Below are positions 1 to 64,000 of a DNA stretch of 64,000 bases, one piece after another. A program made the position numbers and the translations under genes. The first letter of the stretch is position 1, and every line of letters begins with the position of its first letter. The stretch comes from an uncultured Acidobacteriota bacterium (GTDB taxonomy: Bacteria > Acidobacteriota > Vicinamibacteria > Vicinamibacterales > CAVVIG01): positions 49,261-113,260 of the forward strand of contig CAVQJU010000014.1 of NCBI GenBank assembly GCA_963712905.1. The letters are read 5' to 3'. The notes below the pieces were generated by a model. The model searched no databases. It saw nothing but the letters and a program-made list of their open reading frames with translations, and was not told where the DNA came from.

Positions 1-1
1 G

Positions 2-319
2 AGGGCGGTGTTGCCCGAGATCCGGCGGCCGCTCACGCTAGAGTCGTACCTGGACGACCCGGCGGCCGCCCTCATGCTGATGCTCGTCGAGCCCGGCGCC
101 CACGCGGAGGTCGAGCCGCTGTCCGTCCTCCGCGATCAACCGGTGCCTCAAGATGCAGCGATTCTGATCGGGCCCGAGGGCGGCTGGGTGGAGGCCGAGT
201 GGGCGGCCGCGCAAGCCCGGGGCGCGCGGCTCGTGAGCCTCGGCCGCCGGACGCTCAGGGCCGATGCCGCGCCCGTGGCCGCGATCAGCGTGCTGCAGTT
301 CTTGTGGGGAGACTTATAG
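2..319 (+). CDS. rsmE: 16S rRNA methyltransferase RsmE, C-terminal fragment (5' end outside window)
   Basis: ORF 8..319 with the frame open to the window edge. ILIGPEGGW motif and RTLRADAAPVAAISVLQ tail are typical of RsmE. Confidence 0.7.
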   Translation, partial: RAVLPEIRRPLTLESYLDDPAAALMLMLVEPGAHAEVEPLSVLRDQPVPQDAAILIGPEGGWVEAEWAAAQARGARLVSLGRRTLRADAAPVAAISVLQFLWGDL

Positions 320-332
320 GACTTGAACCGTT

Positions 333-2162
333 TTATCTCTTCACTTTGAAATTCTGCGTCTTGACGTCGCCGTCGGTCAGCGTGACGCGGGTCGCGCCCT
401 GGCGGTGGGCGTCGAGGTAGGCGGGCTCGAACCACTCGCCCTGCTCGGCTGGATCGACTGTCGTCATGAAGTACTCGCCGGCCGGCAGGCCGCGAATCTT
501 GAACGTGCCCGTCTGGTCGGGCCGCGCCGTCATGATTTGCCGCGATTGCGCACGCCACAGCGAAGCGTCGGTTGAAAACGCGAGCACCGTGAACTCGGTC
601 ACCGGGACGCTCTGGTCGTCGGTGACGCTGCCGTTGATTTCCGTCAGCCGGTCGGTGAAGGTGAGCGTCACGTTGCTGATCCGCTGACCGCTCTTCACCT
701 CGACCGGCGTGTCCGTGATGTCGCGTCCGTCGAGCACGACAGACTTGAGCGTCCAGCCGCGGAGCGCGCCGCCGCCGTTCGGCCGAATCAGGTGCGGTCC
801 GGCGGGCACGCCGTCCAGGGTGAACGCGCCGGTCTTGTCCACGCGGGCATTCGGATTAGGCCCCAGGTCCGACACCTCGGTGGACGGCGCGGCGACGCGG
901 ATCTGCGTCAGGTCCCCCGGCACCGACGCCTGCGTGGGCTCGAAGAGAATCGTTCCCGTCACGGTCCCGCCCGACGCCAGCATCACCGAGACGTTCGTGA
1001 GATCGCCGCCGGCGACGGCGAGCGGCTGGGACGCCGAGAGCGGGACCTCGCTGTCGTTGCTGCGGGCCCGCAGCGTGTACCGGCCCGGCGGCACGTTGTT
1101 GAGGGTGAAGCTGCCGTCCCAGTCGATGCGCGACCCGAAGCTCGTGCCGAGGTTGCCGCGGCCGCCGGCGGCGCCTTCCGGCGTGAGGTTCACGTTTCCG
1201 CCGCTCGGCCGCGTGCCGTCCGGGTTGTTCACGCGCCCGCTGATCCGTGACGCGCGCACCAGCTGCAGGCTGAAGTCGATGTCCGGGACCTCCTGGCTCA
1301 CGCCGACGGTGACGGACCGCGCTTCGTTGATCGATGCAACGCCCGGAAAATACGTCGGCGCGTACGACAGCCGATCCTGATCGTCGCCCTGCCCGCCGAT
1401 GAGCGCCGCGACGTTGCCGCCGAGCAGGCTGCCCACCGCGTTGGCGATGCCGGCAGCGGCCGGTCCTCCCCGGCCCGGGGCGCCCCGCCCGCCGCCGCCG
1501 ATGCCGATGTCGATCCGCGTGACGGCGCTCACGTAGTAGTCGCCGGGGTTCAGGCCCCAGACGCGGTAAGCGCCCTTGTCGTCGGTCTGCGCCGTGCCCG
1601 CCGGGACCAGCCGGCGCTCGCCCTGCTGGTACTGGTACCGCATCACGCGCACCATCGCGCCGGGCATGGCGTCGCCGTCCTCGTCGAAGACGTGGCCCGC
1701 GAGCACGCCGCCGCGCGGAAGCCGGAAGTCGATGCCCCGCAGCTGCTGGCCATCTGCCAGTTGCAGGGGAGTGCCCGCCTGCAGCGGCCGCCGCTGGCCG
1801 TACGAGAGGCCGATGAAACCGCTTTTCGACGCGGTGAGGGTGTAGCGGCCGGCGGGGAGCTCCGCGAAGTCGAACGTACCGCTGTCGTCGGTCAGCACTC
1901 CGCGCCCGCCCGGCAGCTCCGCCGCGGTGATGAAGACGCGCGCGCGCTTGACCGGGCGCCCGTTGTCAGCCGCCAGTACTCGTCCCGACAGACGCCCTGC
2001 CAGGGCCGGCGCGTTCTGCTGGGCCGGCGTATCGCGGGCCGGCTGCTGGGCGCCCCGCGAACCCGACTGGCCCGGCTGCGCCGTCCCGGTCTGCGGGGCC
2101 TGCGCGGCCAGAACGGCCACACTCGCGGCGATCGTCAAGACAATAGGTATCGTGCGGCGCAT
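333..2162 (-). CDS. secreted carboxypeptidase-regulatory-like (CarboxypepD_reg) repeat protein
   Basis: 609-aa ORF with an N-terminal signal peptide (IVLTIAASVAVLAAQA). Repeated G-R-V..-G-.P-V..A-V modules such as LSGRVLAADNGRPVKRARVFI and ISGRVNNPDGTRPSGGNV. Confidence 0.6.
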   Translation of the reverse strand: MRRTIPIVLTIAASVAVLAAQAPQTGTAQPGQSGSRGAQQPARDTPAQQNAPALAGRLSGRVLAADNGRPVKRARVFITAAELPGGRGVLTDDSGTFDFAELPAGRYTLTASKSGFIGLSYGQRRPLQAGTPLQLADGQQLRGIDFRLPRGGVLAGHVFDEDGDAMPGAMVRVMRYQYQQGERRLVPAGTAQTDDKGAYRVWGLNPGDYYVSAVTRIDIGIGGGGRGAPGRGGPAAAGIANAVGSLLGGNVAALIGGQGDDQDRLSYAPTYFPGVASINEARSVTVGVSQEVPDIDFSLQLVRASRISGRVNNPDGTRPSGGNVNLTPEGAAGGRGNLGTSFGSRIDWDGSFTLNNVPPGRYTLRARSNDSEVPLSASQPLAVAGGDLTNVSVMLASGGTVTGTILFEPTQASVPGDLTQIRVAAPSTEVSDLGPNPNARVDKTGAFTLDGVPAGPHLIRPNGGGALRGWTLKSVVLDGRDITDTPVEVKSGQRISNVTLTFTDRLTEINGSVTDDQSVPVTEFTVLAFSTDASLWRAQSRQIMTARPDQTGTFKIRGLPAGEYFMTTVDPAEQGEWFEPAYLDAHRQGATRVTLTDGDVKTQNFKVKR

Positions 2163-2164
2163 TT

Positions 2165-2199
2165 CCCCAGCCCCCAGCCTCTAGCCCCTAGCCTCTAAC
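2165..2199. repeat. heptamer tandem array (CCCCAGC/CTCTAGC type, 5 units)
   Basis: Reads ccccagc ccccagc ctctagc ccctagc ctctaac. It overlaps the last codons and stop of prmA and is the reverse complement of the unit type at 14365..14406. Confidence 0.8.
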
Positions 2200-3023
2200 C
2201 CATTAGACAGTCTTCGGGCCGTAAAGGTTATCCAGCCGTCTTCCGCCGCCTCGGCTTCGAGCTCGAGGCCGGTAAACGCCCGCCAGACCTCGTCACGCTC
2301 ATGAACTTGCAGGCCGCTCATGATCAGCACTCCTCCGGGTTTCAGGGCCTGACGCAACCGGGCCGCCGCGCGGATCAGCAGGCCGCCGGTCAGGTTCGCA
2401 GTCACCACGTCAGCCACCGGCACCTCCATCGTCATCAGGTCGCCGACGACGAACAGGATACGTCCTGCGGGCAAGCCCGGATTGAGCGCCAGGCTCTCGA
2501 CGGCCGACTGAATGGCGTCCTGGTCGTCGTCAACCCCGAGGGCGTGCGCGGCGCCAAGGTGCACGGCGGCCATCGCCAGCACGCCGGATCCCGTCCCGAG
2601 GTCGAGCACCTCCGCGTCGGTGAGATCGATCTCCTGCAAAGCCGCGAGGCACAACCGGGTAGTCGCGTGGTGGCCCGTGCCGAAACCCATCGAGGGCGCG
2701 ATCACGATAGTGGCCGGCGGACGGTCGCCGGTCGCCTGTGCGTACCAAGGGGGCGCGACCACGATGCGGCCCACGGAGATTGGCGTCAGGTTTTCCTGGG
2801 ACCGGCGAGCCCAGTCTTCGTCTTCGACGTCGACGGGTGAGACACGGAGAAACGGCCGAAGCGCGTTGGCGGCCTGGTCCCGGTCGTTGGCGTTGGTGAA
2901 GAAGAAGCGGAGGCCGCCCTCGATTTCCTGGACCGCCGCGGGCGCGTAGTCGTCGGCGATGAAAAACCCGCGTTCGTCCTGGCTGTCTCCGTAGACGTCG
3001 AGCGCGGGCCAGCGCTTATCCAA
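2181..3023 (-). CDS. prmA: ribosomal protein L11 methyltransferase PrmA
   Basis: Motifs [21 protein letters not shown] and [15 protein letters not shown] (SAM site). In-frame TTG at 3023 overlaps the dnaJ stop. The upstream part of the 378-aa track ORF overlaps dnaJ out of frame and is rejected. Confidence 0.85.
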
Positions 3024-4161
3024 ACATGTCCTTGACGCGATCGAACAGGTTGCGCTCGTCCTGTTCTTCGTGCCGCTTGCGCGGCTCGAACTTTTCGGCC
3101 GGCAGCATCTTGGCGAGCTGTTCGAGCGCGTGGCGCTGGTCCTTGCTGAGTTTCTTCGGCGTCCGCACCTGCACGGTCGCGAAGAGATCGCCCTTCCCGC
3201 GTCCGTTGACGTCCGGCATGCCCTTGCCGCGCAGGCGCAGCGTCGTGCCGGTCGCCGTTCCCTCGGGCACTTTGATTGCCTCGGTGCCTTCGAGCGTCGG
3301 CACCTGGATTTCGCCACCGAGCGCGACAGTCGTGAAGTTGACCGGGATCTCGCAGAACAGGTTCAGGCCGTCGCGCCGGAAGAATTCGTGTTCCTGCACG
3401 TGGATGACGACGTAGAGGTTGCCGGCGGGCGCACCGCCCGTGCCCCCTTCGCCTTCGCCCTGAAGCCGCAGCTGCTGGCCGGTCGCGATGCCGGCCGGAA
3501 TCTTCACCGTGATCTTGCGCTGCTTCGGCACCTGGCCCGCGCCCTTGCACGTCTGGCACGGCTTGGCGATCGTGCGGCCGGTGCCGCGGCACTGCGGGCA
3601 CGTACGGGCCACGGTGAAGAACCCCTGCTGGAACCGCACCTGTCCCTGGCCCCGGCACTGGTTGCAGACAACGGGCGAGGACCCCGGCGCTGCTCCCGTA
3701 CCCGTGCACGTTTCGCAGGCCTCCTGCCGCGGAATCTGGACGTTCGTCTCGGTGCCCCTGGCCGATTCCTCGAAGGAGATCTCGAGGTCGTAGCGCAGAT
3801 CGCCGCCGCGTTGCGGGCCGCCGCGGCGCCGTCCCCCGCCCAGGATGTCGCCGAAGCCGAAGATGTCGCCGAGCCCGCCGAGGATGTCGCCGAAGTCCGC
3901 GAAGATGGTGGGATCGACGCCCGCGCTGCCGGCGTTTCCGACGGCGGCGTGGCCGAACCTGTCGTAGGCCGCACGCTTGTCCGGGTCGGCGAGGATGGCG
4001 TACGCCTCGGCGCATTCCTTGAAGCGTTCTTCGGCCGCCTTGTCGCCGGGGTTGCGGTCCGGGTGGTACTTGAGCGCCAGCTTGCGGTACGCGCTCTTCA
4101 TCTCGATCTCGGTGACCGTCCGCGAGACGCCGAGCACCTCGTAGTAGTCGCGCTTGCTCAC
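3016..4161 (-). CDS. dnaJ: molecular chaperone DnaJ
   Basis: J-domain DYYEVLGV...KYHPDRN, G/F-rich region and four CxxCxGxG zinc-finger repeats. Confidence 0.95.
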
Positions 4162-4679
4162 GCTTTGGCCACCTTCACCATGGCGGGCCTGAGCAGCCGA
4201 TCGCCCAGCATGTAGCCCTTCTGCAGTTCGCCGATGACTTCACCTTCGCGATGGTCGGGGCTCGACTCGTGCACGACCGCCTGGTGAATGTTCGGGTCGA
4301 AGTCGGCGCCGAGGGACTCGAACGCCTTCACGCCCCGCTTGCGCAGCAGATCGGTCAGCTTCTGGTAGATGAGCTCGACGCCCTTCCGGTAGGCGTCGGC
4401 TCCGCCGCCGGCCTCGACCGTCAGCGCGCGATCGAAATCGTCGACGATGAGCAGCACGTCCTGCAGGACGCTGACGACCGCCTGGTCGGACTGCTCGCGG
4501 CGCTCGCGTTCGATCCGCTTGCGGTAATTGTCGAATTCGGCCGTCTTGCGCATCCACCGGTCGTGGAAATCGTCGCGTTCGCGGCGAATTTCGTCGATGG
4601 GATCGGCGGCGGGCGCCTCGGATGGATCGGTTGCCGCCGGCGAGGTTTCCGCCGGATCCGGCACGTGTTTGTCAGTCAT
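4158..4679 (-). CDS. grpE: nucleotide exchange factor GrpE
   Basis: 173 aa with GrpE-like core ([36 protein letters not shown]). 4-nt overlap with the dnaJ start. Confidence 0.9.
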
Positions 4680-4739
4680 ACGTTCTAGTGGTGCCGCGAC
4701 AACGGAGCGGCCGGAAGTGACCTCGGGAGCAACATACCG

Positions 4740-5786
4740 CTAGTTGGGGTCGCGCAGAACGCGCGACACGGCCTGCGCGGCGCCGTCCACCACATCGATG
4801 GCGCGGGGATACCGCATGCGCGTCGGTCCGATCACGCCCACCGTGCCAATCGCCATCCCGTCGCCGTACGTCGAGATGATCAGGCTGAACGACCGGAGGT
4901 TCGGATCCAGATGCTCCGCGCCGATGACGACGGTCAGGCCGGGGCCGTCAATGTACTCGTTCAACAGGTGGACCAGCCGCTGTTTCTCTTCCATCATCTG
5001 CAGCAGCGTCTGCAGCGTGCCGAGCGTGAGGCCGTGCGTCTCCTCGAGGAGCGACGCGGCGCCGTCGACGTAGATGGTTCCTCCTCTGGGAAGATCCGTG
5101 AACGTCGACGATGCCAGGCGCATCGCCCGTGCCAGCAGCTCGTCGTACAGCATGCGCTCTTCGTTGATCCGCTCGCGCACCGCCTCGCGGGCGCGGGCGA
5201 GCGGCAGCCCCGAAAACTCCCGGTTCAGGTAGTTGGCCGCCTCGCGCAGGTCGTCGGCGCCGAGCGGCTCCGCGATCTCGATGACTTTCTGGATGACGTG
5301 GCCGCCGCGGGCGACGATCACCACGAGCACCCGCGACGTGCTGAGCGGGACGAATTCGACGCGGTCGAACACGGCGCCTTCCTGCGCCGGCTGCAGGACG
5401 AACCCGATGTGGCCCGACGCCTGCGAGACCAGGTGCGAGACGCCGGGCAGCATCGAATCGGGCAGGCGACCCGCATGGTCGCGGCGCAGCCGCGCCTCGA
5501 CGGCGTGGGCCGTCCGGCTCGACCGCTTCGAGTCGAGCAGCAGATCGACGTAGAAGCGATACCCGCGATCCGTCGGAATGCGCCCGGCCGATGTGTGCGG
5601 CTGCTGGACGAACCCTTCGTCCTCGAGGCGCGCCAGAATGTTGCGGACGGTGGCGGAGGACACCCCGAGGCCGGCCGCCGTGACGAGCACGGAAGACGCC
5701 ACGGGTTCGCCCGACGCGATGTATTCGCGTACGAGCGCCGCGAGGACACGTTTGGCGCGGTCGTTGGGCTCAACAGGCATTAGCAC
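4740..5786 (-). CDS. hrcA: heat-inducible transcription repressor HrcA
   Basis: 348 aa with a winged-helix N-terminus (RAKRVLAALVREYIASGEPVASS). Lies upstream of grpE-dnaJ with a CIRCE at its start. Start is GTG 5786 or ATG 5780. Confidence 0.9.
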   Translation of the reverse strand: MLMPVEPNDRAKRVLAALVREYIASGEPVASSVLVTAAGLGVSSATVRNILARLEDEGFVQQPHTSAGRIPTDRGYRFYVDLLLDSKRSSRTAHAVEARLRRDHAGRLPDSMLPGVSHLVSQASGHIGFVLQPAQEGAVFDRVEFVPLSTSRVLVVIVARGGHVIQKVIEIAEPLGADDLREAANYLNREFSGLPLARAREAVRERINEERMLYDELLARAMRLASSTFTDLPRGGTIYVDGAASLLEETHGLTLGTLQTLLQMMEEKQRLVHLLNEYIDGPGLTVVIGAEHLDPNLRSFSLIISTYGDGMAIGTVGVIGPTRMRYPRAIDVVDGAAQAVSRVLRDPN

Positions 5787-5806
5787 TCGCGCTTAGAGAC
5801 TGCCAA
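5780..5806 (-). promoter_or_regulatory. CIRCE operator (HrcA binding site)
   Basis: TTAGCACTC-N9-GACTGCCAA compared with consensus TTAGCACTC-N9-GAGTGCTAA: one perfect arm and 7/9 in the other. It overlaps the hrcA start codon. Confidence 0.75.
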
Positions 5807-5810
5807 AACA

Positions 5811-7139
5811 TTATACACCGGCGCGCGCCGAGAGCTCCCGCGCCGCCGCGCGCGCCTCCGCCATGATGGCCGCGGCGTCGGTCCGCACCGGCTCGCCATC
5901 GCGCACCAGCACCTCGCCGTCGACGATTGTCGCGCGCACGTCGGCCGCCCGCGCGGCGTAGACGATGGTCGAGTAGGGGTCCGGGCCCGGCACGAGGTGC
6001 GGCTGCTCGCTGTCGATGACGATCACATCCGCCCGCTTGCCGGTTTCGATCGAGCCGATGTCTCCGTCGAGGCCCAGCGTGCGCGCGCCGGCGCGTGTCG
6101 CCATCACGAGCGCGTCGCGCGCCGTCAGCACGCCCGGACGGCCCGTCGCCGACTGCAGCAGCGCGGCCAGGCGCATCTCGGTGAACATGTCGAGGTGGTT
6201 GTTGCAGGCGGCGCCGTCGGCGCCGAGCGAGACGTTGATGCCGCGCGCCCGCATCGCGGCGACCGGCGCGATGCCGGAGCCCAGTTTCAGGTTCGAGCTC
6301 GGGCAGTGCAGGACGTTGACTCCGTGCTCGGCAAGCAGCCCCTGCTCGCGCTCGTCCACCCACACGCAGTGCGCGCAGCACAGGCGCGGCGACGCCAGCC
6401 GCAGGCTCGCGAGGTACTCGATGTTCGACACACCGCCCGACAGCTGCCGCACTATCGCGATCTCGTCGAGCGATTCGGAAGCGTGCGTGTGCACGAGGCT
6501 CTGGTGCGCGTCCGACAGGCTGGCCACGGCCTCGAGCAGCGCGGGCGAGCACGAGACGGCGAAGCGTGGCGCGAACGCGGCGCGCAGCCGCCCCTGCGCG
6601 GCCCCATCCCACCGTTTGGCGAGCGCCACGCTCTCGTCGATGGACGCGTTAGTCTGTTCGCGCATCCTCGCGGGGACCTCGTCGCCGGAGTCCATCATGC
6701 ACTTGCCGATGGTCGCGCGGATGCCCGCCTCGGCCGCGGCCTCGAACACGACGTCGGTCTCATGCACCGTCTCCATCGTCAGCACGGTCGTGGTGCCGGA
6801 GGCGAGCAGCTCCGAAATGCCGAGCCGCGCGGCCGCACGAAGCGTGGACGGTGTGTGCGCCGCTTCCATCGGCCAGATGCGCGTGCGCACCCAGTCCATC
6901 AGGGTCAGGTCGTCGGCATAGCCGCGAAACAGCGTCTGGCACAGGTGCACGTGCGTCTGCACGAAACCGGGGAGGACCCAGCCGCCGTGCGCGTCGAGGA
7001 TCGTGTCGTGGGGAGCCGCGGTGACGCCGGGGCCGATCGCGGCAATCCGGCCATCGCGAATCGAGACATCGCCCTGCACGATGTCGAACGCGTCGTTCAT
7101 CGTGACCACGACGCCGCCGCGAATGAGGAGGGAGGACAT
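5811..7139 (-). CDS. amidohydrolase-family deaminase (MTA/SAH deaminase or guanine deaminase-like)
   Basis: 442 aa with HVHLCQTLFRGYADDL metal-binding HxH region, HASES and a C-terminal D in GSIETGKRADVIVID. Typical of the TRZ/ATZ-MtaD family. Confidence 0.7.
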   Translation of the reverse strand: MSSLLIRGGVVVTMNDAFDIVQGDVSIRDGRIAAIGPGVTAAPHDTILDAHGGWVLPGFVQTHVHLCQTLFRGYADDLTLMDWVRTRIWPMEAAHTPSTLRAAARLGISELLASGTTTVLTMETVHETDVVFEAAAEAGIRATIGKCMMDSGDEVPARMREQTNASIDESVALAKRWDGAAQGRLRAAFAPRFAVSCSPALLEAVASLSDAHQSLVHTHASESLDEIAIVRQLSGGVSNIEYLASLRLASPRLCCAHCVWVDEREQGLLAEHGVNVLHCPSSNLKLGSGIAPVAAMRARGINVSLGADGAACNNHLDMFTEMRLAALLQSATGRPGVLTARDALVMATRAGARTLGLDGDIGSIETGKRADVIVIDSEQPHLVPGPDPYSTIVYAARAADVRATIVDGEVLVRDGEPVRTDAAAIMAEARAAARELSARAGV

Positions 7140-7143
7140 CTAC

Positions 7144-7217
7144 ATCACGAAGCCACAAAGGCCAGAAGAAGACCACGAGAGGCTAGACCTTCTTCGTGTG
7201 CTTCGTGTCTTCGTGAT
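7144..7217. repeat. CACGAAG-heptad inverted repeat (imperfect hairpin)
   Basis: Left arm atcacgaagccacaaaggccagaagaag and right arm cttcttcgtgtgcttcgtgtcttcgtg. Same family as 18938..19004, 21509..21539 with 21955..21982, and 60344..60379. Confidence 0.75.
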
Positions 7218-8060
7218 TCATTCTTTGGCAACCAGCTTCGGTGGTTCCCATTTCATCGATCGGCTGCCGCCGTCCCTGGCGAGGGCCTTGCCGTGTTTGA
7301 CGGCGATCAGCTCGGCGAGGATGCTGACGGCGATTTCCTGGGGCGTGACAGCCCCGATGTCCAGGCCGATGGGGGCGTGGACGTGGGTGAGGGCTTCGGG
7401 CGCCATCTGGTCGGCGAGCAGCTGATCGTAAATGCGCGCCACTTTGGCGCGGCTGCCGATGAGGCCGAGGTAGCGCAGCTCGCGTGGCGCCAGCGCCCGC
7501 AGCGCCTCGAGGTCGTTCGTATGGCCCCGCGTGACGATGACCGCGTAGGCGTGGGCGGGAAGCTGGGTGCGGCCGATCCAGGCCGGGATGTCTTCCACGA
7601 CGATCTCGACGGCGTCCGGAAACCGCTCGCGGTTCGCGAACTTCTCGCGATCGTCCACGACGTGGACCCGGAATCCGACTTCGTGGGCGACGCGCGCCAG
7701 GTGAAAGCCGACGTGGCCGGCGCCGACGACGTAGAGTTCGGGCGAGGGCTCGATTGGCTCGATGTACACGTCCATCTGTCCACCACAGATCAGCCCGGTT
7801 TCCTGGGCGAAGTCATCGTCCAGCTCGTAGTGGACGAGCTCGGGACGCCGGCTGGTGATGGCCTCGCGAGCTTTCCAGAACGCGTCGTTCTCGTAGCACC
7901 CGCCGCCAATCGTGCCGACGATGCGGCCGTCGGCGAAGACCAGCATCTTGGCGCCCACGCGCTGCGGCGTCGAGCCGCGCGCGGCCACGATCGTCACAAG
8001 GGCAGCCGGCTCGCCCCGTTCGAGCGCCCCGGCGACGGCCGCGAAGACCTCTTGATTCAC
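7218..8060 (-). CDS. XdhC/CoxI-family accessory protein
   Basis: N-terminal XdhC_CoxI segment (LVTIVAARGSTPQRVGAKMLV...GTIGGGC) and Rossmann part (LYVVGAGHVGFHLARVAHEVGFRVHVVDDRE). Confidence 0.75.
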   Translation of the reverse strand: MNQEVFAAVAGALERGEPAALVTIVAARGSTPQRVGAKMLVFADGRIVGTIGGGCYENDAFWKAREAITSRRPELVHYELDDDFAQETGLICGGQMDVYIEPIEPSPELYVVGAGHVGFHLARVAHEVGFRVHVVDDREKFANRERFPDAVEIVVEDIPAWIGRTQLPAHAYAVIVTRGHTNDLEALRALAPRELRYLGLIGSRAKVARIYDQLLADQMAPEALTHVHAPIGLDIGAVTPQEIAVSILAELIAVKHGKALARDGGSRSMKWEPPKLVAKE

Positions 8061-8075
8061 TGTTGCGATTATACG

Positions 8076-8225
8076 GGGGCTGGTGGGTCAGGTGGGGCTG
8101 GAGGGTCAGGTAGGTCGGGTGGGTCGGGTAGGTCGGGTAGGGAAGGACAGCGTTTGCCTACTTGCCTCGCGTCTCAGCTGACCCACCCGACCTACCCGAC
8201 TTGCCCGGCCTACCCGACCCGCCCG
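8076..8225. repeat. inverted arrays of 9-nt tandem units ((A/G)GGTCGGGT)
   Basis: Left array aggtcgggt gggtcgggt aggtcgggt, right array acccacccg acctacccg acttgcccg gcctacccg acccgcccg. Together they could form a long imperfect hairpin between the PBP1A stop and the xdhC start. Confidence 0.8.
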
Positions 8226-8227
8226 TG

Positions 8228-10660
8228 TCAGCGATGCAAATCGCACGACTGGGTCGGTTCGGTGCCGGCGATGAACGCCTCGCGGAAGACGCGGGGACAA
8301 CCGGGCACCGCGAGTTTCCCGGTGTCCTTGTCGATGTCCACGAACGAGATGCCGGCGGGCGCCTCGAACTCGTCGCTCGTTCGTCCGGCGAGCGCGCGGG
8401 TCATGAACTCGGTCCAGATCGGCAGCGCGGCCTGGGCGCCGCTCAACCCGACCGGCTGGTTGTCGTCGAAGCCCACCCATACGACCGTCAGCAGCTCGGG
8501 CGTGAAGCCGACGAACCAGGCGTCGCGCAGGTCGTTGGTCGTGCCGGTCTTGCCGGCGGCGTCGGGCGTGAAACCGGCGGACCGTGCGCCCGCGGCCGTG
8601 CCCTCGTTGAGCACGCTGCGCATCATGTTGGTGACGAGGTATGTGGTGTCCCGCCGCGCGATTTCGCGGACGTTCTCCGACGGCTTCTTCGTGAGGTTCG
8701 CGCCGCCGCTCGTGATCGACAGGATGTGCTTGAGCGGCCGCAGCGATCCCATATTCGGGAAGATCGTGTACGCCGTGGCGATTTCGAACGGCGTCGCCTC
8801 GAACACGCCGAGCGCGATCGACGGGTACGCCTTCGGCGCGTTGCCGACGCCGAGCTTCTTCCACAGCGCCGCGACGCGATCGTAGCCGGCGGCCTGCGCG
8901 ACGTGAATCGTGCCGAGATTCCGCGAATGCGCGAGCGCGCGGCGGAACGTGATCGGCCCGTCGTACTCCTTCTCGTAGTTTTCCGGCGTCCACACCTGGT
9001 CGTCGAATTCGAAGGTTTCGGGTTCGTCGAGCGTGATCGACGCCGGCGTGACGTCCGTGCGGCCCTGGGCCGCCGCCTGCTCGAACGCCGCCAGGTAGAC
9101 GAACGGCTTGAACACGGAGCCCGGCTGCCGGCGCGAGAGCACGACGCGGTCGTACTGGGACTGGTTGTACGATCGCCCGCCGACGAAGGCGAGGATTTCA
9201 CCCGTGCGCGGATCGACGGCGATGAGCGCGGCCTCGGCCTTGCCCTTGCGCTTGCGCCGCGACAGGAGCTGGTCCACCTTGGTCAGGCCGTTGCGGACCG
9301 CGTCCTGCGCCAGCCGCTGCAGGTGCAGGTCGAGCGTCGTGTAGACGTCGACGGCCTTGTCGGTCGTGGTCGTCAGCCCGGGATACTGCTCGTCGAGCAG
9401 CTGACCGACGTAATCCACGAAATACGGCGCCTCGGCCTCGAGCGCGCGCTGGACGACGGCCAGCGGCTCGGCGGATGCGCGTACGGCGGCATCGGGCTCG
9501 ATGTAGCCTGCGTCGGCCATGGCCGTGAGCACGACGTTGCGGCGCTCGCGGCAGCGCTCCGGGTTGTTGAACGGCGAGAGGGCAGAGGGCGACTGGATCA
9601 CCCCGGCGATCGTCGCTGCTTCCGCCAGCGAAACGTTGCTGACGTCCTTCCCGAAGAACAGTCGCGAGGCTTCGCTGACGCCCATGATCGCGAACGACCC
9701 GCGCTGGCCGAGCGGGACGTCGTTCAGGTACATCTCGAGGATCTCTTCCTTCGACGCCTTGACCGTGAGGATGAGCGAGACGAAGATCTCGAGCACCTTG
9801 CGGCGCCCGGAACGCTCGCGCGCCGATTCGAGCGTCATGCCGTCGAACTTCGGCAGGAAGACGTTGCGCACCAGCTGCTGCGTGATGGTGCTGCCGCCGG
9901 CCATGCGGTTGCGGCGCCCCGTGGCGTACGAGAGCACCGCCCCGCCCATGCCGATGGGATCGATGCCGGGATGCTCGTAGAAGCGGCGATCCTCGATCGA
10001 CAGCACCGCCTGGACCATGCGGGGCTGAATGGCGGCGAGGGCCACCGGCCGGCGTTTTTCGCGTTCGCCGGGGCTGATCGAGGCGAGCACCGGCGCGTCG
10101 AGCGTCAGCCGATCCGTTTCGCGCGGGCCGCGCTCGAGCCGCACGACGTGGTCCGAGACGCGCACCGGGCGGCGCGGGGCGGCCTTGCCGCCGGAAGGGC
10201 GCCGGTCGAATCCGACGCGCACGATCTCGCTGCGGGAGGTCGCGCCGCGCGGCAGGATCGAGACCGAGCCTTCCCCGAGGATGAACTCGCCGGGTTTCTC
10301 GAGGGCGCCTCGCTCCGCGTACCCAAGCTCGTTCAGCCGGTCGATGAGCTGGCGGTTGTTCATCGACTGCCCGCGCCGGATTTCCAGCGGGCGGGCCAGC
10401 ACGCGCGGGAGCACGCGGTCGCGCTCGCCGTGCAGCCGCTGGTCGATGAGTCGCGCGAAGCTGACGTAGTAATACGTCGTGGCGACGCACAACCCTGCGG
10501 CGCAGGCGATGAGCGCGCCGGCCACGGCGCGGACCCACGGCTTGCGCCACCACATTGAAATCTTGATTCGGACGAGGCTGCGCGCGCCGGCCGATCCGGT
10601 AGACCTCGTCCGGCCCCGCGCGGTGGGGCGTCTTGGCGTTTTCAGATCGTGATCACCCAA
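8228..10660 (-). CDS. bifunctional penicillin-binding protein 1A (glycosyltransferase GT51 plus transpeptidase)
   Basis: GT51 motif EDRRFYEHPGIDP, plus transpeptidase motifs SVFKP (SxxK), SRN and KTGTT. An alternative start at 10555 (MWWRKPW, just before the TM segment) would remove the overlap with bshC. Confidence 0.9.
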   Translation of the reverse strand: MGDHDLKTPRRPTARGRTRSTGSAGARSLVRIKISMWWRKPWVRAVAGALIACAAGLCVATTYYYVSFARLIDQRLHGERDRVLPRVLARPLEIRRGQSMNNRQLIDRLNELGYAERGALEKPGEFILGEGSVSILPRGATSRSEIVRVGFDRRPSGGKAAPRRPVRVSDHVVRLERGPRETDRLTLDAPVLASISPGEREKRRPVALAAIQPRMVQAVLSIEDRRFYEHPGIDPIGMGGAVLSYATGRRNRMAGGSTITQQLVRNVFLPKFDGMTLESARERSGRRKVLEIFVSLILTVKASKEEILEMYLNDVPLGQRGSFAIMGVSEASRLFFGKDVSNVSLAEAATIAGVIQSPSALSPFNNPERCRERRNVVLTAMADAGYIEPDAAVRASAEPLAVVQRALEAEAPYFVDYVGQLLDEQYPGLTTTTDKAVDVYTTLDLHLQRLAQDAVRNGLTKVDQLLSRRKRKGKAEAALIAVDPRTGEILAFVGGRSYNQSQYDRVVLSRRQPGSVFKPFVYLAAFEQAAAQGRTDVTPASITLDEPETFEFDDQVWTPENYEKEYDGPITFRRALAHSRNLGTIHVAQAAGYDRVAALWKKLGVGNAPKAYPSIALGVFEATPFEIATAYTIFPNMGSLRPLKHILSITSGGANLTKKPSENVREIARRDTTYLVTNMMRSVLNEGTAAGARSAGFTPDAAGKTGTTNDLRDAWFVGFTPELLTVVWVGFDDNQPVGLSGAQAALPIWTEFMTRALAGRTSDEFEAPAGISFVDIDKDTGKLAVPGCPRVFREAFIAGTEPTQSCDLHR

Positions 10661-12312
10661 TGCTGTCCCATCTCAATGGGCAGGGCGTCCCAGAGCCTTT
10701 CGACGAGGGCCGGCCCGTACTGGTTCAGGAACCAGACGAAGCCGACGGTGCGTTCCTGCGCGTGCCCGTTGGGGAAGGCGAGCGCGCGCGTGCGGAAGAA
10801 CTGCCGGCGGAGCGTGTCGTTCTTTCGCTTCGCCGCCTGAATCGTCTTGCCGTGGAGGTTCTCCAGATCGTGTTGCATCTTGCCGGTCGTGTTCCGCGCC
10901 GCGCCTTCGAGCGTGGGGTCGAGTGTCAGGAGGGCGTCGACGACGCGCTGCATCTGGCTGTCGAGCGCGGCGCCGGCGGCCGTGAACGCCGCATCAACGT
11001 CCGGGGGAATCTGGGTCTTGAGCAGCTCGTTCAAGCCGCCTTCATCCTGGGGCTGCAGCGCTTCGAGCGGAAATTGATACCTGGTGAGGAAACGTGCCGA
11101 GGCGGAGTCGAGCAGCGTGGCGGTGGCTCGCGGATAGATGAGCGGCATCGGCACGCCGAAATTTTCGTACACGCCGCGAAGCTGGCCGAGGTAGGCCAGT
11201 TCGCTCGGGCCCGCGACGTAACAGATCGTCGGAAAGAGCGCGTCCTGAACGATGGGCCGGAGCAGCACGCTCGGGCTGAACCCCGCCGGCCGTTCGCCGG
11301 CTTCTTTCGCGAGCGCGGCCGGCGCGTAGCTGGATTCGCCGATCACCAGCTGGCCGTTCTGCTGCCGGATGGCGCGCCGCGATTCATCGAGCCGGAACAG
11401 CGCCAGGCTGCCGTCGGCCGCCTGCACCTGCGCGTGGTATCCCTGCGCCGCGAGATCGGCTCCGGCCTTCGACGCGGCCATCGCCGTCTGGCCCGGCGTC
11501 GACAACTCGCGCACGAACACCGGGCCGACGGCAGGCTTGGTGGCCGGGTCCGACGCGTCGTAGACGACGAGGCCGCGTTCGCCGAGCACGCGCTCCATCC
11601 ATCGTCCGAACGCCTCGGCCATACCGGTACCGGGCTGGTAGGCGGCGCGGAGATCGGCCAGCAGTGAGTCGCGAAACTCGGTGGGCGGCAGCGTCTGTTC
11701 GAGCTCGGCGAGGGCGGCGGCGATGTGGTCGTCGAGGGCGATGGACGCGACCGGCACCGGCTCGCCCGCCGGGCGCTGGGGCAGGGCGATGGTCCGGCTT
11801 TCGAGATCGCCGGTGAGGACGGTGCACGATCGCACTTCGTCCCAGTCGTGGTCTTCGGCTTCGATCCAGAAGACCGCGACCGCGGGCACCCCGTGCCGCC
11901 GCGAGACCTCGTCGGCGAGCTTGAGCGCCGTGATGGCTTTGAGCAGCGTGTAGACAGGCCCGCCGAAGAGGCCCGCCTGCTGGCCGGTCAGCACCGCCAC
12001 GGCTGTCGCGTCAGCGAGACGATCGGCCGCCGCACGGGCCTGGGCCGGCGCGCCGCGGCGCCGCTGCTGCTCGCCGATAGCCCGCGCCAGTTGCTGACGA
12101 TCGCGCGGATGCGCCTGGGCCCGGGCGATCGCGGCCGTCCAGGCCGAGTCGTCTTTGGGATCGCCCGAAAAAAACGGCGCGAGGCCGGAGAACGCGAAGG
12201 CGTAGTCGGCGGCGAGCCGCTTCACCCAGGGAAAACGGCGCAGATCGATGGCAGTGCGCGCGGTTGTCGGTTCGCCTGTCACTGGAGTGGCGGCGGTAGG
12301 GTTTGCCTGCAC
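10642..12312 (-). CDS. bshC: bacillithiol biosynthesis cysteine-adding enzyme BshC
   Basis: Matches recalled B. subtilis BshC blocks: TGQQAGLFGGPVYTLLKAI, FWIEAEDHDWDEV, VAGPSELAYLGQL, YPRATATLLD and the C-terminal FLNQYGP. Confidence 0.85.
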   Translation of the reverse strand: MQANPTAATPVTGEPTTARTAIDLRRFPWVKRLAADYAFAFSGLAPFFSGDPKDDSAWTAAIARAQAHPRDRQQLARAIGEQQRRRGAPAQARAAADRLADATAVAVLTGQQAGLFGGPVYTLLKAITALKLADEVSRRHGVPAVAVFWIEAEDHDWDEVRSCTVLTGDLESRTIALPQRPAGEPVPVASIALDDHIAAALAELEQTLPPTEFRDSLLADLRAAYQPGTGMAEAFGRWMERVLGERGLVVYDASDPATKPAVGPVFVRELSTPGQTAMAASKAGADLAAQGYHAQVQAADGSLALFRLDESRRAIRQQNGQLVIGESSYAPAALAKEAGERPAGFSPSVLLRPIVQDALFPTICYVAGPSELAYLGQLRGVYENFGVPMPLIYPRATATLLDSASARFLTRYQFPLEALQPQDEGGLNELLKTQIPPDVDAAFTAAGAALDSQMQRVVDALLTLDPTLEGAARNTTGKMQHDLENLHGKTIQAAKRKNDTLRRQFFRTRALAFPNGHAQERTVGFVWFLNQYGPALVERLWDALPIEMGQHWVITI

Positions 12313-12341
12313 CGAAGACCTACTTTACACGATCGGCTGCC

Positions 12342-14354
12342 ATGGATCAGTGTTACCATGAAGCGCCTTCCTCTGAGGAGTCATCACTGCACACGGAAGC
12401 TGTCGGCTCTACGTCCCCCGATGCCTTCGGTCCATTTCGCGTGCTTCATCAGATCGGTGCGGGTGCGTTGGGCCCGGTGTTCCGTGCGTACGAACCGGAC
12501 CGCGATCGGCTCGTCGCCATCAAGCTCTTCCGCCTCGATCTACCGCCCGAGCGCGTGCACCAGCTCGTGGCCGAATTCGAACAGCTGATCGCGGCGGAGC
12601 TCGATCACCCCGTCATTGCCGCGCCGCGCGCAGCCGGCATCGAAGGCGTCAACGCGTATCTCGCTCAGGACTACGTGACCGCGGAGTCGCTCGACGTCGT
12701 GATCCGCGAAGGCGGCGCGCCGCCCGTGGCCGACGCGCTGAGCATCGCCGCCCGGCTCGCGGATGCCTTGGACTACGCCGCCGACCGCCAGATCGTCCAC
12801 GGGTCGCTGCATCCGCGCGACGTGCTGCTCTCGCCGGACGATTTTCGCCTCGTGGGCCTGGGCATCACGCGCGCGCTCGAACGTGTCGGCGTGCCGGCGC
12901 CGGTCCGCCGGCCCTACACCGCGCCCGAACGCATCGGCGGCGGCGCGTGGGACCGCCGCGCGGATATCTTCAGCCTCGCGGCCATCGCCTACGAACTGGT
13001 GTGGGGCCGGCGCCTGTCCGGCACCGGCGCCCAGGCGGTCGAGGGCATCACCGACGCGCACGGTGGCCACCTGCCGGCGTTGCACGACGTGTTTGCGCGC
13101 GCGCTCGCCGACGACATGGCGGATCGGTTCGGCACCGCGTTGGAATTTTCCGCCGCGCTCGCGGGAGCGTTCGAGGGCAAGCCCGCGAAGGTCAGCCGCA
13201 TGGTCCGGCGCAACCCGGCGCCGCGGACGGCCCCCGAGCCCCGGTTGCCGCTCGACGAAGAGGGGACCGCGGAGTTGACGCTCCGCGCGCCCGAGCCTGC
13301 GCGGAATCTCGACGTCGAAGCCGAAGTCGAAGCCGTTCTCCAAAATGTCATCGAAGACGTCATCGAGCCAGATGCGCCGGTCGAAATCGGTACGGCCGAA
13401 CCCGCCGCGCCTTTCGGACTTAGCGGACTGAGCGGATCCCTCGGACCCCGTGAACCGCTCGAACCCGTCGAACCCAGTGGACCCCTCGGACCCAGTGGAC
13501 CTGTTGGACCTCTTGGACCTGGTGGTTCCAGCGAATTCGTCGAGCCCGAAGCCGCCGTCGAGGCTCCGTACGTGCAGGGCAGTTTGCTGTCGCCCGCGCC
13601 GGCTCCCGAGACATCGAGCCTGTCTCTGGTCTGGCCGCTTGCGCTGGCCGCTCTCGTTGGGGCAGCGGCCGGGTTCGGCGCTGGTTACGCCGTCGCCATC
13701 CGCGATCGTCCGGTCGCGGTTGCCAACGTCGCGCCGCCGCCGGAGAACGCAGCAGCCCCTGCGGCGGCCGCGCCGCCGGTCGTGCGGGAACCCGAAGGCG
13801 GGGCGGTCGTGTCCCGGCCTCTGCCGCCTGCTGGCTCGCCGGGAACGGCACCCGTGCCGGCGCCCGCGCGCCCTGCGCCGCCCGCGGCACCGGTCGCACC
13901 GCTCTTTGCCGGCCGCGTGCTGGTGCGTTCGACGCCGCCGGGCGCGCGCGTCTTCGTCGACGGTCACGGCGGCGGCGAGACGCCGGCCACGGTCCGGGAC
14001 CTCGCGCGCGGCGCGCACCAGGTGCGTCTCGTGCGCGAAGGCTACACGACCGTCGAGCGCCGGATCGTGATCACGGCGTCGCAGCCGACCGTGACGCTGA
14101 CCGTGCCGATGGTCAGGACGCCGCCGGCTGTGCCGGCGCGGACCGAGGCGCCGCTCACGATCGAATCGAAGCCGTCAGGCGCCGTGGTGTTCCTGGATGG
14201 CAGGCAGGTGGGGACGACGCCGCTCACGTTCCCGCTCGTCAAGGTCGGCGCCCACGCCGTGCGCATCACGCTCGAAGGCTACCGGCCGTGGTCGTCATCG
14301 GTGGACGTGAGCGCGACCGAGCCGAACCGCGTCACCGCGTCTCTGGAGCGATAG
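12342..14354 (+). CDS. Ser/Thr protein kinase-like protein (predicted pseudokinase) with TM segment and two C-terminal PEGA domains
   Basis: G-loop IGAGALGPVF and VAIK lysine are present, but HGSLHPRDV replaces HRDLKPxN and VGLG replaces DFG. APE (YTAPERI) is kept. PEGA repeats: VRSTPPGARVFVDG...YTTVER and IESKPSGAVVFLDG...YRPWSS. ATG 12342 is preferred over track start 12303, which would overlap bshC. Confidence 0.75.
   Translation: MDQCYHEAPSSEESSLHTEAVGSTSPDAFGPFRVLHQIGAGALGPVFRAYEPDRDRLVAIKLFRLDLPPERVHQLVAEFEQLIAAELDHPVIAAPRAAGIEGVNAYLAQDYVTAESLDVVIREGGAPPVADALSIAARLADALDYAADRQIVHGSLHPRDVLLSPDDFRLVGLGITRALERVGVPAPVRRPYTAPERIGGGAWDRRADIFSLAAIAYELVWGRRLSGTGAQAVEGITDAHGGHLPALHDVFARALADDMADRFGTALEFSAALAGAFEGKPAKVSRMVRRNPAPRTAPEPRLPLDEEGTAELTLRAPEPARNLDVEAEVEAVLQNVIEDVIEPDAPVEIGTAEPAAPFGLSGLSGSLGPREPLEPVEPSGPLGPSGPVGPLGPGGSSEFVEPEAAVEAPYVQGSLLSPAPAPETSSLSLVWPLALAALVGAAAGFGAGYAVAIRDRPVAVANVAPPPENAAAPAAAAPPVVREPEGGAVVSRPLPPAGSPGTAPVPAPARPAPPAAPVAPLFAGRVLVRSTPPGARVFVDGHGGGETPATVRDLARGAHQVRLVREGYTTVERRIVITASQPTVTLTVPMVRTPPAVPARTEAPLTIESKPSGAVVFLDGRQVGTTPLTFPLVKVGAHAVRITLEGYRPWSSSVDVSATEPNRVTASLER
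13416..13532 (+). repeat. in-frame 9-nt tandem array (13 units, GGACCNNNN type) inside the kinase-like CDS
   Basis: Units ggacttagc ggactgagc ggatccctc ... ggacctggt ggttccagc. They encode GLS GLS GSL GPR EPL EPV EPS GPL GPS GPV GPL GPG GSS. Confidence 0.85.
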
Positions 14355-14364
14355 GGTCGGGACT

Positions 14365-14406
14365 TGGGGCTAGGGGTTAGAGGTTAGAGGTTAGGGGTTA
14401 GGGGTT
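14365..14406. repeat. heptamer tandem array (GGGGTTA/GAGGTTA, 6 units)
   Basis: Reads ggggcta ggggtta gaggtta gaggtta ggggtta ggggtta, between the kinase-like gene and carA. Confidence 0.85.
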
Positions 14407-14417
14407 AGGGACCTGGG

Positions 14418-15551
14418 ATGAGCACAGAGGCGATTCTTGCGTTGGAAGACGGCACGTGGTTCCGCGGCCTGGCCGCGGGCGCCGAGGGTGTGGCGGGCGG
14501 CGAAGTCGTGTTCAACACGAGCATGACGGGCTATCAGGAAGTACTGACCGACCCTTCGTACTCCGGGCAGATCGTGACGATGACGTGCCCCGAGATCGGG
14601 AACTACGGGGTGTCCGCGCGGGACGGGGAATCGCGGGTGCCGCACGTCGCCGGTTTCATCGTGCGCGAGCAATCGCCGGTCGCGAGCAACTGGCGCTCGG
14701 AGGGCACGCTGCGCGACTACCTCGTCACCAACGGCATCGTGGCCATCTCCGACATCGACACGCGGGCGCTCACGCGAACGCTGCGGTCGGGCGGCGTGAT
14801 GCGCGGCGTCGTGGTGACGGGCAACGACCTCGATCCGCAGGCCCTCGTCGCGCGCGCGCAGGCGCTGCCGAAGATGGAAGGGTCGGACCTCGTGCGCGAC
14901 GTGACGACCGACGCCGCGTTCGACTGGCCCGCGGAGGATCCCGGCGAGTTCGGCATCGCGGTGGGACGCCTCGCGAAACGCCGGCTGAAGATCGCCGCGT
15001 ATGACTTCGGGATGAAGCGCAACATCCTGCGGCGGCTGAGCGCGCACGGCTGCGACGTCCGCGTGTACCCGGCGACCGCGCCGGCTTCGGAGTTGCTGGC
15101 GACCGGGCCCGACGGCGTGTTCCTGAGCAACGGGCCCGGCGATCCCGCCGTGCTCACGTACGCGATCGACAACTCGAAGGCGCTCGTCGCCTCGGGCGTG
15201 CCGGTGTTCGGCATCTGCCTCGGCCATCAGGTCCTCGGGCTCGCCATGGGCGGGTCGACGTTCAAGCTGAAGTTCGGCCACCGCGGCGGCAACCACCCGG
15301 TGAAGAAGCTCGAGACCGGGAAGGTCGAGATCACGTCGCAGAACCACGGGTTCGCCGTCAATCCGACGACGCTGCCGGACGATGTGGCCGTGACGCACCT
15401 GAATCTGTACGATGGCACGGTCGAGGGGCTGCGCCACAAGACGCGTCCGGTGTTCTGCGTGCAGTACCACCCGGAAGCGTCGCCCGGCCCGCACGACGCG
15501 GACTACCTGTTCGACGACTTCATAGCGATGATAGAAGGGACTAGAGGCTAG
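14418..15551 (+). CDS. carA: carbamoyl-phosphate synthase small subunit (glutaminase)
   Basis: 377 aa with [18 protein letters not shown] and GATase catalytic GICLGHQ. Immediately upstream of carB. Confidence 0.95.
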
Positions 15552-15616
15552 AGGCCGGGGACCAGGGAAAAGAAGCGAGCGTTCTTCCAGCCCCTGGCCC
15601 CCAGCCCCCAGCCCCG
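15538..15616. repeat. inverted heptamer-type repeat between carA and carB
   Basis: ctagagg ctagagg ccggggaccaggg ... ccctggcccccagcccccagccccgg. The left part overlaps the carA stop. Same unit family as 2165..2199 and 14365..14406. Confidence 0.7.
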
Positions 15617-15622
15617 GAAGTA

Positions 15623-18600
15623 ATGCCAAAGCGCACCGATCTGAAACGCGTGCTCATCATCGGCTCGGGCCCGATCGTCATCGGTCAGGCCTGCGAGTTC
15701 GACTACTCGGGCAGCCAGGCCTGCAAAGCGCTGCGGAGCGAGGGCCTCGAGGTCATCCTCGTCAACAGCAACCCGGCGACGATCATGACGGACCCGGAGC
15801 TCGCGGATCGCACCTACGTCGAGCCGCTCACGCCGGAAGTTCTCGAAGCCATCATCAAGGTCGAACGGCCCGACGCGATCCTGCCGACCGTCGGCGGGCA
15901 GACGGCGTTGAACCTGGCGGTGGACCTCCACAACGCCGGCATCCTCGAGAAATACAACGTCAAACTCATAGGGGCGTCCATCCAGGCCATCAAGGTGGCG
16001 GAAGACCGGCTGCTGTTCAAGGATGCGATGCGCGAAATCGGGCTCGACGTTCCGATGAGCGGGCTCGCGCGCTCGCTCGACGAGGCGTTGAACCTGGCGA
16101 AGACGCTGGGCTTCCCGCTGGTCATTCGCCCGTCGTTCACGCTGGGCGGCGTCGGCGGCGGCATCGCCTACAACATCGAGGAATTCCGCGAGCTGGCCGA
16201 ACGCGGCGTCGAGCTGAGCCCGGTCCACGAGATCCTGGTCGAGGAATCCGTGATCGGCTGGAAGGAGTTCGAGCTCGAGGTCATGCGCGACGTCGCGGAC
16301 AACTTCGTCGTCATCTGCTCGATCGAGAACATCGACCCGATGGGCGTCCACACCGGCGACAGCATTACGGTCGCGCCGATCCTGACGCTCAGCGACAAGG
16401 AATATCAACGGATGCGCGACGCCGCGCGCCGCATCATCAGCAAGGTCGGAGTCGAGACGGGCGGGTCGAACATCCAGTTTGCCGTGAACCCGGCGGACGG
16501 CCGGATGGTCGTGATCGAGATGAACCCGCGCGTGTCGCGGTCTTCAGCGCTCGCGTCGAAGGCCACGGGCTTCCCGATCGCGAAAATCGCGGCCAAGCTC
16601 GCCCTCGGGTACCACCTCGACGAGATCCCCAACGACATCACGCGCCTCACCCCGGCCAGCTTCGAGCCGGCGATCGACTACGTCGTCGTCAAGATCCCGC
16701 GGTGGAACTTCGAGAAGTTTCCGCAGGCCGATCGGACGCTCACGACGCAGATGAAATCGGTCGGCGAGGCCATGGCCATCGGGCGGACGTTCAAGGAAGC
16801 GTTCATGAAGGGCGTCCGCTCGCTCGAGCTCGGGCGGAGCGGGCTGCTGTTCGGACCGGCGACAGGCGACCGGACCGAGGGCATCGCCGGCACGGAGGGG
16901 GAGAGCGACGCCTCGCTGCGGAAGCGCCTGGCCGTGCCGAACGATCGCCGGATGTGGGACATCTTCCGCGCGCTCGATCGCGGCTGGACGGTCCAGCAGG
17001 TCCACGAGCCGACGAACATCGATCCGTGGTTCCTGCAGCAGTTTGCCGAAATCGTCGAGCTGAAGCGGCTGGCGGAAAGCGGCCTCGAAGGGCTGTCGCC
17101 GGACGTGATGCGGCGGTTGAAGCGCGCGGGGTTCGGCGACCAGGAGATCGCGCAGGCCGCGGGGGCGACCGAGACCTCCATCCGCGAGCGGCGCGCGAGC
17201 CAGTCGCTCGCGCCGGTCTACAAGCGCGTGGACACGTGCGCGGCCGAGTTCGAGTCGTTCACGCCGTACATGTACAGCTCCTACGAGCCGACGTGCGAAT
17301 CGAACCCGAACGGGCGCAAGAAGGTGATCATCCTCGGCAGCGGGCCGAACCGCATCGGGCAGGGCATCGAGTTCGACTACTGCTGCTGCCACGCCGCCTT
17401 CGCGCTGCGCGAAGAAGGCTTCGAAACGGTGATGATCAACTGCAACCCGGAAACCGTCTCGACGGACTACGACACGGCCGACCGGCTGTATTTCCAGCCG
17501 CTGACGTTCGAGGACGTGATGGCCGTCATCGAAACCGAGCGATCGGCCGGCGGCGAGGTGTCGTGCCTCGTGCAGTTCGGGGGCCAGACGCCGCTGAAGC
17601 TCGCGCTGGCGCTCCAGCACGCGGGCGTGGCGATCCTGGGCACGTCGCCGGACTCGATCGACCTGGCCGAGGATCGCGAGCGCTTCGCGGCGTTTCTCTC
17701 CGGGCTGAACATCACGCAGCCGAAGAGCGGTACGGCGACGTCGAAAGAGCAGGCGCGCGACGTGGCCGCGTCGATCGGGTTCCCGGTCGTCGTACGGCCT
17801 TCGTACGTGCTGGGCGGACGCGCGATGGCGATCGTCTATGACACTGCGACACTCGACCGCTATATGACGCACGCCGTCGACGCGTCGCCCGAGCATCCGG
17901 TGCTCGTCGACCGGTTCCTCGAGGACGCATTCGAGTTCGACGTCGACGCCGTCGCCGACAGGACCGGCGCCGTGATCATCGGCGGCATCATGGAGCACAT
18001 CGAGGAGGCCGGCATTCATTCGGGCGACAGCTCGTGCGTCGTGCCGCCGTTCCTCTGTCCCGAACGCCATCTGCAAACCATTCGGGAGCACACGCGCCGC
18101 ATCGCCCGCGCCCTTGGCGTCGTCGGCCTGATGAACGTGCAGTTTGCGACCAAAGACGATGTGGTGTACGTGCTCGAGGTGAACCCGCGCGCGTCGCGCA
18201 CCGTCCCGTACCTGTCGAAGGCGTCGGGGACGTCGCTGGCGAAGATCGCGGCCAAGGTCATGGCCGGGCGCACGCTCGCGGAGCTGGGTATCACGCGCGA
18301 CCTGGAAGTCGCCGGTGTGTTCGTGAAAAGCCCCGTGTTCCCGTTCGTCCGGTTCCCGGGCGTGGACACGATCCTCGGCCCCGAGATGAAATCCACCGGC
18401 GAGGTGATGGGCGGGTCGAGCAACTTCGGCGTCGCCTTCGCGAAGGCGCAGCTGTCGGTGGGGCAGCGGCTGCCGGAGAGCGGCACGGCGTTCGTCAGCG
18501 TCAACAACGACGACAAAGCGAACCTCGTGCCGATCGCGCGCGACCTGTCGACGCTGGGCTTCAAGCTGATCGCGACGCGCGGCACGGCGGCCTACTTGCG

Positions 18601-18895
18601 CGCTTACGGCCTCGACGTGGGTGTGGTCTACAAGGTCAACGAGGGCCGGCCCAACATCGCCGACGAGATCGTGAACCACAAGGTGGACCTGGTCATCAAC
18701 ACGCCGCTCGGGCGCGAGTCGTTCTTCGACGACCGCATGGTCCGGCGCGCCGCGATGATGCACGAGGTGCCCTGCATCACGACGCTCACCGGCGCCGCGG
18801 CGGCCGTCCAGGCCATTCGCGGACTGCGGGAACAGGGCCTCGGCGTTCGCGCGCTGCAGGACTACTACGCAGGAATTGCCGCAGAGAAAGTCTGA
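15623..18895 (+). CDS. carB: carbamoyl-phosphate synthase large subunit
   Basis: 1090 aa with duplicated ATP-grasp halves ([19 protein letters not shown] and [19 protein letters not shown]) and a C-terminal MGS-like domain. Confidence 0.97.
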
Positions 18896-18937
18896 TCGTC
18901 GTCAGGTTCTGCCACAAGCTCCGATCGTCCCGCTCCA

Positions 18938-19004
18938 GCCACGAAGGCACGAAGGCACGAAGTTCTTGCAGGAAAAGATCTTCGTGTTTTCGTGTCTTCG
19001 TGGC
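18938..19004. repeat. CACGAAG-heptad inverted repeat (hairpin, 17-nt loop)
   Basis: gccacgaaggcacgaaggcacgaag, then ttcttgcaggaaaagat, then cttcgtgttttcgtgtcttcgtggc. Lies between carB and comEC, and the track start of comEC falls inside the right arm. Confidence 0.85.
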
Positions 19005-21505
19005 AAAGAGTGGCGACGAAACTTGCACATGTCGCTGGTGTGCGTGTTGTCGCAGCCATTCCCGCTATTGGTCTCATCGCCGGATCGGCTGCCGGTCTGG
19101 CGATTGCCGTTCCTCGTGGGCTCGCCTATGTCGTGATGGCCGCTGCCGTGGCCGGTGCGGTTCTCGCGCTCCGGTGGCAGCGGATTGCCTGGCTCGCCGG
19201 CTGCGTCGTGGCGGGCTTCGCGGCCGGAGGCGCGCTTCTGTCTTCCGACGCGTGGCAGCGCGCCCGGCAGTCGTCGCTGCGGATTGCGTTCGACGAGCTC
19301 GCCCGCGCGCGCAGGACTGAGGCCGTCGCGGCTGGCCGCGGTGTTCCGGAGGACCCCTCGGCGTTCGCGTTCGTCGAAGGCGCGCTGCGGAGCGACGCCT
19401 CGGCCGGCGCTGCCGGCGTGTCGCTAAACCTGGACGTCGATCGCGTTAGTGGCCCCGGCGGCCCAGGCGTCGACCGCGCCGTCGCCGGGGGCGTCCGCAC
19501 CACAGTGGCCGGCACGTTCGCGCCCGCCTTGATGGGGCAGTGGCGCGCCGGCCGGAGGGTGCGGCTGCCGGTGGATCTGCATCGCGCCGCGCGCTATCTC
19601 GACGAGGGTGTGCCCGACGCCGAGCGGGCTCTGCAGATGCGAGGCACATCGCTCCTCGGGACCACGAAAAGCGGAGCCCTGGTGGAGGTGGTGGCGCACG
19701 CCGGCTGGCTCGACGAGCGGATGGCGGACGCCCGCGCGCTCTCGCGGCGCGCGATCGGCGACGCCGTCGGCCGGTGGAGCGCCCGTTCCTCGGCGATCGT
19801 CACGGCCATCGTGATCGGCGACCGTGCCGGCCTGGACGACGATGTGGAGCGGCGGCTGCAGGAGGCCGGGACGTATCACGTCATCGCGATTTCGGGCGGC
19901 AATATCGCGATCCTCGCCGGCCTGATGATCGCCGGGTTCCGGCTGGCCGGTCTGCTCGGACGAACCGCGATGCTGGCGTCGATCGTCCTGCTGCTGGCCT
20001 ATGGGCGCCTGGTCGGTGGTGGCGCATCGGTCGATCGCGCGACGCTCATGGCGGTTGTCTACCTCGCCGCCCGTGCCGCTGACCAGCGCAGCCCGCCGCT
20101 GAACGCGCTCGCGTGCGTCGTCGTGTGCCTGCTGGCAGCGGAACCGTTGTCGGTCGCCGACCCGGCGTTCGTCCTGACGTTCGGCGCGACCCTCGCGATC
20201 CTCGCCGCCGGGCCGTTGCTGGCGTCGCGCCGTCGTCCACGATTCCTCGCGCCCGTGTTGGCGCTGTTCGCTGCCTCCGCCGCCACCGAAGCGCTGTTGA
20301 TGCCCGTCGGCGCGATCCTCTTTTCGCGGGTCACTTTCGCCGGCCTCGCCCTGAACTTCCTGGCGATTCCGCTGATGGCCGTCACCCAGGTCGCCGGCAT
20401 GGCCCTCGTACCCGCGGCGTTCGTCGCGCGCTGGCTGTCGCTGGCGTGCGGCCTGGTCGCGCATGCGGGCGCCACCGGCCTCGTCTGGTCGGCCGATCTC
20501 GTCCGGTTTGCGCCCTTCGCGACGTTCAGGGTTGCCGCGCCGGGCTGGCCGTGCGTCGCGATCTACTACGGGGCGCTCGTTGTCGCCTGGTTCCGCCCGC
20601 GCTCGCTTGTGCCGCTGACCGCTGCCGCCGGCGCGGCTATCTGGATGGTCGCCCAGCCCTGGACGCTGGCGGCCTCCGCGGGCGATGGCCGGCTTCACAT
20701 GACGTTTCTCGACGTGGGCCAGGGCGACTCGGCGTTCCTCAAGTTCCCAAATGGCGCCACGCTGCTTGTCGATACCGGCGGCCTCGTTTCGAGCGGTTCA
20801 GGTTTCGACATCGGCGACCGCGTCGTTGCGCCGCCGCTCCGGATTGCCGGTGTCCGCCGCCTCGACTCCCTCGTCCTCACGCACGGCGACCCCGATCACA
20901 TCGGTGGGGCAGGCGCGATCCTGCGTGAGTTCAGGCCACGCGAGGTGTGGGAGGGCATTCCCGTCCCGCGCTCCGAGCCGCTCATGGCGCTGCGCGCCAC
21001 CGCCGGGGAACTCGGACTGCGGTGGACAAACGTGAGGACTGGCGACCACGCGAACATCGATGGGGTCGATGTCGTCGTCAAACACCCCGACCCCGCCGAC
21101 TGGGAGCGGCAACGCGTACGTAACGACGACTCCATCGTCGTGGATGTGCGGTGGCGGGACGTCTCGATTGTGTTGACCGGCGATATCGGGAAGGCCGTCG
21201 AACGGACCATATCAGGGCGACTGCGGCCTTCACCGCTGCGCGTCGTGAAGATCCCGCATCACGGCAGCCTGACTTCGAGCACCACGGAGTTCATCCGCGC
21301 GCTCCGGCCGCAAGTCGCCGTCGTCAGCGTCGGCCGGGCCAACCGTTTCGGACATCCCGTGCCGGAGGTGCTCGACCGGTACCACGAAGCCGGTGCAGAC
21401 ATCTTCCGCACCGACCGCGACGGTGCCGTCACTGTCGATACTGACGGCTACTCCCTCGACGTCCACACCTTCACGGGCCGACCGTCTGAGGCTATCCCGC
21501 CCTAA
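18992..21505 (+). CDS. comEC: DNA internalization-related competence protein ComEC/Rec2 with C-terminal metallo-beta-lactamase domain
   Basis: Polytopic competence domain (GTYHVIAISGGNIAILAG) and MBL domain (LHMTFLDVGQGDSAFLKFPNGATLLVDTG, LTHGDPDHIGG). Start is uncertain; GTG 19010 and others are possible. Confidence 0.85.
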   Translation: MSSWQRVATKLAHVAGVRVVAAIPAIGLIAGSAAGLAIAVPRGLAYVVMAAAVAGAVLALRWQRIAWLAGCVVAGFAAGGALLSSDAWQRARQSSLRIAFDELARARRTEAVAAGRGVPEDPSAFAFVEGALRSDASAGAAGVSLNLDVDRVSGPGGPGVDRAVAGGVRTTVAGTFAPALMGQWRAGRRVRLPVDLHRAARYLDEGVPDAERALQMRGTSLLGTTKSGALVEVVAHAGWLDERMADARALSRRAIGDAVGRWSARSSAIVTAIVIGDRAGLDDDVERRLQEAGTYHVIAISGGNIAILAGLMIAGFRLAGLLGRTAMLASIVLLLAYGRLVGGGASVDRATLMAVVYLAARAADQRSPPLNALACVVVCLLAAEPLSVADPAFVLTFGATLAILAAGPLLASRRRPRFLAPVLALFAASAATEALLMPVGAILFSRVTFAGLALNFLAIPLMAVTQVAGMALVPAAFVARWLSLACGLVAHAGATGLVWSADLVRFAPFATFRVAAPGWPCVAIYYGALVVAWFRPRSLVPLTAAAGAAIWMVAQPWTLAASAGDGRLHMTFLDVGQGDSAFLKFPNGATLLVDTGGLVSSGSGFDIGDRVVAPPLRIAGVRRLDSLVLTHGDPDHIGGAGAILREFRPREVWEGIPVPRSEPLMALRATAGELGLRWTNVRTGDHANIDGVDVVVKHPDPADWERQRVRNDDSIVVDVRWRDVSIVLTGDIGKAVERTISGRLRPSPLRVVKIPHHGSLTSSTTEFIRALRPQVAVVSVGRANRFGHPVPEVLDRYHEAGADIFRTDRDGAVTVDTDGYSLDVHTFTGRPSEAIPP

Positions 21506-21508
21506 TAG

Positions 21509-21539
21509 CCACGAAGATCACGAAGACACGAAGAAGAGG
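21509..21539 (+). repeat. CACGAAG-heptad repeat, left arm flanking the GxxExxY pseudogene
   Basis: ccacgaagatcacgaagacacgaagaagagg, directly after the comEC stop. It is the near reverse complement of 21955..21982. Confidence 0.85.
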
Positions 21540-21589
21540 ATTCATGTTGAGAGTGGAAAGCACGCTGCCGTGGCGAAATCGAAGCCACG

Positions 21590-21944
21590 ATGCGGAAGAC
21601 CATAGGCTGCTGCATCAACGTGCATCGTGAACTCGGTCCGGGCCTGCTCGAGAGCACGTTTGCGACGAGCGGTGTGTCTCGAGCTTGATGCGGCCGGAGT
21701 ATCATTCGAAGTCGAAAAGCATGATCCCGGTGACCTATCGCGGCGATATCTCTTGTGTCATCACCGGCTCGATCTCGTGGTAGCAGGTCAGGTCGTTGTG
21801 GAGATTAAGGCCGTCGATCGATTAGCCCCCGTGCACCACGCGCAGTTGCTGAACTATCTGCGTGTCTCAGGGCTTCGGGCCGGCCTTCTTATCAACTTCA
21901 ACGTGCCGGTGCTTCGGGACGGCATCAGGCGCATTGTGCTCTGA
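21590..21944 (+). pseudogene. GxxExxY-family (PD-(D/E)XK nuclease-like) gene disrupted by about three frameshifts
   Basis: Family-typical text is spread over three frames. These are MRKTIGCCINVHRELGPGLLESTF (frame of 21590), RAVCLELDAAGVSFEVEK and LDLVVAGQVVVEIKAV...LLNYLRVSGLRAGLLINFNVPVLRDGIRRIVL (frame of 21627), and MIPVTYRGDI (third frame). Confidence 0.7.
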
Positions 21945-21954
21945 TTGTGGAGCG

Positions 21955-21982
21955 TTTCTTCGTGTCTTCGTGCCTTCGTGGC
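21955..21982 (-). repeat. CACGAAG-heptad repeat, right arm flanking the GxxExxY pseudogene
   Basis: tttcttcgtgtcttcgtgccttcgtggc is the reverse complement of gccacgaaggcacgaagacacgaagaaa. It pairs with the left arm across a roughly 415-bp cargo. Confidence 0.85.
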
Positions 21983-21994
21983 GACCAAGCCCGG

Positions 21995-22798
21995 CTATCC
22001 AGCTCGTTGCGCGGACTTAGCCTGTTGCCACTCCTGTTCCAGTTCCTCCAGGCTCATGGCGCCCATGGTCCGGCCGGCTTGCGCGACGGACTGTTCCATT
22101 GTCTCGAAGCGCTTCGTGAACTTGTCGTTCGCCTTGCGCAACGCGGTTTCGGGCTCGATCCCGAGTTGCCTCGACAGGTTCGCGATGGAAAAGAGCAGGT
22201 CGCCCATCTCCTCCTCGGCGCGCGCGTGGTCGGTCGGCGCGCTCCCGGCGACCACTTCCCGCAGTTCGCCGACCTCTTCTTGGATCTTGTCGACGACGTC
22301 GGTGGGCCGGGACCAGTCGAACCCGACCGACCGGGCACGCAGGCCGATCTGGTAGGCCCGGAGCAGGGCAGGGAGGGCCGCCGGGACGCCTCCAAGGAGA
22401 GTCTTCGGTTTCGCCGAGGCGCCGCGCTCCTGGGCCTTGATTTGCTCCCAGCGCGTCAGGACTTCGGCGGAGCCGATCGCCACGTCACCCTCACGGCGGT
22501 CGAACACATGCGGATGCCGCCGAACCAGCTTGTCGGCGACGCCGGTGAGTGCGTCGGCGACGGTGAAATGTCCCGCTTCGGCCTCGAGTTGCGCCACGAA
22601 CACGGCTTCGAAGAGAAAATCCCCGAGCTCCTCGCAGAGCGAGGCGTGGTCGTGGCGGTCGATGGCCTCGAGCACCTCGTAGGTCTCCTCGAGCACGTAG
22701 GGCTTCAGCGTGTCGATGGTCTGCTCGCGGTCCCACGGGCAGCCGCCCGGTGCCCGAAGTGTGGCGACGATGTCAACAAGGCGCGCGAACTCCTGCAT
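21995..22798 (-). CDS. mazG: nucleoside triphosphate pyrophosphohydrolase MazG
   Basis: LRAPGGCPWDREQT, LEETYEVLEAID and a second EExGDLLF repeat. Confidence 0.9.
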   Translation of the reverse strand: MQEFARLVDIVATLRAPGGCPWDREQTIDTLKPYVLEETYEVLEAIDRHDHASLCEELGDFLFEAVFVAQLEAEAGHFTVADALTGVADKLVRRHPHVFDRREGDVAIGSAEVLTRWEQIKAQERGASAKPKTLLGGVPAALPALLRAYQIGLRARSVGFDWSRPTDVVDKIQEEVGELREVVAGSAPTDHARAEEEMGDLLFSIANLSRQLGIEPETALRKANDKFTKRFETMEQSVAQAGRTMGAMSLEELEQEWQQAKSAQRAG

Positions 22799-22838
22799 TT
22801 GCTAAAATTATCAGATTACGCCGTCACTCGATTACCCA

Positions 22839-23111
22839 ATGCCTGAACTCTCCTTTCCCGCCTTCATCGTGTCGCTGGCCACCACGGCGGCGATCCATCT
22901 CGGAGACTTGGCCGATCCCGCGACCGGCGAGAAGCTCGAGCCGAACCTCGAGGGCGCCGCGCAGATGATCGCCATCCTCGCGCTGCTCGAAGAGAAGACG
23001 CGCGGCAACCTGACGGCGGAAGAACGTCAGATGCTGGAGCAGATCCTCTACGAGCTTCGGGTCCGCTTCCTCCAGGCCAGCGGCGAGACATCGCGCATCA
23101 TCCAGCCGTGA
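22839..23111 (+). CDS. DUF1844 domain protein
   Basis: 90 aa; FIVSLATTAAIHLGDLADP...NLEGAAQMIAILALLEEKTRGNLT pattern as recalled for DUF1844. Confidence 0.65.
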   Translation: MPELSFPAFIVSLATTAAIHLGDLADPATGEKLEPNLEGAAQMIAILALLEEKTRGNLTAEERQMLEQILYELRVRFLQASGETSRIIQP

Positions 23112-23959
23112 GCGGCCTGCCCGCGCCGCGTCCGTTCCGCGTGACGATGCTGGGGACGGGTACGTCGAGCGGGGTCCCGGCCATCGGCTGCGAGTGCGCG
23201 GTCTGTCGATCGACCGATCCGCGCGACCGCCGGACCCGGCCGTCGATCCTGCTGGATTTTGGTGACAGGGGTGACGTGGGTGACCGGGGCAACGGGGCAG
23301 TCGGCGCCGTTGCCGGATCGGTCCGGCACGTGCTCGTCGACACGTCCACCGATTTGCGCGCGCAGGCGCTCGCGAACGACGTCCGCCGCGTGGACGCGAT
23401 CCTCTTCACGCACGCCCACGCGGACCACGTCTTCGGGATCGACGAAGTGCGGCGGTTCAATCACATGCAGCGGTCGCCGATCCCGATCATGGCGTCGCCG
23501 GACGTCCTCGCGGACATCCGTCAGATGTTCGCGTACATCTTCAACCCGCCGCCGGCCCACGGCGGTGGCGTGCCCAAGCTGGTGCCGTTTGCGATCGGCG
23601 GTCCGTTCTCGCTCGGCGGCTTCGAGGTCGTGCCCGTGCCGGTGATGCACGGCCCGCTCCCGGTCCTCGGGTTCCGCATCGGTACGTTCGCGTACCTCAC
23701 CGACTGCAACGAGATCCCGGAGGACTCGTGGGCCCTTCTCGGCGGCGTGCGCACGCTCGTGCTCGACGCGCTCCGCGAGCGTACGCATAGCACACACTTC
23801 AGCGTCGATCAGGCTCTCGCCGTCGTCGCCCGGTTGAAGCCCGAACGCGCGTACTTCACGCACATCGCCCACGACCTCGCGCACGACGCCACCTGCGCGC
23901 GCCTGCCCGCGGGTGTGGAGTTGGCTTATGATGGCCAGGTGCTGGAGATTCGCGGCTAA
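23108..23959 (+). CDS. MBL-fold metallo-hydrolase (PhnP-like)
   Basis: LGTGTSSGVPAIGCECAVC, FTHAHADHVFGIDE (HxHxDH) and 4-nt overlap with the upstream gene. Carries an in-frame repeat insertion. Confidence 0.8.
   Translation: MSGLPAPRPFRVTMLGTGTSSGVPAIGCECAVCRSTDPRDRRTRPSILLDFGDRGDVGDRGNGAVGAVAGSVRHVLVDTSTDLRAQALANDVRRVDAILFTHAHADHVFGIDEVRRFNHMQRSPIPIMASPDVLADIRQMFAYIFNPPPAHGGGVPKLVPFAIGGPFSLGGFEVVPVPVMHGPLPVLGFRIGTFAYLTDCNEIPEDSWALLGGVRTLVLDALRERTHSTHFSVDQALAVVARLKPERAYFTHIAHDLAHDATCARLPAGVELAYDGQVLEIRG
23261..23314 (+). repeat. in-frame 9-nt tandem array plus hairpin inside the MBL hydrolase CDS
   Basis: ggtgacagg ggtgacgtg ggtgaccgg ggcaacggg gcagtcggc gccgttgcc, encoding GDR GDV GDR GNG AVG AVA. 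ggcaacgg/ccgttgcc form an 8-bp inverted repeat. Confidence 0.8.
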
Positions 23960-23961
23960 TC

Positions 23962-24900
23962 GTGGACATCATCCATTTTCCCGACGATGCGCGTCCGGCG
24001 CACTGGAAGCAGCCGGTGCTGGCGCTCGGCAACTTCGACGGCCTGCACCGCGGTCATCGCAAGATTCTCGATCGGCTGCAGCGGGTCGCCCAGGAGCGCC
24101 GGGCCACTGCCGTCGTCATGACGTTCGATCCGCATCCGCCGCGGGTCGTGAGGCCAGACAAGGCGCCGCCGCTGCTGATGACGAAGGCGCAGAAGCTCGA
24201 AGGGCTGGCGCAGGCGGGGGTGGACGGCGCGGCCATCGTCCGGTTCACGCACGAGTTGTCGCGGTGGGAGCCTGAGACGTTCGTGCGGACGGTGCTCGTC
24301 GAGTGGATGCGCGTGTCGGAGGTCTGGGTCGGGGCGAACTTCCTCTTCGGGCACGATCGGTCCGGGAACTTCTCGCTGCTGCGGACGCTCGGCGGGCGGT
24401 ATGGGTTCAAGGCCGAGAAGATCGACCCCGTGCGCTACAAGGATTTCGTGGTGAGCAGCACGCGGGTGCGGCGCCTGGTCAGCGAGGCCCGCGTGGACGA
24501 GGCGGCAGCCCTGCTGGGCCACGCGTACGTGATTGACGGCGTAGTCGTCCGCGGCGAGGAGCGCGGCCGGACCATCGGATTTCCGACCGCGAACCTGTGC
24601 ACGGAGAACGAGCTCGTCCCGCCGCACGGCGTCTACGCGACGAGCGCCATCCTCGACGGCATCGTCATGCCGTCGGTCACGAACATCGGGACGCGGCCGA
24701 CCGTCGACGCGTCCGGCCGGACGTCGATCGAGACGCATATTTTCGACCTCGATCGGAATCTCTACGGGGCCACGCTGCGCCTCGCCTTCGTTCAGCGGCT
24801 CCGCGACGAGCGGGCGTTCGAGTCGCTGGCCCTGCTGAAATCCCAGATCGCCGCCGACTGCGCGCGTGCCCGCGTGCTGTTCGATCGTCTTTCACTGTAG
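23962..24900 (+). CDS. ribF: bifunctional riboflavin kinase / FMN adenylyltransferase
   Basis: LALGNFDGLHRGHRKIL, GFPTANL and IETHIFDLDRNLYG motifs. Confidence 0.9.
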   Translation: MDIIHFPDDARPAHWKQPVLALGNFDGLHRGHRKILDRLQRVAQERRATAVVMTFDPHPPRVVRPDKAPPLLMTKAQKLEGLAQAGVDGAAIVRFTHELSRWEPETFVRTVLVEWMRVSEVWVGANFLFGHDRSGNFSLLRTLGGRYGFKAEKIDPVRYKDFVVSSTRVRRLVSEARVDEAAALLGHAYVIDGVVVRGEERGRTIGFPTANLCTENELVPPHGVYATSAILDGIVMPSVTNIGTRPTVDASGRTSIETHIFDLDRNLYGATLRLAFVQRLRDERAFESLALLKSQIAADCARARVLFDRLSL

Positions 24901-24911
24901 AATCGCCCTTC

Positions 24912-25187
24912 GTGGCCGCCGCCGACGACTTTGCCTTCGCGCTGACGCTCCCGGGCCACGCGCACGATACGGAGATGCTCGCGGATCTGCTGCGAACCGT
25001 GCTCGCCCACGCGGGCTATTCCGGCGACACGCTGGAGCGGCTCGTCAGGCAGGTCAGCGTCCGGGCCGTCGCGTCGCCGGCGCAGCCCTGCAGCGTGCAG
25101 TTCGAGGCGCGCGGGGGCGAACTGCAGATCGTCGTGTCGCAGGCCGGGCGCGACTGGCGCACCACGTGCCCGGTGCTGGCACACTAG
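24912..25187 (+). CDS. hypothetical small protein
   Basis: In-frame GTG 24912 within track ORF 24597..25187; the upstream part overlaps ribF. No recognisable family. Confidence 0.3.
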   Translation: MAAADDFAFALTLPGHAHDTEMLADLLRTVLAHAGYSGDTLERLVRQVSVRAVASPAQPCSVQFEARGGELQIVVSQAGRDWRTTCPVLAH

Positions 25188-25232
25188 CGTTGGCGTTGTG
25201 ACATATCAAAGGACCGCCTGACCGCTCCGACC

Positions 25233-26646
25233 ATGCGTCTCTACAACACCCTCACCCGCAGCGAAGAGCCGTTCACCCCCGGGCCGGGGAACACCGTCCG
25301 CATGTACACCTGCGGCCTGACGGTGTATGCGCGCGGGCACATCGGCAATTTCCGGACGTTCGTGTGCCTCGACGTGCTGCGCCGCAGCCTGAAATATCTG
25401 CTCGGCTACGAGCGTGAAGCAGGTGATGAACTTCACTGACGTCGACGACCGCACGATTGCCGGCGCGCAGAAAGCCGGCATGGACCTGCGCAGCTACACC
25501 GACCAGTTCATCGCGGCCTTCATCGAGGACTCACGCGCGCTCGGGCAGGAGGACGTCGAGGAGATGCCGCGTGCGACGGACGAAGCGAATCTCAAGGCGA
25601 TGGCCGATCTCATCGCCGCGCTCGGGAAGAACGGTCACACATACGTCAGCGACGGGTCGATCTACTTCAAGATCTCGACGCTGCCCGGCTACGGCAAGCT
25701 GGCGCACCTCGATCACGAGGGGATGAAGCCCGGCGCGCGGATCGACTCGGACAACTACGCGAAAGACGACGCCCGCGACTTCGTGCTGTGGAAGGCGACC
25801 AAGCCCGACGAACCGACCTGGAATGTCGTCGATCCGCCCGGCCGTCCGGGCTGGCACCTCGAGTGCTCGGCTATGGCGCTGCGCCTGCTCGGCGAATCGC
25901 CGATCGACATCCATGGGGGCGGCATCGACCTGATTTTTCCCCATCACGAGAACGAAATCGCGCAGAGCGAGGGCGCGACCGGCAAGCTGTTCTCGCGGTT
26001 CTGGGTCCACGTCGAGTATCTGCTCGTGGACGAGCAGAAGATGTCGAAGTCGCTCGGCAACACGTACACGATCCCCGACATCGTCGCGCGCGGGTTCCGT
26101 CCGTCGGCGGTGCGCTACCTGCTGCTGTCGGCGTACTACCGCAAGCAGCTGAACTTCACGTGGGAGAGCCTCGCGCAGGCCGAGGAGGCGCTGCGCCGTT
26201 TGGCGGACTTCCTGGCGCGCGTCGATCGTGTGACCGCGCCTGGAGCACACCCCGAGATCGCGGTTCGCGTCGAGGAGGCTTCGAAGGCGTTCGACGAGGC
26301 GATGCGGAGCGATCTGAACACGGCCGCAGCGCTCGGCGCGATGTTCGAGTTGGTCCGCGCGCTCAACTCCGCGATAGACGCCGGCGAAATGGGAACCGGG
26401 GATCTGCCGGTCGTCCGCGAGGCGTTCGAGCGGTTCGATCGGGTTCTGGGCGTGCTCAGCCTGCGCCGGGCCGAGGAGAAGCAGCCGCCGCTCCCGGTCG
26501 CTGAGATCGAGCAACTGATCGAAGATCGCCACGCGGCCCGTCGCCGCCGCGACTTTGCCGCGGCGGACCGGGTTCGCGAGGATCTCGCCGCGCGGGGCGT
26601 GCTCCTCGAAGACGGTCCCGGCGGCACGCGCTGGAAGCGGAAGTAG
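25233..26646 (+). pseudogene. cysS: cysteine--tRNA ligase interrupted by a 1-nt frameshift near 25413 (or an assembly indel)
   Basis: ORF 25233..25439 carries the HIGH-type motif (RGHIGNFRTF). ORF 25414..26646 continues as [15 protein letters not shown] and carries KMSKSLGN. Removing c25413 (gag c gtg) restores one frame. Confidence 0.85.
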
Positions 26647-26690
26647 TCAGGTCGGGTGGGTCGGGCAGGTCTGGTGGGTCGGGTAGGCAG
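26647..26690. repeat. 9-nt tandem array ((A/G)GGTCGGGT type)
   Basis: aggtcgggt gggtcgggc aggtctggt gggtcgggt right after the cysS stop. Same unit as 8076..8225. Confidence 0.8.
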
Positions 26691-26697
26691 AAGTAGT

Positions 26698-26787
26698 GCA
26701 GGCCTTCAGGCCTGCCAAGATCGGCCAGGCGGGGCAGGCAAGGCGCGCAGGGGGAAGGGTGAGTAGGGCGGGCCTTTCAGGCCCGCC
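26698..26787. repeat. two REP-like GC hairpins (GCAGGCC-TTCA-GGCCTGC and GGCGGGCC-TTTCA-GGCCCGCC)
   Basis: gtagtgcaggccttcaggcctgcc and gtagggcgggcctttcaggcccgcc, both with a GTAG 5' head. Confidence 0.75.
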
Positions 26788-26817
26788 ACGGTCGCCGATT
26801 TGCATCCGCGCTGTCGC

Positions 26818-27180
26818 ATGACCGAAGCGCGGATGGCGTTGGGGAAAAGCGGCGAAGATCTCGCGTGCCGCGAGCTCGAGCGCCGCGGGTACGCAATTGT
26901 TGCCCGCCGCTTTCGTGTCCGCAGTGGAGAATTGGACATCGTCGCGCGCGACGGAGCGGTGCTGGTGTTCGTGGAAGTGAAAACGCGCTCGGGCCGGCAG
27001 TTCGGCGCGGGGGCCGAAGCCGTGACGTTCACGAAACAGCGGCGGATCGCTCAGCTGGCCAGCGAATATCTGCTGCGGCACAGAATGTCAGACTGTCCGT
27101 GCCGTTTCGACGTCGTGTCCGTCACCGTTGGCGCCGGCGCGCCCGACGTCGAGATAATCCGGAACGCCTTCGACGCCTGA
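26818..27180 (+). CDS. yraN: YraN-family endonuclease (UPF0102)
   Basis: GKSGEDLACRELERRGYAIVARRFR...GELDIVARDGAVLVFVEVKTR. ATG 26818 is preferred over track start 26800. Confidence 0.8.
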   Translation: MTEARMALGKSGEDLACRELERRGYAIVARRFRVRSGELDIVARDGAVLVFVEVKTRSGRQFGAGAEAVTFTKQRRIAQLASEYLLRHRMSDCPCRFDVVSVTVGAGAPDVEIIRNAFDA

Positions 27181-27184
27181 ACCG

Positions 27185-27226
27185 TGAACCGTGAACCTTG
27201 AACCCTGAACCTTGAACCTTGAACCC
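27185..27226. repeat. heptamer tandem array (TGAACCN, 6 units)
   Basis: tgaaccg tgaacct tgaaccc tgaacct tgaacct tgaaccc between yraN and the galT-like gene. Confidence 0.85.
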
Positions 27227-27236
27227 TGATTCCTTG

Positions 27237-28238
27237 ATGCCTGAACTCCGCAAAGACCCCATCACCGGCCGCTGGGTCGTCGTGTCCACGGAACGCCAGA
27301 AGCGACCGATGGACTTCCGCTTCGAGAAGGCGACGGCCATCGGGCGCGAGCACTGTCCGTTCTGTCCCGGGCGTGAGCACGTGACGCCGCCCGAGGTCCT
27401 GGCGTACCGGCAGAGCGGGGCGGCGAACGGCCCCGGCTGGGACCTGCGCGTGGTGCCCAACAAGTTCCCGGCGCTCCGCGTCGAGGGCACGCTCGAGCGC
27501 GAGGGCGAGGGGATGTTCGACCGCATGAGCGGCATCGGCGCCCACGAGGTCATCATCGAGACGACCGACCACGACAAGGGGTTCGCGTCGATGTCGGAGC
27601 TCGAGATCGAGCGGGTGCTGTGGGCGTTCCGCGACCGCGTGCTGGACCTGAAGAACGACATCCGGTTCCGCTACATCCTGCTGTTCAAGAACCACGGCGC
27701 GGCGGCCGGCGCGACGCTCGAGCACGGGCACTCGCAGCTCATCGCGTTGCCGATCGTGCCGGACTTCGTGCGCGAGGAACTGGACGGGGCGCAGCGCCAC
27801 TACAAGGACAAGGAGCGCTGCGTCTTCTGCGACATCGTGCGCCAGGAAATCGCCGCGGGCCGGCGGCTCATTCACCAGAACGCGGACATCGTCGCGCTGG
27901 CGCCGTACGCGTCGCGGGTGCCGTTCGAGACGTGGCTGATGCCGCGCAGCCACGGGTCGCGGTTCGAGGAGTCGCCGCGGCACGTGTTCGAGAGCCTCGC
28001 GCGGATGCTGAAGTGGGTCATGGCGCGGCTCGACCGCGCCCTCGAGCACCCGCCGTACAACCTCATCATCCACAGCGCGCCGTTCTCGGAGGACGCGGCG
28101 GCGTTCTTTCACTGGCACGTGGAACTGATGCCGCGCATCGCGCGCCTGGCCGGGTTCGAGTGGGGGAGCGGGTTCTACATCAACCCGACGTCGCCGGAGG
28201 AAGCGGCGGAAGTCCTGCGCTCGGTCCGCCTTCCGTAA
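27237..28238 (+). CDS. galactose-1-phosphate uridylyltransferase-like HIT-superfamily nucleotidyltransferase
   Basis: MPELRKDPITGRWVVV, CPFCPG zinc site and HGHSQLIALP (HxHxQ). ATG 27237 is preferred because track start 27219 lies in the heptamer array. Confidence 0.75.
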   Translation: MPELRKDPITGRWVVVSTERQKRPMDFRFEKATAIGREHCPFCPGREHVTPPEVLAYRQSGAANGPGWDLRVVPNKFPALRVEGTLEREGEGMFDRMSGIGAHEVIIETTDHDKGFASMSELEIERVLWAFRDRVLDLKNDIRFRYILLFKNHGAAAGATLEHGHSQLIALPIVPDFVREELDGAQRHYKDKERCVFCDIVRQEIAAGRRLIHQNADIVALAPYASRVPFETWLMPRSHGSRFEESPRHVFESLARMLKWVMARLDRALEHPPYNLIIHSAPFSEDAAAFFHWHVELMPRIARLAGFEWGSGFYINPTSPEEAAEVLRSVRLP

Positions 28239-28347
28239 CAATCGGCACAAGCCGGCGCCCGTGCGGCACGTAGCCGTTCGGGGCGAAACGTGACACCATC
28301 ACGTGTCGCATCGTTCCGCGACTCCAGTCACCTTGACGAAAGGCTCG

Positions 28348-28560
28348 ATGATGTCCAGACGTAATGGCGATCGTTCGCGATTCCAGGTCAACCGAAAGCG
28401 GAGGCTGCGGCACCGCGAGCGAATCCAGACCTTGAAAAAGGCGCTGAAGGCGGGCGCGGCCGCCGGCGTGCAGCCCGCGGTCGCGGCTCCCGCCCCTGTG
28501 GCCCCTGTGGCCGCTGTGGCCCCTGTCGCGCGGGCCCGTAAGAAGCCGGCCGTCGGTTGA
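28348..28560 (+). CDS. hypothetical small basic protein
   Basis: ATG-ATG at 28348 after gaaagg; text is MMSRRNGDRSRFQVNRKRRLRHRERIQ. The C-terminal half is a (GCCCCTGTG)x4 9-nt repeat, so coding status is doubtful. Confidence 0.3.
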   Translation: MMSRRNGDRSRFQVNRKRRLRHRERIQTLKKALKAGAAAGVQPAVAAPAPVAPVAAVAPVARARKKPAVG

Positions 28561-28600
28561 ACCCGGGCTCGACCGTGTGGTACGGTAAGTGTTCGGGCGA

Positions 28601-28675
28601 GCGGGAATAACTCAGTGGTAGAGTGCGACCTTGCCAAGGTCGAAGTCGCGGGTTCGAATCCCGTTTCCCGCTCCA
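28601..28675 (+). tRNA. tRNA-Gly (anticodon GCC), CCA encoded
   Basis: Cloverleaf folded by hand: acceptor GCGGGAA/TTCCCGC, anticodon stem CGACC/GGTCG with loop TTGCCAA, T arm GCGGG-TTCGAAT-CCCGT. Confidence 0.9.
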
Positions 28676-28824
28676 AATTTACTCGCGGGGGCAATATTTT
28701 CAGTCGCGGGGACCCCTCACCCCGCTCCAGTGCGCTTCGCTGCGTGGGGCCCCACCGCCCACTCCGCTCCGCGTGCTTTTCAGGCTTGGTTGCGCCGGCC
28801 TTCGGCGGCGCGACATTTCTTAAC

Positions 28825-28898
28825 GGCGCCGTCGCCAAGAGGTAAGGCAGAGGTCTGCAAAACCTCCACCCCCGGTTCAAATCCGGGCGGCGCCTCCA
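28825..28898 (+). tRNA. tRNA-Cys (anticodon GCA), CCA encoded
   Basis: Acceptor GGCGCCG/CGGCGCC, anticodon stem GAGGT/ACCTC with loop CTGCAAA, T arm CCCGG-TTCAAAT-CCGGG. Confidence 0.9.
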
Positions 28899-28936
28899 CT
28901 TTTTCTCAGCAAATAGTTCGCATCCCCTGTGCCTGA

Positions 28937-29062
28937 ATCGAGGCGGCGAAGGCCGACTGCCTGATCGCCAGGCTCTGTCAGTGCCTGCAGGTCTCCCCCA
29001 GCGGCTTCTACGCGTCGCGCGGACGACCCGAATCGATGCAACTGACGGCACACTTGCACTGA
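28937..29062 (+). mobile_element. IS3-family transposase (OrfB N-terminus) remnant
   Basis: Short open frame IEAAKADCLIARLCQCLQVSPSGFYASRGRPESMQ resembles the IS3 OrfB start (..LC..L.VSRSGYYAW..RP.S). No catalytic domain follows. Confidence 0.45.
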
Positions 29063-29102
29063 AGCCGATCAGCGCCAGGCCCTCTGTTAGGTGGAGACGG
29101 CT

Positions 29103-29435
29103 ATGAAGTTCAATCACGTTGGCATCCCCACAACGACTCGCTTTGAAGGGGAAATCGATCTTCCCCACTTGAGAGTCACGGTGAGTGATCATCAGAGCAA
29201 TCCCTTCGGCATCCAATGGATGCGGTACTGGGAGGATGCGCCCGTTCCTGACCTCGTCAAGACCGTCGCGCATGTAGCCTTCGAGGTGGACGACCTGCAG
29301 CAGGCCGTACACGGGCAAGAAGTCATCATTCCGCCGAACAGCCCCAGTGCGGGAGTGATGGTCGCGTTCATCAAGGTTGCCGGCGCTCCGGTCGAACTCC
29401 TCCAGATAGATCGCACCATCAGAAGGGATCTGTGA
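29103..29435 (+). CDS. VOC (glyoxalase/bleomycin-resistance fold) family protein
   Basis: MKFNHVGIPT..., VAHVAFEVDDL and VAFIKVAGAPVELLQ. Visibly lower GC than the flanks. Confidence 0.65.
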   Translation: MKFNHVGIPTTTRFEGEIDLPHLRVTVSDHQSNPFGIQWMRYWEDAPVPDLVKTVAHVAFEVDDLQQAVHGQEVIIPPNSPSAGVMVAFIKVAGAPVELLQIDRTIRRDL

Positions 29436-29561
29436 GCAGATGGCTGGGGATGCGGCCGACCCGGTTACTCAAGCAACTTTCTTCGGGAGAAGACCAAATA
29501 GCGAAAGACGATCAACTTACGGCAAGCGTCCACTGAATCGGATGAAGCACAGGCCAGGTGT

Positions 29562-29951
29562 ATGGCAGATGAAAGACCACAGAATTGGGACTGGGTTCAT
29601 GCAGTAGGAACATGTAGCCCTCAAGTCATGTTCGGTCAACTTAAGGAACTAGCTCGTCAAAACGTGACGAAGAGAAACGAACAACTAGGACGGGGAGTCG
29701 TGTATGCACTCCGTGAAATTGACGGTGTGTCATTTTCAGTTGGGAAAACTGACGCCCACGGCACTGCGATGTTCTTTGGGCTTACAGACGATCTGAAGGG
29801 AATGGAAGTGTTCAGGATCAATCGCCAGAATTTGGTGCGCTATGCCGTCAAGCTGTGTGATGACGGCTTATGTAGATGGACCAAGGGCGATATGACACTC
29901 GATCATTGGCAAGTGCTGCGGACAGCATTGGAGCCGTTGCTGTTTAGCTAG
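29562..29951 (+). CDS. hypothetical protein (low-GC, no recognisable family)
   Basis: 129-aa ORF in the most AT-rich stretch of the window. A/T-ending codons are common, unlike neighbouring genes. Confidence 0.45.
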   Translation: MADERPQNWDWVHAVGTCSPQVMFGQLKELARQNVTKRNEQLGRGVVYALREIDGVSFSVGKTDAHGTAMFFGLTDDLKGMEVFRINRQNLVRYAVKLCDDGLCRWTKGDMTLDHWQVLRTALEPLLFS

Positions 29952-30020
29952 AGCTAAGCGACCTGAACGGTCTGTACCTGGTTCTGACCGATCGGCGCAA
30001 GACGCCCTGGGACGTGGATG

Positions 30021-31135
30021 CTACCGCGGCAGGTGAACGACGATCGTCGTTCCTGCGCCAGGCCGGCTCTCGGCACGGATCGTCCCGCCGTGCGCCTCGA
30101 CGAGGCCGCGCGCGATCGTCAGCCCGAGCCCCGAGCCTGACGAACCGGCGCCTTTGTAGAAGCGATCGAAGATGCGCGGCAGCTCCTCGGCGGAGATGCC
30201 CGCGCCGGTGTCGGCGACCCTGACTTCCACGCTGTCTGCCGCCGGCGCGGCTGCCGACGCCGACGAGCACACGCCCGCCGCGCGGCGTGTAGCGCAGCGC
30301 ATTGGCCACGAGGTTGGTCAGCACCTCGCGGATTCGCAGCGGATCGATCGCGATCGGCTCGATTTCATCCGGCGAATCCGTCTCCACCCGCAACGCGACG
30401 CCGGCGCTCTCCGCATGCGCGGAAAGCGACGAGACGACGTCGTTCGCCAGCGCGAGGATGTCGGTCGGTTCCTTCGAGAGCGCCAGCGCGCCGCTCTCGG
30501 CGGTGGAAAGCGTCCGCAGGTCCTCGACGAGCCTGCCAAGCACGCGCGTGTCTTCGAGCAGGCCCTGCAGCCGTTCGTCGTCTCTGGGGTAGACGCCGTC
30601 GAGGAGCCCCTCGAGCTTTCCCTGCACGATCGCGAGCGGCGTGCGCAGCTCGTGCGCGATGTCGGCCATCAGGTGGCGGCGCGCCTTGTCCTGCGCGTCG
30701 AGCTCGCTCGCCATCGCGTTGAACGCGCGCGCCGTGTCGCCGACCCACGCCGGCCCGAACTCGGGCTCGCGGACGCGCACGTCGTAGTCGCGGTGCGCGA
30801 TCCGGTCGGCGGCGGAGACGATGTCGGCGACCGGGCCGGCGATGCGGCGGATGATGATGGCGACGGCGCCGGCCACCGCGGCGCACACGAGGAGCAGGGC
30901 GATGCCGCCGCCGAATGGAAACCCGCCGCCGAAGCCCCGCGCGGCCGGAGCTCGCGACCAGCCAGAGAAGGACCCACAGCGGCCAGAAGCTGTACCAGCC
31001 GCTTCGCCGGACGAACCGCGCGCGCCGGTGCTCGCGAAGAGACCGGCCGCCCGCGCGGCGGCCAGGGCTCGTCGTGCGGCCACCAGGGCGGTGGCGAACG
31101 GTCGTACCGCGGGGGAGCGCCGCGCCAGCGGTCAT
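30021..31135 (-). pseudogene. sensor histidine kinase (HAMP-HisKA-HATPase) split over two or three frames
   Basis: H-box MADIAHELRTPL and N-box NLVANALRYTP lie in the frame of ORF 29944..31083. G-boxes DTGAGI and GSGLGLTIARGLVEAHGG lie in the frame of ORF 30021..302. An ATGA-coupled start at 31135 with TM-like WYSFWPLWVLLWLVA lies in a third frame. Confidence 0.75.
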
Positions 31136-31812
31136 GCTTCGGCGAACTTGTAGCCGATGCCGTAGACCGTCAGCACGTAGCGGGGCCGATGCGGATCGCG
31201 CTCGAGCTTCCGGCGGACGTTCTTCACGTGCGCGTCGATCGCACGCTCGAACGATTCGACCTCCGTGCCGCGCACGGCATCGAGCAGCTGCGCGCGCGTG
31301 AACACGCGGCCGGGATGGCGGGCCAGCGCGCTGAGCAGCTGGAATTCCGTCGCGGTCAGGTCGATCGGCGTGCCGCGCCGCTCGACGCGCATCTTCGCGA
31401 CGTCGATCGACAGATCGGCGACGTCGAACTGCGCGCCGGCCGCCGGCGCGTACCGCGCCCGCCGCAGCACGCTCGACACGCGCGCGACGAGCTCGCGCGG
31501 ACTGAACGGCTTGGTGATGTAGTCGTCGGCGCCGACCTCGAACCCGGCGAGCCGATCGGTTTCGTCCACGCGCGCCGTCAGCATGATGATCGGCACGTCC
31601 GATTCGCGCCGCAGGGCGCGGGCGACCTCGAGGCCGTCGAGGCGCGGCAGCCCGAGGTCGAGCACGACGAGGTCCGGCCGCTTCTGGCGCGCCATCTCCA
31701 GGCCGCTCGCGCCGTCCGTCGCGACCGTCACCGAGAAGCCCGCGCGCGTCAGGTAGTCCCGCGCGATGGTCGCGATCTGCCGCTCGTCGTCGACGACGAG
31801 AACGGTGGGCAT
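31132..31812 (-). CDS. OmpR-family response regulator
   Basis: Receiver (VLVVDDE, DLVVLDLGLP, KPF) and winged-helix output (YVLTVYGIGYKF). Confidence 0.9.
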   Translation of the reverse strand: MPTVLVVDDERQIATIARDYLTRAGFSVTVATDGASGLEMARQKRPDLVVLDLGLPRLDGLEVARALRRESDVPIIMLTARVDETDRLAGFEVGADDYITKPFSPRELVARVSSVLRRARYAPAAGAQFDVADLSIDVAKMRVERRGTPIDLTATEFQLLSALARHPGRVFTRAQLLDAVRGTEVESFERAIDAHVKNVRRKLERDPHRPRYVLTVYGIGYKFAEA

Positions 31813-32069
31813 GGCGGAAGAGGACCGCGCGACGGCCGCGCGGTCCTCTCGATCCTATGTGATCGGGCCCTGATTGGAACTCGACGCCGAACGTCGCGCT
31901 TCGATCGGTCCATGCGCTCGTGCTCCCGGCGATGCCATTCTTCCCAGTCGTCGCGCTCGTCGTAGTAGTAGCGGCGGTAGTGGCGGCCGTAGCGCCACGG
32001 GCCGTAGCAGCGGCCACCCCACCACATCCAGCGGAGCCCGCCGAAGACCCAGAACAGCAGGAAGAACAC
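31749..32069 (-). CDS. hypothetical small membrane protein, W/Y/R-rich
   Basis: GTG start; FFLLFWVFGGLRWMWWGGRCYGPWRYGRHYRRYYYDERDDWEEWHRREHER. The 3' part overlaps the response-regulator start by 64 nt, so the true extent is unclear. Confidence 0.3.
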   Translation of the reverse strand: MFFLLFWVFGGLRWMWWGGRCYGPWRYGRHYRRYYYDERDDWEEWHRREHERMDRSKRDVRRRVPIRARSHRIERTARPSRGPLPPCPPFSSSTTSGRSRPSRGTT

Positions 32070-32331
32070 CCAGATGCCGCCAAACCCGCTGTGGCGCCAG
32101 CACGCACGGGTTCGGCCGCGAGCGCGCCGGCCTCACGCTGCGCGCCGAAGCTGTAGGCCGACGACGGCCACCACCACGAGCGCCAGCGATGTGATTGCCC
32201 AGGGGACCCACGGCGCGCGACGTTCCATTCGATCTCGATCGTCCATTACTCAGTCCTTTCTCCTTCCGCGATGTCGACAAGGAGAGTCTGGCGATCGATT
32301 GTGGAGAGATTGTGAAGAGAGGCGGCTGCGG

Positions 32332-33138
32332 CTATTGCGCGGGTTGTGCGTGCGGCCACACCGGGCTGATCAGCTCCACGCGCCAGAGCGGAGCACCCAT
32401 GTAGAACAGCTGTTCGGATTTCACGAACGCCGGCACATCGCCCGCGAGGATCCACACATGGGAATCGGGCGGCTGTTTGCCGACGATGGGCGCGACAAGG
32501 CCGGCCAGCCCGCCGATGTCGACCTTCACGACGTAGTGGATGGCTTTGCGCCGCATGCCGCCTGTCGAAAACGTCTCCTCGGCGGCAGACGCGAGCTTCA
32601 ACTTGACCAGCCGTGGTTTCGGCGTCGCAACGACCAGCGACAGTTCCGCCGGTACGGCTCCCGCGCGCACGTTCTTCAAGAGCGTCAGCATCATGCCGTT
32701 CGAGAGGTCGGCGGCGGGCAACTTCAGGCGCTCGCTCTCGGTTTTCTGCTGGCCGTGGTCGTCCGTGTACCGCACCGTGGCCAGGCCGGACGCGTCGATC
32801 GTCATGTCGAGCGTGCGCGGAAACGATGGCCCTTTCTGACTGAGGTGATAGCTCACGAGGCGGAACCGGCCCTGCTGCGAGTAGACGCTCGTTTCGTCGT
32901 GCGTCGACTTGTCCTTGAAATGAAAAACCAGCCGGCTGGTCACGCGAGTGCCCTGGGCCGTCTGGAGCAGATCCCCATCGGCGAGCGGGGTTCCATCGGT
33001 CGTGCTGAGCTTCAGGAAGCCGTGGACCAGCCCTTCAGTGAAGCGGACGGGCACCGGCTCACTGTCTGCCGCGATCGAGCAGAGCAGGAGGCCGGCGATG
33101 AGGGATGCGATGGTAAAGCGGAGGTGAGTGCGAGTCAT
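32332..33138 (-). CDS. hypothetical secreted protein
   Basis: 268 aa with signal peptide (FTIASLIAGLLLCSIAA). Beta-rich text and no family recognised. Confidence 0.55.
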   Translation of the reverse strand: MTRTHLRFTIASLIAGLLLCSIAADSEPVPVRFTEGLVHGFLKLSTTDGTPLADGDLLQTAQGTRVTSRLVFHFKDKSTHDETSVYSQQGRFRLVSYHLSQKGPSFPRTLDMTIDASGLATVRYTDDHGQQKTESERLKLPAADLSNGMMLTLLKNVRAGAVPAELSLVVATPKPRLVKLKLASAAEETFSTGGMRRKAIHYVVKVDIGGLAGLVAPIVGKQPPDSHVWILAGDVPAFVKSEQLFYMGAPLWRVELISPVWPHAQPAQ

Positions 33139-33200
33139 GCTCGAATCCCGGCAGAGAGTCGAGCAACAAGAGTGCCGGGCGCGGTCAGCTTGAGGATGGG

Positions 33201-33857
33201 CTACCGCGTTTCATGAAGCAAATCGTGCACCTCCTGGTCTGTGGTCTCTGAGAAATCGCGATACCACTGTCCGACGGCGGTGAAATGCTCAGGCGTGCGT
33301 GGGCAAACAACCTCGTCGGCGAAGTCGGCGAGTTCCCGGCAAGTGTCGGGCGAACCGACTGGAACCGCGACAACGATGCGCGATGGACCGTCCGCCCGGA
33401 CAGCCTGAACTGCCGCTTTCATTGTCGAGCCGGTCGCCAGGCCGTCATCCACCAGCAGGACGATGCGATCGCGGAGCTCGAGCGGCGCCCGGCCAGCCCG
33501 ATACGTGCGTTCTCGACGGGCGAGCTCGCCCTGCTCTTCACGCGTGATGTCATCAACGACGGCGGCGGGAACGCCGTACCAGCTGATAACGTCCTCGTTG
33601 AGAACCCGCACGCCACCGGAGGCAATCGCACCCATCGCAAGCTCGCCATGGCCCGGCAGCCCGAGCTTTCTGACCAGGAGGATATCGAGCGGCGCGTTCA
33701 GTGTGCGAGCGACTTCGTGCGCGACCGGCACGCCTCCGCGCGGCAATGCCAGGACCACGACATTGCCACGGCCCTGAAGGTGTCCGACGTGTGCCGCCAA
33801 TTCAATGCCCGCCTGCCGGCGGTCTTCGTACGGCTCTTGATGAAATCCTGTGGCCAC
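33201..33857 (-). CDS. phosphoribosyltransferase-family protein
   Basis: VVLALPRGGVPVAHEVA and PRPP loop IVLLVDDGLATGSTMKAAV. Confidence 0.8.
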   Translation of the reverse strand: MATGFHQEPYEDRRQAGIELAAHVGHLQGRGNVVVLALPRGGVPVAHEVARTLNAPLDILLVRKLGLPGHGELAMGAIASGGVRVLNEDVISWYGVPAAVVDDITREEQGELARRERTYRAGRAPLELRDRIVLLVDDGLATGSTMKAAVQAVRADGPSRIVVAVPVGSPDTCRELADFADEVVCPRTPEHFTAVGQWYRDFSETTDQEVHDLLHETR

Positions 33858-33889
33858 GAAGCCGTCCTTGTCCGCTGATGGTGCAAGCA

Positions 33890-34205
33890 GGATACCTCCG
33901 CCGGCCGTCGCCGATCACTTCGAGTGCGGCCAGATGCTGCGCGTCACGCAGGATGACCTTGGCGATGCCAACTCGATCCACGGCGCGCATGGCCTCGCGG
34001 AGCAGGGCGTAAGCGTGACCACCAGGTCGGCCCAGGCCACCGGCCGCCCCTCGCGCTCGCACACCCGCTCGAACTTGACGGGCGACCGGTCGGCGGCGTG
34101 CAGCATGCGGAACCGGGGGCGGTGATCGCGAACGGCGACGTGCAGTTCGACTGGGATGCTGACCAGGCCGAACGCAAGGGATTCCTTCCAAATGGCGCGA
34201 GGCAT
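33890..34205 (-). pseudogene. ku: Ku (NHEJ) gene remnant with internal deletion and 3' truncation
   Basis: MPRAIWKESLAFGLVSIPVELH...VKFERVCEREGRPVAWADLV (about 62 aa of the Ku N-terminus). It then jumps frame directly to HAYALLREAMRAVDRVGIAKVILRDAQHLAALEV (mid-Ku), and the rest is missing. Confidence 0.7.
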
Positions 34206-34509
34206 GACGCCGCGTTTGCACCCGCTGTGCCAGGTGAGCCGACCGTTGGCGCGCACGCATGAGATCGCTGGCCAGGTATCGGATGTTGTGTTTCCGCCCG
34301 CTGTGTAGGAATAGACGACAGAACTATTCGGGCAGTGGGTCGGGAATCGGATTGGTCGGCGGAGGATCCGGCGTGGGCTCCGGGAGCGGCTCGGGCGGCG
34401 GCAAAGGCTCAGGCTCGGGCATCGGCGGACGTGGAGTTGTCGGAATCGCACTGGTCATCATCTGCTGATCGAGTAAGCCCCTTGCCGCCGCAGGGGTAAA
34501 CTGAGCCGC

Positions 34510-35220
34510 GTGACCGTTTCGCTCCTGCCGTCCTCCCGCAAGGGAGTCCTTGTCGCCCTTGCGAGCGTTATCGCGATCGCCGCCCTCGCTCACATGGCGG
34601 CGACGCTCGTCGAGTTCACGTCGGGCGACCCGGACATCTTCACGCGCTTCCACCTCGGCGAAATCCGGCGGGAGTTCGATCTCGAATCGGAATCGAACGT
34701 CACGACGTGGTTCTCGTCGGCCATGCTCCTGTTCTGCGCGCTGCTCCTCAGCGCGATTGGCCGCGCCAAGCGTCGCGCGGGGGATGGCCTCGCGGGCTAT
34801 TGGCTGCTGCTCGCGGTCGTGTTCCTGCTCGCCTCGATCGACGAGACCGCGATGCTGCACGAGGCGACGATGCGTCCGCTGACCGAGCGGCTGCACCCCT
34901 CGGGCGTGTTCTTTTACGCGTGGGTCGTGTTGGGCCTGCCGTTCGTGATCGTCTTCGGCATCGTCAACCTGAGATTTCTGAAGCGGCTGCCGCGCCGGAC
35001 CCGGCTCGAGTTCATCGTGGCCGGCGCGGTGTACCTGGGGGGAGCGCTCGGGCTGGAGATGGTCGAAGGCGTCATTGCCACTCGGATAGGTGCTGGCAGC
35101 TTCGTGATGTTCGCGGCGCGATGGCTGGAAGAAGTCATGGAGATGTGCGGCGTGCTGCTGTTCCTCGGCGCGCTCCTCCGCTACATCGCCGAGGAGCTTC
35201 CGGCCGAATCACGCGGCTGA
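34510..35220 (+). CDS. hypothetical polytopic membrane protein
   Basis: 236 aa with about 6 hydrophobic segments and conserved-looking acidic residues (SIDETAMLHE, LEEVMEM). Confidence 0.6.
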   Translation: MTVSLLPSSRKGVLVALASVIAIAALAHMAATLVEFTSGDPDIFTRFHLGEIRREFDLESESNVTTWFSSAMLLFCALLLSAIGRAKRRAGDGLAGYWLLLAVVFLLASIDETAMLHEATMRPLTERLHPSGVFFYAWVVLGLPFVIVFGIVNLRFLKRLPRRTRLEFIVAGAVYLGGALGLEMVEGVIATRIGAGSFVMFAARWLEEVMEMCGVLLFLGALLRYIAEELPAESRG

Positions 35221-35261
35221 GCGCCGGAATACGTGGTGTAGGATTACCGCCGAGGTCTCCG

Positions 35262-36062
35262 ATGAAATCCCTCGCGCTCTGCATCGTCTGCCTGTGGTCC
35301 GCGCCGATCGCGGCCCAGTGGATCAACTATCCGACCCCAGGCGTCCCGAAGGGGCGCGACGGCGCGCCGAATCTCACCGCGCCGGCGCCGCGAACCGGCG
35401 GCAGACCCGATCTGTCCGGCGTGTGGCAAACCCGGATCGTGCCCGGGGCCGAGCCGACGACGGAACCGGTCGCCGGATCGTCGCTCTTTCCGCCGGAGTT
35501 CACCGACATCGCCGCACGCCTGAAAGACGGATTGCCCTACCAGCCGTGGGCGCGCACGCTGTGGGAGTCGCGCCAGGCCAACCTTCGAGCCGACAGCCCG
35601 GCGGGCAAGTGCGATCCGGCTGGCATCCTGCAACGACTCACGAATGTTCTCCCGAAGCGATTCGTCCAGTCGCCGGGCCTGCTCGCGATCTTGTTCGAAG
35701 AACACAACGAGTTCAGGCAAATCCTGACCGATGGGCGCGCCGCGCCCGTCGATCCGCTGCCCGCCTTCAACGGCTACTCCACGGGCAAGTGGGTCGGCGA
35801 TACGCTGGTCGTGACCACCACGGGATTCAAGGACGAATGGTGGGCGGATCGACGCGGCACGCCGCTGACGAGTGCGGCGACGGTGACGGAGAAATACCGT
35901 CGGGTCAACTACGGCAACATGGACCTCGAGATCACCGTCGACGATCCGAAAGCGTACACACGGCCGTGGACGATCACGTTGCCGCAGCAAATTGCGCTCA
36001 ATACCGATCTGATGGAGTACTTCTGCACCGAGAACGAAAGAGACCGGGCACACATTCGTTGA
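35262..36062 (+). CDS. conserved hypothetical secreted protein (paralog of 43131..43979)
   Basis: ATG 35262 with signal peptide MKSLALCIVCLWSAPIAAQ. Blocks shared with the paralog: QW..YPT.GVP, PNL.AP.PRT, GRPDLSGVW, GDTLVV.TTGF, PWT..L and the C-terminal ENE(K/R)D. Confidence 0.65.
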   Translation: MKSLALCIVCLWSAPIAAQWINYPTPGVPKGRDGAPNLTAPAPRTGGRPDLSGVWQTRIVPGAEPTTEPVAGSSLFPPEFTDIAARLKDGLPYQPWARTLWESRQANLRADSPAGKCDPAGILQRLTNVLPKRFVQSPGLLAILFEEHNEFRQILTDGRAAPVDPLPAFNGYSTGKWVGDTLVVTTTGFKDEWWADRRGTPLTSAATVTEKYRRVNYGNMDLEITVDDPKAYTRPWTITLPQQIALNTDLMEYFCTENERDRAHIR

Positions 36063-36173
36063 GACGTTCCCGATCGGGTGTCCACGCCTGCGGTGCACAA
36101 TCGTGCTTGCGATCGCCAACCGCAGGCGTAGACCCCGGCACGCGAATTCGAACGCGCCGCCAGCGGTTGACGG

Positions 36174-36545
36174 TTAGACGCTGGGCGTGAAGTCCTGGCG
36201 GCGGCCGCGTGCGGCCGAGGCGGCATGGCGGATGGCCGCAGCGCCCTTCTCCACACCGCTGCCGACGTCACTGGCCGCGCTCCTCAACTCGTCACCGGCC
36301 GTTGCGGCGACATCTCGCGCCTGCTGATAAGCGTCGCGGCCGGCGTCAGCGACCGCATCGATCGTCTCCGACATTTTCCTGCCCATCGCCGATGCTGAAT
36401 CGACGATCCGCCCGCGCAACTCGGATCCGGCGCGCGGCGCAAGCAACATCCCGACGCCGGCGCCGATGAGCGCGCCGGTGAACAGTCCGGCGATGAACGG
36501 AAGGTTGCTCGATCCCTGGTTGCCATTGTCGAATTCGCTATACAT
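36174..36545 (-). CDS. YtxH domain protein
   Basis: FIAGLFTGALIGAGVGMLLAPRAGSELRGRI is a YtxH-type N-terminus. Confidence 0.7.
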   Translation of the reverse strand: MYSEFDNGNQGSSNLPFIAGLFTGALIGAGVGMLLAPRAGSELRGRIVDSASAMGRKMSETIDAVADAGRDAYQQARDVAATAGDELRSAASDVGSGVEKGAAAIRHAASAARGRRQDFTPSV

Positions 36546-36861
36546 GTCCGTTTCTCCTCTCAGTCACGTTGGGTTCGAGGCTCGTGTAGTTGAATCCGTA
36601 CACATGTAATACACGCCTGCATCAGCGTCCCGCCGATAGCGGCTCAGCTCGCTGGTCGTCTTCGTAGCCGTCGAGCCGGCGTTTGAACCCTCCGGCGGCT
36701 GTACGACGAGCTTCATGCACATCCGTGGCAGCAAAGACCTCGCCACGTCGTGGCTCAGCCAACGCAATCGCAGCTGTTCCGCACGCCTCGGCCCCTGACT
36801 TGCACGATGCACGCATGAACAACACGACGTCATGTGAACCACGGTTGAGGAGAGGTGCGAT

Positions 36862-37065
36862 ATGAACCGGGACGAGATCGAAGGCAAGGTCGAACAGGCG
36901 AAGGGAAAACTCAAGCAGGCTGCGGGGCGCGTCACCGACGATCCCGAGCTTCAGGACGAAGGCGCGGCCGATGAAGCGGCGGGCGATGCGCAGGAGACGT
37001 TCGGCCGCGGCAAGCGCAAGGTCGGCGAGGCGATCGAGGACATCGGCAAAGCCATCAAGCGCTAG
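36862..37065 (+). CDS. CsbD-family stress protein
   Basis: MNRDEIEGKVEQAKGKLKQAAGRVTDDPELQDEG...KVGEAIEDIGKAIK. Confidence 0.85.
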   Translation: MNRDEIEGKVEQAKGKLKQAAGRVTDDPELQDEGAADEAAGDAQETFGRGKRKVGEAIEDIGKAIKR

Positions 37066-37080
37066 TGGGAGGAAACTCTG

Positions 37081-37461
37081 ATGAAACGTGTATTCCAGAC
37101 GCTCACGCTGGCTATCGCATCCGCTGCCGTGTTGAACGCGGCGCCGGCACAGCAGCAGACCGCACCGGACAATACGGGGCGCAATAAGACCGAAGCGACG
37201 ACAGCCGATCAGCAGAAGAACAACAAGTCGGACCTCGAAACGACGCGCCGGATCCGGAAGGCGATCGTTGACGACAAGACGCTGTCCACCTACGCCCACA
37301 ACGTCAAGATCGTCACCGAGGATGGTCAGGTGACGTTGACCGGACCGGTGAACTCGCCGCAGGAGCAGGCGGCGGTCGCGGGCAAGGCCGTGCAGGTCGC
37401 GGGCTCGGGCAAAGTGATCAACCAGACGGAAGTGGCGCCTTCCGCGACATCAGCGAAATAA
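37081..37461 (+). CDS. BON domain protein (secreted)
   Basis: Signal peptide, then TTRRIRKAIVDDKTLSTYAHNVKIVTEDGQVTLTGPVNSPQEQ. Confidence 0.8.
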   Translation: MKRVFQTLTLAIASAAVLNAAPAQQQTAPDNTGRNKTEATTADQQKNNKSDLETTRRIRKAIVDDKTLSTYAHNVKIVTEDGQVTLTGPVNSPQEQAAVAGKAVQVAGSGKVINQTEVAPSATSAK

Positions 37462-37490
37462 GTGCACGCTATTTGGACAGGAGGTTTTGA

Positions 37491-38060
37491 ATGGCAGGCA
37501 AGAACACCTCGGTACTCGGAATCTACAGCACCTACACGGCCGTCGAACGCGCCGTTGATACGCTGAAGGACGCCGGATTCCGCAACACGGACATCTCCGT
37601 GCTGTTTCCGGCCAACGTCGGCAGCAAGGACTTCGCGCACGTGAAAGGCACGAAGGCGCCCGAGGGCGCGACGACGGGCGGCGGGACCGGCGCCGTCGTC
37701 GGCGGCGCGCTCGGCTGGCTCGCGGGCATCGGCGCGCTGGCGATTCCCGGGCTCGGACCCTTCATCGCGGCCGGGCCGATCATGGCCGCGCTGGCCGGCG
37801 GCGCGGTCGGCGGCGCAGTTGGCGGATTTGCCGGCGCCCTGATTGGTCTCGGTATCCCGGAATACGAGGCCAAGCGGTACGAGGGCAGGATCCAGAAGGG
37901 CGGCATCCTGCTGTCGGTCCACTCCGATAACTCGCAGTGGACGAAGAAGGCGAAGGAGATTCTCGAGCGCACTGGCGCAGAGGACATCGCGTCGACAGGC
38001 GAGACGAAGGGCGACTTCGAGAACACCGACAAGCCCCTGCCGCGGGGCGCGACGGCCTAG
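37491..38060 (+). CDS. general stress protein 17M (YflT)-like protein with glycine-zipper membrane segment
   Basis: YSTYTAVERAVDTLKDAGF, a Gly-rich hydrophobic core and IPEYEAKRYEGRIQKGGILLSVH. Confidence 0.55.
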   Translation: MAGKNTSVLGIYSTYTAVERAVDTLKDAGFRNTDISVLFPANVGSKDFAHVKGTKAPEGATTGGGTGAVVGGALGWLAGIGALAIPGLGPFIAAGPIMAALAGGAVGGAVGGFAGALIGLGIPEYEAKRYEGRIQKGGILLSVHSDNSQWTKKAKEILERTGAEDIASTGETKGDFENTDKPLPRGATA

Positions 38061-38116
38061 CAGCAGTCAGCAGTCAGCAGTCAGCAGTCGGCAGTCGGCA
38101 GTCGGCAGTCGGCAGT
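38061..38116. repeat. heptamer tandem array (CAGCAGT x4 then CGGCAGT x4)
   Basis: Starts directly after the stop codon at 38058..38060. Confidence 0.9.
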
Positions 38117-38174
38117 TAGAAAGTTAGACGAAGGAAGGCCAGGGGGTGGGACGTCGCGGTCCCATCTCCTGGCT

Positions 38175-38573
38175 ATGCCGTCCTCAGCATTTCACGACTG
38201 TGGAACCACACTTGCAGCCCATCCGCGCGTGGACCCGGACGGTCGCTGGCAGACGCTCCAGCTTCATCTGCGATCTGCCCGCGCCGCGCGCGAAGCCGGG
38301 GATGTTACGCTCGCGCTGCGGGAGGTCGATGCGGCACTGTCGATCGATCCTGACTATCTCGCGGCTCGCGTCCTGCGCGAGTCGTTAGCCGATTCGCGCC
38401 CTCCGGCCTCACCCCGTCAGCAGCCTCCGCCTGTGGCAACGCCGCCTCAGCCGGAGCGGCAGCCTCCGGACATCCCGACCCCGAAATCTCTCTCGCTCGA
38501 AGAGCGCGCCCGGCGCCGACGCATCGAGCAGTGTTCGCAGTCGAGCCAACGGACCAGGTGCAATCGCGCGTAG
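38175..38573 (+). CDS. hypothetical protein (TPR-like helix pair plus Pro-rich tail)
   Basis: ARAAREAGDVTLALREVDAALSIDPDYLAARVLRESL reads protein-like. The 3' third conflicts with minus-strand lipoprotein-like text at 38590..38765. Confidence 0.35.
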   Translation: MPSSAFHDCGTTLAAHPRVDPDGRWQTLQLHLRSARAAREAGDVTLALREVDAALSIDPDYLAARVLRESLADSRPPASPRQQPPPVATPPQPERQPPDIPTPKSLSLEERARRRRIEQCSQSSQRTRCNRA

Positions 38574-38833
38574 CCGACACTGACAGGGTTCCTTGTCCGC
38601 CGGGAAAACCGCTGGTGTAGCCGCTGCAGTGACTTGGCACTTCTGGGCAGAGGGCGCGACAACTGCGGTCGAGGTTTCGGTGGATGTGCAGGCGGTCGAT
38701 CCCGCGGCGATCGCCAGTAAAAACGCCGGCAGCGAACACCGAACCGGGCGGTGCCGAGTGAGCACGCCGCGGCACGTGCATTCTCTGCGCCAGCTTCAGG
38801 CGCGCCGGTCCTCGGTGTCGGCGCTATAGTGGT

Positions 38834-39583
38834 GTGAGGGGCGTGGCGCATGCGTGCACAGCTGACCTTCATCCTGCTGCTCGGCCTTTCCGCCGTCGCC
38901 GGAGCGCAACACCGCGCGCACCATGGGGCGCAACACTCATCAGCCCCGGCAGTCGGGGCTGTTCCCGAGCTGCCACCGTCGGCTTGCCGCTGCCTTCGAT
39001 TGGCCTGCCGCATCCACCGACAGGGCTGCCTCCACTTACGGCATCGGCCAGACCAAGCGGCGTTCGACAGACACGTCGCCCCACGGCGGGCCGCTACAAC
39101 TCGCGCCGGTTGCCATCCGCGGTCTACATCGTCCCGGCCTTTGTTGGTGACGTCAGTGCCGTTGCGCCTGACGTGTCCGCCGCCACCGATCCGGCGGCCT
39201 TCGGCGGCTTCCTTCGCGTGGATGTACCACCCGGCGTCGTCGGGCAGGTGTATCTCGACGGCTACTACGTCGGCACGACCGAGGATCTCAACCGGGCGAT
39301 GGATGTGACAAGCGGACGGCACTCGATCGAGATCCGCGCCGACGGATACCAGCCGGCTCAGGATGACATCGCCGTGGCCGCCGGCCGATCGGTAACCTAC
39401 CGAGGCCTGCTGACGCGTGCGCCAGAGCCCCCGGCGCCAGTCAGCGTGTCAGCAGCCGTGGAATCCACCCGGCCGAAGACGTTCTATGTGATACCCGGCT
39501 GCTATGTCGGCGACGTCCTCCCCGACGAGAGCAACGTGCCTGCCGGGTGCGACCCGCAGCGCGCCATCGCCGTTCGGCGCTGA
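38834..39583 (+). CDS. PEGA-like domain protein, N-terminus uncertain
   Basis: LRVDVPPGVVGQVYLDGYYVGTT...GRHSIEIRADGYQPAQDDIAV is a PEGA-like block. A good signal peptide (MRAQLTFILLLGLSAVAGAQ, from 38850) sits in a different frame. Confidence 0.5.
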   Translation: MRGVAHACTADLHPAARPFRRRRSATPRAPWGATLISPGSRGCSRAATVGLPLPSIGLPHPPTGLPPLTASARPSGVRQTRRPTAGRYNSRRLPSAVYIVPAFVGDVSAVAPDVSAATDPAAFGGFLRVDVPPGVVGQVYLDGYYVGTTEDLNRAMDVTSGRHSIEIRADGYQPAQDDIAVAAGRSVTYRGLLTRAPEPPAPVSVSAAVESTRPKTFYVIPGCYVGDVLPDESNVPAGCDPQRAIAVRR

Positions 39584-39807
39584 CCATTCCCCACCTCGTC
39601 TCCTTACGACGGCGGTAAATCGATCGACGTGTTTCGGCTCGGGCGTTTGCGATCGCGGGCAGCGCGAACGAATCAGCTAGCCGGCAACATTCGCGCTGTG
39701 AGCACGTTGCACATAGTCATCAGTATTGGCGCCATTGGCCTTCGGCTTGCGGACACCGCGACTCCGAGGCGCTGACGTTTCGATCGTTCGAAATGAATGG
39801 AGGACCT

Positions 39808-40209
39808 ATGGCAAATCGTGTCGAGGCGCTCGGGGACAGCACATCACTGACACGCCGTGAGTTCAGTCTCGAGGCTGCTCTCGCGATATTGGCCGGCTGC
39901 GTCATTACAGTTTCCGACATCGCTTGTGGCGACAGCACGCCACCCACCACGCCCACGCCCCCGCCCGGGTCCTCGTCCGATGTGAACGGGAGCGTCTCTG
40001 CCAATCACGGACATGTGGCAACGATTACGGGCGCGCAGATCACCGCGGGCAGTGCCATCGCGCTGAACATCCAGGGCACCGCGACGCATCCGCACACCGT
40101 GATGGTTTCGCAGGCCGATCTGACATCGCTCAAGAACCGCCAGGCCGCCACGCTCCCGTCGTCGACGGACAGCGGGCACTCGCACACGGTGACGTTCACG
40201 CCGTCATAG
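39808..40209 (+). CDS. Tat-signal lipoprotein with three His motifs (NHGH, HPH, GHSH)
   Basis: GGAGGA precedes ATG 39808. Twin-arginine TRREF, lipobox LAGC, Pro/Thr linker, then NHGHVATITGAQITAG...GTATHPHTVMVS...DSGHSHTVTF. Confidence 0.6.
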   Translation: MANRVEALGDSTSLTRREFSLEAALAILAGCVITVSDIACGDSTPPTTPTPPPGSSSDVNGSVSANHGHVATITGAQITAGSAIALNIQGTATHPHTVMVSQADLTSLKNRQAATLPSSTDSGHSHTVTFTPS

Positions 40210-40269
40210 TCCGGGCGACGCGGGTCTGGAGAGGTTGCACGCGGCGGCAGCGGATGCGACAGTGGGGGA

Positions 40270-40824
40270 GTGAAAGACTCCGTCTACAGTCCCGTTCAAA
40301 AGGATCGCGCGACGTTCCTCACGACCTCGCGCGCGAGTGGCGGCGAAGTGACGCTGATCGAGATCGAGCTGGCGCCGGGCGGCGGCAACGCGCTCCATTA
40401 CCATACGGCGTTCACCGAGCACTTCAGCGTTCAGAGCGGCCGGTTGGGTGTCCGCATCGGCGAGGAGACACGCATGCTCGCCCCGGGTGAGTCGGCACTC
40501 GTGCCTCTGCGAGAACCCCACCAGTTTTTCAACCGCACGCCGGACGCCGTGGTCTTCCACGTGGAGTTGCGGCCCGGCAGCGCGGGCTTCGAAAGCGCGA
40601 TTCGTATCGCGTACGGGCTGGCCGCCGATGGCCGGACCAATCAGAAGGGAATTCCTCGTTCGCTCCTGGACCTTGCGATTCTGACGGCGATGGCCGGGAC
40701 CTATCCGACAGGGATCGCGGGTCTGGCGGCTGCGCTCCTTGGAGGTCTCGCGTCGACGGGGATGGGCCGGCGGCGCCGGGCCGCGTTGATGGCGCGTTAC
40801 TGTCCGGCCGGTGATGTCGCTTGA
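40270..40824 (+). CDS. cupin domain protein
   Basis: GGGNALHYHTAFTEHF...G....L.PGESALVPLREPHQF (cupin motifs 1 and 2) plus a hydrophobic C-terminal extension. Confidence 0.7.
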   Translation: MKDSVYSPVQKDRATFLTTSRASGGEVTLIEIELAPGGGNALHYHTAFTEHFSVQSGRLGVRIGEETRMLAPGESALVPLREPHQFFNRTPDAVVFHVELRPGSAGFESAIRIAYGLAADGRTNQKGIPRSLLDLAILTAMAGTYPTGIAGLAAALLGGLASTGMGRRRRAALMARYCPAGDVA

Positions 40825-41125
40825 TGAAGCGTCGCGAGAATGGCCGAGTAGCGCCACGTCGGCGAAACGTTTCACGGGCGCGTGCACTAAGTAGGGGGCG
40901 TCAGCCTCGAGATCGTCGCTCATGGGCGCGTTGCCGTGTCGTTCCTGCCGGCAATCGAAGCGGCGTTCGCGCACCTGGTGATGGCCTGCCAGATGGCCGG
41001 CCTCGACGATATCAAGAAGACGTTGACTATCAGCGATGAGGCCCACGTCCAGCCCGTCAAGAACAACACGGACCGCTCGGACCGCGCCGCCGCCATGTGA
41101 GCGGATCTCGGGCGCGCGACTCGGG

Positions 41126-41671
41126 CTATTGCGGTCTGGGCCACGCGATCGGCCCGGTCGCGAATCGCTGAAACAACTGGCTCAGGAGCTCGGCGTTACC
41201 GCCGGCGAGATAGTCGTAGGCGGCATCCCATTCCGCGCCGCTCTTCCAACCTGTCTGCACGAGCGTCACCTTCGTTGACGAGGGTGACACCGGCGAGAAC
41301 TCGAATGTCGCCTGCGTCCGTGTTTCGCGCACGACCGGAAACCGATCTGGTGCGAGCGCCGAGATCACGATCTGGCGTTTCGGCGTCAACGACAGGATGG
41401 TCCCGCCTCCCGTGCTCTGCGGGAAGATCGCCAGCCAGTCCCCGCCGGGCCTCGCTTCGACCCGGACGTCGCGCCACAACCAGGACGCGAGGCCGTCGGC
41501 CGTCGTAAACGCGGCCCACACGGCGTCGAGCGATCCGGCCACGGTCACTTCGAACTGAAGGGCCCTGGCCGGAGACGTCACTTTCGTGACGGTCACCGGG
41601 CCAGCCCCACGAATCGCGGGCGCCAGAACCGCCGCAAGCACCAACGCTCCTGCCATCGCTTTCGTCATCAT
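41126..41671 (-). CDS. SRPBCC (AHSA1/START-like) family protein, secreted
   Basis: ATG 41671 is in an ATGA overlap with the tetR stop. Signal peptide is followed by LDAVWAAFTTADGLASWL, typical of AHSA1-like proteins. Confidence 0.7.
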   Translation of the reverse strand: MMTKAMAGALVLAAVLAPAIRGAGPVTVTKVTSPARALQFEVTVAGSLDAVWAAFTTADGLASWLWRDVRVEARPGGDWLAIFPQSTGGGTILSLTPKRQIVISALAPDRFPVVRETRTQATFEFSPVSPSSTKVTLVQTGWKSGAEWDAAYDYLAGGNAELLSQLFQRFATGPIAWPRPQ

Positions 41672-42258
41672 CGCGCTCTCCCTGGCTTCTTCTTCATGAG
41701 GCCGTTGAAATGAACCCGCAGCTGCCGGATGCACGCGTCGAACGGCTCGATCGACCGGAACGCCCGCGACTGCATGACGCCGCCTTCCATCACCGTCAGC
41801 ACGAATGCGGCGACGTCCTTCGGCTTCGCGATACCGGCTTCGCGCACGCACGCCTCGACGGCCTTGCGCCACGCGGTGAAGTTCCGTGCGATGCGCTCGT
41901 GCGCGGGAGCGTTCTCGGCGTCGAGCTCGAGCGCCAGCCGGCCGATGGGGCAGCCGTACTGGCAGTTGGTGCCGACGAGCCGGTCGCGGTACGAGCCGAG
42001 CAAGGCAAAGATGCGTTCGACAGGGGCCTGGTGCTTCTCGAAGGCGGGCTGAATGACGTGCGGGTCGAGGAGATCTTCGTACGTCTCGAGGACGGTCCGC
42101 AGGACGGCGTCCTTGCTCTCGAAGAAGTGATAGAAGCTGCCACTGTTGGCGCCCGCCCGCTGGAGCAGTTCCGCGAGCCCGGTCGCCGCGTAGCCCTTTT
42201 CCCAGAAGAGATCGCGCGCCGCCTCCACGATCCGCTGCCGGGTATCGCTGGTCTTCAT
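41668..42258 (-). CDS. TetR/AcrR family transcriptional regulator
   Basis: RQRIVEAARDLFWEKGYAATGLAELLQRAGANSGSFYHFF is an HTH signature. Confidence 0.9.
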   Translation of the reverse strand: MKTSDTRQRIVEAARDLFWEKGYAATGLAELLQRAGANSGSFYHFFESKDAVLRTVLETYEDLLDPHVIQPAFEKHQAPVERIFALLGSYRDRLVGTNCQYGCPIGRLALELDAENAPAHERIARNFTAWRKAVEACVREAGIAKPKDVAAFVLTVMEGGVMQSRAFRSIEPFDACIRQLRVHFNGLMKKKPGRAR

Positions 42259-42358
42259 ACTTGAACGATCAACTAAATCACGTCGCCGGGCGGCCTGTCA
42301 AGCCACGCCGCGACCTCACTGGGCGTTACCCGGCGGGGCGTCGGCTTCGTTTGGTCGC

Positions 42359-42379
42359 ATTACGAATTACGAATTACGG
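42359..42379. repeat. heptamer tandem array (ATTACGA, 3 units)
   Basis: attacga attacga attacgg upstream of ORF 42404. Confidence 0.7.
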
Positions 42380-42403
42380 CTCAGCTGTGAGAAACTGCCC
42401 GCT

Positions 42404-42649
42404 ATGACCTATCTCAAGGCCATTATCGTGGGCGTCGCGACGGCACTGCTCGCGGCGGTTCTCCTGGTCGTTGGGATGTTCGTGCTGCCGGCGTGGCTCT
42501 CGATGGCCTTCAGCGGCTCAGGGGGCATCGGAGCCGTGTCAGTCGGGTCCGGCGCCACCGCGCTGGTGCTGGTGCTGATCGTGGGCTTCGCCCTCGGTTT
42601 CTTCTGGACCCTTCGACGACGCAAACGTCGAGGGAAGTCCCTGCCCTGA
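42404..42649 (+). CDS. hypothetical small membrane protein
   Basis: 81 aa with two to three hydrophobic segments and a basic C-terminus RRRKRRGK. Confidence 0.5.
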   Translation: MTYLKAIIVGVATALLAAVLLVVGMFVLPAWLSMAFSGSGGIGAVSVGSGATALVLVLIVGFALGFFWTLRRRKRRGKSLP

Positions 42650-42671
42650 TCGTGGCGGCGGCCCGCTCGAG

Positions 42672-43076
42672 TCAGTTCGCGAGCATGTGCAGCACGACAA
42701 CCGCCAGGACCCCCGCTGATGTGAACGTCGTCCCGGCGACGAAAAACGTCGCGATCGGAGCCGGCAGCGTCGCGAGCGATGGGCGCACGGCGATCGGGAG
42801 CTCGACGGCCCGGTTCCAGCCGCTCAGCAAGGTGACGCATCCGGCGGCCAGCACGGCCAGCGGCAGCATCAGGAGCAGCAACCACAGCGTCCACATCCGC
42901 GCCGAATACCACGTGACGATCCCCTGGGCGACCCGCGCCAGCTCGTATTGCGGCGGGTCGCCTGCGCCCACGAGGACGGCGGCCAGGAACAGGACAGCGG
43001 GGAAGATGAGGGCTGCCTGCAGGCCGGCGATGAGGCGTATCAGCGTGCGCATGAAGCTTTGTAACACAAAGTTCAC
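42672..43076 (-). CDS. hypothetical membrane protein
   Basis: 134 aa with four hydrophobic segments and no family recognised. Confidence 0.5.
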   Translation of the reverse strand: MNFVLQSFMRTLIRLIAGLQAALIFPAVLFLAAVLVGAGDPPQYELARVAQGIVTWYSARMWTLWLLLLMLPLAVLAAGCVTLLSGWNRAVELPIAVRPSLATLPAPIATFFVAGTTFTSAGVLAVVVLHMLAN

Positions 43077-43130
43077 GCGCCGGCAAGGAGGTCTCGGCTA
43101 GAATGAGGCCGGAATCGACTGCTCCAGGAG

Positions 43131-43979
43131 GTGGACATGCGGGAAGAAGCGCCGCGCCGTGCCGTTCGGATGGGCACGCGCCTGGCCGCCGTCCTGACGG
43201 TGCTGTGGGTTCAATGGATCTGTCTCGACGCGCAGTGGCTGCGCTACCCGACCGCCGGCGTGCCGAGAACATCGGCCGGCCTTCCGAACCTCAACGCGCC
43301 GCCACCAAGAACGGCCGACGGCAAACCGGATTTCTCGGGCGTCTGGGACGTGGAGCACAACCGGCCCTGTCCCCCAGACGGCTGCGCGGACATGCCGGTC
43401 GGGCGCGAATTCATCGACGTGGGCTGGAGCCTCCAGGGCGGCCTGCCGTATCTCCCGTGGGCAAAGGCCCTGGCAAAAAAGCGCACCGAGGAGCTCAGGG
43501 TGGAGGACCCGACCTCTTTCTGCCTCCCCATCGGCATCGTGCGGCTGCACACGATGGCGTTGCTGAAGAAAATTGTCCAGACGCCGGGGCTCCTCGTCAT
43601 TCTCAACGAGCACAACGCCACCTACCGGCAGATCTTCACGGACGGACGGCCACTGCCGGTGGATCCGAATCCGTCATGGGTCGGCTATTCCTCGGGACGC
43701 TGGGAAGGCGACACGCTCGTCGTCCAGAGCACGGGCTTTCGCGACGGGCTGTGGCTCGACGCCAACGGCAGCCCGCTGACTGAAGGCGCACGTCTGACGG
43801 AGAAGTTCCGAAGGATCAGCTACGGGAAGCTCCAAATCGACGTAACCGTCGACGATTTGAAGGCGTACAGCGCCCCGTGGACGGTGAGGCTCAATCAGTT
43901 CCTCGCGCTCGACACCGATCTGGTCGACTACATCTGCAACGAGAACGAAAAGGACATCCCGCACCTGGTGGGGAAGTAG
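43131..43979 (+). CDS. conserved hypothetical secreted protein (paralog of 35262..36062)
   Basis: Same block order as 35262..36062 (QWLRYPTAGVP, PNLNAPPPRTADGKPDFSGVW, GDTLVVQSTGF, PWTVRL, NENEKD). An internal start at 43170 is possible. Confidence 0.65.
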   Translation: MDMREEAPRRAVRMGTRLAAVLTVLWVQWICLDAQWLRYPTAGVPRTSAGLPNLNAPPPRTADGKPDFSGVWDVEHNRPCPPDGCADMPVGREFIDVGWSLQGGLPYLPWAKALAKKRTEELRVEDPTSFCLPIGIVRLHTMALLKKIVQTPGLLVILNEHNATYRQIFTDGRPLPVDPNPSWVGYSSGRWEGDTLVVQSTGFRDGLWLDANGSPLTEGARLTEKFRRISYGKLQIDVTVDDLKAYSAPWTVRLNQFLALDTDLVDYICNENEKDIPHLVGK

Positions 43980-43988
43980 CGCAAGCCG

Positions 43989-44870
43989 TCAGCCGAGCCA
44001 GCCGGCTGCGAGCTGCTTGGCGTGCGCCACGATCGCGTTGCGCATGAACATCGCGACCGTCACGGGACCGACCCCGCCCGGCACCGGCGTCACCCAGCTC
44101 GCCACCTCTTTCACGGCGTCCGTGTCCACGTCGCCCACGATCATCGTCTCGCCGCCGGGGCCGGTGACCTGGTTGATGCCGATGTCGATGACGGCGGCGC
44201 CCGGCTTCACCATGTCGGCGCGGAGGAACTTCGGCTTGCCGACGGCGACGAGGACGGCGTCGGCGCGCCTCGAATGCGCGGCGACGGAGCGCGTCTCATG
44301 GTGGCAGACCGTGACCGTCGCCCCCTCGGCCATCAACAGGAACGCGGCGGGTTTCCCGACGATTTCTGAATGGCCGACCATGACGACCTCGAGGCCATGA
44401 AGCGAGAGACCGGTCGCCTTGATCAGCTCGACGGACGCGGCCGCCGTGCAGGGCGCCAGCGCCAGGTCGTTGTAGACGATGTTGCCTATCGAGGCGGGGT
44501 TCATGCCCTCGATGTCCTTGAGCGGGTGAATGGCGGAGGCGAGCGAGCGCCCGTTGATATGCGCAGGCACCGGCCGCTGGAGGATGACGCCCAGCACGCC
44601 GGCATCGTCATTCATCGCGACGAGCCGCGCCTTGCACTCGTCCTGGCCGATCTCGCGCGGCCACGTCTGAGACTCGAAACGGAACCCCACCTTCTCGGCG
44701 GCGCGCGCCTGGCCGCGCACGTAGACGGCGACTTCCCTGTGGTCGCCGATGCTGACTGAGACGAGGCGTCCGATCGCGTGAGCCGCGGCGGCCTGCCGCA
44801 CGCGGTCAGCCACCTCGCCGAGAATGCGGTCGCGGACGGCCCGGCCGTCCAGGAGCCGGTGGTCTTTCAT
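43989..44870 (-). CDS. folD: bifunctional methylenetetrahydrofolate dehydrogenase/cyclohydrolase
   Basis: VILQRPVP, VMVGHSEIVGKP, TVCHH and PVPGGVGPVTVAM. Confidence 0.92.
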   Translation of the reverse strand: MKDHRLLDGRAVRDRILGEVADRVRQAAAAHAIGRLVSVSIGDHREVAVYVRGQARAAEKVGFRFESQTWPREIGQDECKARLVAMNDDAGVLGVILQRPVPAHINGRSLASAIHPLKDIEGMNPASIGNIVYNDLALAPCTAAASVELIKATGLSLHGLEVVMVGHSEIVGKPAAFLLMAEGATVTVCHHETRSVAAHSRRADAVLVAVGKPKFLRADMVKPGAAVIDIGINQVTGPGGETMIVGDVDTDAVKEVASWVTPVPGGVGPVTVAMFMRNAIVAHAKQLAAGWLG

Positions 44871-44873
44871 CCG

Positions 44874-45446
44874 CTATTTCTTCGCCGGCTGGACGCGGGC
44901 CGTCGAGGGGGGCACGTGTCCTTTCAACCGCAGGTAGACGACGATGTTGCCGTAGTGCTCGTTGTTGTGGGCGGTGTTGAAGACGAGGACGCCGCCGCGC
45001 GTGGCGTCGCGGGCACCGCCCGGCGCCGGCGTCTTGATCGCCTGGCTGAAGTTGGCGTCGGTCGTCGACGCGTACGCGGCGTCGCAGTACGCCAGCGAAT
45101 CGTTCAGCGCCTTGACCAGGACGGCTCTGTCCGCGGTTTTTTCGTAGTTGGCCGTGGCCGGAGACTTCTCACCCGTTGCCTGCGAGCAGAAGAAGAAGTT
45201 CGCGTTGGCGACGTGTCCGATGAGCTCGCCGAAGCTGCGCACGTCGGGCGTCGGTTTGAAGGCGTAGTCGCCGGCCGGCATCGCCGCCGCCGCTTCGGCC
45301 AGATTGCGGCGGATGTTTGCGTGCATGCCGCGTGACACGGCGGCCATCGACGGCGAGGCGAGCTCGCCGAAGCCCGAGTCGGTCGTCTGAGCCGCGGCCG
45401 GCAGGCACAGAGACGCCAGTGCCGCCGTCAGTATCAGTGTGCGCAT
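44874..45446 (-). CDS. DinB-family protein, secreted
   Basis: ATG 45446 with signal peptide. [15 protein letters not shown] and [17 protein letters not shown] form a DinB-like His triad. The upstream part of the track ORF is rejected. Confidence 0.7.
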
Positions 45447-45467
45447 GGTGAACACTCCCCGGCAATC

Positions 45468-45497
45468 GTAGCAGGCAGGCCCGAAGGCCTGCACTAC
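45468..45497. repeat. REP-like GC hairpin with GTAG/CTAC ends
   Basis: gtagcaggcaggcccgaaggcctgcactac. Confidence 0.7.
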
Positions 45498-45519
45498 GCA
45501 AATTTGTCGGGCGCCCGGT

Positions 45520-47475
45520 TCAGATGCGCACGTTCGACGGCATCTCGAGCTTGCCGACGAGCGACACCATGTCGTGGAACGCGTAGGTGGTGATGGGCTC
45601 GTGCGGGCGGAGGTCGAGATGCCCGGGCGCCCGCTGCCTGAGCGGGACGTAGTCCTCAGGCAGCGTGTCGACGCTGGCGATCTGCCGCAGCCCGGCGAAA
45701 TACCCGGCGACGTCGTGATCGAGCGCCACCCGCGCCGGCATCGGACGGCCCTTCCTCGGCATGATCTCGCGGTTGGCGGCCAGGACGGCCTGCGCATCGC
45801 TGCCGTCCAGGTCCACGCCGTACTCCTGCGCGAAGAACCGTCTGATCTCCGCCTGGAAGTCCTCCATCGCGTCGAACAGAAACTGCCCCTGCTCGTCGCT
45901 CCAGAACACGAGGAACCAGTCCTTCAGCCCGGTGCCCCGATCGCGATCGATGAGCTCGCGGCGGATACGCCCGGAGATCGGGTAGCGGTCGGGAGCCGTC
46001 TCGCTGAGATCGAGCCATCGCTCCATGAAATCCATGGCCTGCACGCCGTGCTCGATCTGCACGTAGTAGAGCAGGTATTTGAGCAGCCCGAGCTTGACGA
46101 AGAGCTTGTACGCGAGACCCAGGTCGAACATCCGCCCGTATTCCTCGCGCGTGAAGCTGTAGGTGGACTCGACGAACCCGTCCTCGCCGACCACGATGTC
46201 GAACTTGCGCTGGTACGCCGCGTCAGCCATCGGAGCGTTCGGCATGACGCTCGTGGCAAACAGCATCGCGGTGACCTTGTGATCGAAGCAGAACTGCAGA
46301 TCCTTCTTGCACGTCTCGAAGGTCTGGCCGGGCAGGCCCAGCATGATGTCGGAGACCGCGGGGATGTCCTCCTTGTGGAAGAAGGTGATCATCTTCCGGT
46401 ACTCGGTCATCTTGATGTTCGCGCGCTCGACATTCTTCAGGATCGTTTCGTCGGTCGTCTGCATCGAGATCTGGCCGCTCGCGATCAGCCCGGCGTCGCT
46501 CAGCAGCTTCACGATCTCCGTGAGGCGCGGGCTGGCCGTCTTCGCGTTGGTGTAGCCCACTTCTTTCGGGTAGCCGTACTTCTCTTTCATCGAGACGATG
46601 AAGCGCGCGATCTCGAGGTCGCGGGGCAGGATGCCGAAGTTGGCGTCGCAGAACCCCAGCAGCTGGATCTTGTGCTTCGCCGCATACTCCACTTCGCCGA
46701 AGACGCGCTCATCGCTGAGGCGGGCGATCTTCGCCAGCGTGGCGGCGCCCCAGTCGCAGAACGTGCAGCCGTACGGGCAACCGCGGTTGGTTTCGATCGG
46801 AAGGTAGAACTTGCCGTCCACCCAGTGGTCGAACTCGCCCGTGGTGTACGGCGACGGGTAGATCCCCAGGTCCATCGTACGCGCGCGATCGGGTGTGCGG
46901 ATCAGGCGGCCGTTCTGCCGGACGGTGAGTCCCTCCACGGCCGACAGGTCGGCGCGCGCCAGGTCGGACGGTTCAACGCCCGACTCCGCGATCGTTCTGA
47001 GGAGCTCGGCCAGCGTGACCTCGCCCTCGTGGCGCACGGCCGCGTCGACGTACGGGTGCGCCGCGAAGTACTTCTCGCACGCGGCCGGGTCCCTCGGGAT
47101 GTGCGGGCCTCCGACGATGACGAGCGAGCCGGGCGCGCGGCGTTTGATGCGCTCGGCGAAGTCGCAGTTGACCTGGTGGTTCCAGACGTAATGAGAGAGG
47201 AGGAACACGCCGGGCTGTTTCGGGAAACTGTCGACGAGCGCCGGCACCTCGCGCCCCTGGACCGGCGTGATGCGGCCGAACTCCAACCGGTCGAGCAGCT
47301 CGCCGTCGCGGTGGACCTTCGCGTACGCGGTCAGGCATCCGAGCGCGTAGAAGCTGCTCCAGAACTCCATCGGTTCCCGGTTCGCGCCGAGCGACACGGG
47401 GTAGACGCCGATCTTGTTCGAGCGGGGCCAACCCAGGGCCGAAGTCAACGTGGATGTCCAGCCACTCTTTCTCAA
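45520..47475 (-). CDS. B12-binding domain radical SAM protein with long C-terminal extension
   Basis: Cobalamin-binding-like N-terminus ([10 protein letters not shown]) and CxxxCxxC cluster [16 protein letters not shown]. 651 aa with an uncertain start; TTG 47475 overlaps the stop of an upstream 64-codon ORF. Confidence 0.8.
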
Positions 47476-47700
47476 GCAATGCCCCCATGACGGTGTTCCG
47501 ACGGCAAACCCATAAGCTCAACAGCAGATTTCGGGCCGTTCTTGACGCTGCTTTTGGCCAGAATTGACGCCATTCTTGCGAGGACCATTCCCGTCGGGGG
47601 CAAAGGCTTCAGTCGAGGCGGAAAAAAGCCCTCCAATAGGGAGACTTTCTGGGACGCCGGTTTCACCTAGAATGCGAGGGCCATTTCGGGAGGGCTGGAG

Positions 47701-48705
47701 ATGAAAACGGTCTATCGCGCGGCGGGTACGACGCTGCTCGCCGGCACGCTGCTGTCCATCACCACGGCGGCGCCCTACGCGCAGGCCGCGGCTTCGCCCG
47801 TGAAGGGCCTCGGCAACTTCAGCCACATCGTCGCGAGCCTCGACCGGTCGCTGGCGTTCTATCGCGACGGTCTCGGCCTCGAGGTGACCGGACCCGCGGC
47901 GGTGTTCCGCCCCGACCAGGTCATCATGAAACTCGCCAACGTGCCGGGCGCGCAGACGCGCTACACGTGGCTGAAAATCCCCGGCTCGCCGATGGCCGTC
48001 GAGCTGATCGAATACAAGGACATCGATCGCCGCCCTGTGTTGCCGCGGTTCCAGGATCCGGGCGCCACCACGCTGTCGGTGCGCGTGCGCGAATTGGACG
48101 GTACCATCGCGAGGCTGAAGACGCTCGGCGGACGCGTAATCACCGTGACCGGCGTACCCGCCGAGATCGGCGGCCGCTCGCGCATTGTCTTCATGCAGGA
48201 TCCGGATGGCTTCGTCATCGAGCTGAGCCAGGCGCTCACGCCGCCGGCGCCCGAGACGCCGGGGAACGTGCTCGGCGCGAGCTTCGAGCTGACCATTGCC
48301 GACACGGACAAGACGATCTCGTTCTATCGCGATCTGCTCGGCCTGCAGCCGACGGTGGGCGCGGCGTTCAACGGCGACACGCTGATGGCCGACACCGCCG
48401 GCACGCCCGGTGCGCGGTTTCGCCAGAGCCGTGTCCAGGTGCCAGGTATGTCCGACGCGATCCGGTTGATCGAGTTCGCGGGCATCGACCGCAAACCGCT
48501 CGGAAGCCGTTTGCAGGATCCGGGCATGGCGATGCTGCAGGTGATCGTGCGCGACGTGGACACGCTCGTTGCGACGCTCAAGGCCGGCGGTGCGTCGATC
48601 GTGACCGTGGGCGGCGCGCCGCTCGACTTCGGCCCGTTGCGCATCGCAGTCGTCCGCGATCCGAACAACCTGTTCCTCGAGCTGATCCAGCGCCCGCCCC
48701 AGTGA
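47701..48705 (+). CDS. secreted tandem VOC (glyoxalase-fold) protein
   Basis: Signal peptide followed by two VOC repeats (FSHIVASLDRSLAFYRDGLGLEV..FMQDPDGFVIEL and FELTIADTDKTISFYRDLLGL..VVRDPNNLFLELI). Confidence 0.7.
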   Translation: MKTVYRAAGTTLLAGTLLSITTAAPYAQAAASPVKGLGNFSHIVASLDRSLAFYRDGLGLEVTGPAAVFRPDQVIMKLANVPGAQTRYTWLKIPGSPMAVELIEYKDIDRRPVLPRFQDPGATTLSVRVRELDGTIARLKTLGGRVITVTGVPAEIGGRSRIVFMQDPDGFVIELSQALTPPAPETPGNVLGASFELTIADTDKTISFYRDLLGLQPTVGAAFNGDTLMADTAGTPGARFRQSRVQVPGMSDAIRLIEFAGIDRKPLGSRLQDPGMAMLQVIVRDVDTLVATLKAGGASIVTVGGAPLDFGPLRIAVVRDPNNLFLELIQRPPQ

Positions 48706-48742
48706 ACTTTTCGCAGGGGTGCGGCGTCTAAACCCGCGACCC

Positions 48743-51037
48743 ATGCGTCTCGGCCGAGTCACGACACTGGCCACGGCCGCGTTGCTCGCAGCCCGCGCCG
48801 CCACCGCCCAGACGGCTCTCTCCGGCGACACCATCCACATCACGCGCGCGACCGGGCCCATCACGGTCGACGGCGACCTGTCCGATGCGGCCTGGCGCGA
48901 CGCCACGCGGGTCGAGAAGTGGTACGAGACGAAGCCGGGCGATAACCTCGAGCCGAAGGTCAGGAACGTCGGGTACCTGACGTTCGACGACAAATACTTT
49001 TACGCGGCATTCGAGTTCGACGACCCGAATCCGTCCGCCATCCGGGCGCCGTACGCCGATCGCGACAACATCAACGGCAACTCCAACGACTACGGCGGCG
49101 TCATCATCGACGCCCGGAACACGGGCTCGAACGCCGTCCTCTTTCTGGTCACGCCCCGCAACACGCAGTACGACGCCATCACGGACGATTCGTCCAACGA
49201 AGACGCATCGCCCGACTTCTTCTGGGATTCGGCCGCAAAGATCACAGATCGCGGCTGGACGCTCGAGATGCGCATCCCGTTCTCGTCGATTCGTTACAAG
49301 AACGTGGATCCGCAGACGTGGCGCATCATGCTCTATCGGAACTATCCGCGCGACTTCCACTTTCAGTTCTTCTCAATGCCCATTCCGCGCGACAGCAACT
49401 GCTTCGTGTGCCGCGCGAACGTGCTGACGGGGGTCGAGAAGCTCCCGGGCGGCGGGCACATCGTCGCCGCGCCGTATGCCGCCGCGAGCAACGTGGCCGA
49501 GCGCCCGGGGCCGCCCGGATCACCTCTGGGCGACGCCGTGCTGCACTCGCAGGTCGGCGTGGACGTGAAATATCTGCCAAACGCCGACAATGCCATCGAC
49601 GTGACGGTGAAACCGGACTTCTCGCAGGTCGAATCCGACACCGCGCAGATCGCCACGAATCAGCGGTTCGCGCTGTTCTACCCTGAGAAGCGTCCGTTCT
49701 TCCTCGAGGGCATCGACATGTTCGCGACGCCGCTTCAGGCCGTCTACACGCGGACGATCACGGCGCCGGTTGCGGGCGGACGCGTCACGGGGAAAGCCGC
49801 GGGCGTCCGCTACACGGTGCTGGTGGCGGACGACGACGGCGGCGGGAGCGCGATTCTTCCGGGGCCGAACGGTTCGGATTTCGCGCCCATCAACTTCGGG
49901 TCCACCGTGTTCATCGCGCGGGCGAAGCGCGACATTGGCCTCTCGTTCGTCAGCGTCCTGGCGACGGACCGGGAGCATCACGCCGTCGAGGCTGGTCCCG
50001 GACAGCCGCGCGATGGCGACGGCTACAACCGGGTCGTCGGGCCTGATTTTCAGTGGCGGCCGTCGGGGCAGGACGTGGTGGCGGGGCAGTGGCTCTACAG
50101 CAACACGAAGACGCCAAACCGTCCCGTTCTCGCGGACGAGTGGACGGGGCAGACGCTGACGGGGCACGCGTCCCAGCTGCAATGGAGTCACAACAGCGTT
50201 CACGTCGACTGGTTCGGGCGGTACCGCGACATCAGCGACGGATTTCGCGCCGACACCGGATTCATCCCGCAGGTGGGCTATCGCGAGGCGACCGGCAACA
50301 CCGGCTGGACGTTCAGGCCGACCAACTTCCTGTCGCGGATTCGCCCTTTCACGAACCTCGGCCGCCAGCTCGACATGTCCGGCAGCGTCATCAACCGCAA
50401 TCTGCAGCCGGGCGTCGAAATGGATTCCAAGCTGAGCGGCTTCATGCTGTTTCAGTACATCGACGAAAGCGTCCGCACGCCGGCGGACGTGCTCATCGGC
50501 CGCCGGCAGTTCCAGTACTACGTGCGGTTCAGCCCGTCGGGCTTTTTCGCACAGCTCCAGTCCGACGGCTCGCTCGGAGAGGACATCGACTTCGAGAACT
50601 CGCGCCCAGGCCACGGCCCCACGATCAACACCAGCGCGACGCTGCGTCCGACCGATCACCTCGAGCTCGCGCTGCTCGCGAACCAGCAGTGGCTCAACGT
50701 GGACGATGCGGCCGGCGTTTCACGCCGGCTCTTTACGGCGCGCGTCCTCAGGGTCAAAGGCACGTACACGTTCACGTCGCGCCTGTTTGCCCGGGTCATC
50801 GCGCAATACGTGTCGGTCGATCGCGATCCCTCGCTCTACTCCCACCCCGTGACGGCGCAATCGGGCACCTTTGGCGGCTCCGCGCTGCTGGCCTACAAGC
50901 TGAACTGGCAGTCCGTGATGTTTGTGGGGTACGGAGACGATCGCGATCTCGCCACGATCGCCGCCGATCGGGCGCGGCGTCTCACGCCGCTCGACCGGCA
51001 GGTGTTCGTGAAGGTGTCGTACGCGTTCCAGCGCTAG
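48743..51037 (+). CDS. CBM9-like / DUF5916 family outer-membrane-type protein
   Basis: ATG 48743 with signal peptide. ITVDGDLSDAAW, DKYFYAAFEFDDP and WTLEMRIPFSSIRY, then a long beta-rich C-terminus ending VSYAFQR. Confidence 0.65.
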   Translation: MRLGRVTTLATAALLAARAATAQTALSGDTIHITRATGPITVDGDLSDAAWRDATRVEKWYETKPGDNLEPKVRNVGYLTFDDKYFYAAFEFDDPNPSAIRAPYADRDNINGNSNDYGGVIIDARNTGSNAVLFLVTPRNTQYDAITDDSSNEDASPDFFWDSAAKITDRGWTLEMRIPFSSIRYKNVDPQTWRIMLYRNYPRDFHFQFFSMPIPRDSNCFVCRANVLTGVEKLPGGGHIVAAPYAAASNVAERPGPPGSPLGDAVLHSQVGVDVKYLPNADNAIDVTVKPDFSQVESDTAQIATNQRFALFYPEKRPFFLEGIDMFATPLQAVYTRTITAPVAGGRVTGKAAGVRYTVLVADDDGGGSAILPGPNGSDFAPINFGSTVFIARAKRDIGLSFVSVLATDREHHAVEAGPGQPRDGDGYNRVVGPDFQWRPSGQDVVAGQWLYSNTKTPNRPVLADEWTGQTLTGHASQLQWSHNSVHVDWFGRYRDISDGFRADTGFIPQVGYREATGNTGWTFRPTNFLSRIRPFTNLGRQLDMSGSVINRNLQPGVEMDSKLSGFMLFQYIDESVRTPADVLIGRRQFQYYVRFSPSGFFAQLQSDGSLGEDIDFENSRPGHGPTINTSATLRPTDHLELALLANQQWLNVDDAAGVSRRLFTARVLRVKGTYTFTSRLFARVIAQYVSVDRDPSLYSHPVTAQSGTFGGSALLAYKLNWQSVMFVGYGDDRDLATIAADRARRLTPLDRQVFVKVSYAFQR

Positions 51038-51732
51038 CGCGGCTCGCCGATGAATACCCGATAGGGATCGATCGGCGTGCCCTCCCACCAGTGACGCGCA
51101 GGCGTCAACTGAAAGATGGCGAAGTGCAGGTGCGGCGTATTCGGCGGCGCGTTGCCCGACGTACCGACATAGCCGATGATGTCCGATCGTGAGACGCTCT
51201 GCCCCTCCCGGATCCCCTCCGCGTAGCGCTCCAGGTGCGCGTAGTAGTAGCAGAAGCGGCCGCTGGGATCGAACTGATAGATCGTCCTGCCGCCCGCCTT
51301 GCTCAAGAAGAGCTTTGCGATCGTCCCGTTCTCGACCGCGTGCACGGGCGTGTTGCGCGGCGCGAGGATGTCCACCGCCTCGTGTGCGCGTGTGCCGCCG
51401 CCGCGCCGTTCGTCGAACGCGCCCTTGAGCGGTTCGGGGGCCATGCTGTCGATGGGGAGGCGCAAGCCGCGGCGCGCGAGCTCCTCGACAGCCGGCAGAT
51501 CCGACGGCGGAGCGATTGGATTCGCGGGAGGCGTGGCAGAAAGACGCGCCGGCGGCGCTTGAGCAATCACCGGTTCGGTCGGTGCGACTGCAGGCGCCGC
51601 GGGCCGGACCGGAAGGGGCGGGCCGTTCTCGCGCAACTGCCAGTCGGCCAGGGCTCCCACGCAGCAGCCGATGATCAACGCGGCGATCACGGGCCCGGAG
51701 ATCCGGTGTGAACCCAGGCGGCGCTTTCTCAC
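51034..51732 (-). CDS. M23-family metallopeptidase
   Basis: HEAVDI (HxxxD), YAHL and PHLHFAI (HxH). GTG 51732 is in a GTGA overlap with the upstream L,D-transpeptidase stop and is followed by a TM anchor. Confidence 0.85.
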   Translation of the reverse strand: MRKRRLGSHRISGPVIAALIIGCCVGALADWQLRENGPPLPVRPAAPAVAPTEPVIAQAPPARLSATPPANPIAPPSDLPAVEELARRGLRLPIDSMAPEPLKGAFDERRGGGTRAHEAVDILAPRNTPVHAVENGTIAKLFLSKAGGRTIYQFDPSGRFCYYYAHLERYAEGIREGQSVSRSDIIGYVGTSGNAPPNTPHLHFAIFQLTPARHWWEGTPIDPYRVFIGEPR

Positions 51733-52727
51733 TCGAACACCACAGGCGTGCCCGGCTGCACGAGTGCGGCCAGGCGAGCGGCATCCCAGTTGGTCAGGCG
51801 CACGCAACCATGCGAGGCCTTCGCGCCGATGCTCGATGGCTCGGACGTCCCGTGCACGCCGTAGTGCTCGAGGTCGAGGCCGATCCACACGATTCCCACG
51901 GGGTTGTTTGGCCCCGCCTTGATAGTGGCCGCGTCGTCTTTCGGATCCGCGTCCCAGAACAGATCCGGGTTGTAGTGAAACACGGGACGCCAGGTGACCG
52001 ACGTGATCTTCCAGCTGCCCGGCGGCAGCGGATCGTGCGTGCTGCCGCTCGAGACCGGCGCGAAGAAGACGAGCGTTCCGTCCGGGCGCGTTACGCGCAG
52101 CGCCGACTCTTCACGTGACACACGGACGGACACGCCCGCGGCAGACGCATCGCGCTGCGGTTTCGCGGCCTCGTCGAAGGGTGTGACCGCCGGCACGACG
52201 ATTTGTTCCCCGGCGGAGAAGCGTGCGCGCGGGTTGAGGCGTTTCAACAGCGCCGGCGCGGCGTGAAATCGCTCGCTGAGCAGTTCGAGAGGCGATGTGT
52301 ACTGAAGTCCCGGGAGCCTGGCTGCCGCCTCCATGTCCGCCGGCAGACGCTCGATGAACGGCCCCTTCACGTCATCCGCGGTGACGGTGTACGGCATGAG
52401 TGTCGGCTTTTCATCACTCTCATCGAGCACCGCCCACACCGCGCAGTCGGGCCGACCGTTGGGCGCCATGCCGTGCGCTTCCTGAAAGGCGGCCAGCGCG
52501 CGCGTGGTGCTCACGCCGAGGCCGCCGTCGATCTGACCGGGCGAGAACCCGTGTTGATCCAATCGGATCTGCCACTGCACGGCGTTCGCACACGGCGGAG
52601 CTGACGCACGCCGGCCGGGCCGCGATCGTGTGGAGGGCGGGGAGCCGAGCACGGTTGTGCTGGCCTCCGCGAGAACGCCGAGCGTCGCGAGACAGAAGAG
52701 CCATCGATTCGGACGCGTCCGGCGCAT
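51729..52727 (-). CDS. L,D-transpeptidase (YkuD) with peptidoglycan-binding domain
   Basis: PG_binding_1-like GFSPGQIDGGLGVSTTRALAAFQ and YkuD catalytic HGTSEPSSIGAKASHGCVRL. Confidence 0.85.
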   Translation of the reverse strand: MRRTRPNRWLFCLATLGVLAEASTTVLGSPPSTRSRPGRRASAPPCANAVQWQIRLDQHGFSPGQIDGGLGVSTTRALAAFQEAHGMAPNGRPDCAVWAVLDESDEKPTLMPYTVTADDVKGPFIERLPADMEAAARLPGLQYTSPLELLSERFHAAPALLKRLNPRARFSAGEQIVVPAVTPFDEAAKPQRDASAAGVSVRVSREESALRVTRPDGTLVFFAPVSSGSTHDPLPPGSWKITSVTWRPVFHYNPDLFWDADPKDDAATIKAGPNNPVGIVWIGLDLEHYGVHGTSEPSSIGAKASHGCVRLTNWDAARLAALVQPGTPVVFE

Positions 52728-52796
52728 GCCGTGGAACTAGCACGACGCGTGCCCCGAATCGACAGCTCTGCTTTCGTACGCGCCCGGCCGCCGTAA

Positions 52797-54195
52797 ATGG
52801 GTCATAATGAACACTCCGTCTCGACAAAGGATTCAGTGCCGTTCAGCCACTTCAAGCTCCACCCCGACCTCCTCAAGGGCCTCAAAGACCTCGGTTTCGT
52901 GAAGCCTACCCCGATTCAGACCGACGCTATTCCGCCGGCGGTCGAAGGCCGCGACCTCCTCGCGTGCGCGATGACGGGCAGCGGCAAGACCGCGGCGTTC
53001 CTCCTGCCGATCCTGAGCGCGCTCATCGCGAAACCGCGCGGCACGACGCGCGCTCTCGTGCTGACGCCGACGCGCGAGCTCGCGGCGCAGATCCTCGAGG
53101 ACCTGAACGCCATCGCCGTTCACACGCCGCTCAGTGCCGCGGCCGTGTTCGGCGGCGTCGGCATGGGGCCGCAGGAACACGCCTTCCGCAGCGGCGTGGA
53201 CGTGATCATCGCGACGCCGGGCCGGCTGCTCGATCATTTCCGCGCGCCGTATGCGAGGCTGACGGGGCTCGAGTTCCTCGTGCTGGACGAAGCCGACCGC
53301 ATGCTCGACATGGGCTTTCTGCCCGACATCCGGCGCGTGCTGCGTCACCTGCCGAAGCGCCGTCAGACGCTCTTCTTCAGCGCGACGATGCCGGGACCGA
53401 TCGCGGAGCTGTCGCGGGAGATGCTGCACAACCCGGCGACAATCAACATCGAACGGCGCTCGGCGCCCGCAACCGGCATCACGCAGGCCGTGTACCCGGT
53501 GGCCCAGGCGCTGAAGGCGCCGCTGCTCCTGGCGATGCTCGGCGGCGAAGTCAGCGATGCGCTGGTGTTCACGCGGACGAAGCACCGCGCGGATCGGCTG
53601 GCGCGGTATCTCGGCGAGCGTCACGTGTCAGGTTGAACGCATCCACGGCAACCGGTCGCAGGCGCAGCGCACCGCGGCGCTCGCGGGGTTCAAGTCCGGC
53701 CGCTACAAGGTGCTGGTCGCCACGGATATCGCCGCACGCGGCATCGACGTGACCGCGCTCGGGCACGTCATCAACTTCGACGTGCCGGGCGTGGCCGAGG
53801 ACTACATTCACCGCGTCGGCCGCACGGCGCGGGCCGAACTGACCGGATCGGCGTTCACGCTGGTGTCGCCCGAAGAAGAGGGGAGCCTGCGCGATATCGA
53901 GCGGGCGATAGGCAAGCGGCTCCCGCGCGTGACGATTCCCGACTTCGACTACGAGTCGCGTCCGGCCAGTCTCGAGGTGCCGCATGCCCAGCGCATCGCG
54001 GAAATCCGGGCCCGAAAGGCCGAAGAGCGGGCGCGCGCCCGCGTCAACGCCGAGCGCCGCGCGCACGCGCTGCGGCGGGCGTCAGGCCCCGGCGGCCGAC
54101 AGGCGGGCCAGGCGGCCGGGCCCGGACAGTCCCCCCAGGCCCCCCAGGGCCGGGGGCCGCGCCAGGGCCGAAAGCCCTGGGATCGCCGCAAGTGA
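52797..54195 (+). pseudogene. DEAD-box RNA helicase interrupted by a 1-nt frameshift near 53628..53633 (or an assembly indel)
   Basis: Q motif/motif I (TPIQ, AMTGSGKT), VLDEADRM and SAT lie in ORF 52797..53636. IHGNRSQAQR, ARGIDV and HRVGRTAR lie in ORF 53557..54195. Deleting one g in tca-ggt-tga joins them. Confidence 0.85.
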
Positions 54196-54255
54196 GGCGC
54201 GAACCGCTACAATGGGACTCGCCGGCATCGAGCCGGCGCTTACAGGGAGAGCGAC

Positions 54256-54462
54256 ATGGCATCGATCAAAGGCACGATCAAGCGTCTGGTCAGCGACAAG
54301 GGTTTCGGGTTCATTGCGGCGGGTGACGGCAACGAGTACTTCTTCCACCAGTCGGCGTGCTCGGGAATGGCGTTCGACGACCTCCGCGAAGGCCAGGCGG
54401 TCACGTTCGAGAGCGGCCAGGGTCCGAAGGGTCCGAGGGCAGAGAACGTCCGGCTCGCGTAG
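54256..54462 (+). CDS. cold-shock protein (CspA family)
   Basis: KGFGFI (RNP1) and YFFHQS (RNP2-like); 68 aa. Confidence 0.92.
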   Translation: MASIKGTIKRLVSDKGFGFIAAGDGNEYFFHQSACSGMAFDDLREGQAVTFESGQGPKGPRAENVRLA

Positions 54463-54646
54463 ACGCGACCAGCCCCACCTTTTCGCCTAATCCGTCTATT
54501 TGATCACTTGACGCCTCGTCAAGTGTCAGGTACCTTCGGAGCATCCCTCGCGCCTCTGCGGACGGCCTCCCAGCTCCTCCGCGCGGTTCCTGCGTTTGTC
54601 TGTACGGAGCAACTCATCGGTTGCTCCACCTAACGGAGGTTTGTTC

Positions 54647-55276
54647 ATGAAATGGGTTTTGTTTGTCATGGCTGCCATGCTGGCCCTCGGCACGGCCTCG
54701 GCGGCCCGGGCGCAGGGTCTGGTTGTCGGTCCGTACGCGGAGTTCCAGTCCGGTTTTACCGTCGGCTCGACCGTGGGGGGCCTGTTCGGGGGCGAAGCGG
54801 GGTTCAGCGCCAATACGTTCGACATCTATTTCGAAGGCGGCAAGATGTTGAATACGAAGAGCTCGGAGATGGACGCCGCCGCCGCGACGATTGCGGCGTC
54901 CCTCGGCGCGACGTTCGAGGCGAGCCAGCCGACCAACTACTTCGACATCGGGTTCTGGTACAAGTTTCCGACGACGGGAAAATATCAGCCGTACGCAGGC
55001 ATCGGCCTCGGCAGCGCGGGCGTCACGCGCGAGACCAAGTTTTTCGACGCGAGTGGCAAAGACATCACGGGCGACCTCCTGTCGATGGGCGTCCAGCTCG
55101 GCGGCGACCTGCAGGGCAGCGAACGGGGATTTCTGTTTACCGTCGGCGGCGGCGCGCGGATTGGCCTGACTGGACAACTGTTCGCGGACGTGTCGTACCG
55201 GTACGGACACGTCTCCATCTCGTCGGGTGGCGTGAACACGAATCGCATCCAGTTCGGGATCGGCGCCCACTTCTAG
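54647..55276 (+). CDS. outer-membrane beta-barrel protein (OmpA-like barrel/porin family)
   Basis: ACGGAGG lies 8 nt before ATG 54647. Signal peptide ...ASAARAQ, alternating beta pattern and a C-terminal aromatic residue (GIGAHF). Confidence 0.65.
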   Translation: MKWVLFVMAAMLALGTASAARAQGLVVGPYAEFQSGFTVGSTVGGLFGGEAGFSANTFDIYFEGGKMLNTKSSEMDAAAATIAASLGATFEASQPTNYFDIGFWYKFPTTGKYQPYAGIGLGSAGVTRETKFFDASGKDITGDLLSMGVQLGGDLQGSERGFLFTVGGGARIGLTGQLFADVSYRYGHVSISSGGVNTNRIQFGIGAHF

Positions 55277-55315
55277 CATCTGGTGTTCGTTAATCTTTTC
55301 CCGCGGTAGGAGCAC

Positions 55316-56635
55316 ATGAAGCAGACAGCCATCGTCATGAGTACGGTCGTACTCATCGCCGCCAGCGTAGCGTGCAGCACGCCGGCGAACCCATCGGCCG
55401 CCAAGGCCGAATCGACTGCAGCCGCGTCCGCGGCGTCCCAGGCGGCGAGCGAGGAAGCCGCGGCGGGGAGAGTGGTGACCGACGCGCTGTCCGGCGTGTC
55501 GTTGACGGCCCCGGCGCCGTCCACGCCAACCGAGGGCCAGGCGTTCAAGTACGCGGAGCAGCCGCTGACGCTCGTCGTGAAGAACGCCGTCACGACCGGC
55601 GCCACCCCGACCTACACCTTCCAGGTGGCCGGGGATGCCGCATTCGGCAGCCTCGTCTTCAACCAGGAGGGCATCGCGCAGGGCGCCGCCACCACGAGCG
55701 TCGCGCTCCCGAAACTCGCGGGCGCGAAGACGTACTTCTGGCGCGCGCGCGCCACGAGCGGCAGCACCGTCGGCCTCTTCTCCGCGGGGCGCAGCTTCAA
55801 CGTCGGCCCTGAGGTCGTTCTGCAGGCGCCCGTGCTGGCATCGCCCGGATCGGGCGCGGCCATCTCCGGCACGATCAGCATGGTCACGAACAACGTGCAG
55901 CGTTCCGGACCGGTCACGGCGATCACGTACCGATTCGACCTGTCCAACACGACGGCGTTCAGCCCCGCGCTCGCGTCGGCGGTCGTTCCCGAGCAGCAGG
56001 GGGCGAGCACGTCGTGGTCGCCGAACGTGACGCTGGGCGCCGGGACGTATTACTGGCGCGTGCAGGCCTTCGACAACGCGAGCGGCGTCTCGTCGCCCGT
56101 CTCGAACGTCCTGGCCTTCTCATACCAGCCGTTCGACCTGCATCAGGCGACGATGGTCAGCTCGCCGCAGGACTTCGCCAACTGGGGGGAAACGGCGAAG
56201 ATCACGAGCGTCCAGTTCTTCGGAGATTCGTTCTGGGTGGACTTCGACCGGCGGACCGGGCCGGGCCGCTGGCCCGACGTGCCGTTCGGCGACGGGAGCC
56301 TCGAGTACACGCTCGGGATGTGCATCAACAAGGACGGCCACTGGTACTGCTCGGCCGTGGTCCAGTTCTGGTTCGAGCGCGATCTCAGCGCGTCGGGCGT
56401 CCCCAGCCACGTCAACTTCGAGTGGTTCTATGACTACGCGCGCTGGGGACCGATGACGGGCTACCAGCCGCAGGAAGGCGAGACCGTCGGGATCTTCGTG
56501 TGCGCCGGCGACTGCCGCAACAACGACGCCGGCGACCGGTCGTATGTGAAGGAACGGTCGAACGTGGCGTTCGTGCCGTGGTCGAACTCCGGCAACGGCT
56601 ACTTCACCTTCGCGAACGGCCGCCGGACGAAGTAG
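55316..56635 (+). CDS. hypothetical lipoprotein with two Ig-like repeats and a conserved Cys/Trp-rich C-terminal domain
   Basis: Lipobox IAASVAC and two repeats ending TYFWRARA / TYYWRVQA. The C-terminal domain carries WPDVPFGDG, WYCSAVVQFW and CAGDC. Confidence 0.6.
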   Translation: MKQTAIVMSTVVLIAASVACSTPANPSAAKAESTAAASAASQAASEEAAAGRVVTDALSGVSLTAPAPSTPTEGQAFKYAEQPLTLVVKNAVTTGATPTYTFQVAGDAAFGSLVFNQEGIAQGAATTSVALPKLAGAKTYFWRARATSGSTVGLFSAGRSFNVGPEVVLQAPVLASPGSGAAISGTISMVTNNVQRSGPVTAITYRFDLSNTTAFSPALASAVVPEQQGASTSWSPNVTLGAGTYYWRVQAFDNASGVSSPVSNVLAFSYQPFDLHQATMVSSPQDFANWGETAKITSVQFFGDSFWVDFDRRTGPGRWPDVPFGDGSLEYTLGMCINKDGHWYCSAVVQFWFERDLSASGVPSHVNFEWFYDYARWGPMTGYQPQEGETVGIFVCAGDCRNNDAGDRSYVKERSNVAFVPWSNSGNGYFTFANGRRTK

Positions 56636-56655
56636 ACGCGTCCGGGAGCACTTCA

Positions 56656-56695
56656 GGCGGAAGCGAGCACGCGCTCGCTTCCGCCGTTTTCTTTT
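56656..56695 (+). terminator. rho-independent terminator
   Basis: Perfect 13-bp stem GGCGGAAGCGAGC-acgc-GCTCGCTTCCGCC followed by GTTTTCTTTT, 20 nt after the stop at 56635. Confidence 0.75.
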
Positions 56696-56703
56696 GGGGT
56701 GAC

Positions 56704-56753
56704 GTAGCGCGGGGCTTTCAGCCCCGCGGACGCGGCCCTGAAAGGGCCGCGCT
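56704..56753. repeat. REPIN-like doublet of GC hairpins
   Basis: gtagcgcggggctttcagccccgcg then gac then gcggccctgaaagggccgcgct, in inverted orientation. Sits between convergent gene ends. Confidence 0.8.
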
Positions 56754-56760
56754 CCTTCAG

Positions 56761-57702
56761 TCAGCGGTGCCAGACTGGCGAGAAGCGGACGAGCATCTCG
56801 TACGCCGCGCGCCGGTTCGTCTCGGCGTTCGGGTGGGCATCGAACGGGCTGACCCACATCGTGCGCGGGTCCTTCACCCTGGAGAACGCGGGCAGCAGGT
56901 CGAGGCACGGGATCTGCTCCTCGGCGCACAGCGCGGCAACGCGTTCGTGAAGAAACGCAAACGGGTAGCCCGACCCGTTCGGGCCCATTGCGTCGGTCGC
57001 GGGGAACAGCACGATGCCGCTCCGCACGCCGGTGCGGCGCGCACGGCGGACGAACTCGCGGAGAAGGCCGAAGGCCGTCCGGGAATTCGGTGAATTCGGA
57101 TCGCTCAGGTTGCGCGTGAGGTACCGCTCGTAGCTCTCGACGAGACCGAGCTCCTGCTGCAGCCGCGTCCATTGGATGCCGAGCAGATCGTAGAGCATCG
57201 ACGCGGGCTCGAGGCGGCGGTCGAGCGGCTCGGGCAGAAGGGGACGAGGGCGTGGACGTTCCATCTCCTCCGTCTCGAACGCCGTCAGGTACAGCTGCAG
57301 CAGGACGAAGTCCGGCGAAATAGACAGGGACTTTGCCAGCTGTTTCATGTGATCGTGTGCGCCGGGCTCCCCGAAGTTGAATACCTCGTAGCGGGCGCCA
57401 AGCAACTCGCCGAGCCGATCCGAAAACCGCTCGTGCGCGGCCAGGCCCTGGCCCCACGCGATCGAATCGCCCACCACCGCAATCCGGTAGCGCTCCTGCT
57501 GCTTGTCGGGAATCTCTCGATCACGGAACCCGAGACCATTGACCTGAATCTCCGGACCACGCGCGTGCCGGCCGATGAAGTCTCCCGCGTTGCCGCTCGA
57601 GGCCGCCGTGCGGTACGCCAGGCGCGCGATGTGCTCCGCGCCGACGACGGCGGCGGCGATCACGAGGGTCCGGAAAACGATCCGCAGCGCGTCAGTCGCC
57701 AT
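56761..57702 (-). CDS. membrane-anchored SGNH/GDSL hydrolase (DltD/AlgX-role candidate)
   Basis: N-terminal TM (IVFRTLVIAAAVVGA), block I VVGDSIAWGQG, block V FDAHPN. 11-nt overlap with the upstream gene. Confidence 0.8.
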   Translation of the reverse strand: MATDALRIVFRTLVIAAAVVGAEHIARLAYRTAASSGNAGDFIGRHARGPEIQVNGLGFRDREIPDKQQERYRIAVVGDSIAWGQGLAAHERFSDRLGELLGARYEVFNFGEPGAHDHMKQLAKSLSISPDFVLLQLYLTAFETEEMERPRPRPLLPEPLDRRLEPASMLYDLLGIQWTRLQQELGLVESYERYLTRNLSDPNSPNSRTAFGLLREFVRRARRTGVRSGIVLFPATDAMGPNGSGYPFAFLHERVAALCAEEQIPCLDLLPAFSRVKDPRTMWVSPFDAHPNAETNRRAAYEMLVRFSPVWHR

Positions 57703-58639
57703 GGGCCGCCACGCGTCCCGGCGGTTCGCTCAGCACTTTGATAGCTTCGGACAGGCAGATGAGCTCGTTGTCCTCTTCGCGCCGCATCTCGTAGCGGAAC
57801 CCGATCTTCGCCGTCTCCGTGTCGCGCCGGAACACACGCACGCGCGTGTGGATGCGGTCACTGGTGGACGCGTTCCCGAAGTACGCGATGCGCCGCTGCT
57901 GGATGACGCGCACTGTCCTCGGCCCGGCGGCGGACGCCGATGGCATCGCCTCCATGGTTTGACGCTCCGCGCGGTTCATGAACGCCACGTAGTTCGCGAA
58001 GTAGACGATGCCGGCGCCGTTGGTGTCGCGATCGATGTCGATGGCGTGGACCACATCCGGGCTCGCGTGATCGCGGTCTTCGGTCCAGCCGTCGAGCAGG
58101 CCGAGATCCAGCGTTTCCTTCGCCTGCCTCGTCATCTGGTACGGGTTCTCGTCGTTCGGCAGCAGGGCCAGACCTGAGAAATCGACGCCTGCCGGGCTCG
58201 CCACCTTCAGCCGGCTGTTTCCGCCCTCCGGGGTGATGAAGATCGTCGCCATCCGGACGTAGGGAAAGGTCATCCTGTCCGGAGTCGAGATCCGGGTGGG
58301 GGCCGTGGCCAGCCAGTCTTCGAGCCGCGCTACCCGATCGAAGACCGTTTCGCTTTCGACCGCGATGCCCTTGAAGCCTCTCAGGAAGACCGCGAATGCC
58401 AGCCTGTCGTCGAGCTGAAAGGTGTTCGGCAGCGCGTGGTCCGGGAATTGTTCTTCGATGTAGTAGAACGTGGCGTAGATCTCCTGCCCGCCCACCGTCC
58501 GCAGCGCGGACATGGGCGTGTTCACGGCTCGTGCGAGCGAGGACCAGTGGCAGTGCCCGACCTGCATCAGGAGGAGGTGCTCTGCGAGCCCCAGGTAATT
58601 CGTCTGGGCCATCCCCAGCACCAGGTCGTACCGGTCCAT
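57692..58639 (-). CDS. double hot-dog fold protein, LnmK-like acyltransferase/decarboxylase candidate
   Basis: Start ATG 58639 shares one nt with the ACP stop (TGATG). N-terminal half is VLGMAQTNYLGLAEHLLLMQVGHCHWSSLA...IYATFYYIE. The second half is 4HBT-like (NGAGIVYFANYVAFMNRAE). The family call is from memory of LnmK-family text. Confidence 0.55.
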   Translation of the reverse strand: MDRYDLVLGMAQTNYLGLAEHLLLMQVGHCHWSSLARAVNTPMSALRTVGGQEIYATFYYIEEQFPDHALPNTFQLDDRLAFAVFLRGFKGIAVESETVFDRVARLEDWLATAPTRISTPDRMTFPYVRMATIFITPEGGNSRLKVASPAGVDFSGLALLPNDENPYQMTRQAKETLDLGLLDGWTEDRDHASPDVVHAIDIDRDTNGAGIVYFANYVAFMNRAERQTMEAMPSASAAGPRTVRVIQQRRIAYFGNASTSDRIHTRVRVFRRDTETAKIGFRYEMRREEDNELICLSEAIKVLSEPPGRVAAHGD

Positions 58640-58902
58640 CAGAGGCCTCCGGACGTGCCTGAGATCGTCGCCACGAGACTCGCGACCTTGCGGACCGTGT
58701 CGAAGTCGCGAACTTCGAAGCGGTTCACGTCGATGTCGATGGCGAAGGCGTCCTCGAGAAAGGCGATCAGCTCGAGCACGCCGAACGAATCGACGATCCC
58801 GCTCGTGAACAGCGGCGTGTCGTCGTCGAACTGGCGTCCGCCCGACCTGGGCTTGAACTTCGTCTCGATGAACGTCCGGATTCGGTCGTCGGTTGCAGTC
58901 AT
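58639..58902 (-). CDS. acyl carrier protein (DltC-like carrier)
   Basis: 87 aa with phosphopantetheine site in LFTSGIVDSFGVLELIAFLE. Confidence 0.8.
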   Translation of the reverse strand: MTATDDRIRTFIETKFKPRSGGRQFDDDTPLFTSGIVDSFGVLELIAFLEDAFAIDIDVNRFEVRDFDTVRKVASLVATISGTSGGL

Positions 58903-58920
58903 TGGTCTCTGGTCGATTCC

Positions 58921-58965
58921 GTAGGGCGGCCCTTTCAGGGCCGCCGCGGGCCTGAAAGGCCCGCG
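58921..58965. repeat. REPIN-like doublet inside the operon (between MBOAT and ACP genes)
   Basis: gtagggcggccctttcagggccgcc then gcgggcctgaaaggcccgcgctac. GTAG head and CTAC tail with two inverted hairpins. Confidence 0.85.
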
Positions 58966-60117
58966 CTACATGAACAGCATCAGCCGCAGGGTCCGGACGG
59001 CGTGCGGCACGTCCATCCGGAAAAACACCAATCCTATCGTAACCAGCGCGAAGGTGAGGGCGACGCCGCCAGCCGACGCCAGGCGCGAGCGATACAGGCG
59101 GCTCGTCGCCACGGAGTCGGGAAGCCACGCTTTGTAGAAATGGAACAACGTCACGAGCACGCCGTGATAGGCGCCCCACACGAGGAAGTTGATCGCCAGG
59201 CCATGCCACGCGCCGACCACGAGAAATGTCGCGAAGTAGCTCGCGGTCGCGATCACGCCCGGGCGACGCCGCAACGGAGTTGTGAACAGTTGGCGGCCAA
59301 CGGTGGAGAACACGTAGTCGCGAACCCAGGTGGACAAGCTCATGTGCCAGCGGTTCCAGAAATCCTGGATGTTCGTGCTCAGATAGGGCCAGTTGAAGTT
59401 CTCGGGTACGCGAATGCCCATCACGCGAGAGACGCCGATCGCGAAATCCGAATAGGCGCTGAAGTCCATGTAGAGGGCGAGCGAGTAGGCGGCCATCGCC
59501 TTCCACGCCAGCTCAGGCGTCGTCGCGGCATCGGCCGTCGCCGCCACGCCGTTCAGCAGGTCGGCAAGCACGACTTTCTTGAAGAGTCCCGCGAGAATGC
59601 GGAAGCAGCCGATGTAGACGTCTTTGGACGACCCGTTCGCCGAAGCGACCGAGGCGGTGAAGTCGGCGTACCGCTTGATAGGACCGGCGACGCGGCACGG
59701 GAAGAAGAAGACGAAGGCCGCCAGGTTCGCCAGGGAACGGTCCTTGATGCGGCCCCGGCTGCGCTCCACCATGTAGTGAATCAGCTCGAGGGCGAGATAC
59801 GAAAAGCCGAGCGGCACGAGCGGGCTGTCGCCAAGAGGCACGAGCGCGGCGCTGGCCGCCGTCAGGCCCCCAGGCCGCTTGAAGTAGGCGAGGAGGCCGA
59901 CGATCAGCGCGATGCCGGCCCACTTGGCGCGCTGGCCGACGCAGACATACGCCACGAGCACCAGGCCGGCGACCAGCCAGAGCGCCTGCGGTGCAAACAG
60001 CGCGTAGAACGCGACACCCCATACGGCGAGCGTGTGCGAGCGGAATCGTGCCGGCGCGATGGACAGCGTGATCCAGCACAAGGCCACCAGTACAACGAAT
60101 CGCGGTTCGATGAACAC
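58966..60117 (-). CDS. MBOAT-family membrane O-acyltransferase (DltB/AlgI-like)
   Basis: 383 aa, polytopic, with the signature FWNRWHMSLSTWVRDYVF carrying the catalytic His, and a later WHG. Confidence 0.9.
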   Translation of the reverse strand: MFIEPRFVVLVALCWITLSIAPARFRSHTLAVWGVAFYALFAPQALWLVAGLVLVAYVCVGQRAKWAGIALIVGLLAYFKRPGGLTAASAALVPLGDSPLVPLGFSYLALELIHYMVERSRGRIKDRSLANLAAFVFFFPCRVAGPIKRYADFTASVASANGSSKDVYIGCFRILAGLFKKVVLADLLNGVAATADAATTPELAWKAMAAYSLALYMDFSAYSDFAIGVSRVMGIRVPENFNWPYLSTNIQDFWNRWHMSLSTWVRDYVFSTVGRQLFTTPLRRRPGVIATASYFATFLVVGAWHGLAINFLVWGAYHGVLVTLFHFYKAWLPDSVATSRLYRSRLASAGGVALTFALVTIGLVFFRMDVPHAVRTLRLMLFM

Positions 60118-60135
60118 GTCAGGGGAGCGGGCTGC

Positions 60136-60294
60136 CTAGAACCGGGCGTAGACGAAGGGACCAACCCCTCGGCCTTCGAACGACACCAGCAGGAATGCGA
60201 GCAGGACCAGCACGACGGCGATCGCCGCCAGCGCGAAGTCCTTTTCGAGCCACAGGAAGGCGCGAACATCGCGCCAGGTCGGTCGCATAGCCAT
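60136..60294 (-). CDS. small membrane peptide with C-terminal FxYxxF motif (DltX-like acyl-shuttle candidate)
   Basis: Absent from the ORF track. Reads MAMRPTWRDVRAFLWLEKDFALAAIAVVLVLLAFLLVSFEGRGVGPFVYARF*. It has one TM, high third-position GC like neighbouring genes, and its stop lies 18 nt before the MBOAT start. Confidence 0.5.
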   Translation of the reverse strand: MAMRPTWRDVRAFLWLEKDFALAAIAVVLVLLAFLLVSFEGRGVGPFVYARF

Positions 60295-60343
60295 GTGCGA
60301 TTTCCGCTGCGATTCTATCGCACGTTTACCTGTTTTGACCCTG

Positions 60344-60379
60344 TACGAAACGTGCTTCGTGATCTTCGTGTCTTCGTGG
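60344..60379 (-). repeat. CACGAAG-heptad repeat, solo arm
   Basis: The minus strand reads ccacgaagacacgaagatcacgaagcacg directly after the stop at 60380..60382. No matching opposite arm is nearby. Confidence 0.75.
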
Positions 60380-61858
60380 TTAGGGTTGCGGAGGCTGGAC
60401 GCACCAGGACGCGACCTGCGGTCCGCCCGTGCACGGGATACGAGGGAGGTTGTAGGCGTGCGCGTCGTTCTCGTCCACGCGCCGCTGGTAGTCGGGAATC
60501 CTGACGAGGTCGACCGATGCCACGATCACCCGTTCGCGCGACAGGAAGTCGATTGCGTAGGCGTCCCAGTAGATGGCGCGGGCGTATCGGATCTGATGGC
60601 TCACGAGGTAGTCGGCGATCTCGCGGTGCTCGTTCGACGGCGGCTCGCTGATCGATGCCCGCAGCAATCTCACGTTGCCGGCGAGGTTGACGGCGCCCCA
60701 CAACGCGAACACGGCCGGCACGGCCGTGCGAAGCAGGCGCGACCGCTCACGCGACATGAAGGCGCCGAAACATCCGACAGGCAGCAACAGCCCCAGCAGG
60801 ATGTAGCGGAGCAGCGGCGGCTGCCCGGGGATGATGTTGCATGACAGCGGGTACGCGGCGGCGCTGAACGCGCCGACGAGGCCGAGGTAGACGAAGAAGG
60901 CCTCGCCGGCCCCCAGCCGCGGTTGTCGGTACCACGACCACGCGAGGCGCGCGATCATGCCGCCGAGCACGAGGGCCAGCACCCAGCCAACGGCCGCCGA
61001 ACCGTCAGTCACAGGAGTGTTCATCCGGAAGTCCAGCAGGCGCGTGAACGTGCCGCCGTACAGAACTGGCAGCGCCTGCGTGAACACGGTGGCCGCGCGC
61101 GGCACGAGCTCGGCCGGCGCGAAGCACATCTGGCCGGCGAGCGATGCCGCCTGCAGGCCGAGCGACGCACCGGCTTGATACAGCTTGATCGCGTCCACGG
61201 CGAGCCAGACGACGCCGAAGCCGACGCCCATAATCGCGGCGCGCCGGAGGTTGGCCGCGTCCCATTCGCCTCCGCCGGCGGCTTCGACCGCCAGAAGGGC
61301 CGGCACGGCGAAGACGGTGAACTCGCGGTGCAGGAACGCGACCGCGAGCACGGCGCCGAACGCGAACGGACGCTGGCGCAAGCGCCACAGCAGGAGGATG
61401 TAGATGAACGGCTCCACGCACGCCCCGGCCGTCTCGAGGAGCTGGCTCGCCGCGACCGGGGCCGGCATGATGAACGGCAGCGCGCCGGCGAGCGCGACCA
61501 GGGGCCGCACGCCGAGCCGGCGTCCGATCGCCGTCACGAGCCAGACGGCCGCGACGACGTTGAGGAGGACGAGCGGCACGCGCATGACGGCGACCGACGG
61601 CCTGGCAATCCAGAAAAACGGTGCGATGAGCCACGATTCGACGCCGAGGATGTAGTTGAGACCGTCGTAGAAGAGCGGGAAGCCCTCGAAGGCGCTGAGG
61701 CGCCGCGCCATCAGGCCGATGATGGCCTGGTCGGAATCGAAGTAGAACCCTTCGTAGACGGTCGGAACGACGCTGCGCAGCAGCACCAGGACGGCGGCGC
61801 CGGCGATCACCAGGAGTTGTTCCCGGCTCAGACCGTTTGTTCCGTGCGGGCCTTTCAA
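60380..61858 (-). CDS. GT-C-type polytopic membrane glycosyltransferase-like protein (ArnT/PMT-like) with C-terminal soluble domain
   Basis: Only the last ~492 codons of track ORF 60380..63523 read as protein. About 11 hydrophobic segments, first-loop acidic motif YFDSDQAI. TTG 61858 is in a TTGA overlap with the upstream stop; GTG 61810 is an alternative start. Confidence 0.6.
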   Translation of the reverse strand: MKGPHGTNGLSREQLLVIAGAAVLVLLRSVVPTVYEGFYFDSDQAIIGLMARRLSAFEGFPLFYDGLNYILGVESWLIAPFFWIARPSVAVMRVPLVLLNVVAAVWLVTAIGRRLGVRPLVALAGALPFIMPAPVAASQLLETAGACVEPFIYILLLWRLRQRPFAFGAVLAVAFLHREFTVFAVPALLAVEAAGGGEWDAANLRRAAIMGVGFGVVWLAVDAIKLYQAGASLGLQAASLAGQMCFAPAELVPRAATVFTQALPVLYGGTFTRLLDFRMNTPVTDGSAAVGWVLALVLGGMIARLAWSWYRQPRLGAGEAFFVYLGLVGAFSAAAYPLSCNIIPGQPPLLRYILLGLLLPVGCFGAFMSRERSRLLRTAVPAVFALWGAVNLAGNVRLLRASISEPPSNEHREIADYLVSHQIRYARAIYWDAYAIDFLSRERVIVASVDLVRIPDYQRRVDENDAHAYNLPRIPCTGGPQVASWCVQPPQP

Positions 61859-64000
61859 GGGCGCGTCTCGATCCAGCAGCCGAGGAAACGCGTGTCGGTG
61901 CTCCCGCGCTCGAACTCGGCCGGCGTGGCGCCGTGCGCGGCCGTCACGCGCACCTTCAGCGCTCGCGAACCAGGAAGGAACGGAAGCGTCGTCATCCGTT
62001 CTTCGCCGGGAGCGAGGACGAAGTATTGCCGCCACCCGTCGCCTTCGAGCGTCACGACGTTCGGCACCGGCGGGTTTCGCACCAGCAGGCGCACGGGTGC
62101 GGCGCCATCGGCGCTGATGACGAAATCGGCGGACCGTCCGCCTTCGATCCACGTGCCGCCGGGCTCCATGAATCCCTGGCCCTTCACGAGAAAGACGACA
62201 GCAGGACCGTATCGCGCGACATGCTCCGGAAAATTGGCCGCGAGTTGTTGATTCGAGCCGGCGATGCTGACGGGCCGGACAAGCAGACGGCCGGCCGCCG
62301 CCTTGATCGCCAGCGCACGCACGGGTACCGGGAGGCTGAATTCCCGGCGCCACGCGGCGGGCGAAGTGTCGAGTGGCGCGAGCGGCCCGATGGGAAACGT
62401 CCACTGCGGGCCGAACTCGCCGTCCACGGTGACGGTCAGCGGCGTTGGCCCTGTGGCCGCGGCGCCCGTGCCTTCGATGCTGTAGACGCCAGCCGGCAGG
62501 CGGAACAGCGTGATGGCTGGTTCGGGCGACGCAGGGTCGGCGCCTGCTTCGGCCAGCGTGAGGTTCGCCAGTACGTCGCGGGCGCGCACGCGGCGGATCG
62601 GACTGTACCGAATCGCGATCTGCCGGGCGTCGGGGTCGTACTGCCGGAGGAACGCCGCAGTGGCCGCCGCCGGCGTCATCGCAGATCGATTCTTCCACAC
62701 GATCGACAGCGCGATCGCTGAAGTGGCGATGGCGGCAAACCCCATCGAGAGGGCGACCAGGGTTCGCGCGGCGCCACGGCGTTCGGCGAACATCCCCGAG
62801 GCCGCCGTCAGCGCGATCGCCGCGATCCACACCAGGCCGTGCAGGAAGGCGGCACTCGGCGTTGTCTGAAAGACGCTCGGGAAACCGCTGGTGACGTTCA
62901 CGAGCGGGGACAGCCACGTGAGCAGGCGCGAGGATCCGTCTCGAAAGTTGTAGAGCAGGATGCCACGGTCGACGCCGGCGAGCGTGACGGTCGTCAGCAG
63001 GCTGACCGCGAGCGCGCCGAGGCCGAGGAGTCTGCCGGTTTGACCGCGGCGGGTCTGGAACCAGACGCCCGCCGGAATCGCCAGCGGCAGCAGGATCGGG
63101 ACGATGAAGCGCCCGGGCGAGCTGTTGCCGCCCCACCACATCTGATACGTGCTCACCACGAGACCATATGGCGTCACGAGCAGCAGAAGCGCCGCCGCCA
63201 GACGCGGCGATCGCCGCATGAGCACGACGAGTCCGGCGAGCGCGCACAGGAGCACCGGCGCCGCCGGAAGCACGCCGAACTGCTGATCGAAGAGCAATCC
63301 GACGATCCCGCGGCCGAGGCTGGCGAGATCGCTCTGCGTGGTGCCGCCGTACGGGCCCCGCGGATCGGGAGATCCGTAGATCGCGTAGAAAAACGCGAAC
63401 CAGCCGGCCGCGCTGAGCAGAGGCACCGACAGCAGCGCGGTCACGCGGCGAGGGGAGGCGAGGCGCACGCACAGCAGCAGGCCGAGCACGACGGCGGCCG
63501 CGGCGTAGCGTGTGTGCAGCCATGGCAGCAGGGCCAGAGCGGCGCCCGTCGCGACGATCCGCCTGGTCGACAGCGGCCGGTCATCGACCAGCGCCAGCAC
63601 GCCGACCATGACGAGCGCGGCGCCGGGCGCGTCCGGGTACACCACGAACGATTGGAAGAAGAACGGCGCGCTCAACGCCGCCGTCGCCCAGCCGAACCAG
63701 CTGGCCGCAGCGTCCGACGTGACACGCCACGTGGCCATCCACGTCAACGCCGTCGCGCACGCGCTGACGAGCGCGAGGAACGCCAGCACGCCGGGGTAGC
63801 CGAACAGGGCCAGCGCCGGGGCGACGAGGACGGACAGGCCCGGCGCGTGCACGGAGTAGATTTCGCCGTTCTGGCCGCGCCTGAGGTAGTCGGGTCTCAG
63901 GTCGCCCCCGTAGTACTCGCGATAGTCGCCGCGGCGGTGGTTGTTCTCGATTTGCAGGTCGTGATCCTTGAGGAGGCTCTGCGCGATGACGAGGTAGTGC
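61855..64000 (-). CDS. GT-C-type polytopic membrane glycosyltransferase-like protein with large C-terminal periplasmic domain (5' end outside window)
   Basis: The frame stays open upstream of track start 63852 to the window edge (HYLVIAQSLLKDHDLQIENN...GEIYSVHAPGLSVLVAP). That text resembles the first loop of ArnT/PMT_2-type enzymes, and many TM segments follow. Confidence 0.6.
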   Translation of the reverse strand, partial: HYLVIAQSLLKDHDLQIENNHRRGDYREYYGGDLRPDYLRRGQNGEIYSVHAPGLSVLVAPALALFGYPGVLAFLALVSACATALTWMATWRVTSDAAASWFGWATAALSAPFFFQSFVVYPDAPGAALVMVGVLALVDDRPLSTRRIVATGAALALLPWLHTRYAAAAVVLGLLLCVRLASPRRVTALLSVPLLSAAGWFAFFYAIYGSPDPRGPYGGTTQSDLASLGRGIVGLLFDQQFGVLPAAPVLLCALAGLVVLMRRSPRLAAALLLLVTPYGLVVSTYQMWWGGNSSPGRFIVPILLPLAIPAGVWFQTRRGQTGRLLGLGALAVSLLTTVTLAGVDRGILLYNFRDGSSRLLTWLSPLVNVTSGFPSVFQTTPSAAFLHGLVWIAAIALTAASGMFAERRGAARTLVALSMGFAAIATSAIALSIVWKNRSAMTPAAATAAFLRQYDPDARQIAIRYSPIRRVRARDVLANLTLAEAGADPASPEPAITLFRLPAGVYSIEGTGAAATGPTPLTVTVDGEFGPQWTFPIGPLAPLDTSPAAWRREFSLPVPVRALAIKAAAGRLLVRPVSIAGSNQQLAANFPEHVARYGPAVVFLVKGQGFMEPGGTWIEGGRSADFVISADGAAPVRLLVRNPPVPNVVTLEGDGWRQYFVLAPGEERMTTLPFLPGSRALKVRVTAAHGATPAEFERGSTDTRFLGCWIETRP

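What the first reader, a model, noticed from the sequence alone, without database searches (positions are those of the whole stretch)
21509..21982. Decayed GxxExxY nuclease-like gene carried between inverted CACGAAG-heptad repeats
A 31-nt left arm (ccacgaagatcacgaagacacgaagaagagg) and a 28-nt right arm bracket about 415 bp. The reverse complement of the right arm is gccacgaaggcacgaagacacgaagaaa. The only content between them is a GxxExxY-family (PD-(D/E)XK-like) gene whose family-typical text is scattered over three reading frames. The whole unit is wedged between the comEC stop and the convergent mazG stop. This architecture (terminal inverted repeats plus a single nuclease-like cargo) looks like a small mobile or formerly mobile cassette. 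Three frameshifts within about 150 bp are denser than in the other disrupted genes, which argues for real decay of this copy.
Basis: partly seen in the sequence, partly recalled or inferred. Interest (0 to 1): 0.62.

Follow-up and report, generated by a model that had tools for sequence, protein, structure and literature searches.

The report
Dead nuclease cassette with heptad arms
A broken small nuclease gene enclosed by mirror-image runs of the 7-base unit CACGAAG sits between two genes of a probable soil acidobacterium; it is the gene-carrying member of a family of gene-less hairpins scattered through the genome, and comparison with relatives points to an undescribed repeat-plus-gene system built like the intervening sequences of ribosomal RNA genes.

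Summary
Window 21508-21982 is a 475-bp unit. Two inverted arms, each of three CACGAAG units, enclose a GxxExxY (PF13366/TIGR04256, PD-(D/E)XK) gene. The gene is broken by four frame changes, not three.

The reading as a formerly mobile cassette holds.
- All 3 GxxExxY and all 13 four-helix-bundle genes of this genome lie between inverted tandem-unit arms, each with its own unit type.
- In 80 GxxExxY loci from 10 or more phyla, 63 of 77 carry CRCNRAG-type arms in one fixed polarity. Shifted control positions gave 7 of 139.
- Arm type follows the protein tree, not the host.
- The closest congener shares 89-91% identical flanks at this junction, but its cassette is only 53% identical and has different arms.
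- In 41 relatives, gene and arrays co-occur (23/0/1/17, p = 1e-10).
- The genome holds 93 CRCNRAG hairpins, all with the same polarity.

The closest known things are ORF-bearing 23S rRNA intervening sequences and REPIN/RAYT systems. How the unit moves, and what the nuclease does, remain inferred.

The parts
21508..21540 (+). Left (5') arm: GCCACGAAG-AT-CACGAAG-A-CACGAAG-AAGAGG. It has three CACGAAG units. The inner purine run GAAGAAGAGG (21530-21539) is Shine-Dalgarno-like and lies 4 nt before the ATG.
   Evidence: in the minimum-free-energy RNA fold it pairs with the right arm
21544..21944 (+). GxxExxY / PDDEXK_3 pseudogene. ATG at 21544, TGA at 21942-21944. Homologous text lies at 21544-21570, 21575-21664 and 21666-21941, in three frames. 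There is a compensated double shift around 21709-21762. The catalytic D (RLDL) and E-x-K (VEIK) are still readable; the motif reads GPGLLESTF (Y replaced by F).
21955..21982 (+). Right (3') arm: TTTCTTCGTG-T-CTTCGTG-C-CTTCGTGGC, with three CTTCGTG units complementary to the left arm.
18938..19004 (.). Gene-less CACGAAG hairpin (3+3 units, 17-nt loop) between carB and comEC. It occupies the same slot in 7 genomes. Its unit type matches that genome's cassette arms: CACAAAG in G002, CCCGAAG in G014.
7144..7217 (.). Gene-less CACGAAG hairpin with a degenerate left arm, between two minus-strand genes. The orthologous slot holds a CACAAAG-type hairpin in G002 and only a 28-nt remnant in G004.
60355..60380 (-). 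Solo CACGAAG arm of three units. The orthologous site in G002 has no array.

Best explanation
Window 21508-21982 is a dead copy of a self-contained 'heptad-hairpin cassette'. It is a roughly 130-codon PD-(D/E)XK (GxxExxY) gene whose start codon abuts a 5' arm of three purine-rich CACGAAG units. Its stop is followed by the complementary 3' arm. The unit is lodged in the comEC-mazG intergenic slot, co-oriented with comEC.

Shown:
- Gene and arms form one unit that is inherited, transferred and replaced together.
- The arms behave like terminal inverted repeats, with a fixed inside/outside polarity.
- The same arm type exists as about 55 gene-less arrays and hairpins in this genome.
- Each GxxExxY paralogue of a genome has its own unit type.
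- Across relatives, arrays are found almost only where the gene family is present.

Inferred:
- The gene-less hairpins are non-autonomous derivatives (MITE- or REPIN-like).
- The GxxExxY nuclease acts on its own arrays, by cutting a hairpin, cruciform or single-stranded form, and host repair or replication then copies or overwrites elements in intergenic slots.
- On read-through transcripts the 27-bp-plus stem is an RNase III substrate, as in 23S rRNA intervening sequences, so the insert does little harm to its host operon.

In this genome the CACGAAG cassette gene has decayed, and its hairpin family has no intact cognate gene.
For: - Anatomy.
- Own genome: 16 of 16 small cargo genes (3 PF13366, 13 PF05635) lie between inverted tandem-unit arms, each with a different unit.
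- Family-wide: a bracketing inverted repeat scoring 14 or more is found in 60 of 79 loci and in 0 of 139 shifted controls. The polar arm layout is found in 63 of 77 loci, against 6 in the opposite polarity and 7 of 139 controls.
- Arm type tracks the protein tree across phyla. It needs 24 changes, against 30-32 in the ten shuffled values printed. For example, a CGCAAAG clade spans Gemmatimonadota, Desulfobulbus and Acidiferrobacteraceae.
- Same-site replacement: G000 and G002 flanks are 89-91% identical, the cassette 53%. The own copy is nearest to cassettes of other genera.
- Co-occurrence in 41 relatives: 23 genomes have the gene, all with 9 or more triple arrays (median 104). Of the 18 without the gene, 17 have 6 or fewer (Fisher p = 1.2e-10, Spearman 0.80).
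- Paralogues of one genome carry different unit types in G000 and in most relatives whose arms could be read.
- Polarity: 93 hairpins have the purine arm first, 0 the reverse.
- Genome-specific unit variants are shared by the cassette and by a hairpin 2.5 kb away. CCCGAAG arrays occur only in G014: 33, against 0-2 elsewhere.
- Slot turnover between G000 and G002.
- The arms pair in the RNA fold, z = -4.3.
- The Coxiella IVS has the same build: a 28-bp terminal stem, three tandem heptads before the ORF start, RNase III excision and a decaying ORF (PMC4990558).
- The structure model is a minimal PD-(D/E)XK core, pLDDT 96.
Against: - No target-site duplication, insertion footprint, transposase or integrase was found.
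- Nuclease activity and substrate are untested, and no solved relative exists.
- The cassette sits at the same junction in nine or more genera, so inheritance is mostly vertical.
- Arrays are not fewer where the cognate gene is broken. CACGAAG pairs number 108, 133, 154 and 196 in G000, G001, G003 and G006, against 94 and 44 in G004 and G016, which have intact genes.
- G037 has 231 arrays and no detectable gene.
- Four-helix-bundle cassettes have the same build without any nuclease, so the cargo may not be the mobility enzyme.
- Slot turnover also swaps unrelated unit families, so homology-driven conversion cannot be the general route.
- Arm mismatches show no sense-strand G.U excess: 40 against 37 A.C. 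This gives no specific support for selection at the RNA level.
- The test for covariation between protein residues and unit type was underpowered.
- The frameshifts are not verified with reads.
Confidence: 0.7

Rival explanations
1. Host-owned RNA or DNA structural elements. On this view the heptad hairpins are REP-like terminators, mRNA stabilisers or processing sites kept by the host. GxxExxY genes are passengers that can insert only into such hairpins, so the arms are the target and not part of the element.
For: Arrays sit mainly at gene 3' ends: convergent 0.245 per kb, tandem 0.172, divergent 0.070. The same slots are occupied in relatives. Arrays persist where the gene is broken or absent.
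Against: Arm type follows the protein clade across phyla rather than the host. The arms are exchanged together with the gene at this junction. A selected hairpin would not need a 93:0 polarity. Relatives without the gene have essentially no arrays, so the host does not need them.
Confidence: 0.15
2. An immobile, ancient resident gene. On this view the cassette has always been at comEC-mazG, and the differences between congeners come from relaxed, fast divergence plus concerted evolution of the arms. Nothing ever moved.
For: The cassette is present at this junction in G001-G004, G006, G014, G016 and G021, with a remnant in G010. The G001, G003 and G004 copies look orthologous: 67-71% identity against 72-80% for the flanks.
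Against: G000 and G002 differ by 47% in the cassette but only 9-11% in the flanks, although the G002 gene is intact. The own copy groups with those of other genera. Close cassette relatives occur in different phyla. Empty junctions exist.
Confidence: 0.08
3. An assembly artefact for the decay only. On this view the gene is intact and the frame changes are indel errors of a long-read metagenome assembly.
For: Completeness is 88% in 23 contigs. mazG appears frameshifted in congener G001, so indel errors exist in this set of assemblies.
Against: There are four indels in about 190 bp, while about 10 kb of neighbouring and comparable genes have none. At least the first two indels are not in homopolymer runs. 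Independent assemblies also show decayed or truncated copies at this junction.
Confidence: 0.07

Closest known systems
ORF-bearing intervening sequences (IVS) of 23S rRNA (Coxiella burnetii, Leptospira; PMC4990558)
   Same: The Coxiella IVS is 428 nt; this unit is 475 nt. Both have terminal inverted repeats that form a 27-28-bp stem with one bulge. [quoted passage not shown] In both the ORF is prone to decay. Both are regarded as selfish elements acquired horizontally and then kept vertically.
   Different: This unit lies between protein-coding genes, not in helix 45 of 23S rRNA. Its cargo is a PD-(D/E)XK GxxExxY protein, not the S23p four-helix bundle. It is accompanied by tens of gene-less hairpins of the same unit. 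RNase III excision has not been tested here.
REPIN/RAYT systems (PMC3116915, PMC3337134, bioRxiv 10.1101/2021.07.10.451892)
   Same: A low-copy gene is flanked by its own repeats in inverted orientation. Tens to hundreds of dispersed gene-less palindromic copies exist. There is one gene per repeat family. Gene and repeats co-occur across genomes. Inheritance is largely vertical.
   Different: The protein is a PD-(D/E)XK nuclease, not an HUH/Y1 transposase. The repeats are arrays of tandem 7-9-nt units rather than GTAG-headed REP hairpins. The gene sits inside the hairpin loop. Cassettes cross phyla and are replaced in place.
MITEs and their autonomous parents
   Same: There are terminal inverted repeats of fixed polarity, one coding copy, and many short non-coding copies.
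   Different: No transposase and no target-site duplication were found. The copies occupy the same intergenic slots in related genomes.
Cyanobacterial STRR heptanucleotide repeats (recalled from memory; not retrieved)
   Same: Both are intergenic tandem arrays of 7-nt units in several families per genome.
   Different: To my knowledge no cognate gene or inverted-arm cassette has been described for STRR. The link was not tested here.

Membership tests
GxxExxY protein / PDDEXK_3 (TIGR04256, PF13366) | Profile match above the curated cutoff | tested here: met
   PF13366 76.8 bits (cutoff 22). TIGR04256 81.3 bits (cutoff 35) for 21627-21944.
GxxExxY protein / PDDEXK_3 (TIGR04256, PF13366) | G-x-x-E-x-x-Y motif, and the D ... 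E-x-K catalytic residues of the PD-(D/E)XK fold | tested here: inconclusive
   The motif reads GPGLLESTF (Y replaced by F) and lies in a different frame from the core. D (RLDL) and E-x-K (VEIK) are present. The model of a relative is a PD-(D/E)XK core with pLDDT 96.
GxxExxY protein / PDDEXK_3 (TIGR04256, PF13366) | Intact open reading frame | tested here: not met
   Four frame changes between 21570 and 21762. Reads were unavailable.
ORF-bearing 23S rRNA intervening sequence | Terminal inverted repeats forming a long stem, with tandem heptads just before the ORF start | tested here: met
   compare PMC4990558
ORF-bearing 23S rRNA intervening sequence | Inserted in a helix of the 23S rRNA gene | tested here: not met
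   It lies between the comEC and mazG stop codons. There was no Rfam rRNA hit in 18500-22500.
ORF-bearing 23S rRNA intervening sequence | S23p / four-helix-bundle ORF (PF05635) | tested here: not met
   The cargo is PF13366. PF05635 cassettes of the same build exist elsewhere in the genome.
ORF-bearing 23S rRNA intervening sequence | Excision from the transcript by RNase III | not testable with these tools
Arm mismatches show no sense-strand bias.
REPIN/RAYT-type repeat-gene system | Low-copy gene flanked by its own repeats in inverted orientation, plus many dispersed gene-less copies | tested here: met
   One CACGAAG cassette against 55 arrays of three or more units. In all there are 3 genes against 298 CRCNRAG arrays and 93 hairpins.
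REPIN/RAYT-type repeat-gene system | Gene and repeat family co-occur across genomes | tested here: met
   41 relatives, 23/0/1/17, p = 1.2e-10. The test was not phylogenetically corrected.
REPIN/RAYT-type repeat-gene system | HUH (Y1) transposase related to IS200/IS605 TnpA | tested here: not met
   The protein is PD-(D/E)XK.
Insertion sequence / MITE | Target-site duplication next to the inverted repeats | tested here: not met
   No direct repeat flanks the arms. None was seen at the present/absent site at 60300.

The most novel reading that the evidence does not exclude
GxxExxY nucleases may be the trans-acting partners of the CRCNRAG heptad hairpins. That would make them a second, pan-bacterial REPIN/RAYT-like system: persistent and mostly vertically inherited, built on a PD-(D/E)XK nuclease, with one gene per unit family. 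Four-helix-bundle cassettes and 23S rRNA intervening sequences would be sister forms of the same element class. These elements would compete for, and overwrite each other in, a fixed set of intergenic slots.
Probability: 0.4. Interest if true: 0.85.

Novelty: new variant of a known kind. Interest (0 to 1): 0.68.

Why it matters
GxxExxY (PF13366) and 'four helix bundle' (PF05635) proteins are very common bacterial families with no known function. This locus and its relatives tie one of them to a defined DNA partner, with testable rules:
- a fixed arm polarity;
- one gene per unit type;
- co-occurrence of gene and arrays;
- replacement at the same slot between relatives.

If the link is causal, three things follow. 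It would explain the origin of the 7-9-nt tandem-repeat hairpins that fill many intergenic regions of this genome. It would place 23S rRNA intervening sequences inside a much larger element class. It would also supply nucleases that may have programmable, repeat-defined specificity.

Tried and rejected
- Sense-strand RNA selection on the stem. G.U and A.C mismatches in the arms of about 60 cassettes number 40 and 37, so there is no asymmetry.
- Covariation between protein residues and unit type. Only 1-2 well-supported independent transitions exist, so the test has no power.
- Rfam. There were only chance microRNA-like hits on the empty hairpin.
- Promoter scan inside the cassette. None was found. 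One weak terminator-like site lies at 21936-21955.
- Solved structures by sequence. None was found. Foldseek gave only generic PD-(D/E)XK hits (Cas4 SSO0001, lambda exonuclease; TM about 0.5), so no specific activity can be inferred.
- Target-site duplication. None was seen.
- Dependence of array number on gene integrity. It was not seen across genomes. Within G000 the rank order is intact 110, one frameshift 75, this decayed copy 55, no gene 14. That is suggestive, but it rests on only four families.
- Read-through expression model. My crude GC3-based gene calls showed all 3 GxxExxY cassettes co-oriented with the upstream gene, but only 6 of 13 four-helix-bundle cassettes. A read-through model is therefore not general.

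Full report
**Observation**

The sequence is as described. After the comEC stop (TAA 21503-21505) comes the left arm, 21508-21540: GCCACGAAG AT CACGAAG A CACGAAG AAGAGG. The right arm is 21955-21982: TTTCTTCGTG T CTTCGTG C CTTCGTGGC. Twelve nucleotides further on is the stop of the convergent mazG (21995-21997). The arms share a 17-nt perfect inverted repeat plus the outer 9 bp. Adjacent CACGAAG pairs occur 10 times in the window, against 0 in 100 shuffles. In a fold of 21500-21990 the two arms pair in both the minimum-free-energy and the centroid structures (z = -4.3).

The cargo matches PF13366 and TIGR04256 GxxExxY. Its text lies in three frames. Comparison with intact relatives shows four frame changes between 21570 and 21762, two of which compensate each other. 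carB, comEC, mazG and 12 of the 13 four-helix-bundle genes of this assembly are unbroken.

**The arms are a genome-wide family, and every small cargo gene has arms**

CACGAAG arrays also occur in the window as gene-less hairpins (18938-19004, 7144-7217) and as a solo arm (60355-60380). Genome-wide there are 66 arrays of two or more units. Nineteen are clean hairpins (3+3 units, loop about 20 nt), and several more have one degenerate arm.

The genome has only three PF13366 genes. The other two are also enclosed by inverted arrays: CACRGAGG at C2 (intact gene) and CACGCRGAG at C8 (one frameshift). All 13 PF05635 four-helix-bundle genes are enclosed in the same way, each by a different unit such as GGTTCAG, CAGTCRG, GGGCARA or GGTAGGTCG. 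Inverted array pairs show a second spacing peak at about 435-535 bp, which corresponds to these cargo genes.

**The layout belongs to the whole protein family**

I fetched 80 GxxExxY loci from Acidobacteriota, Chloroflexota, Planctomycetota, Verrucomicrobiota, Proteobacteria, Nitrospirota, Cloacimonadota, Gemmatimonadota, Bacteroidota, Cyanobacteria and Spirochaetes.
- 60 of 79 have a bracketing inverted repeat scoring 14 or more. Shifted control positions gave 0 of 139, with a maximum of 11.
- 63 of 77 have two or more sense C-R-S-N-V-A-G units upstream and two or more antisense units downstream. Six show the opposite polarity, and controls gave 7 of 139.
- CACAGAG is the commonest unit (88 occurrences). 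CACGAAG is fourth (17).

Unit type follows the protein tree rather than the host. It needs 24 changes, against 30-32 in the shuffled values printed. A CGCAAAG clade spans three phyla or classes. One CACGAAG clade spans Verrucomicrobiota, Planctomycetota and a deltaproteobacterium. A second, well-supported clade holds the window's copy. Arms and gene therefore travel as one unit.

**History at the comEC-mazG junction**

- Among 14 relatives, the cassette is present at this junction in G001-G004, G006, G014, G016 and G021.
- It is a 3' fragment with only the right arm in G010.
- It is absent in G009 (25-bp spacer) and G012 (58 bp), and reduced to a tiny remnant in G024.
- In G005 and G018 comEC was not found next to mazG.
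- Copies are intact in G002, G004, G014 and G016, and decayed elsewhere.

The closest congener, G002, has flanks 89-91% identical to the window, but its cassette is 53% identical and has CACAAAG/CACCAAG arms. G001 has 83-92% identical flanks and a 59% identical cassette. The G001, G003 and G004 cassettes resemble each other about as much as their flanks do. High identity ends at the 3' ends of the two host genes. So at least three cassette lineages occupy one slot within one genus. This is replacement, not divergence in place.

**Gene-less hairpins follow the cassette type and turn over in fixed slots**

The carB-comEC hairpin is present in seven genomes and carries the same unit variant as that genome's cassette: CACAAAG in G002, CCCGAAG in G014, CACGAAG in the others. 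CCCGAAG arrays exist only in G014: 33, against 0-2 elsewhere. At a third site (window 7144-7217) G002 again has a complete CACAAAG-type element, with its own termini, and G004 has only a 28-nt remnant.

I then compared about 60 kb of synteny between G000 and G002 (88-90% identity). Arrays occupy the same intergenic slots but often belong to different families: GGTAGGTCG against a GGCAGGC type, and GGTTAGG against GTTCTAA. The solo arm at 60355 has no counterpart in G002. No target-site duplication was seen.

**Gene and arrays co-occur**

- In 41 relatives, 23 genomes have a PF13366 match, and all of them have 9 or more triple CRCNRAG arrays (median 104).
- Of the 18 genomes without a match, 17 have 6 or fewer, and most have none.
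- The exception is G037, with 231 arrays. It is 86% complete in 400 contigs.
- Fisher p = 1.2e-10 and Spearman 0.80. The test is not phylogenetically corrected, but absences are scattered over several genera.

Each genome has only 1-7 PF13366 matches, and paralogues of one genome carry different unit types. Typically these are CACGAAG at this junction, plus CACAGAGG and a CGCAGAG 9-mer elsewhere. G000 has 298 CRCNRAG arrays of three or more units: CACAGAG 110, CGCAGAG 75, CACGAAG 55, CACAAAG 14. It has 93 hairpins, and all have the purine-rich arm 5' (93:0). Elements favour gene 3' ends.

**Mechanism**

What is shown: this is a cassette with transposon-like terminal inverted repeats, many non-coding copies, one gene per repeat type, gene-repeat co-occurrence, horizontal spread and same-slot replacement.

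What is inferred: the nuclease acts on its own arrays, and host repair or replication copies or overwrites elements. At the RNA level, the stem may be cut by RNase III as in the Coxiella IVS. That element has the same anatomy: a 28-bp stem, three tandem heptads before the ATG, and a decaying ORF.

Points against a simple version of this model:
- Arrays are not fewer where the cognate gene is broken.
- G037 has arrays but no detectable gene.
- Four-helix-bundle cassettes lack any nuclease.
- Unrelated families replace each other in the same slots.
- G.U and A.C mismatches are balanced.
- Residue-unit covariation could not be tested with adequate power.

The AlphaFold model of a relative (pLDDT 96) is a minimal PD-(D/E)XK core. 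It has only generic structural neighbours: Cas4, lambda exonuclease, Bax1, splicing endonuclease and Hjc.

**Novelty**

Full-text searches found no functional study of GxxExxY or PF13366. It is listed as 'Unknown' in PMC3424549. I also found no description of its repeat arms. Earlier notes of this scan report the same layout in other genomes. I re-tested their main claims independently. This particular copy is a dead member of the class.

The organism was not identified directly.

Noticed in passing
window 2165-2197, 8109-8200, 13415-13520, 14366-14412, 15590-15617, 27175-27230, 28491-28526, 38059-38119, 42355-42381: Many intergenic regions of the window carry a tandem array or hairpin of 7-9-nt units from some other family (GGGGCTR, GGTAGGTCG, GGTTAGG, GGTTCAR, CAGTCRG and others). 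Genome-wide there are about 980 such arrays.
   Followed up: partly
G000 contigs C1, C2, C3, C5, C7, C9, C10, C12, C16, C17, C20, C21, C23 (coordinates): All 13 PF05635 four-helix-bundle genes (the '23S rRNA IVS protein' family) lie between inverted tandem-unit arms, and each has a different unit family. One (C17) is decayed. Only 6 of 13 are co-oriented with the upstream gene.
   Followed up: partly
window 29960-42670: About 12.7 kb present in this genome has no counterpart in the otherwise collinear region of congener G002, so it is an indel or island.
   Followed up: no
window about 23259-23320, inside ORF 23108-23959: The MBL-fold hydrolase ORF contains a short repetitive stretch (GDRGDVGDRGNGAVGAVAG) that looks like an array absorbed in frame. 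An earlier first-reader note flags the same place.
   Followed up: no
L014 (G021:C12:510000-512000): In G021 the comEC-mazG spacer has grown to about 1.7 kb. It holds several nested or tandem CACGAAG-type hairpins, a decayed GxxExxY gene and additional sequence.
   Followed up: no
L006 (G002:C3:132900-134900): In G002 the comEC reading frame appears to run into the left arm of the replacement cassette, which would change the protein's C-terminal tail. The ends of both host genes differ between congeners exactly where the cassettes differ.
   Followed up: no
genome G037 (relative, same order): It has 231 triple CRCNRAG arrays but no detectable PF13366 gene. It is the only exception to the gene-array co-occurrence, and it is 86% complete in 400 contigs.
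   Followed up: no
CACGAAG hairpins of G000 and of G001, G003, G004: Many CACGAAG elements end in the extended palindrome TCATCACGAAG ... CTTCGTGATGA. This places TGA triplets on the outgoing strand at each end.
   Followed up: no

Follow-up and report, generated by a model that had tools for sequence, protein, structure and literature searches.

A divergent DUF5989 microprotein ending in FxYxxF as a candidate acyl shuttle beside a DltB-like MBOAT in an Acidobacteriota genome

The window, the whole stretch of 64,000 nucleotides that we analysed, contains a five-gene set on its minus strand that is headed by a small open reading frame (ORF), followed by genes for an MBOAT, an acyl carrier protein (ACP), an LnmK-type acyltransferase/decarboxylase and an SGNH/GDSL protein; reading frames in this operon overlap or nearly abut. 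The ORF (60136–60294) has 52 codons and an ATG start, as claimed in an earlier note, which did not give the strand, and the peptide stated there is its exact translation, MAMRPTWRDVRAFLWLEKDFALAAIAVVLVLLAFLLVSFEGRGVGPFVYARF-stop. The distance of 18 nt from its stop codon (TAG, 60138–60136) to the start of the MBOAT gene (GTG at 60117) was also confirmed, as was the richness in G and C at third codon positions: GC content at positions 1, 2 and 3 is 0.70, 0.42 and 0.81, the pattern expected for a coding frame in a window of 67% GC. The overlapping out-of-frame ORF at 59904–60269 is likewise present (121 aa, rich in Arg, Ser and Cys). By contrast, the gap 5' of the MBOAT gene, previously put at 178 nt, measures 262 nt when counted to the MBOAT start from 60380, where the preceding ORF on that strand stops. 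The spacer upstream of the small ORF (60295–60379, minus strand; 85 nt) contains three CACGAAG heptamers and, about 18 nt ahead of the ATG, a GCGATAGAATC box that resembles a −10 element. The box is unchanged in the window and in three related loci (L010, L012 and L090). Scans of the locus for a consensus sigma-70 promoter and with Rfam gave no match, and the ORF has no strong Shine–Dalgarno sequence.

The encoded microprotein consists of a charged N terminus (residues 1–20), one hydrophobic helix (approximately A21–F39) and the tail EGRGVGPFVYARF-COOH, which ends in F47-V-Y49-A-R-F52-stop. The charge distribution suggests an N-in/C-out topology and is clear in the wider DUF5989 family and weak in the subfamily of the window. 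Residues 7–50 aligned to positions 4–47 of the 49 in the Pfam model of DUF5989 (PF19451), with 31.9 bits and E = 1.4e-7 (cut-off 27 bits). By the Pfam threshold the microprotein is therefore a member of DUF5989, albeit a divergent one with a small margin (31.9 bits versus 84.2 bits for a core member); it has the length of about 50 aa, the single transmembrane (TM) helix and the C-terminal P-F-x-Y-x-x-F of that family. When it was aligned with 13 divergent DUF5989 members, P46, F47, Y49 and F52 were the sole invariant columns. An exhaustive profile search, covering 1.8 billion representatives, returned 17 divergent hits, all of which contain PF[IV]Y..F; the motif lies at the very C terminus in 15 and is followed by extra residues in two. 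Searches of PDB sequences with the microprotein and with the family profile revealed no DltX-like chain.

The 52-codon ORF is a real, conserved gene under purifying selection. We found 14 homologues that had been called as genes in other assemblies, and residues G43–F52 are identical in all of them. The homologues at 73–96% identity all terminate in GVGPFVYARF and have an invariant C-terminal half, and the terminal motif is retained in microproteins at just 33–51% identity. In the microprotein frame, pN/pS was 0.09–0.23 in five of six pairs, compared with 0.6–6 in the other two frames. Both the ORF and the hexapeptide at its end are preserved in the syntenic loci L001, L010, L012, L090, L092 and L094, so the earlier proposal passed the comparison that could have overturned it, and they are also kept in L003, where the five cassette genes are rearranged. 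The chance rate of such an ending was estimated from approximately 8,750 small ORFs in 89 fetched loci, counting F.Y..F followed by at most three residues. Eighteen ORFs had it. Fourteen of these encode microproteins of the shuttle-like kind (nine come from loci retrieved by way of a DUF5989 protein, and five lie next to unfused MBOATs), and the remaining four are unrelated chance ORFs, or approximately 0.05%.

The neighbouring MBOAT gene (58966–60117, minus strand) has a GTG start and encodes a DltB-like protein of 383 aa that matched the Pfam MBOAT model with E = 3e-28. Its catalytic His258 sits in FWNRWHMSLS. The best NCBIfam model was that of DltB (TIGR04091), which aligned at positions 106–376 of 380 to residues 98–366 with 220.7 bits, under the equivalog cut-off of 375, and the DltB structures 8jem and 6bug matched at E of about 1e-33 with the WHMSLS block aligned. 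The protein ends in ...RLMLFM, with neither a fused FxYxxF tail nor extra C-terminal helices. A homologue search with an N-terminal fragment of the MBOAT gave 14 hits, mostly shorter than the 383-aa query.

As in a Dlt-like pathway, the same operon encodes an SGNH-fold partner, presumably extracytoplasmic, as well as a carrier protein that has a phosphopantetheine serine. The stand-alone ACP, a putative DltC analogue (58639–58902, minus strand; 87 aa), carries this serine in VDS39FG and scored 26.2 bits against the Pfam PP-binding model (cut-off 20.8). Its best NCBIfam matches were ACP_for_OlsHI and DltC, both under their cut-offs; the former points to a planctomycete ornithine-lipid pathway, which we judged irrelevant. 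The ATG of the next gene overlaps the ACP stop by 1 nt (TGATG). This gene (57692–58639, minus strand) encodes a double hot-dog acyltransferase/decarboxylase of the LnmK family (315 aa, starting MDRYDL), with 143.7 bits against NCBIfam TIGR04098 LnmK_bifunc (cut-off 100) and 31.3 bits against Pfam LnmK_N_HDF (cut-off 26.5). Pfam and NCBIfam scans of the operon revealed no AMP-binding protein (DltA), and we propose, by analogy, that the LnmK-like protein loads the ACP in place of DltA. The two genes adjoin in nearly all of 80 metagenome loci. The SGNH/GDSL gene (56761–57702, minus strand), whose start overlaps the end of the LnmK-like gene by 11 nt, encodes a 313-aa protein. A hydrophobic segment lies at its N terminus, a GDS motif occurs at residue 78 and DAHPN at residue 288, and Pfam Lipase_GDSL_2 matched with 45.7 bits, above the cut-off of 32.9 (E = 1.4e-11). 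A DltD/PatB-like role as terminal transferase is proposed for this protein, again by analogy. Neither the ACP nor the SGNH protein reached the threshold of the DltC and DltD equivalog models. A hairpin (56656–56685) comes after the SGNH gene.

Two large genes upstream provide context. The first (60380–61858, minus strand; 492 aa), with a probable TTG start and a 4-nt overlap with the upstream stop, encodes a polytopic membrane protein and lies outside the conserved cassette. It is a candidate glycopolymer-formation protein on the strength of a weak NCBIfam match to AZOBR_p60025, 'cell surface glycopolymer formation protein' (E = 7e-4, far under the cut-off), and the gene is syntenic in L010 and L012 and not in L001. 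The second (61855–63852, minus strand) encodes 665 aa, again a polytopic membrane protein; this putative GT-C-type glycosyltransferase matched the NCBIfam model LA_3751/LA_3752 (putative glycosyltransferase) with E = 1e-9, under the cut-off, and had no Pfam match.

Surveys of other loci, with an MBOAT alignment as the query for genomes and an LnmK-like one for metagenomes, revealed a strict division between fused and split forms of the motif. Among 78 MBOAT loci from named genomes, 71 have a terminal [F/Y]xYxxF fused to the MBOAT, and none of these 71 has a small ORF combining a TM helix with FxYxxF within 6 kb. All seven unfused MBOATs, by contrast, lie beside a TM microprotein ORF ending in FxYxxF (Fisher p = 3.8e-10); their sources are Acidobacteriota, Nitrospira, Planctomycetia, Phycisphaerales, Parabeggiatoa and an unclassified metagenome-assembled genome (MAG). 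The split Parabeggiatoa locus, L041, has an AMP-binding protein as well as an ACP. In the metagenomes, 32 loci combine an LnmK-like gene with a complete MBOAT; a TM microprotein with an FxYxxF end is present in 25 of them, and these microproteins fall into four sequence types. Five LnmK–MBOAT loci of one subclade (L126, L128, L132, L148 and L149) lack the motif in their MBOAT, and their contigs show no detectable microprotein. In L002, a gene downstream of the DUF5989 ORF was considered as an MBOAT N terminus and is not one.

Together, these observations make it likely, by analogy with known MBOAT systems, that the microprotein supplies the 'acyl shuttle', as a subunit of its own, to an MBOAT/SGNH acylation machine that depends on a carrier protein. 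In the cytoplasm, the LnmK-type enzyme might load the stand-alone ACP, perhaps with propionyl from methylmalonyl-CoA or acetyl from malonyl-CoA if LnmK is a guide; we hold this step with low confidence. The acyl-ACP would then dock on the DltB-like MBOAT, which would use His258 to pass the acyl group through the membrane funnel and, as in DltB/DltX and PatA, onto the hydroxyl of Tyr49, the proposed acyl acceptor, in the extracytoplasmic tail P-F-V-Y-A-R-F-COOH. The tail would swing to the SGNH protein, whose Ser78 would take the acyl group for transfer to an envelope glycopolymer, perhaps one made by the two large membrane proteins whose genes lie upstream. We counted against the shuttle the spacing in the SGNH protein, D-A-H instead of the usual D-x-x-H.

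An alternative that we regard as improbable, yet the strongest of those considered, is that the microprotein is real but binds the MBOAT and SGNH proteins only as a structural, assembly or regulatory subunit. Its tail would then be a docking peptide, and the MBOAT would hand the acyl group on, to the SGNH protein or the polymer, with no acyl-tyrosine forming on the microprotein. DltX, too, makes scaffolding contacts with DltB and DltD (PMC12148441), five related loci apparently function without a nearby microprotein, and our measurements are of conservation and context, which a purely structural subunit would also fit. However, the invariant residues are precisely the shuttle positions, F-x-Y-x-x-F at a free C terminus as in DltX and PatA, and at these positions the tyrosine has been shown to be acylated in both (PMC12148441). 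The strict complementarity of fused and split forms also argues for the shuttle, because it indicates that the motif supplies a part that the MBOAT cannot do without.

A second alternative arises from the occurrence of DUF5989 elsewhere. Core DUF5989 genes were found in modules with a carbamoyltransferase, SxtJ and a GDSL protein, without an MBOAT or ACP; the four-gene module of carbamoyltransferase, SxtJ, DUF5989 and GDSL is widespread, with examples on plasmids of Ensifer and Methylosinus, on pSymB of S. meliloti 1021 (about 482.2–486.4 kb) and as sxtI-J-K-L. Judged by gene size and order rather than by the sequence of SxtK (PMC2679770), DUF5989 is probably the SxtK family. Some DUF5989 genes are orphans or accompany carbamoyltransferases with no MBOAT nearby, so the family is not tied to MBOATs. 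The ORF in the window could belong, as an SxtK/DUF5989-type partner, to a carbamoyltransferase/SxtJ system whose other genes lie elsewhere in the genome, and its adjacency to the MBOAT would then be functionally meaningless. The core modules favour this explanation, but we consider it very unlikely, because the subfamily of the window adjoins the MBOAT cassette wherever the locus is long enough for a judgement (the window, L001, L003, L010, L012, L090, L092 and L094) despite a change of gene order: in L003, whose microprotein is 51% identical to that of the window, the same five genes run ACP, LnmK-like, SGNH, MBOAT, microprotein. Moreover, Pfam and NCBIfam scans of the genes of this operon found no carbamoyltransferase or SxtJ. 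The weakest alternative, that the ORF is open by chance between genes in GC-rich DNA, or regulates from upstream and encodes an irrelevant peptide, could appeal to its shortness, to its lack of a strong Shine–Dalgarno sequence and consensus sigma-70 promoter and to the many spurious ORFs that arise in high-GC DNA, but both versions were rejected as scarcely credible and effectively refuted by the conservation data, given the Pfam score above threshold, a synonymous bias of substitutions confined to the microprotein frame, the persistence of the C-terminal half and motif across the homologues and the rarity of such an ending among small ORFs.

The acyl shuttle reading may extend beyond MBOATs. 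Core DUF5989 genes elsewhere also adjoin SGNH/GDSL genes, which fits a role as donor to SGNH transferases. We tentatively suggest, as a possibility that we would not yet favour, that DUF5989 proteins, probably including SxtK, are general tyrosine 'group-shuttle' microproteins that feed SGNH/GDSL transferases in MBOAT/ACP cassettes and carbamoyltransferase modules alike, and that in the latter SxtJ takes over the part of the MBOAT and the invariant tyrosine carries carbamoyl across the membrane. If so, SxtL-type GDSL proteins would be carbamoyl transferases, not decarbamoylases, and a role is suggested for sxtJ and sxtK, two genes that have long lacked an explanation.

The acyl-tyrosine shuttle explains how bacteria transfer acyl groups from the cytoplasm onto envelope polymers, and envelope acylation bears on resistance to antibiotics and antimicrobial peptides, on immune evasion and on biofilms. 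The mechanism is established for DltX/DltB/DltD and PatA/PatB, and non-Dlt MBOAT pathways are said to operate without a separate microprotein and carrier protein (PMC12148441). The locus in the window and approximately 100 fetched relatives contradict this Dlt-only use. As judged from gene content, split, carrier-protein-dependent MBOAT systems with their own candidate shuttle microproteins are common in soil Acidobacteriota, Nitrospira, Planctomycetota and others; they probably have an LnmK-type loader and hence a different acyl group. If the shuttle reading is true, the Gram-positive DltX mechanism extends to an uncharacterised envelope-acylation cassette in Acidobacteriota, and a testable function is offered for DUF5989, a Pfam domain of unknown function. 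Our surveys also flagged several further microprotein types that no Pfam model matched here and that gene callers may therefore miss. A full-text literature search found no paper naming both LnmK and MBOAT, and nothing on DUF5989 or on Gram-negative DltB/ACP/microprotein systems.

The closest known counterpart is DltX. The FxYxxF motif is the DltX 'acyl shuttle', and its invariant tyrosine is the transient acceptor of D-alanine (PMC12148441), as the earlier note had stated; the DltX sequences that we fetched end in GQGxFIYNEF. That note's DltX-like reading is supported as a functional analogy by the motif, the DltB-like unfused MBOAT and the complementarity of loci. Like DltX (40–44 aa in the fetched sequences), the 52-aa protein of the window is a single-pass microprotein with a free C-terminal G-x-G-x-G/P-F-[IV]-Y-x-x-F (EGRGVGPFVYARF versus SGHGQGGFIYNEF in DltX), and its gene adjoins that of a DltB-type MBOAT lacking a fused motif, together with genes for a small carrier protein and an SGNH-fold partner. 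Unlike DltX, it has a longer N-terminal cytoplasmic segment; its host is a diderm Acidobacteriota MAG, in which teichoic acid is not expected; its SGNH partner has no match to the Pfam DltD model; and the presumed loader is an LnmK-type hot-dog enzyme instead of the DltA adenylation enzyme, so the acyl group is probably not D-alanine. The DltX model PF12459 did not match the microprotein at E ≤ 0.1, nor did any NCBIfam model at E ≤ 1. An hhalign comparison of DUF5989 with real DltX aligned only the last 16 columns (P = 0.0025, probability 12%), and among DUF5989, DltX and a microprotein type ending in STFIYRGF, only the motif aligned. Such tail-only alignments do not demonstrate common descent of DUF5989 and DltX. 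By sequence, the microprotein is not a member of the DltX family, and the likeness is one of architecture, motif and context.

Fused MBOATs of the PatA/AlgI type also have F-x-Y-x-x-F at the extreme C terminus after a TM helix (for example, ...PFLYFRF or ...EFLYFQF) and hand it to an SGNH partner. In these proteins, the motif is within the MBOAT chain on two extra helices, whereas in the window it is encoded by a separate gene; they draw on an acyl-CoA donor without a carrier protein (PMC12148441), whereas the window has one. For the presumed loader, the comparison is with LnmK/LnmL: the 315-aa protein passes the LnmK_bifunc threshold, and its gene is translationally coupled to that of a stand-alone ACP. 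In leinamycin biosynthesis, LnmK is a bifunctional acyltransferase/decarboxylase of a polyketide β-alkylation pathway that makes propionyl-ACP from methylmalonyl-CoA; by contrast, the partners in the window are an MBOAT, an SGNH protein and a microprotein, with no polyketide synthase. Core DUF5989 proteins, finally, differ from the microprotein in scoring 84 bits against its 31.9 and in having carbamoyltransferase, SxtJ and GDSL neighbours, yet share with it the TM helix and the invariant P-F-x-Y-x-x-F-COOH.

The minus-strand microprotein ORF (60294..60136) has an ATG start, 52 codons and a TAG stop, and its product, MAMRPTWRDVRAFLWLEKDFALAAIAVVLVLLAFLLVSFEGRGVGPFVYARF, is identical to the peptide reported in an earlier note on this DNA. 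On four lines of evidence, we found that this ORF is a gene. As that note described, the TAG sits 18 nt 5' of the MBOAT GTG, and the third codon positions are G/C-rich (GC by codon position 0.70/0.42/0.81); the gap, which it put at 178 nt, measured 262 nt between the stop at 60380, where the preceding ORF on this strand ends, and the MBOAT start. The overlapping out-of-frame ORF at 59904..60269 (121 aa), rightly set aside there as noise, is Arg/Ser/Cys-rich, which is typical for 67% GC sequence. The microprotein matched Pfam DUF5989 (PF19451) at 31.9 bits (curated threshold 27, E=1.4e-7), and 14 proteins called independently in other assemblies were 73-96% identical to it, with G43 to the C-terminal F52 unchanged in all 14. 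In a codon-level comparison of the window with its syntenic relatives L010, L012 and L001 (six pairs), pN/pS in the microprotein frame was 0.09-0.23 in five pairs, the sixth having only nine differences, and 0.6-6 in the remaining two frames. Among about 8,750 small ORFs in the first 89 comparison loci, 18 ended in F.Y..F, allowing up to three further residues; 14 of these were microproteins of the kind under study, and four (about 0.05% of the ORFs) were unrelated chance ORFs.

The terminal motif is shared more widely. Searched exhaustively with HMMER (E<=1e-3), 1.84 billion representative proteins yielded 18 matches, and PF[IV]Y..F was present in all 17 divergent ones, forming the very C terminus in 15 and followed by further residues in two. 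P46, F47, Y49 and F52 were the only invariant columns in an alignment with 13 members (33-92% identity), and core DUF5989 proteins, which score 84 bits to PF19451, end APFIYTLF-stop. The hexapeptide was also kept in the syntenic ORFs of L001, L010 and L012. Judged from these alignments, an FxYxxF-type terminal motif is the signature of the microprotein family. Two DUF5989 genes (L172:7727-7927 and L007:648-869) were orphans, with no MBOAT, SGNH or carbamoyltransferase gene within 8 kb; they lie between FtsX/MacB-type genes and parAB, or beside rpiA.

The surrounding genes are all on the minus strand. The MBOAT (60117..58966, 383 aa, GTG start) is followed by an 87-aa ACP (58902..58639; PP-binding above cut-off, serine in VDS39FG), a 315-aa LnmK-family protein (58639..57692; TIGR04098, 143.7 bits, cut-off 100), whose start overlaps the ACP stop in TGATG, and a 313-aa SGNH/GDSL protein (57702..56761; Lipase_GDSL_2, 45.7 bits, cut-off 32.9) with an N-terminal hydrophobic segment and GDS at residue 78. 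The unit ends at a hairpin (56656-56685) and a convergent gene. Upstream lie two polytopic membrane proteins, of 665 aa (63852..61855; weak match to a putative glycosyltransferase family) and 492 aa (61858..60380; weak match to a 'cell surface glycopolymer formation' family), the start of the second overlapping the first gene by a 4-nt TTGA. DltB was the best model for the MBOAT, at 220.7 bits to TIGR04091, under the equivalog cut-off of 375, with residues 98-366 covering profile positions 106-376 of 380; the DltB structures 8jem and 6bug also matched (~1e-33), in alignments that include the catalytic-His block FWNRWHMSLS. The MBOAT ends ...RLMLFM; the two extra helices and the FxYxxF of PatA/AlgI-type MBOATs are both absent. 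The 85-nt spacer (60379..60295) contains a conserved -10-like box, GCGATAGAATC, about 18 nt 5' of the microprotein ATG, invariant in the window (60295-60379, minus), L010:5800-5823, L012:5760-5823 and L090:900-975. Three CACGAAG heptamers precede it in the window; CACGAAG/CTTCGTG arrays occur in L012 and L090, and none in L010. Box and heptamers may be the promoter and operator of the cassette. The only Rfam/ARAGORN matches in the window were plus-strand tRNA-Gly(GCC) (28601-28675) and tRNA-Cys(GCA) (28825-28898).

The gene order of the window, with the same upstream membrane protein, recurs in L012 and in L010, an uncultured Acidobacteriota MAG that is the nearest genome match (MBOAT identity 89%). 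In L001 the five genes also keep the order of the window but have different upstream genes, and in L003 they are ordered ACP, LnmK-like, SGNH, MBOAT, microprotein, the last two being 61% and 51% identical to those of the window and the MBOAT end again motif-less. The five genes stay together although their order and their neighbours change, which favours a functional unit. The MBOAT frame is broken or joined to the ACP frame in the metagenome assemblies L001:10204-11277 and L012:6345-7457, in which the microprotein ORF is intact; these are either assembly-error frameshifts or pseudogenes.

The earlier note had proposed a search for small FxYxxF ORFs immediately upstream of MBOATs. Our scan with an MBOAT alignment, one genome per species, gave 80 loci, and we could identify the MBOAT gene in 78. 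In 71 it encodes 459-550 aa ending in [F/Y]xYxxF (for example PFLYFRF, EFLYFQF or PFIYFRF), and none of these fused loci had a small TM ORF ending F.Y..F within 6 kb. The other seven MBOATs lack the terminal motif (384-422 aa in the six read whole; L012 is split), and each is accompanied by an adjacent ORF of that kind (7/7 versus 0/71, Fisher exact p = 3.8e-10). Besides L010 and L012 from Acidobacteriota, they come from Nitrospira (L011, ...STFIYRGF), Planctomycetia (L013, ...STFLYRGF), Phycisphaerales (L022, ...RFFQYEGF), Candidatus Parabeggiatoa (L041, ...RIFLYQAF) and an unclassified MAG (L089), whose candidate is less certain because it overlaps a long ORF. L041:1988-9054, from the gammaproteobacterium Candidatus Parabeggiatoa sp. 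HSG14, codes for a protein with weak similarity to DUF1574, a microprotein of 43 aa, a motif-less MBOAT of 405 aa, a protein with an FGE-sulfatase domain, an AMP-binding enzyme, an ACP and a PLP-dependent enzyme. With its AMP-binding enzyme and ACP it is a truer Dlt look-alike, and it resembles Dlt-type aminoacylation machinery in a Gram-negative host.

Scanning metagenomes with an LnmK-like alignment yielded 80 loci, in nearly all of which an ACP gene abuts the LnmK-like gene, with an MBOAT wherever the contig was long enough. The MBOAT is complete in 32 loci, which include some near-duplicates, and in 25 of these a TM microprotein has FxYxxF at its end. Two (L136:5566-6786 and L139:3672-4892) encode a 406-aa MBOAT with one extra helix and a fused, truncated-looking end, ...SSSPFIYR-stop, with the final two residues missing. 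The remaining five form one LnmK-ACP-SGNH-MBOAT subclade (L126, L128, L132, L148, L149) whose MBOATs lack the motif, ending ...HMWALMFG[IL]A[RH], and whose contigs carry no FxYxxF microprotein, about 4 kb of downstream sequence in L128 and L132 included; either the microprotein is unlinked in those genomes or this clade works differently.

The microproteins fall into four types. Type A, that of the window, lies upstream of the MBOAT and ends GPFVYARF or APFVYAGF; the window ORF belongs to DUF5989, and that of L094 was linked to it by phmmer. Types B-D had no Pfam match, to DUF5989 or DltX. Type B (36-40 aa, SF[DN]STFIYRGF, consensus MKxxLxDxLVGLALALLVVxLxLFASFDSTFIYRGF) is encoded with the short MBOATs of LnmK-ACP cassettes, either across or immediately past the MBOAT stop (L011:7155-7265, L013:7146-7268, L096, L099, L102, L108, L111, L114, L121, L124, L125, L140) or about 1.5 kb downstream (L119:5053-5325, L120:10324-10593), concealed within longer spurious ORFs of GC-rich contigs. 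Type C (RFIYENF or PFIYESF, closely resembling DltX FIYNEF) is encoded 1-2.5 kb 3' of the LnmK-like gene, and type D ([PQ][ASTV]FIYQGF; variants PSFIYQGF, PAFIYQGF, QVFIYQGF) overlaps its 3' end; examples of the two are L129:5412-5615, L130:3291-4325, L138:6970-7293, L141:4448-4894, L158-L160, L164 and L166-L168.

LnmK makes propionyl-ACP from methylmalonyl-CoA. By analogy, the LnmK-type enzyme would load the ACP with a propionyl or acetyl group, which MBOAT His258 would move from acyl-ACP to microprotein Tyr49 at the outer face; SGNH Ser78 would then accept it and acylate an envelope glycopolymer. These steps are proposed by likeness to DltBCDX and PatAB (PMC12148441). The glycopolymer is possibly the product of the two large membrane proteins encoded upstream, a link that is weak because L001 lacks those genes. 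The positive-inside rule predicts an N-in/C-out microprotein, weakly for the subfamily of the window; the charge pattern of core DUF5989 proteins is clear, with an RKKFW segment before the helix and a neutral tail.

Core DUF5989 genes occur in a four-gene module with an SGNH/GDSL protein, an SxtJ membrane protein and a carbamoyltransferase, in Ensifer canadensis pT173d and Methylosinus pMSC49c (L174:4030-7994 and L175:3996-7979), S. meliloti 1021 pSymB (L176:2803-6990, about 482.2-486.4 kb) and the metagenome contigs L009 and L170; all end APFIYTLF-stop. Saxitoxin clusters contain sxtI (carbamoyltransferase), sxtJ (405 bp), sxtK (165 bp, function unknown) and sxtL, which is homologous to GDSL lipases (PMC2679770). 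This identical make-up points to SxtK being a DUF5989 protein that acts as a tyrosine shuttle towards the GDSL protein, possibly for carbamoyl groups. On a speculative reading, the whole family may serve SGNH proteins in general as a shuttle, perhaps for carbamoyl groups.

The FXYXXF motif is described as the 'acyl shuttle' by the Walker and Clarke groups: DltB places D-alanine on the invariant Tyr of DltX and DltD removes it, and the hexapeptide fused to the PatA C terminus acetylates itself and serves as donor to PatB (PMC12148441). The motif and acceptor Tyr that the earlier note gave for DltX agree with that account, and the DltX proteins we retrieved with a bait sequence end ...GxGQGxFIYNEF. 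The window microprotein is like DltX in architecture, motif and context but has no PF12459 match; hhalign of DUF5989 against DltX aligned only VSFEGRGVGPFVYARF with YGYSGHGQGGFIYNEF (P = 0.0025, probability 12%), and type B aligned with DUF5989 or DltX over the motif only. Because the peptides are so short, descent and convergence are indistinguishable. A full-text literature search found no mention of DUF5989, or of LnmK together with MBOAT, and an earlier mention is possible. MBOAT/SGNH pathways other than Dlt are said to have neither a carrier protein nor a DltX-like microprotein (2025 JBC paper, PMC12148441). At the level of comparative genomics, the DltX-like interpretation is supported, and what is new is the DltX principle outside its known sequence family and phyla, with a loader of another kind.
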